From: Candidatus Eiseniibacteriota bacterium
GTDB lineage: Bacteria > Eisenbacteria > RBG-16-71-46
Assembly: GCA_031364845.1 (NCBI GenBank)
Contig: JANLWX010000172.1
Span: 1 to 21,054 of the forward strand
Length of the DNA stretch: 21,054 nucleotides
Direction of reading: 5' to 3'
The position numbers and the translations under genes are program-made. Below, one piece after another: positions 1 to 21,054 of this stretch (position 1 is the first letter of the stretch; each line of letters opens with the position of its first letter). The notes below the pieces were generated by a model. It ran no database searches, had not been told where the DNA came from, and worked only from the letters and a program-made list of their open reading frames with translations.

Positions 1-702
1 GCGACTCTGCCGGCCGCCGCCCAGACCGACAGCACGGGTGTGACTCCCCCTGCTGCAACCCAGGGCGACGTGAGTCCCCCCGCGTCGACTGAAGGCGACA
101 TCAGCTCCACCACGAGCACGGCCCCGGCAGCCCCCGCGATCGCCGATGCCGGCGATGCGGCACTCGACGCGCACTGGTCCGCCCGGCGCAACTGGCTCTC
201 GCTGCGCGGCGGCTACGCGAAGTCCGGGACCGAGGACGCCGCCAACGGCAGCGTCGGCGGTGGCATCGGCTACAGCCGCATGCTCTCCAAGTGGAAGATC
301 TACAAGTGGACGCTGTTCAAGCACTTTTCACTCGGCGGTTACGTCCACGTGGACCAACTCGGACGCTTCGGCAAGTCCGCCGAGATCGAAGTACCGGCCA
401 CGCTCGAACTGGTGCGCCATTTCCGCTGGGGCAGCCCCTATGTGCATCCGTATCTGGGCGTGGGCGGCGGTGCGTACTACCGCAAGCTCTACCGCAGCGG
501 CGACGACATCGGCGTCATGCGCACCGGCAAGTACCTGGTGCTCGGGGTCAACAGCCCGATCGACGACACCAATGTGCTCGGCGTCGATGTGCGGCTCTCG
601 AAGGTCGACGCCACCAACGTCCGCGTGAACCCGGTGTTCGGTATCGGCGACGACAACGCGACGCATTGGAGCGTGAAGCTCAACTACGCGATCACGTACT
701 AG
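1..702 (+). CDS. Outer-membrane beta-barrel protein (small OmpA/OmpW-like barrel), 5'-truncated by the window edge
   Basis: Frame +1 is open from base 1 (ATLPAAAQTDSTG..., resembling the end of a signal peptide), so the true start lies upstream of the track's GTG at 40. A Pro/Ala/Thr/Ser linker is followed by alternating amphipathic strands (WLSLRGGY, PYLGVGGGAYY, VLGVDVRL). It ends in a beta-signal-like aromatic C-terminus WSVKLNYAITY*. Confidence 0.75.
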   Translation, partial: ATLPAAAQTDSTGVTPPAATQGDVSPPASTEGDISSTTSTAPAAPAIADAGDAALDAHWSARRNWLSLRGGYAKSGTEDAANGSVGGGIGYSRMLSKWKIYKWTLFKHFSLGGYVHVDQLGRFGKSAEIEVPATLELVRHFRWGSPYVHPYLGVGGGAYYRKLYRSGDDIGVMRTGKYLVLGVNSPIDDTNVLGVDVRLSKVDATNVRVNPVFGIGDDNATHWSVKLNYAITY

Positions 703-1973
703 CGTCGGCGTCGGGCGGCCCGCAGCATCACCAGCGGATCGATCCACGCCGTGACGCCGCGCCGTTCGATGTTCGGCAGTCCGTTCGCCTGCGGCACCTT
801 GGCGCGGTCGTAGCGCACGCCTCCCAGGTATCCGAGGTCGAGCCCGACGCTGTAGCCGGTCGTGGTGCCGTCGATCCCCGCCGCGTCGTCCTTCACGTGC
901 CCGCGGCGCAGCGTGAACACGTTCGCGTAGGTCGCCTCGACGCCGTAGCGCCGGACGTCATGGGCGCCGGTGACATCACCGGGATCCACGCGCTCGAGAT
1001 CGCCGACGATGCCGCCCGCGTAGAGCGGCGTGAACGCGCGCGTGAGCCACGGCGTTCCGCCGAACCGGCGCGGCCGTCCTTGAGCGACGCTCGCCGAAAT
1101 GCCATGACGCGCGTTGCGTTCCAGCGGCTGCGAAGGACTGCCGGCGGATTCGAGCGCGGCACTGCCGGCATTCTTCACCGAGTAGGCGTAGGAAAGATCG
1201 AAGCGCCGCGGTTCCTGCCTGCGCACCGGTCGCAGGTCCGGAAAGATCCCGGCGCGCGGATCGCGAACGCGCCGCGTGCGCGACGGATCGTTCGCCTGCG
1301 GCCAGCGCCAGGTGCCGGGAGGGGCGGCCTCGGGTGCAGCGACCGCACGCGGCGCGAGCGTGTTGACCGGTGTCCAGCGGGCGACCACGCCATAGTCGGT
1401 GGTCCGCGCATGCGATTCGGCGTCGGGTGCCAGTCCGGAGCGCAATTCGTTGCGCATCGCACCCGCCGCGACGTCGAAACGCGCGAACAGCGCAGGCGGC
1501 GCGGCATTGGCCAGCGCCATCACCGATGAGATCGCATCGGCCAGGCTGATTCCCGCGCCCCACACTTCGACGCGGTGCGCGATCCGTCCCGGCGTTCCGG
1601 GAACCGCATCGTCGATGAGTTCCGTGCGGCTCAGGCCGAGCGGTTCGCCCGAACCCATCACGCCGATGCCGCCGTAGGCGGCGCTCCAGCGCTCGGAGTG
1701 AAACGCGAGCCCGGAGGACGTGCCGTAGGGAGTGTCGCCCGAGTCGAACCGCACGCCCTGGTGGTAGCCGAGCAGCGCGGGATTCGCCCATGCGTCGGGA
1801 TCACCGCCCCAGAACGCGGCACTTCCGGCGCCGCCGTTCCCCGCGGAGCGGATCGAAGGAGGGAGCGAAAGCGCGCTCGATGCCGGCGCGTCATGGGCGG
1901 TCGCCGCTACGATACCTGCGGCAACGATGAAGACTCTGATGAAGACTCTGAAGAGGACTGGAGCGCGCGTCAT
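699..1973 (-). CDS. PorV/PorQ- or FadL-like outer-membrane beta-barrel protein (424 aa)
   Basis: Likely start is ATG at 1973 (GGAAAGG upstream), not 2159. The signal peptide is MTRAPVLFRVFIRVFIVAAGIVAATAHDA. The N-terminal motif SIRSAGNGGAGSA...AWANPALLG matches the R..GMG.A...A...NPA plug motif of PorV/FadL-type barrels. C-terminal strands include YGVEATYANVFTLRRG and GYSVGL. Its stop overlaps the stop of the convergent gene (CTAG at 699-702). Confidence 0.65.
   Translation of the reverse strand: MTRAPVLFRVFIRVFIVAAGIVAATAHDAPASSALSLPPSIRSAGNGGAGSAAFWGGDPDAWANPALLGYHQGVRFDSGDTPYGTSSGLAFHSERWSAAYGGIGVMGSGEPLGLSRTELIDDAVPGTPGRIAHRVEVWGAGISLADAISSVMALANAAPPALFARFDVAAGAMRNELRSGLAPDAESHARTTDYGVVARWTPVNTLAPRAVAAPEAAPPGTWRWPQANDPSRTRRVRDPRAGIFPDLRPVRRQEPRRFDLSYAYSVKNAGSAALESAGSPSQPLERNARHGISASVAQGRPRRFGGTPWLTRAFTPLYAGGIVGDLERVDPGDVTGAHDVRRYGVEATYANVFTLRRGHVKDDAAGIDGTTTGYSVGLDLGYLGGVRYDRAKVPQANGLPNIERRGVTAWIDPLVMLRAARRRR
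1926..1959. repeat. Short tandem repeat GATGAAGACTCT x2 plus a degenerate third copy, inside the signal-peptide coding region of the PorV-like gene
   Basis: Exact 12-bp copies at 1926-1937 and 1938-1949, then GAAGAGGACT. On the minus strand it encodes F-RVFI-RVFI, so it is frame-preserving. Confidence 0.8.
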
Positions 1974-2100
1974 GATCAGACCTTTCCGAGGGCCGGCCAG
2001 CACTCCGGAGTTTGCAGCAGCTTTTCGAGGCGCGGGAGGCGAGCGTGTACCATTGGCCCGGACCGACCGCGACGCCCGTAACCCGCAACCGGAGAAAGAC

Positions 2101-2535
2101 ATGATTCGAATGCGAAGCCCGTGGTGGAAGGTATCGGCACTCGCGCTGTGCCTGTGCACCCTTGCGACCGCGTGCGCGCATCAACCGCCCACGCGCCGCG
2201 TGGGGGTGAACATCGAGAGCCGCCCCACGCCCGCGCCGCCCGATTCCGCGAGTCTCGCTCGCGGCGGGACCGGCGCCCGGCCGCGTCCGGTCGTCATGTC
2301 GGATCAGACCCGGCGTGCCACGATCTCGAGCCTCGCCGCCGACACCACCACCGCGCGCGCCGCGCTCACGCGCTGCGCGGGGCGCAAGCTCCTGCCAGAT
2401 CAGGAGGGTGTGTTCGACGCGACGACCAAGGCATTGATGGATGTGCGCGCCATGTTTGCCACCGGAAATCTCGCGCGCGCGGAGTCGCTCGCGCGGCAGG
2501 CGAAGCAGTTGTCGACGTCGCTCACCTGTCGTTAG
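2101..2535 (+). CDS. Putative lipoprotein (144 aa) with a Pro-rich linker and a helical C-terminal domain
   Basis: GGAG precedes ATG 2101. The N-terminus MIRMRSPWWKVSALALCLCTLATAC has a basic region, hydrophobic core and lipobox-like LATAC. It has a PTPAPP linker, amphipathic helices and two further Cys (TRCAG, LTCR*). The track's start at 1927 would overlap the divergent gene and is unlikely. Confidence 0.7.
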   Translation: MIRMRSPWWKVSALALCLCTLATACAHQPPTRRVGVNIESRPTPAPPDSASLARGGTGARPRPVVMSDQTRRATISSLAADTTTARAALTRCAGRKLLPDQEGVFDATTKALMDVRAMFATGNLARAESLARQAKQLSTSLTCR

Positions 2536-2590
2536 GGGTCCGCGGAACGAGCAAAAACCGGCAGGCCTCTAGAATTCGCGGGAGAGATTT

Positions 2591-2614
2591 TCAACTGTCC
2601 TTACGGACAGTTGA
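2591..2614. promoter_or_regulatory. Perfect inverted repeat TCAACTGTCC-ttac-GGACAGTTGA (candidate operator or RNA hairpin)
   Basis: 10-bp perfect arms and a 4-nt spacer in the relatively AT-rich intergenic region 2536-2778. There is no adjacent U-tract on either strand. The dyad is directly seen, but its function is unknown. Confidence 0.5.
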
Positions 2615-2778
2615 TGACATAGATGGCCTCGAGCCGACCCCGCAACCCGTTGCCATGGAACAAATTGATTCCAACGCATTGACGCGGCGACCCGCTTCGA
2701 CAACTCTCTGAACTCATTTCGCAGCCGATCCGACCCCGCCTGAGTCACGGTCCGACGGCCTGCCACAGGGAGTGCACA

Positions 2779-3942
2779 CTGAAACCGAGTGATTCACGAC
2801 TCATTCTCGACCGCCGGCGCTTCATCGTTCTCGCCGGAAGCACGGCCGCCTATGTCGCTCTGCGCCCCCATCTCGCGTGGGCGAAGAAAGCGGCGCGCGG
2901 CCTGCCCGCCATCCAGCCGTGGGAGATCCCGCCCTCGGCACCGCACGATCCGGTCGAACTCACGCGCGCGCTGATCGGTGCCGCGGTGCTCGCTCCGAGC
3001 ACCTGGAACACGCAGCCGTGGCGTTTCGAGGTGGACGGCGACCGCATCCGCATCGTCGCCGACACGCGCCGCGCGCTGCCGGTGATCGATCCGGGCCAGA
3101 AGAGCCTGATGATTTCGCTCGGCGCCGCCCTCGAGAACATGCTGGTCGCCGCGCGCGCCTACGGCCTGCGGCCGACCGTGACCTACTTCCCGTACGGCCT
3201 CGCGAACCCGGCCGTGGCCGAGGTGACGTGGACGCACGGCGATGCGCGCCGCGATCGCGCGATGTTCCAGGCGATCCCGGAACGCCGCACGAACCGCCGC
3301 GAATACGACGGCCGCGGCATCTTCCCGCAGAATCGCGCGCAGCTGCTGGCCCAGATTCCGGAAGACTTCCGGATGCACTGGATCGATGACCGCGATGCGA
3401 TCAACGGGCTCGCCAATCTCGCGCGCGACGCGGCCGAAACGCGCACGCTCGACCACCGCGCGCAGGCCGAACAGATGACGTGGATGCGCATGGGCGAGGA
3501 CGATGCCGTCCGCCGCGGCGACGGCGTGACGGTGGATGCGCTCGAATACGGTGGTCCCGCGCGCTGGCTCGCCGGACGCTACTTCCATCCCGAGAGCTGG
3601 TTCCTGCGCTTCGGCGCTCAGGCCGCGGGCAAGCGGGCGCGCGGAGGGTTCCGTTCGGCGGGTGCGGTGGTGTTACTCACGGCGGCGCGGGGTGGTGAGA
3701 ACTCACGGCTGGTCGGCGGGCAGGTGTACGAGCGCTTCGCGCTCAAGGCGACGCAGCTGGGCATCGCGCATCATCCGGTGAACGAGCCGATCGACCTCGA
3801 CAAGTTCCGGCCCGAAGTGCTGCGCCGCTTCTCGGCGGCCGGCGAAGAGCCGCTGATGCTGGTTCGCCTCGGGCACGCCAAGCGCCCGGAGCCGTCCGTG
3901 CGCCGCAGCGTGGCCTACGTCGCGTCGTTCCGAAACACGTAG
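2779..3942 (+). CDS. Acg-family FMN-binding nitroreductase-like protein with twin-arginine (Tat) signal; probable CTG start (387 aa)
   Basis: It has the Acg-type motifs LAPSTWNTQPWRF, DP...SLGAALEN, RRTNRREY, GQVYERFAL.AT..G and a C-terminal RLG.A...SVRR. The frame is open upstream of the track's GTG 2986 and encodes LKPSDSRLILDRRRFIVLAGSTAAYVALRPHLAWA. AGGGAG (2767-2772) lies 6 nt before CTG 2779. There is no in-frame ATG/GTG/TTG between the stop at 2680-2682 and 2986. Confidence 0.85.
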   Translation: MKPSDSRLILDRRRFIVLAGSTAAYVALRPHLAWAKKAARGLPAIQPWEIPPSAPHDPVELTRALIGAAVLAPSTWNTQPWRFEVDGDRIRIVADTRRALPVIDPGQKSLMISLGAALENMLVAARAYGLRPTVTYFPYGLANPAVAEVTWTHGDARRDRAMFQAIPERRTNRREYDGRGIFPQNRAQLLAQIPEDFRMHWIDDRDAINGLANLARDAAETRTLDHRAQAEQMTWMRMGEDDAVRRGDGVTVDALEYGGPARWLAGRYFHPESWFLRFGAQAAGKRARGGFRSAGAVVLLTAARGGENSRLVGGQVYERFALKATQLGIAHHPVNEPIDLDKFRPEVLRRFSAAGEEPLMLVRLGHAKRPEPSVRRSVAYVASFRNT

Positions 3943-3978
3943 AATCACTTCGAACCGGCCGCGGAATCGGAGATGTTC

Positions 3979-4329
3979 ATGCAGCGTTCGTTCCTTGGAA
4001 GCCTGTTGCTCGTGGCCGTCGTCATCCTGGTCGGCGGCTTCGGGCCGTGGCTCGTGCGTGAACTGCGCACGCTGCCCAAGTCGGGCGCGCTCGCCGCACG
4101 GGCCGACCAGCGCATCGTATCGCTCGAAGTTGGCGGCATGACCTGCGCGGGCTGCGCGGCCAAGGTGAAGAGCGAGCTCGCAACGGTCCCCGGTGTCACG
4201 ACCTCCGAAGTCCGGTACGAACAGCGCCGCGCCTACGTCGTGTGCGACAAGAGCGTGCCCGACAGCGCCATCACCGGCGCCATCCGCCGCGCGGGGCCGG
4301 GGTTCCTGGCCGCAATCGCTCCGCGCTGA
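3979..4329 (+). CDS. Heavy-metal-associated (HMA; MerP/CopZ-like) domain protein with an N-terminal membrane anchor or signal
   Basis: Motif LEVGGMTCAGCAAKVKSELATVPGV and hydrophobic N-terminus LLLVAVVILVGGFGPWL. GGAG at 3969-3972 spaces better to ATG 3979 than to ATG 3973. Confidence 0.85.
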   Translation: MQRSFLGSLLLVAVVILVGGFGPWLVRELRTLPKSGALAARADQRIVSLEVGGMTCAGCAAKVKSELATVPGVTTSEVRYEQRRAYVVCDKSVPDSAITGAIRRAGPGFLAAIAPR

Positions 4330-4498
4330 CGGACGTTTTTCCTCCCCGCGACGCCACGATTCTCGGGCCGGGCCGGTTTCTCCTGTTCACCTCGGCGCGG
4401 CGCACGGTAGACTTGCCCTGACTCTCGATACCTCGCCGCGCGCCCAAGACTTCTTCGGCCGAACCATTGGATTCTCGAACCGCGGAGCACATCGCACC

Positions 4499-7249
4499 AT
4501 GCGCCGTTTCGCCGTCCCCGCGGTTGTCCTGCTCGTGCTCACCGCGGGGATCGTCGCGATGCCGCGGCATCTCATCTCGCGCACGGCGACCAACCCCGAC
4601 TTCGTGCACTTCGAGAGCGGGCACGTGCACCCGGCGACGCTGACTCCGGACGGCACGCGGCTGCTGGTGGTCAACACGCCGGACAATCGTCTCAGCGTGT
4701 TCGATGTGACCGGTGCCGCGCCCGCGCGCGTGGCTGAGATTTCGGTCGGACTCGAGCCGGTGTCGGTGGCGTGCCTCGACGACTCGACGGCGTGGGTCGT
4801 AAATCATCTGTCGGACGACGTGAGCGTGGTCAACCTGCGCACGCTGCACGTCGCGGCCTCGCTGCGTGTCGGCGACGAGCCGGCCGATGTCGTGTTCGCG
4901 GGCGCGCCGGTGCGCGCGTACGTGAGCGTCTCGCAGGAGAACCGGATCCGCGTCTACGATCCGGCGAATCTCGCGACAGCGCCGGTCAACGTTCCGATCG
5001 CCGGCCGCATGCCGCGCTCACTCGCGCGTTCGGCGAATGGCGCGCTCGTCTACACGGCGGTGTTCAACGCCGGCAATCGCACGTCGCTCGTCAACTTCGG
5101 CGACATCCCGGCCGGCACGATGCCCGCCGATCCGCAATATCCGCGCTCACCCTCGCTGCCGGCGACGCCGCCGCGCGTGGCGCTCATCGTCCAGCGGCAG
5201 GGCGCGCAGTGGAAGGACATGTACGGCGGCGATTGGACCGCGAAGGTTCCGTACGACATCACCGATGTCGATGTCGCCGAGATCGCGACCGCGACGAACT
5301 CCGTGTCGCGCACGTTCGGCGATCTGGGTGCCGTGAACTTCGGGCTCGCCGTGAATCCGATCGACGGCCGCGTCGCAGTGAGCAGCACCGAGGCACTCAA
5401 CCTCAAGCGCTTCGAGCCGCGCCTGCGCGGCCACATCGTCGACACGCAGCTCGGTCTCGTCACCGCCGTGGGCACGGTGACGGTCCGCAATCTCAATCCG
5501 CACGCCGACTACAATGTGGCGAGCCGGCCGGCCGACGTGGATTCGGCGATCGGCATTCCGACGGGCGTGGCGTATTCCGGCGACGGCCTGCGCGTGTACG
5601 TCACTTCGCTCGCGAGCAACAAGCTCGCGGTGCTCGATCCCGCGGGGTCCGGCGTGCTCGCTCGCGTGCGCGTGGTCGAAGGCCCGACCGGCGTGGTCGC
5701 CGATGCCGCGCGCGGACGGCTCTATGTCGTGGGCCGGTTCCGCAACCAGCTCCAGACGCTGTCGGCGACGAACTTCAGCCAGGTGGCGCTGGCGGGCATC
5801 GGATTCGACCCGACGCCGGATGTGATCGTGAACGGCCGGCGCACGTTCTATGGAGGAAAGACGTCGGGTCACGGCGATCAGGCGTGCGCCACGTGCCATG
5901 TGTTCGGCGACTTCGACAACCTCGCGTGGGACCTCGGCGATCCCAACGGCACCTACGATCCGCCGCCGCCGGGTCAGCCGCTGGCACCATTCCTCGAAGG
6001 CTTCGATCCGATGAAGGGCCCGATGACCACGCAGTCGCTGCGCGGCCTGCCCGGCACCGGCATCCTGCACTGGCGCGGCGATCGCGCGAATCTCGCGGCG
6101 TTCAACCCGGCGTTCGTCGGCCTGATGGGCACCGCAGCACCGCTGCCCGACAGCTCGATGGCGGCGTTCACCGACTTCGTGACGCCGCTCGCGTATCCGC
6201 CGAACCCGCATCAGCACCTGGACCGCACGTTCGCCGACTCGCCGCCCGGGCAGCCGAGTGCGAAGCGCGGGCAGCAGTTCTTCATGAACACGCCGGTCGA
6301 CGGCGGGCGCACGTGCAACTTCTGTCACACCGTTCCGACCGGAAGCAACGGCCAGATCTTCCCCGACGACGTGCTGCTCGAGGACCAGGACATCAAGGTT
6401 CCCCAGTTGCGCAACATGTACAAGAAGACCGGATTCGCCGACGTGCCCGGCGCGATCAACACGCGCGGGTTCGGTTTCACGCACGACGGCGGCATCGACA
6501 GCCTGTTCGACTTCCTGCTCGCGCCCGTGTTCACGTTCGCGAGCGGAGCCGCGGGCAACAATCAACGCCGCGACGTCGAATCGTTCCTGCACGCCTTCGA
6601 CACCGGCATGGCTCCCGCGGTCGGATATCAGATCACGTTCGATGGCGTGAACAACGGCAACGCCACGTTACGGGCGCGCGTCGACACGCTGCGCACGCAG
6701 ACCGCTGCCAACGCCGACGTGATCGCCAAGGGCCGCGTCGACGGCCAGCCACGAGGATGGCTGTATGTCGGGCTCGATCAATGGCAGCCCGACAAGGCCG
6801 GCGACTCTCATCTGACCACGTCCGAGCTGATCGCACTCGCCGCGCTCGGCAGCGAGGTCACGATCTCCGGAGTTCCGTTCGGAAGCGGCAACCGCATGGG
6901 CATCGACCGGGATCGCGACACGTATCCCGACGGCGACGAACTCGACGCCGGCAGCGATCCCGGAAATCCAGCCTCGACTCCGCTCAACGTCGCCGTCGGC
7001 GAACCGCGCGATTCGGGCACGCGCGTGAGCGCGCTGCGGCCGAATCCGTTCCGCGATGCGACCGAGTTGTCGTTCACGCTCGGGAAGCCGGGGCCGGTGA
7101 GCGTCACGGTTTACGATGTGCTCGGACGCGAAGTGCGCAGCGTCGCGCGCGGGATGTGGCTCGATGCCGGACCGCAGTCGCTGCGCTGGGACGGGCGGAC
7201 GCGGGAGGGCGCTTCGGCCGCCGCGGTTGTCTACTTCGTGCGGCTCTAA
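4499..7249 (+). CDS. Secreted YVTN/YncE beta-propeller + di-heme cytochrome c (CcP/MauG-superfamily-like) + Ca-binding DxDxD motif + FlgD-Ig/T9SS-type C-terminal domain (cut short by TAA)
   Basis: Likely start is ATG 4499 (GGAG at 4484-4487; signal peptide MRRFAVPAVVLLVLTAGIVA). Propeller repeats include LTPDGTRLLVVNTPDNRLSVFD, WVVNHLSDDVSVV and YSGDGLRVYVTS. Two CxxCH motifs are present: CATCH at 5885-5899 and CNFCH at 6314-6328. Peroxidase-family-like motifs are TQSLRG..LHWRGDR and KVPQLRN...FTHDGG. DRDRDTYPDGDE lies at 6905-6940, and the CTD reads PNPFRD...VYDVLGREVR...WDGR...YFVRL. Confidence 0.85.
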   Translation: MRRFAVPAVVLLVLTAGIVAMPRHLISRTATNPDFVHFESGHVHPATLTPDGTRLLVVNTPDNRLSVFDVTGAAPARVAEISVGLEPVSVACLDDSTAWVVNHLSDDVSVVNLRTLHVAASLRVGDEPADVVFAGAPVRAYVSVSQENRIRVYDPANLATAPVNVPIAGRMPRSLARSANGALVYTAVFNAGNRTSLVNFGDIPAGTMPADPQYPRSPSLPATPPRVALIVQRQGAQWKDMYGGDWTAKVPYDITDVDVAEIATATNSVSRTFGDLGAVNFGLAVNPIDGRVAVSSTEALNLKRFEPRLRGHIVDTQLGLVTAVGTVTVRNLNPHADYNVASRPADVDSAIGIPTGVAYSGDGLRVYVTSLASNKLAVLDPAGSGVLARVRVVEGPTGVVADAARGRLYVVGRFRNQLQTLSATNFSQVALAGIGFDPTPDVIVNGRRTFYGGKTSGHGDQACATCHVFGDFDNLAWDLGDPNGTYDPPPPGQPLAPFLEGFDPMKGPMTTQSLRGLPGTGILHWRGDRANLAAFNPAFVGLMGTAAPLPDSSMAAFTDFVTPLAYPPNPHQHLDRTFADSPPGQPSAKRGQQFFMNTPVDGGRTCNFCHTVPTGSNGQIFPDDVLLEDQDIKVPQLRNMYKKTGFADVPGAINTRGFGFTHDGGIDSLFDFLLAPVFTFASGAAGNNQRRDVESFLHAFDTGMAPAVGYQITFDGVNNGNATLRARVDTLRTQTAANADVIAKGRVDGQPRGWLYVGLDQWQPDKAGDSHLTTSELIALAALGSEVTISGVPFGSGNRMGIDRDRDTYPDGDELDAGSDPGNPASTPLNVAVGEPRDSGTRVSALRPNPFRDATELSFTLGKPGPVSVTVYDVLGREVRSVARGMWLDAGPQSLRWDGRTREGASAAAVVYFVRL

Positions 7250-7345
7250 GCCACGGGTTCGCGGTGGAATCGGATGGTGGTGCGGATTCGGTAGCGGCCA
7301 TTCACTGCCGGCCGGCAGCGTCGTAGACGCGATTGAAGGCAGAGA

Positions 7346-10300
7346 TCATCGACTCAGAACGATCTTCCGCGTCAGAGTGCCCTGAGTCGTGGTCAGCTGC
7401 GCGAAGTAGATCCCGGCCGAAGCGCGACCGCCGGACTGCACGTCGCCCGACCACATGACGTCGTATCGTCCCGCCGGCTTCGTTCCGGAATCCAGCTTCG
7501 TGACGAGCCGGCCTGAGAGGTCGAACAGTGCCAGCTGAACCGATCCGGCAATCGCCAGCGCGTAGCGGAACCGAACGTGATCCGCGGAAGGCGTGGGACC
7601 AGCGGTGAACGTCAAGCGAGACGGCTTCGATTCCTCGGCACTCACCGTCGTGGGATCGTAGGGTCCGAGCGCCCACACGCTGTTCCCGGATCCCGCACCC
7701 ATGAGGATCATCGATGTCGACCCCGGATCATAGTGCGACGTCCGATAGCGCGTGGGAGTGGGACCGTGGGGCGAGCGCGCGAGCCAGTTCCGCGGCGACT
7801 GGAACGAGTACTCCCAGATGTCGTCCGTGACATCATTCTCGAACTCTCCTGTCGCGAGCACCATGCGATCCTGCGATGGTACGTAGACGCCGGTATGCGC
7901 CCAGATCGAGTCCGAGTCCACCAGATGGAACCAGCGCGTCGGCGGCGTCAGCGTCAGACCCCAGAAGTCACCCAGCGGCCCGGTGTCGCCGTAGCCGCCG
8001 TATACCAACATGCGCTTGCGGTGAGAATCGTAGACCGCCGTGTGGCTGTCGCGCGCCGGAGGCGTCGGGCCGCCGGGAGTGACCTGCGTCCACGCGGGCA
8101 CTCCGTTCAGCGACAACGACCACAGATCGCCGAGCTCTCCGGACGTGGTTGCCGCGGCGTTGTAGCCACCGAAGACGAGCATCGCTCCCGCGGCGGGGTC
8201 GACCAGGGCGGTATGCAGCCCACGAGCGAACGGGGGGCCACCCGTCGGCAAAACCTGTGACCATGCGGGGGGGCCGCCGCGAGAGAGCGCCCAGACATCG
8301 TTGTGTAACCCGCTTGCGGAAGCGCCACCGAACGCGATCATTCGATCGTTGGGCTCGTCGTAGACCAGTGTCGCGACATCTCGGGCTGGCGGAGGCGTAC
8401 CCCCGGGGTTCAACTGGGTCCAGGCTGAATCGACCAGCGAATACACCCACACATCGTTCAAAGGGCCGTTCATCCCGGTACCGCCCCACTGGATGATGCT
8501 TGATCTCGACGTCTCGTAGCCGGTTGCGGAAAACACTCGCGCGGGAGGAATGGCTTCGGTCGGCGCAACCGGGCTCCACGCCTTCGGACCAGTCAATGCG
8601 AGCGCCCAGGTCTCGTTGGTGCTGATGCTCGACCCCAACCCGCCCGCCATCACCAGCCGGTTGCGAATCGGATCGCGCACGGCGAAACCACTGCCGCGGC
8701 GTTCCGGCGCTCCCGTGGTGGTGACTGCGGTCCAGTTGGGCGTCCCCGTCAGGTTCAGGGCCCACGTGTCGTTCGTCGTGGTCCTCGGCGAGTTGACGAT
8801 GATGCCGGTGGTGAGCACGACCTGGTTCGGCAGCGAGTCGAACACCGCCACGGCGCCTCCACGAGCGGCCGGAGACGCCGCGGTCGTGATCTGGCTCCAG
8901 AAGCCGGAGTTGATCCGCACCGACACCGAGCCTGCGGGCACGGTCGCATTGGCAGTCACCACGTCCGGCCGTCCGTCGGGATAGAGATCACCGACGGCGA
9001 CGAAGGAGGGCGCGGTTCCCATGAGGAAGTCGGCCTTCGCGAAGAACCCGCCGATCCCGTTCGCAACGAGGAACGACAGCGTACTGGCCGTGTTGTTCGC
9101 GACCATCACGTCCGGGCGATTGTCGAGGTTCACATCGGCGATGGCGAGTGCGATTGGACTCGTGCCCGTGGCGTAGGACACGGAAGACCCGAGCCCTCCC
9201 GCACCATTGCCGAGTCGAACGGACATCGAGTTCGAGCCGCTGTTCGTATAGAGAACGTCGCGCTTTCCATCTGCATTGACATCGGCGATTCCGATCGCAT
9301 AGGGGGTGGATCCCGCCGCGTAGTCCGTCCTGGCCAGGAAGCTTCCCGTTCCCGTTCCCAGGAGAACGGAAATGGTATTCGCCGAGGAGTTCGCGACCGT
9401 AAGGTCGAGAACGTTGTCTCCGTTGAGATCGCCGAGAGCGACCTGACGCGGGGCAGTGCCCGTCGCGAAGGTGCCATTGGGGGCGAAGCCTCCCGTTCCA
9501 TCTCCCAGCAGGACGGTGACACTATTGCCGCCGAAGTTCGAGACGATGATATCGAGATTGCCGTCGGAGTTCAGGTCGCCGACCACCATCGACTTGGGAT
9601 TCGTTCCCACCGCAAAGGTGGCCGGAGCTGCGAAACTTCCGGTTCCATTCCCCAGGAAAACGAACACGTTGTTGCCCGTGGAATTCAGGACTACGAGATC
9701 CAGGTGGCTGTCGGCGTCGAGGCGCGCCAATGCCACCCAGCGCGGGAATCCTCCGCCGGGCAGGTCGACACGCTGGACGAAGGCGCCCCGTGCGCCGCCG
9801 GTGAGGACGGACACCGTGTTGGAGTCGAAGTTCGCCGTCACGGCATCCTGGACCCCGTCCTCGTTGAGATCGCCCAGTGCGACGCTAATCGCGCCACCGC
9901 CGGCCGTGTAGTCGCGCTGGAAACGCACCCCGAAGGTGTAGCCTGCGAACGAGTATTGGTACGTGTCGTTGCGCAGCACTCCGGAGCTGTCGGTTCCGCC
10001 GAACAGGATTAGGCGATCGGCACGGGAGTCGTAGACGACGGCGGAACGTTCGCGACCGAGCGTCAGGGCTCCCGCGGGAGTAAGTCGCGTCCAGGTAGGG
10101 GTCGCGCCGAGCGAGAGCGTCCACATGTTCACGCCGGTTTGCGATAGGTTGAGGACGGGATCGCGGTCATGCGTGCTCCAAGAGCTGAAGACCACGCGGT
10201 CCCGAATTGGGTCGTAGAACGCCCTAGGATTGCCGTCCAGCTGCAGCGACGTCGGACCCCACTGCCCCGGCATGTAGGGACTGTTGCCCTGGGGCAACAG

Positions 10301-10930
10301 GAGCGACCACGTAGGCGTTCCGCTCAGCGACAGCTCCCACACGTCCCAGAATGACGAGCTTCCGCGATCGGGATCGATCTTGCCGCCGAAGAGCAGCGCG
10401 CGGTCGCGCACCGGGTCGTAGATCAGAGCACCATCGTACTGCGCGATCGGTCCCAGCTGGCCGTTGGTGAGGTTCACCCACTCGCCGTTGCCCGATAGCG
10501 GCAACGCCCAGACGTCGGAACCAAAGGCGCGGGTGTAGAGCAACAATCGATCGCGCGCCGAGTCGTAGCACATGACGCCAAGGCTCGACGTCGGACAAAC
10601 GATCGGCGATAGCTGCTGCCAGGCTGCGGAATCGGCGTCCGCCCGATTTGGTTTCGAAGCCAGCGCCTCGAAGCCGCGGTGTTCGCCCTTGCGCGCCGCA
10701 CTAGCGGCCGCGCGGATCGAGCGCAGCAGCTCGCCCGCGTCTTCTTCGGTGAGCGCGCTGGGCGAAGGCGGAAGGCGGTCGATCTGAACGGGCGCAGCGG
10801 CCTCGACGACCGGAGTGGGCGCGACCGGCATCGTGCCGGCTGTGGCACACCAGGCGCTGACGGCCACGGCGGCGGAAACGAGAGCAGAGAAGCAGTGCTG
10901 AATGGGACGGGAAGGCGAGAGAGTGTGCAT
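7346..10930 (-). CDS. Secreted Kelch-repeat protein (about 12 blades) with an inserted 7-repeat FG-GAP/VCBS propeller and an FlgD-Ig/T9SS-type C-terminal domain (1194 aa)
   Basis: GAGGAG lies 8 nt before ATG 10930, and the N-terminus is hydrophobic. Kelch repeats have the form YD..R.R..LFGG...DVW.L.L.G.P.W. There are seven D(L/V)NxDGxxD-type FG-GAP repeats (about 8903-9940). The CTD is GPTPS...LFDLSGRLVTKL...WSG...AGIYFAQL...TRKIVLSR*. Confidence 0.9.
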   Translation of the reverse strand: MHTLSPSRPIQHCFSALVSAAVAVSAWCATAGTMPVAPTPVVEAAAPVQIDRLPPSPSALTEEDAGELLRSIRAAASAARKGEHRGFEALASKPNRADADSAAWQQLSPIVCPTSSLGVMCYDSARDRLLLYTRAFGSDVWALPLSGNGEWVNLTNGQLGPIAQYDGALIYDPVRDRALLFGGKIDPDRGSSSFWDVWELSLSGTPTWSLLLPQGNSPYMPGQWGPTSLQLDGNPRAFYDPIRDRVVFSSWSTHDRDPVLNLSQTGVNMWTLSLGATPTWTRLTPAGALTLGRERSAVVYDSRADRLILFGGTDSSGVLRNDTYQYSFAGYTFGVRFQRDYTAGGGAISVALGDLNEDGVQDAVTANFDSNTVSVLTGGARGAFVQRVDLPGGGFPRWVALARLDADSHLDLVVLNSTGNNVFVFLGNGTGSFAAPATFAVGTNPKSMVVGDLNSDGNLDIIVSNFGGNSVTVLLGDGTGGFAPNGTFATGTAPRQVALGDLNGDNVLDLTVANSSANTISVLLGTGTGSFLARTDYAAGSTPYAIGIADVNADGKRDVLYTNSGSNSMSVRLGNGAGGLGSSVSYATGTSPIALAIADVNLDNRPDVMVANNTASTLSFLVANGIGGFFAKADFLMGTAPSFVAVGDLYPDGRPDVVTANATVPAGSVSVRINSGFWSQITTAASPAARGGAVAVFDSLPNQVVLTTGIIVNSPRTTTNDTWALNLTGTPNWTAVTTTGAPERRGSGFAVRDPIRNRLVMAGGLGSSISTNETWALALTGPKAWSPVAPTEAIPPARVFSATGYETSRSSIIQWGGTGMNGPLNDVWVYSLVDSAWTQLNPGGTPPPARDVATLVYDEPNDRMIAFGGASASGLHNDVWALSRGGPPAWSQVLPTGGPPFARGLHTALVDPAAGAMLVFGGYNAAATTSGELGDLWSLSLNGVPAWTQVTPGGPTPPARDSHTAVYDSHRKRMLVYGGYGDTGPLGDFWGLTLTPPTRWFHLVDSDSIWAHTGVYVPSQDRMVLATGEFENDVTDDIWEYSFQSPRNWLARSPHGPTPTRYRTSHYDPGSTSMILMGAGSGNSVWALGPYDPTTVSAEESKPSRLTFTAGPTPSADHVRFRYALAIAGSVQLALFDLSGRLVTKLDSGTKPAGRYDVMWSGDVQSGGRASAGIYFAQLTTTQGTLTRKIVLSR

Positions 10931-10984
10931 CGCGGCGACTCCTCAAGGGCGGACCAAGGAGATGAGGCATGAATTGCAGGCAAA

Positions 10985-10993
10985 ACCATAGCA
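10985..10993 (-). promoter_or_regulatory. Possible extended -10 promoter element (TGcTATGGT) for the Kelch/FG-GAP gene
   Basis: It matches TGnTAnnnT on the minus strand about 55 nt upstream of ATG 10930, in the 205-bp intergenic gap. No convincing -35 is seen. Confidence 0.3.
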
Positions 10994-11135
10994 TTTCGTC
11001 GCGCCCGCAGGTGCCCCAAATTAATGCGTAACCCGGAGCGCTACGAGCCGGGTGCGTCGGCGTCTCCGGTGCGACGCGCGCGAACGCGGTGGGGGGCGAG
11101 GGGCGAGCCTCCGAGTATGGGAGCACGGGATTCCG

Positions 11136-14099
11136 TCATCGCTTGGCTGCTGCCGTGGCGCTCAGGCCGCCGCCGTTGCCAACCAGGACGAAGGCGCCCC
11201 AGTAGAACGGCGCGTCGCGCATCGCTCCCTTCATCACAGACCGCCGGGCGCGAGCCACCGCCTCGGATCGGCTCGCCCCACGCGACAGCAGCTCTCGATA
11301 GAACGTCTCCATGAAGTACGCCGTGACGAGATCATTGACAGGCCAAAGGCTGACCAGCACCGACTGGGCCCCTGCGCTCAGGAATCCGCGAGCGAGACTG
11401 ACCACGCCTTCCCCACGCGCAATCTGCCCCACGCCGGACTCGCATGCCGCCAAGGTGACCTGATCGGCGCACAACTGCAGGGACAAAATGTCCTTCATCG
11501 TCAATGCTGAGGGCTCTCCCGGCCCGAGCGAGTCTGGCGCGAGCCACAAAGCCGAGCGTTCGGGCTCATATTCGCTGCTCCAGGCGTGAGTGCCCAGGTG
11601 GATGATCTGAGCCCGCTGAAGTTCCGGCAGCGCGAGTAGCCGCTCCCGGCTGGCGTTCGCACCCGAGAGCTCCACAATCGTGCGTGGTGAAGCGACCGTT
11701 CGAAGGACCGCAGCCTCTCGGGCCGTACCCGGCAGAGGTCGCAGGCGTGACGAGTCGGGACCACTGGACCGTACCTCGACCTCCCCGCCTACCATTACGG
11801 TATTGTCGAAGAGAGGGTCGGTCACGGCAACGATGACCGGCTGGCATTCGTTGTTCGAGTCGACCTCAAGGAAGGATGCTGCGGGCAGGTAACGAAACGC
11901 GAAGCGTTCGCCGCACCATGAGGCGTTACGCCCCCCTATTCGCAGGATCTCGAATGGAAGCAGAGACAGCGCGTCATCGGGTACGACGATCAGCTTGCCC
12001 ACTCCGGCCAGCAAACGAGCCGCAGGTGCAAGGAGCACTTCGTACATCCGTTCCGCCTGGGCCGCCAGCGCTCGGGATGAACCCACGTCGGCTGAGAGCC
12101 GCAGCCTCATCGTTCGAACGAGCGCTCGCAAACGGTTGCGGCCCGGAAGGACGTGAACGGCCCAACGGTCCCGACGCAGCACCCAAAGCGTCGATGACGA
12201 ATCTCCGACGCTGTACTCCAGCAGAGCCTCATCGGGAGCGATGCGGGATTGCACATCGGCCATTCGGATGGTCACGTGGCGTTCGGGCCGGATTCGGTCC
12301 AACAGCGTCCGCGCGTGCGACCGTTCCGCCCAGTGGAACGCCTCCTCTGCCTTATCGCGATCTGATGGAGACAGCCGGACCAGCAGGTCGATGATCGCTT
12401 CGTACTCATCGGCGCGTGTGCCCATGAAGCGAATCGCCGCGTCCGCAGTCCCTTGGTGCGAGCGTAGGGAGTCCACGAGCTGGACGCCGGCTCGTGCATG
12501 CGCCAGCGCCCCGGCGGGATCGCCCTGAATGCGAGCCAGGTGCGACAGGTTCATGTGCGCGTACGAGGCGAGATCCACGGCCCCGGCGTCTTCCGCAGTG
12601 CCGAGAATCTCGGTGAGCGCTCGTCCGGCCGCTTCGTAATCGCCTTGGCCGATCTGCGCCACGCACAGATTCAGTCGCTGCTCGAGGGCCTCGAACTCCC
12701 GGGCCCGCGCGGCACCGATCGCGCGGCGAAAGCAGCTCGCGGCCACCGACGCGTTACCTAGAAGCAGATGAGTCACTCCCAAGTCGGATACTACTTCGCG
12801 AACCACGGAGGAGTCGCCGCTCGCGATCGCCGCGCGCAGAGCGGCTTCGGATTTGGCACGCGCGCCAGTGAGGTCGCCGGTGACGCGCAGGGCCATCGAG
12901 AGGTTGTTTAGGGCCCGTGCCTCGAGGTCCGGAGCTTGGTTGCCTTCGGCATAGTCCAGAACCTCAGTCAGAGCGGTCTTGGTTTTGGGCAGGTCTCCGA
13001 GCGAGGCCCAACAAAACCCGAGGTTGAGGAGAGCCGCCGCGCGCGAGTGAACCTCGCCGAGCTCCTCGAAGCCCTGGACCGCTCGTTCGAGCACCTCGAT
13101 AGCTTCGGAATAGCGGCCGGCTCGGGCGAGCAACTCGCCGAGCTGGCTACCCCATGGCGGCCGCAGCGGATCCTCTTCTCTCATCGACGCGCCCGCGCGA
13201 TCCAGGAGCGATTCGGCCTTCCTGAAGCGAAGGCGATCCTGCTCGAGCCTGGCGTGATCCATGAGAACCACGCGCGTGCGCAACGAGTCTCCGCCTTCCA
13301 CGGTCGCCGAGAGCGCGCGCTCGAATAGCGCCTGCGCCGAGTCCATTTCGCCTTCTGCATGTTTCACCCGTCCGAGGACGTCCAGTGTGGATCCGAGCTG
13401 CGCCAGTTGCCCGGTTCGTTCGCGAATGGCACGGGATTCGGACAGGAACTCCCACGCGCGAGCATGCTCGCCGCGCCTGAAGGAATTGAGCCCGAGATCG
13501 TACAGTGAGTTGCCGAGCATCCGTTCGTCGCCAAGTTCGCGCCGAGCGTCGACGGAGCGACGCAGCAAACGATCAGCGCGCTCGTAGTCTCCTCGCTGCA
13601 CTGCGGCGGCGCCCATGCCGCCCAGCACCCAGGCATGCCGTCGGGAGTCGCCCAGCTGCTCGTAGAGCGACAACGCAAGCTCGAACAAACTGTCCCCGTA
13701 CGCCGGGGCGCTCCGTGTTGCTCGGGCGAGCGACTCCGCCTCGGCTGCCGCAATTCGTTTGCGCTGTGCGGCCTCATTCCACTTACGCCGAAGCTGCCAC
13801 GCGGTGGTCGAGATTCGCGTGCTCCGCACCGAGGGCTCGAGCCGAGCGACGCACTCCGCAACAGCGCGCACCGACCGCCGATCCGGACTGCGTGCGAGGC
13901 TCGCGCGGATCTCGTCCACCAGCACGCGGTTCCACCGGTCCTCGAACGCCGAGTCCTTGAGGATCTCCTCAGCCGCCACGCGACTTTCCGTCGTAGAAGT
14001 CTCTCCACGGGCGGGAGGCGCCGCGGCCAGGACCACGCACGTAGCGATGGCGAGTGATCTCTTGAAACATGGCAATCGATATTCCTTCAATGGCACCAT
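11136..14099 (-). CDS. TPR-repeat + CHAT (caspase HetF-associated, clan CD) protease with an N-terminal signal peptide
   Basis: About 10 TPR-like helical repeats (e.g. LGNSLYDLGLNSFRRGEHARA, AAALLNLGFCWASLGD, ARALNNLSMAL). It has AF.WAERSHARTLLD, LLEYSVG, LIVVPDDALSLLPFE, LPGTAREA, IIHLGTHA (His codon 11586-11588), VTLAACESG (Cys codon 11442-11444), GA.SVLVSLWPVND and PFYWGAFVLVG. An alternative start is TTG at 14075, with AAGGA 7 nt upstream. Confidence 0.92.
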   Translation of the reverse strand: MVPLKEYRLPCFKRSLAIATCVVLAAAPPARGETSTTESRVAAEEILKDSAFEDRWNRVLVDEIRASLARSPDRRSVRAVAECVARLEPSVRSTRISTTAWQLRRKWNEAAQRKRIAAAEAESLARATRSAPAYGDSLFELALSLYEQLGDSRRHAWVLGGMGAAAVQRGDYERADRLLRRSVDARRELGDERMLGNSLYDLGLNSFRRGEHARAWEFLSESRAIRERTGQLAQLGSTLDVLGRVKHAEGEMDSAQALFERALSATVEGGDSLRTRVVLMDHARLEQDRLRFRKAESLLDRAGASMREEDPLRPPWGSQLGELLARAGRYSEAIEVLERAVQGFEELGEVHSRAAALLNLGFCWASLGDLPKTKTALTEVLDYAEGNQAPDLEARALNNLSMALRVTGDLTGARAKSEAALRAAIASGDSSVVREVVSDLGVTHLLLGNASVAASCFRRAIGAARAREFEALEQRLNLCVAQIGQGDYEAAGRALTEILGTAEDAGAVDLASYAHMNLSHLARIQGDPAGALAHARAGVQLVDSLRSHQGTADAAIRFMGTRADEYEAIIDLLVRLSPSDRDKAEEAFHWAERSHARTLLDRIRPERHVTIRMADVQSRIAPDEALLEYSVGDSSSTLWVLRRDRWAVHVLPGRNRLRALVRTMRLRLSADVGSSRALAAQAERMYEVLLAPAARLLAGVGKLIVVPDDALSLLPFEILRIGGRNASWCGERFAFRYLPAASFLEVDSNNECQPVIVAVTDPLFDNTVMVGGEVEVRSSGPDSSRLRPLPGTAREAAVLRTVASPRTIVELSGANASRERLLALPELQRAQIIHLGTHAWSSEYEPERSALWLAPDSLGPGEPSALTMKDILSLQLCADQVTLAACESGVGQIARGEGVVSLARGFLSAGAQSVLVSLWPVNDLVTAYFMETFYRELLSRGASRSEAVARARRSVMKGAMRDAPFYWGAFVLVGNGGGLSATAAAKR

Positions 14100-14184
14100 G
14101 TCGTCATGTTAACCTTCAGCCCCTCTATAACCCTCCAGATTTTCATGTTTACGTGGCAAGTCGCCGCGGCCGCCGGAGATTGAC
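14100..14184. promoter_or_regulatory. Short AT-enriched divergent promoter region between the CHAT gene and the small-protein/metalloprotease operon
   Basis: 85-bp head-to-head intergenic region. It has a TATAAC -10-like hexamer at 14126-14131 (+) and a GGAG RBS at 14175-14178 before ATG 14185. No clear -35. Confidence 0.45.
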
Positions 14185-14772
14185 ATGCACCCACGACGCC
14201 CCTCGATCGAGCGGTGGATTCTCGTCGCCCTGTCCGTCCCGTTCGCCTTTTCTTCCGCTTTCGCCACCACACTCCGCCCGGTCGACCTGCGTCAAATCAT
14301 CGCGATGTCGAGCGACGTCGTGGTGGGTAGAGTCGAGGAAGTGCACAGCCGCTGGACCTCCGACCGAGCGCTCATCATGACGGAGGTAACGGTTGCGGTG
14401 ATCGAGCGAATGAAGGGATCCGGGAGGGTGCGGACCGTCGTCCGCACCATCGGAGGAGAGGTTGACGGCGTTCGCATGACTGTCGACGGTGCGCCGATTT
14501 TCCACCGTGGCGACGAGGCCGTGCTCTTCCTACGTCGGAATGCCGACGGCAGCACCGTGGTGAGCGGGCTATCGCAGGGCAAGTTCGACGTTCGATTTGA
14601 CCCAGCGACCGGCCTGCGCTACGTGCAGCGCCCGGCGGACCTTCGCTTCCAGGACGCGCGTACGTTGAAGGGCGCGCAGACCCCACTCGCGGCTCGCGGA
14701 GTTCTCCTTTCGGAGTTCCTGACTACCGTTGGCGACATGGTCGAGGCCGAAGCTCGCGGGATTCAGCGATGA
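14185..14772 (+). CDS. Secreted hypothetical protein (195 aa) resembling the N-terminal accessory domain often found on bacterial matrixin-family proteases
   Basis: It has an RBS and the signal peptide ...WILVALSVPFAFSSAFA|TTL. The sequence pattern is TTL...L.....S.VVVGRV......W...I.TEVTV.V.E..KG...VRT.GGEVDG....V.GAP.F..GDE.VLFL...GLSQGKF. Its TGA overlaps the next ATG (ATGA at 14769-14772). Confidence 0.75.
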   Translation: MHPRRPSIERWILVALSVPFAFSSAFATTLRPVDLRQIIAMSSDVVVGRVEEVHSRWTSDRALIMTEVTVAVIERMKGSGRVRTVVRTIGGEVDGVRMTVDGAPIFHRGDEAVLFLRRNADGSTVVSGLSQGKFDVRFDPATGLRYVQRPADLRFQDARTLKGAQTPLAARGVLLSEFLTTVGDMVEAEARGIQR

Positions 14773-17700
14773 TGAGGCTGAGGGCGACCACATGTCTCGC
14801 TGTCGCGTGGCTCGTCTTCACCTGCGGCGCGCGGCCTGCAATCGCGCTCACCACCCAGACGGTGAACGCTACGCTTGTCGTAGCCGGGGCGGATTGGACC
14901 TTGCCCGATGAGGCCCAGGGTGCCCCCGGACCCGACTGCAACAGCAACAACTACGCCGTCAACAATGTTCTCACCAGCACGGGATATCTAGAGGCCCGGA
15001 CGTGGCCGGTGACCATGCCTGCCGGTGAGGAGGTCTATCAGATCTACGTCGACGTCAATGGGCGCTACGACCAGGGAACCAACAACAACCGTTTCTGGAT
15101 GCGCGTTCGCAACACGGTGACCCCCGAGGCGGTCAAGAACAACTTCGCCACTTGGAATCAAACCAACGTCGACTGCGATTGGCGCGCAGGGGGCCCAGGA
15201 GGCGCTGGTTGGAAGGTCGACTCGCTGCGGACCAGTTGGACGTTGAGCGACGTGCAAAACCTATGGGTGGCGGCGCGCCGCATCAACAACGGCGACAACG
15301 TCGGGCTTCCACAAGCACGCATCAACGCCTTCCGCCTCACGCTCGTCACCCGCAAGATCGCTCCGGCCACTCCGATCAATCTCTCGGGAAACCCTACGTC
15401 TTCGTCGATTAGCCTGTCCTGGGCGCCGGGCGGAGGCGGCGGACCGCTTGAGCACTATCGCATCCAACGATGGAGCGGCGGCGTTCTCCAGTTCGAGACC
15501 AACCTGACCTCGACTTCCTACAACGACCCCAGTCTTCCATCCAACACCACGTACGAGTATCGGGTTTACGGGGGCAACTCGGATCGTCTCTCGACGTCTT
15601 ACGTCTCGACCGTGGTGCGAACGCTGAAGGTCGCGCCCGCGACGCCCCAGACGCTGGCCGTCACGAACGTCACGACGAGCACGATCGCTTTGAGCTGGGC
15701 GGCTGGCGGCGGAGGCGGGCCGGTCGAGGATTTTCTGATCGAGCGACAGATCGACGGCGGCGGATTCACAGGTCTCGTCGTCGTCGGTCCGGGAACGTTC
15801 ACTCACACCGACAACGGCTTGGCGAGTGCCTCGCCCATTTCGTACCGTGTCATCGCACGCAACTCCGACCAGTCATCCGGAACTTCGAACCCGGTTTCGG
15901 CCAAGCTCGTCCCCGCGACACCCGTCAATCTGGCGACAGGCGCCATCACCACCAGCAGCATCGCATTGACCTGGGCACCTGGCGCCGGCGGCGGGCCGGT
16001 CGAGAACTACCAACTCGAGCGCCGAATTCCTCCCGCCGCGTTCCAACCGCTCGTCACACTCGGCAGTGCGCCGACGACACACACCGATACGGGACTGAAC
16101 GAGTACGTCCAGTACGAGTACCGGGTGCGTGCCACCAACTCCGAGCGTACCTCCGCCTTCTCATCCCCGGCCTCCGCACGCACGCTCAATACGCCGGCTC
16201 GCCTGGCCATCCCCACGACGATGGTCACGACGATTGCGGGGCAAGTGCTCCAGCCTGCGATCCGCGTGCTGATCCAGGATGCTCAAGGCAATCCTGTGGC
16301 GAACGCTACGAACCTCGTCACTATGGTGATCCTGAGCGGCCCGGGCGGCCCGCCTCTGTCGGGAACGTTCAGCCGCACGGCCTCCGGCGGAGAAGCCATA
16401 TTTAGTGACCTCAGCCTCACCAGGTCGGGGAATTACGTGCTCCAGGCCACGAGTCCCGACCTCGAGGCCGCCCAAACCAACTCCTTCCGCATCGACCCGG
16501 CGGCGGCGGCGAAGCTCGCCTTCACTTTCCAACCCGGCGACGCCGGGGTTTCCGCACCCATCTCGCCGGCCGTCGAGGTCGCGGTTCAAGACGCCTACGA
16601 CAATGTGGCGCCGGCGGCCGAGTTGTCGGAACCGAACATCACGCTCGAGATCCTCAGCAATCCCGCGGGCGCGATCCTCTCCGGCAACTTGTCGCGCCAG
16701 GCGGAACAAGGCCTGGCGAGCTTCGACGACGTCGCGATCGACCGGCTGGTGACGGGCTATCAGCTGAAGGCGCGAAGCAACGGACTCGCCGCGGCGTCGA
16801 GCCTGCCGTTCAACGTGGTTCCTTACGTTACGCGCCACGGCGACCACTTGGTCGCGTTCTACGAATTCGACGACGCGGATTCCATCTGCCAGACGCGCGG
16901 CTGGCAGGGCGCCGATCGGTCCCGCCAAGTTTTCGCCTCCGTCTCGCCGCGCTTCGTCGTCCATGGCGGGCCCATGGAGATGGGCACGCGTGCGCTGTGG
17001 TTCGGCATGGATTCCACGTCTGCAGAGACGCGGAGCTGGGTGAACCAGCCGGGTTACGGCAACCACTGGAGCCAGCGGCTCACCTCCCCAGCGTTCTCGC
17101 TCGCGGGGCGCTCCGATCCCGTCCTCAGGTTCATCGCGACGGTCGACTTCGCGGCCTCGGGATCCTTGATCGGCGCCGCGTCCGGAAACGAGTTCCTGGC
17201 CGTCCAGGGCCTGCGAGCGGATGGGACGTGGGCGTTCCTCGACGCGCGCTACACACCGCTCGCAGGTTCGCCATTCATCGCGCGGCCGATCGCGGGTCGC
17301 GGCGAGATCCAGGCCGAAGTGCACCTGCTCCAGGACGGCAATGAGACGGTGCCGTGGTCGGGCACGCCGCGCGTGCGCATCGTGGTCCAGACCGATTCGT
17401 CCGGGTCCCACGAGGACGGCGGCGTCCCTCCCGGCCGCGGAGCGGCGCAGATCGATCAGCTCCGGATGGACGACGGCGCGACTCCGATGCTCACGCTCGT
17501 CGACTTCGACGGCGGAACCACCGGCGCATGGACGCTTTCGGCTCAGAACGGGCTGACGCGCGGTCCGGGATCCAACGCGAGCTTCACGCGTGACGTTGCC
17601 GCCACCCCCACGCAGGCTCAGCTGAAACGCAGCAGCGTCCTCGATCCATCGATACCGCTCACGTGCTTCTGGACGTTCCTCACCAGCGTCGAGACGTCGG

Positions 17701-20700
17701 CCGACGGCGCCTACGCGCGGCTCACGTCGCCGTGGCTCGCGCTGCCGGCCGGGACGGACTCGCTCGTTCTCGGCCTCTCGGGACGACTGCCGACGGCGGA
17801 GCAACTGCGCGCGGTGAAGGTTCTGGTCCGGGGCAAGCGGGCCGGCGATGCAAGGCCGCGCTTCACGGCGCTCCGTCGCGGCGAGCTGGTGCGGCCGTTC
17901 GGCGGCGACGATCGCCACACCGCGTTCGGGCGCGTGGCCGAGATGTTCTACCCGCAGGACTTTACCGGCACCGCGCCCTGCGACTCGGTGCAGCTCGTGG
18001 TCGAGTTCCACGACCGCGCCGAGGCGGTCCCGGGTGGTTTCGCGACGCGTCCCTCGACCCGGCTGCCGTTCCTGGATCGCATCTACTTGAGCGCGGTCGG
18101 GATGGACGACGACGACGACGGCGTCGCGAATCCCGACGATGCATGTCCCGCGGTCTCGGCGGTCGGCACGGACCTCGACGCGAACGGCTGCCCGTCCGCG
18201 ACCGCGACGTTCAACGCGACCGCGATGTGGATCGATTTGGACCGCCCGATCCACTATGTCCTCGCGGACTCCGACCGGCCGGGCACGTACCACGACAGCC
18301 GGCTCGAGTCGGTGCGGAAGGCCTTCGCGAGTTGGGCCACCGTGCCCGGCACCGGCGTCTCGTTCCAGGACGATGGAGTCGTGAGCACGCGGCGTGCGCG
18401 CTGGAACGATGGCGTCAACCTGGTGACGTTCGAGGATGCGCTGCTCGATTCGACCGGCAGTTCGTTCTGGGACGAGACGATGCTCGGGCTCACGATACGG
18501 ACCGCTTTCGAGCGCCGCTCCTCCTACCGCGATCGAGTGGTGCTTCCCGCCCAGATCGTCGACGCCGACATTCTGTTCAACCCGCAGCTCACGTTCTCGA
18601 CTCCGGCCACGGGGCCGGTGCCGGACGCCGTGGACCTCGAGAGCGTCGCCGCGCACGAGATCGGGCACCTGCTCGGGCTCAAGCACAGCCCGCTCAAGGC
18701 ATCGACGATGTACTTCCAGATCGCCGAGGCCCAGGACGCCGGCGCGACGCTCGAGGAAGAGGATCGCTCGGCACTGTGCGCGCAGCTGCCCGGCGCCGGT
18801 CTTTCGAGCTTCGGCTCCATCCGTGGCACGGTGAAGCTCGGGGCGGATCTCAGTCCGGTCGTGGGCGCCGCGGTGCTCGCGATCCGGATCGACGGCACAC
18901 CGGACACCGTCGCCGTCGATTACACAGCAGCGAACGGGACCTACTCCCTCGTGCGCCTGGCGCCCGGCACCTACAAGGTGCGCGTCGAGCCGTTCTCGGC
19001 GTTCGGCCCCGCCTGCGATCCGGCCCGGATCTCACCCGAGCTCGCCGCAATCTCGGGCGATGACACCTGGGTGCCCGAGTTCTGGACGACGACCGAGAAC
19101 GGAGGCGATCCTCCCGCCGCGTTCGATCCCATCGCGATCACAGCTGGCGAGAACCACCCTGGCGTCGACATGACCACCAACGTCGACGCGACGCCGCCCA
19201 CAGTCGGCTTCATCAGTCCGATGGCGAATCAGCAAGTGCCCACGGACGCGGCGATCGTCATCCAGTTCAGCGAGCCCGTCGACGCCCGCACCATTCCGGC
19301 CGCGCTGCGGGTCCTGACCGACGGCGACACCACGCGCCTCAAGGGCCGGGGCGAGCTGCGCAACGGCGGCACCACGCTGGTGTTCGTGACACGCGACCCC
19401 ATGGCCGCGAATCGGCTCCATCACATCGTGGTGGGCACCGCGCTCGCGGACGCCAACGGCATCCATCTGGGGACGCCGGCGACGATCGACTTCACGACCG
19501 CGCCCCGCGCCACGCCCCTGATCGACGCTGTGATCCCCGTGCGCGCGATGCGCAGCGGAGTCCTGACGCTGCTCGGGAGCGGGATGGATCCGGCGGCGCC
19601 GGCCCAGAACTCCGTGGTGTTCTCGTGTTCGGGGTGTCCTGATCGTATCGTGCAGCCGGACGTGATCGACAGCCGGTGGCTGAACGTCACCGTGCCCGCG
19701 GACGCGGCGACCGGGACCGTGCGCCTGGTCGTCGCGGGGGTGTCTAGCAACTCCGTGCCCGTGACGATCGCGACCGCTGCGCAGATCGCAGGACCGCGGC
19801 TGCAGGGAGCGGCGGTTTCGGTGGACTTCGTACCGAACGACCTCGCGTTCTCGGCGAATCAGCGGCTGCTGTTCGTCGCCGGCTCGACCGGCGTGGTCGC
19901 CATCGATCGGATGTTCGGGAACGCGCTGCGTGGCGCGCACACGAACCTCGGCGTTCTGCGGAACCTCGCGGCCGGACCCGATACGGCCCGGGTGTGGGCG
20001 ACGCAGCCGGACGCCGGCCGTCTGCTCGAGCTCGACGCCACGATGAGCGCCTTGCTCGAAACCGCCACCGCGATCGACGTGGGAGGCCGGCCTGGCGGTC
20101 TGGCGCTCTCCCCGACCGGGCGCCAGGCATTCGTCGTCGACGTCGACGGCAACCGATTGATCGAGGTGGACGTGGATCGGACGCGCGCGAGCCACGGCAG
20201 CGTGCTGCGCACGATCACCTTCCCCGACACCACGCTCGACGGCGGGATCGCCGTCCACCCGCGCGGGCGGTACGTCTTCCTGTCGTCCCCGTCGGTCGGA
20301 GTGTTCGCGGTTGATCTCGACACCGACGACCGCATCGGTTTGTCAGGCGTCGAGCTGTCCCGCGCGCAGCCGCATGCGCTCGCGTGCGGACCCGACGGAA
20401 CCACGCTGCTGGTCGGCGACGGCGGCGGCGTGCACCTGCTGTCCGCATCCGCGCCGACCGGGACTTGGACGGAACGCACGACGGTCTCCAGCACCACGGC
20501 GGGAGTCGCGCTCACGAGCGACGGACTCTCGGCGCTGGCCGCGATGCCGGGCGAGAATCGCCTTCGGTCGTTCGCCATCGCCCAGGGCCAGACGTCCCAG
20601 GTCGGAGCGACGTCAGGCGCCGGACCGGGCGCCCTCGCCGTGGATCGAACCGATGGATTCGCGGCGCTCGCACAGCAAGCCGATCGCACCGTGCAGCTCT

Positions 20701-21054
20701 ACGCGCTGCAGCCGGCGCTCTCGATCACGGGCGTCGTTCCACCCGTGGTGCTTCCGGGCGAGCACGCGACGCTGTTCTCCAGCGCGCTCACCGCGGGAAG
20801 CTCGATCGTGATCGGCAGCCAGTCGATCACGCCGATCGCGACCGCGACCGAGGCGGCGTCGTTTGCGGCGAGCACGGTGTGGGAGGCGGCGCGCACCACG
20901 ATCGGCGTCTCGGCGCCGAACGCCGCGCCGACGCTCTCGCTTCCGCTCGTCATCGTGCCGTCGGTCGAGCCTCAGAACGTCCGGCCCACGGGGCTCGCCC
21001 TGGCCGCCCCGCTCGATACCTGCGCCGGCAACGGCGCGATCGGCGCCGGCGCGC
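14769..21054 (+). CDS. Giant secreted multidomain matrixin (M10-like metzincin) metalloprotease/adhesin, >2095 aa, 3'-truncated by the window edge; not in the supplied ORF track
   Basis: I translated frame +3 from ATG 14769 to the window end without finding a stop. Domains in order: signal peptide MMRLRATTCLAVAWLVFTCGARPAIA; unknown N-domain; 3 FN3 (about 15357-16190); 2 Ig-like repeats (about 16191-16820); PGYGNHWSQRL beta-sandwich region (about 16830-18100); DDDDDGVANPDDACP..DANGCP (18105-18194). These are followed by the metzincin motif HEIGHLLGLKH (18654-18686) with Met-turn STMY (Met 18708-18710); carboxypeptidase-regulatory-like domain; Big_5-like Ig; IPT/TIG; YVTN-like propeller (about 19790-20710); and a second IPT/TIG. 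Confidence 0.92.
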   Translation, partial: MMRLRATTCLAVAWLVFTCGARPAIALTTQTVNATLVVAGADWTLPDEAQGAPGPDCNSNNYAVNNVLTSTGYLEARTWPVTMPAGEEVYQIYVDVNGRYDQGTNNNRFWMRVRNTVTPEAVKNNFATWNQTNVDCDWRAGGPGGAGWKVDSLRTSWTLSDVQNLWVAARRINNGDNVGLPQARINAFRLTLVTRKIAPATPINLSGNPTSSSISLSWAPGGGGGPLEHYRIQRWSGGVLQFETNLTSTSYNDPSLPSNTTYEYRVYGGNSDRLSTSYVSTVVRTLKVAPATPQTLAVTNVTTSTIALSWAAGGGGGPVEDFLIERQIDGGGFTGLVVVGPGTFTHTDNGLASASPISYRVIARNSDQSSGTSNPVSAKLVPATPVNLATGAITTSSIALTWAPGAGGGPVENYQLERRIPPAAFQPLVTLGSAPTTHTDTGLNEYVQYEYRVRATNSERTSAFSSPASARTLNTPARLAIPTTMVTTIAGQVLQPAIRVLIQDAQGNPVANATNLVTMVILSGPGGPPLSGTFSRTASGGEAIFSDLSLTRSGNYVLQATSPDLEAAQTNSFRIDPAAAAKLAFTFQPGDAGVSAPISPAVEVAVQDAYDNVAPAAELSEPNITLEILSNPAGAILSGNLSRQAEQGLASFDDVAIDRLVTGYQLKARSNGLAAASSLPFNVVPYVTRHGDHLVAFYEFDDADSICQTRGWQGADRSRQVFASVSPRFVVHGGPMEMGTRALWFGMDSTSAETRSWVNQPGYGNHWSQRLTSPAFSLAGRSDPVLRFIATVDFAASGSLIGAASGNEFLAVQGLRADGTWAFLDARYTPLAGSPFIARPIAGRGEIQAEVHLLQDGNETVPWSGTPRVRIVVQTDSSGSHEDGGVPPGRGAAQIDQLRMDDGATPMLTLVDFDGGTTGAWTLSAQNGLTRGPGSNASFTRDVAATPTQAQLKRSSVLDPSIPLTCFWTFLTSVETSADGAYARLTSPWLALPAGTDSLVLGLSGRLPTAEQLRAVKVLVRGKRAGDARPRFTALRRGELVRPFGGDDRHTAFGRVAEMFYPQDFTGTAPCDSVQLVVEFHDRAEAVPGGFATRPSTRLPFLDRIYLSAVGMDDDDDGVANPDDACPAVSAVGTDLDANGCPSATATFNATAMWIDLDRPIHYVLADSDRPGTYHDSRLESVRKAFASWATVPGTGVSFQDDGVVSTRRARWNDGVNLVTFEDALLDSTGSSFWDETMLGLTIRTAFERRSSYRDRVVLPAQIVDADILFNPQLTFSTPATGPVPDAVDLESVAAHEIGHLLGLKHSPLKASTMYFQIAEAQDAGATLEEEDRSALCAQLPGAGLSSFGSIRGTVKLGADLSPVVGAAVLAIRIDGTPDTVAVDYTAANGTYSLVRLAPGTYKVRVEPFSAFGPACDPARISPELAAISGDDTWVPEFWTTTENGGDPPAAFDPIAITAGENHPGVDMTTNVDATPPTVGFISPMANQQVPTDAAIVIQFSEPVDARTIPAALRVLTDGDTTRLKGRGELRNGGTTLVFVTRDPMAANRLHHIVVGTALADANGIHLGTPATIDFTTAPRATPLIDAVIPVRAMRSGVLTLLGSGMDPAAPAQNSVVFSCSGCPDRIVQPDVIDSRWLNVTVPADAATGTVRLVVAGVSSNSVPVTIATAAQIAGPRLQGAAVSVDFVPNDLAFSANQRLLFVAGSTGVVAIDRMFGNALRGAHTNLGVLRNLAAGPDTARVWATQPDAGRLLELDATMSALLETATAIDVGGRPGGLALSPTGRQAFVVDVDGNRLIEVDVDRTRASHGSVLRTITFPDTTLDGGIAVHPRGRYVFLSSPSVGVFAVDLDTDDRIGLSGVELSRAQPHALACGPDGTTLLVGDGGGVHLLSASAPTGTWTERTTVSSTTAGVALTSDGLSALAAMPGENRLRSFAIAQGQTSQVGATSGAGPGALAVDRTDGFAALAQQADRTVQLYALQPALSITGVVPPVVLPGEHATLFSSALTAGSSIVIGSQSITPIATATEAASFAASTVWEAARTTIGVSAPNAAPTLSLPLVIVPSVEPQNVRPTGLALAAPLDTCAGNGAIGAGA
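15357..16190 (+). repeat. Three tandem fibronectin type III domains within the giant ORF
   Basis: Repeats start IAPATPINL (15357), VAPATPQTL (15630) and LVPATPVNL (15906). Each has SI.L(S/T)WA.G.GGGP.E and ends Y.YRV...NS(D/E), or a close variant. Confidence 0.85.

Follow-up and report, generated by a model that had tools for sequence, protein, structure and literature searches.

What is known of CHAT proteases concerns almost exclusively cytoplasmic switches in defence; the single periplasmic example lacks a proven substrate. In the type III-B CRISPR system of Haliangium ochraceum, SAVED-CHAT cleaves and activates PCaspase, with PCi, PCk and PCc-sigma encoded together (10.1101/2023.06.23.546230), while in type III-E CRISPR (Csx29-Csx30-CASP-sigma) the cytoplasmic, RNA-guided TPR-CHAT protein Csx29 cuts an anti-sigma factor (PMC10028731). 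In the Myxococcus xanthus DdvA-DdvS system, which includes an ECF sigma factor, DdvA is a fusion of a transmembrane anti-sigma factor that binds zinc and a TPR-CHAT, located in the periplasm and carrying a His-Cys dyad; self-cutting has been proposed (PMC11506125). ECF sigma factors also accompany a TPR-CHAT and a second protease, a subtilase, in the actinobacterial ECF54 contexts, where the passages describing them mention no TIMP-fold partner (PMC7826278). Small proteins encoded next to bacterial metzincins are likewise on record: in the KLIKK-potempins of Tannerella forsythia, such as Potempin A/karilysin, the gene of a small OB-fold inhibitor lies directly upstream of that of a secreted MMP-like protease (PMC9890683), and in Listeria the metzincin Mtz is encoded beside the predicted TIMP-like protein Tim (PMC8235301). 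Our literature search returned no paper on the combination of an exported TPR-CHAT, a TIMP-fold protein and a giant matrixin.

The window analysed here, a stretch of 21,054 nucleotides from a Candidatus Eiseniibacteriota bacterium that makes up one entire contig (C94), carries a predicted example of this combination. A preliminary description of this DNA had proposed a four-gene export cassette around an 85-bp divergent gap, with signal peptides on all four proteins and intact protease motifs in two. ORF calls, Pfam matches and alignments bear out the genes, the gap and both motifs, and a hydropathy check, used in place of a signal-peptide predictor, found a hydrophobic stretch at each of the four N-termini (best 11-mer hydropathy 2.25-2.68). 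The stop of the small gene overlaps the matrixin start (ATGA), and a sigma-70-type consensus was not found in the divergent region (14100-14184). A single Logan contig, which may stem from the source sample, covers 8554-21054 with zero differences.

Table 1 Features of the window discussed in the text.
Feature	Position	Strand	Details
Kelch / FG-GAP / Kelch protein	7346..10930	-	1194 aa; FlgD_ig (T9SS-type) tail; Pfam
TPR-CHAT caspase-like protease	11136..14099	-	987 aa; clade A; signal-peptide-like N-terminus, no T9SS tail; ORF call, Pfam, hydropathy
CHAT dyad	His838, 11586-11588; Cys886, 11442-11444	-	
Divergent intergenic region	14100..14184	.	85 bp
Small exported protein, predicted TIMP/NTR fold	14185..14772	+	195 aa; predicted mature chain from 14266
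Giant matrixin, N-terminal 2095 aa	14769..>21054	+	ORF open at 3' end
Pre-catalytic beta-sandwich region of matrixin	16821..18098	+	conserved in giant matrixins
Matrixin catalytic domain	18198..18800	+	HExxHxxGxxH at 18654-18686, then Met-turn

Three of these genes form a conserved module. Among 89 genomes of the family to which this genome belongs (f1), 21 hold both a clade-A CHAT and the small gene/matrixin pair, 4 the CHAT only, none the pair only and 64 neither, an association with a Fisher p of 1e-16 overall and 3e-10 within genera, kin not being independent; the control paralogue CHAT-B shows no link, the pair being present in 6 of its 17 genomes (p 0.22). Eleven of the 22 linked CHAT copies adjoin a module gene, in divergent, convergent or tandem layouts; ten are on different contigs with unrelated neighbours, and one sits on a contig too short to tell. 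Outside this family, the CHAT adjoins the matrixin or the small gene in all five genomes with this matrixin, two of which carry a five-gene co-directional cluster of adaptor, CHAT, small gene, matrixin and kinase. All three module genes are present in two copies in one genome (G002). The preliminary description had named a lack of co-location elsewhere as evidence that would speak against it; since these three genes are found together elsewhere, both in location and in distribution across genomes, that objection falls away.

The fourth member of the proposed cassette did not hold up: the Kelch/FG-GAP gene is a neighbour whose presence beside the module is not conserved. Of 13 genomes with the module, 3 have close FG-GAP relatives (p 1.0 against the expected share), and this genome has 25 Kelch-like and 15 FG-GAP-like ORFs. 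For this gene, a chance cluster of secreted-protein genes is a sound explanation; for the other three it is refuted by the 21/21 co-occurrence, the repeated adjacency in varied orientations and the full clusters in a second family, so that as an account of the locus it is very improbable.

The CHAT protein matches PF12770 (E 3.5e-60), preceded by TPR_12 in six stretches. Neither of its dyad residues varies in the 18 clade-A domains aligned. The window protein carries Ala in place of the usual Gly after the catalytic His and sits on a long branch in the tree. The dyad is retained in all 22 matrixin-linked copies, while the catalytic His is gone in two of the four orphan CHATs; these two may represent one event, because they are sisters in the tree. 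The orphans that keep the dyad are in genomes G023 (84% complete) and G014 (99% complete, with degenerate flanks). From its short hydrophobic, signal-like N-terminal stretch and the lack of a T9SS tail, we predict that the window TPR-CHAT is periplasmic. The earlier statement that characterised TPR-CHATs are cytoplasmic is wrong, since DdvA has a periplasmic TPR-CHAT (PMC11506125). The window protein is not a DdvA-type fusion, having no zf-HC2 match in Pfam, and it scores 19 bits against the Csx29 profile NF041237 (cut-off 300). In the module, CHAT and anti-sigma factor are encoded by separate genes, the latter at some loci only, and the constant companions are the matrixin and its TIMP-fold partner.

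The C-terminal remainder of the matrixin, with a FlgD_ig/T9SS tail, very likely lies on another contig (C176), a join that would give a full length of about 3370-3400 aa. A FlgD_ig/Por_Secre_tail is present on this putatively joined part and on complete matrixin homologues, and the T9SS genes SprA, PorV and PorU score above cut-offs in this genome. Pfam finds fn3, Peptidase_M10 (PF00413, E 7.4e-11, 42.6 bits, cut-off 24), CarboxypepD_reg, Big_5 and a propeller, giving an architecture of three FN3 domains, a jelly-roll/MAM-like region, an Asp-rich motif, M10, a carboxypeptidase-regulatory domain, Big_5 and the propeller. In the 25 catalytic domains aligned, HExxHxxGxxH and the Met-turn show no variation. 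The pre-catalytic region gave a low-confidence model (pLDDT 65.5) whose best match, an immune-inhibitor-A peptidase structure, is weak (TM about 0.25); its homologues match the InhA-like MAM Pfam family below cut-off. Matrixin prodomains carry the cysteine-switch motif PRCGxPD. This motif is absent in all six giant matrixins scanned, and another latency device is possible.

The small protein may take the place of such a prodomain. A Pfam scan assigned it to no family and gave no PF00965 match, and a PDB sequence search found no match, but its AlphaFold2 model, built from 143 sequences (pLDDT 91.4), is predicted to fold as an OB/NTR barrel like the TIMP N-domain. The best seven Foldseek matches are NtA, NTR and TIMP-2 structures, and the nearest named Atlas clusters are TIMP/NtA/NTR; among the matches listed, the protein resembles TIMP/NTR rather than potempins. 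Alignment with N-TIMP-3 (3cki_B; VIA-align) gives a Z of 12.1 and an rmsd of 2.4 over 117 aligned residues, placing model residues 1-164 on chain residues 1-121 so that the predicted first mature residue falls on TIMP residue 1. This residue (14266) directly follows an A-x-A site, and in the family of 143 sequences position -1 is Ala in 122/142, position +1 is T in 111, S in 18 and A in 8, and position +2 is T in 62, Q in 30 and S in 14. An HExxHxxGxxH gene adjoins the small gene at 19 of 21 loci, the remaining two stopping at contig edges, and all six longer homologues of the small protein carry PF00413. The small gene is absent immediately upstream of one second matrixin copy (G147:C231). 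In two fused records (P0027, P0031) the TIMP-like domain follows the matrixin with a signal-like segment still in front, as would be expected if the N-terminus has to be free. Together, the N-TIMP-3-like model, the residue-1 register and the adjacency or fusion to matrixins suggest that the small protein is probably the matrixin's cognate inhibitor.

The likeness to animal TIMP N-domains with MMPs (3cki_B, 3ma2_C, 1br9) thus comprises the predicted five-stranded fold, the register and an M10-type metzincin neighbour. The small protein differs from them in its 10-13% identity, an extra hairpin and C-terminal helix, and the lack of a TIMP C-domain; it also has no cysteine, as is the case in 103/143 family members, so that the Cys1/Cys3 disulfides of TIMP are absent from most of the family. 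Potempins are lipoproteins that inhibit through loops (PMC9890683), while in the small protein the A-x-A site is a plain one without a Cys anchor (+1 being T/S/A), and its gene is accompanied by a CHAT and a relay. The NTR/TIMP fold is also found in non-inhibitors, for instance agrin NtA and complement C345C. The small protein could instead serve the matrixin as folding chaperone or targeting subunit, or be its substrate: agrin NtA ties as the best structural match (Z 12.1), with PCOLCE NTR and the complement C345C domains (Z 8-10) equal or nearly equal to TIMPs, and one fused form (P0030) has lost the N-terminal segment of the domain. Listeria Tim, compared here by its published description, is a phage-derived lipoprotein with no CHAT reported alongside and is cleaved by Mtz rather than shown as its inhibitor (PMC8235301). 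The exact register, the conserved residue +1 behind a signal-peptidase site and the signal-like segments kept in P0027 and P0031 make such a role unlikely.

Signalling partners outside the window, an adaptor with a kinase and an ECF sigma factor with an anti-sigma factor, had been missed by the preliminary description. The adaptor gene (contig C114) resembles DUF928/MtxA-like proteins. MtxA, a secreted beta-Ig-TPR protein, is likewise encoded beside a membrane receptor, there a CHASE2 adenylate cyclase (PMC4439547) and here a kinase-TM-TPR protein. The adaptor is present in 19 of 21 module genomes, and of the two that lack it, one carries sigma/anti-sigma genes beside the CHAT. In this genome, the genes beyond the matrixin and the contig break are likely an ECF sigma/anti-sigma pair: the candidate sigma factor on C176 has no Pfam match alone, but a four-sequence profile matches SigE at E 4e-7, and the next gene encodes a separate zf-HC2-TM protein (zf-HC2 E 3.8e-8). 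Sigma/anti-sigma genes stand beside three loci whose CHATs belong to one subclade. The ensemble has counterparts to the parts of SAVED-CHAT/PCaspase: alongside the CHAT stand a second protease with its putative small inhibitor, and a Ser/Thr kinase or a likely sigma factor; that system is cytoplasmic, cA3-activated via SAVED and tied to CRISPR/CBASS, with a caspase as second protease (10.1101/2023.06.23.546230), while the module has export signals, a TPR-array sensor, a T9SS-tailed metzincin and a TIMP-fold putative inhibitor.

Our main reading, to which we give a probability of about 0.4, is that the small protein blocks the matrixin and that the CHAT cuts the inhibitor or the matrixin to switch the latter on. 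All three chains would pass through Sec to the periplasm, with only the matrixin going onward to the surface via T9SS. The small protein's free N-terminal Thr/Ser would bind the catalytic zinc in the manner of TIMP Cys1 and so stand in for the cysteine-switch prodomain. The TPR array would keep the CHAT off until a cue is bound, whereupon active CHAT would cut on the matrixin side, and the membrane relay (DUF928/MtxA-like adaptor with kinase-TM-TPR protein or, here, ECF sigma with zinc anti-sigma factor) may report the event or control expression. Selection of the outside target would fall to the matrixin's variable N-terminal arrays. A precedent for a CHAT that cuts another protease, itself provided with an inhibitor and encoded near a kinase and a sigma factor, is SAVED-CHAT/PCaspase (10.1101/2023.06.23.546230). 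A T9SS-exported matrixin would meet the CHAT only in transit, which speaks against this reading.

The order could also be reversed, with the surface matrixin as sensor, a fragment that it makes or sheds binding the TPR array, and the CHAT acting as a site-1 protease on the anti-sigma factor, adaptor or kinase ectodomain to signal inward. A relay accompanies nearly every module case, the same sigma family lies near a TPR-CHAT in 6 of 10 other loci, and the adaptor-kinase pair also stands beside CHAT-B in four genomes (G006, G029, G032, G127), so that several CHATs, each paired with a secreted partner of its own, may share a single relay. Cleavage of the anti-sigma factor Csx30 by Csx29 (PMC10028731) and the proposed DdvA self-cleavage (PMC11506125) offer precedents, and this order also accounts for the co-loss of CHAT activity with the matrixin. 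However, the relay type varies between loci while the TIMP-like/matrixin partner is constant, and in genome G013, which lacks the matrixin, the catalytic His is gone from a clade-A CHAT that has adaptor and kinase as immediate neighbours; we regard reversal as possible but rather doubtful. A membrane-relay substrate fits the data almost as well as one on the matrixin side. The co-loss pattern itself assigns the CHAT substrate to neither, the relay being an equally near candidate.

Co-regulation with no mutual cutting, the CHAT being a periplasmic maturation or quality-control factor or a scaffold for giant T9SS cargo, appears quite improbable. Several of this genome's five other CHAT genes, all inspected, adjoin FlgD-tailed cargo genes, and the secreted partner of CHAT-B has no Pfam protease domain; FlgD-tailed neighbours prove little, because as many as 139 of the 3298 called ORFs have such a tail. 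The pairing of one clade with one partner, the kept dyad and the recurring kinase/sigma relay indicate regulated cutting instead.

The module is likely a protein-cutting switch in the cell envelope, previously unstudied. It reduces the substrates to be tested for an exported CHAT to a short list and comes with a natural knock-out pattern; all its parts are soluble domains, open to expression and assay with no need to culture the organism. The small-protein family, unannotated and very large (20,792 clusters at 50% identity), could be a source of metalloprotease inhibitors that are small and free of disulfides and, with its predicted TIMP fold beside prodomain-less matrixins, may bear on the origin of TIMP-MMP regulation. 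A broader picture, which we hold only tentatively and think unlikely in full, is that an exported caspase-like protease removes a TIMP-fold inhibitor to set free a giant, MMP-like enzyme at the surface, with kinase or sigma outputs that can be exchanged, as one case of each exported TPR-CHAT clade having its own secreted partner, and that the roughly 20,000-cluster family is the prokaryotic root of TIMP-MMP control. If the cascade is true, the same parts as in animal tissue remodelling and cell death would be at work in a bacterial envelope.

The CHAT, the small-protein gene and the giant matrixin form a real, conserved module, and the co-location seen for them in the preliminary description extends to other genomes, where the three genes repeatedly adjoin and co-occur. 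We searched 206 genomes of the phylum with the TPR part of the CHAT, the small family and the matrixin core, and then the 89 genomes of the window genome's family (f1) with a CHAT-domain profile, borderline matches being assigned by tree distance. Within f1, a CHAT of the window protein's clade (clade A) was found in all 21 genomes holding the small/matrixin subfamily; four genomes had the CHAT alone, and 64 had neither. The module is patchily distributed inside genera (4/16, 2/18, 4/8 and 1/8), and within-genus shuffling of the CHAT-module association gave 3e-10, a value that overstates the association since related genomes are not independent. As a control, the paralogous CHAT-B clade, also predicted to be exported, was examined: 6 of its 17 genomes also have the small/matrixin pair (p 0.22).

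Half of the 22 linked clade-A CHAT copies (11) adjoin a module gene, 10 lie on other contigs amid unrelated genes, and one is on a contig too short to show its neighbours. The divergent arrangement of the window recurs in genomes G137 and G161, the two G002 copies are in tandem, and the adjoining CHATs of G001, G124, G152, G162, G147 and G163 are convergent. Outside f1, all five genomes with the module's matrixin have a CHAT beside the matrixin or the small gene, and in G101 and G103 an adaptor, the CHAT, the small gene, the matrixin and a kinase are all co-directional. CHAT and matrixin identities correlated over 17 f1 loci (rho 0.54), a value set aside because shared descent is uncontrolled. 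Looked at for horizontal acquisition, the CHAT's GC3 ranks at the 10th percentile genome-wide.

The window is identical with contig C94 (genome size 4.6 Mb). Its four ORFs lie at the positions given in the earlier account, the divergent gap is 85 bp as stated there, and the two protease motifs of that account are also confirmed: the CHAT dyad was located at His838/Cys886, and neither the zinc motif nor the Met-turn varies across 25/25 catalytic domains. Signal peptides of the window proteins were called from hydropathy alone. A sigma-70 promoter scan of the 85-bp gap returned 0 sites (0.9 expected).

Coordinates of the window genes and of related features at other loci
Feature	Location	Strand	Remark
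Kelch, FG-GAP, FlgD_ig protein	window 7346-10930	-	Pfam
TPR + CHAT protein	window 11136-14099	-	Pfam
Small protein, no Pfam match	window 14185-14772	+	Pfam
FN3, M10, carboxypeptidase-regulatory, Big_5, propeller protein	window 14769-end	+	Pfam
Nitroreductase-like gene, then heavy-metal-associated domain protein	window 2986-4329	+	
YncE-like propeller, di-haem cytochrome c peroxidase-like, FlgD tail protein	window 4193-7249	+	convergent with Kelch gene
Orphan clade-A CHATs, matrixin-free genomes	L079 8792-11845; L086 11965-14106; L112 about 7678-10460		His lost in two, motif degenerate in one
CHAT-B partner	L096 12487-13275	-	
CHAT-B partner	L087 5106-7790	+	
CHAT-B partner	L082 18108-18863	-	
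Adaptor + kinase-TM-TPR pair, own genome	C114, L062 7022-9960	-	single copy, unlinked to window
ECF-sigma-like gene + zf-HC2/TM anti-sigma	C176, L063 7451-9003	-	directly downstream of matrixin C-terminal part
Anti-sigma, ECF sigma, CHAT-AAA-TPR protein, TIMP-fold gene, short matrixin (Bradymonadia)	L021 3080-11433		

The Kelch/FG-GAP gene, originally counted in the cassette, was rejected as a member and is no conserved module component. Kelch or FG-GAP matches occur in 4 of 101 stored loci, a count in which one match sits within a matrixin and is counted twice, and the nearest FG-GAP relatives do not track the module (3/13). It is one of many such genes in its genome, where 3298 called ORFs include 25 Kelch-like, 15 FG-GAP-like and 139 FlgD-tailed products, and it could be co-transcribed with the CHAT (same strand, 205 bp between). 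Separately, the G010 matrixin has FG-GAP repeats within its variable N-terminus. At window positions 7227 and 7247, near the end of the propeller-peroxidase gene, the window has T and the contigs of both runs have G; G at 7247 abolishes the stop of this gene, whose reading frame would then continue to about 7290, giving a complete FlgD-type tail. Both T residues are likely assembly errors.

In a quick IQ-TREE phylogeny of 46 CHAT rows, run without bootstrap, clade A received an SH-aLRT of 100, and a branch of 89 sets the matrixin-linked CHATs, from f1 and non-f1 groups, apart from the remaining CHATs. The dyad alignment left out three truncated pieces that were unalignable at the dyad, of which the C-terminal piece from G137 was later recovered; the His-Cys dyad is retained in 22/22 linked copies. 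Among four orphans, that is, clade-A CHATs without a matrixin, those of G007 and G013 lack the His, that of G014 keeps it within degenerate flanks, and that of G023 is intact. The His loss lends weak support to a CHAT-matrixin link, since both dead orphans are sisters. A PDB sequence search with the window CHAT returned TPR proteins only.

At E 0.001, the family of the 195-aa small protein comprises 20,792 clusters. The protein's AF2 model (pLDDT 91.4) resembles agrin NtA, NTR domains and TIMPs, a call made by Foldseek with VIA-align re-scoring of the Foldseek top 1000; in the Atlas comparison, made with a homologue, the nearest named clusters were TIMP, NtA and NTR. VIA-align against N-TIMP-3 gave Z 12.1 and rmsd 2.4 over 117 residues, tied by agrin NtA, and set model residue 1 on N-TIMP-3 chain residue 1. 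TIMPs bind zinc via their N-terminal amino group (PMC9890683). Residue +1, immediately after the A-x-A site, is Thr in 111, Ser in 18 and Ala in 8 of 143 family members, and 103 of the 143 have no cysteine. A PDB sequence search with the family profile found nothing under E 0.2. An HExxHxxGxxH gene is adjacent at 19 of 21 small-protein loci, and the remaining two are truncated where their contigs stop; a matrixin domain is present in 6/6 longer homologues, and the cysteine-switch motif was absent from all six giant matrixins scanned. Together, the N-TIMP-3-like fold and register, the conserved +1 residue, the matrixin adjacency and fusion and the missing cysteine switch make it rather probable that the small protein is a detachable matrixin inhibitor, the fold by itself being no proof. 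The literature offers precedents in potempins, OB-fold inhibitors encoded upstream of their protease (PMC9890683), and in Listeria Tim, a TIMP-like protease partner (PMC8235301).

Small-protein matches weaker than E 1e-47 were counted as other subfamilies, such as that of family f11, where a distinct TIMP-fold subfamily occurs in 27 of 41 genomes without the module's matrixin or CHAT clade. Two proteins, P0027 and P0031, join in one chain, in this order, a matrixin with a membrane-anchor-like tail, a signal-like segment and a TIMP-fold domain; they may be polyproteins that signal peptidase cleaves apart, or products of wrongly joined genes. At the Bradymonadia locus L021, a different CHAT architecture adjoins the same TIMP-fold/matrixin pair.

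The remainder of the matrixin, expected on a downstream contig, was matched to the end of contig C176, which corresponds to the C-terminal third of homologous matrixins; neither an overlap nor a bridging contig was found between C94 and C176. Aligned to a single complete homologue of 3296 aa, the portion in the window spans residues 46-2017 and that on C176 residues 2026-3295. From this 9-residue gap, the single-copy state of both halves and their similar depth (10 and 11), we infer that the two contigs carry one gene. The C176 part closes with a FlgD_ig/Por_Secre_tail domain, and SprA, PorV and PorU exceed cut-offs in this genome, so the matrixin is probably type IX cargo. Such a tail is absent from the CHAT and the small protein, which would therefore remain periplasmic.

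Two kinds of candidate relay recur. The adaptor, a beta/Ig/TPR protein of 330 aa that is predicted to be secreted and is similar to DUF928 and MtxA clusters, is found in 19 of the 21 module genomes and in 12 further genomes, there often beside CHAT-B; the kinase is a 570-aa Ser/Thr kinase-TM-TPR protein. On C176, a 191-aa ECF-sigma-like product, with no Pfam match by itself but linked to SigE through a four-sequence profile (E 4e-7), is paired with a 357-aa zf-HC2 anti-sigma protein that has a hydrophobic segment. This sigma/anti-sigma family adjoins three module loci (the window's, G124 and G002:C29), and at 6 of 10 further loci that were sampled the sigma family, missed by Pfam, lies close to a TPR-CHAT. 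The window's genome has five more TPR-CHAT genes (contigs C47, C75, C78, C153 and C204), with hydrophobic N-termini and intact dyads; that on C47 is accompanied by its own ECF sigma and anti-sigma.

Our best, still tentative reading (probability about 0.42) is that the matrixin would cross the periplasm with its inhibitor bound, that binding of a cue to the TPR array would activate the CHAT, that the active CHAT would cut the inhibitor or the matrixin, and that the relay would report or control this cleavage. It accounts for the constant small/matrixin partner and the decay of orphan CHATs, and it resembles the SAVED-CHAT system, in which the CHAT cleaves PCaspase and an inhibitor, a kinase and a sigma factor are encoded alongside (10.1101/2023.06.23.546230). 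The main alternative, which we consider somewhat less probable although the genomic data suit both, has the matrixin generating the cue and the CHAT cutting the relay; it has precedents in the cutting of Csx30 by Csx29 (PMC10028731) and in a similar cutting proposed for DdvA (PMC11506125).

DdvA is also a precedent for a periplasmic TPR-CHAT such as the predicted exported CHAT of the window (PMC11506125), and ECF54 contexts combine an ECF, a CHAT and a subtilase (PMC7826278). A literature search covering few subscription papers found no report of an exported CHAT associated with a TIMP-fold/matrixin pair, DdvA alone for periplasmic TPR-CHAT and metalloprotease, and nothing on a prokaryotic TIMP/NTR domain, DUF928 with CHAT, or Eisenbacteria type IX secretion. 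Every part of the module thus has precedent, and the combination is apparently undescribed. At most of the loci inspected, CHAT-B is accompanied by a predicted secreted partner of its own, about 250 aa long and convergent to CHAT-B, with a conserved N-terminus, no Pfam family and at times an extension to a T9SS tail. Together with the constant partner of the module and the varying relay, this points to what seems to be a general plan, in which an exported CHAT is combined with a secreted partner particular to its clade and with an exchangeable membrane relay.
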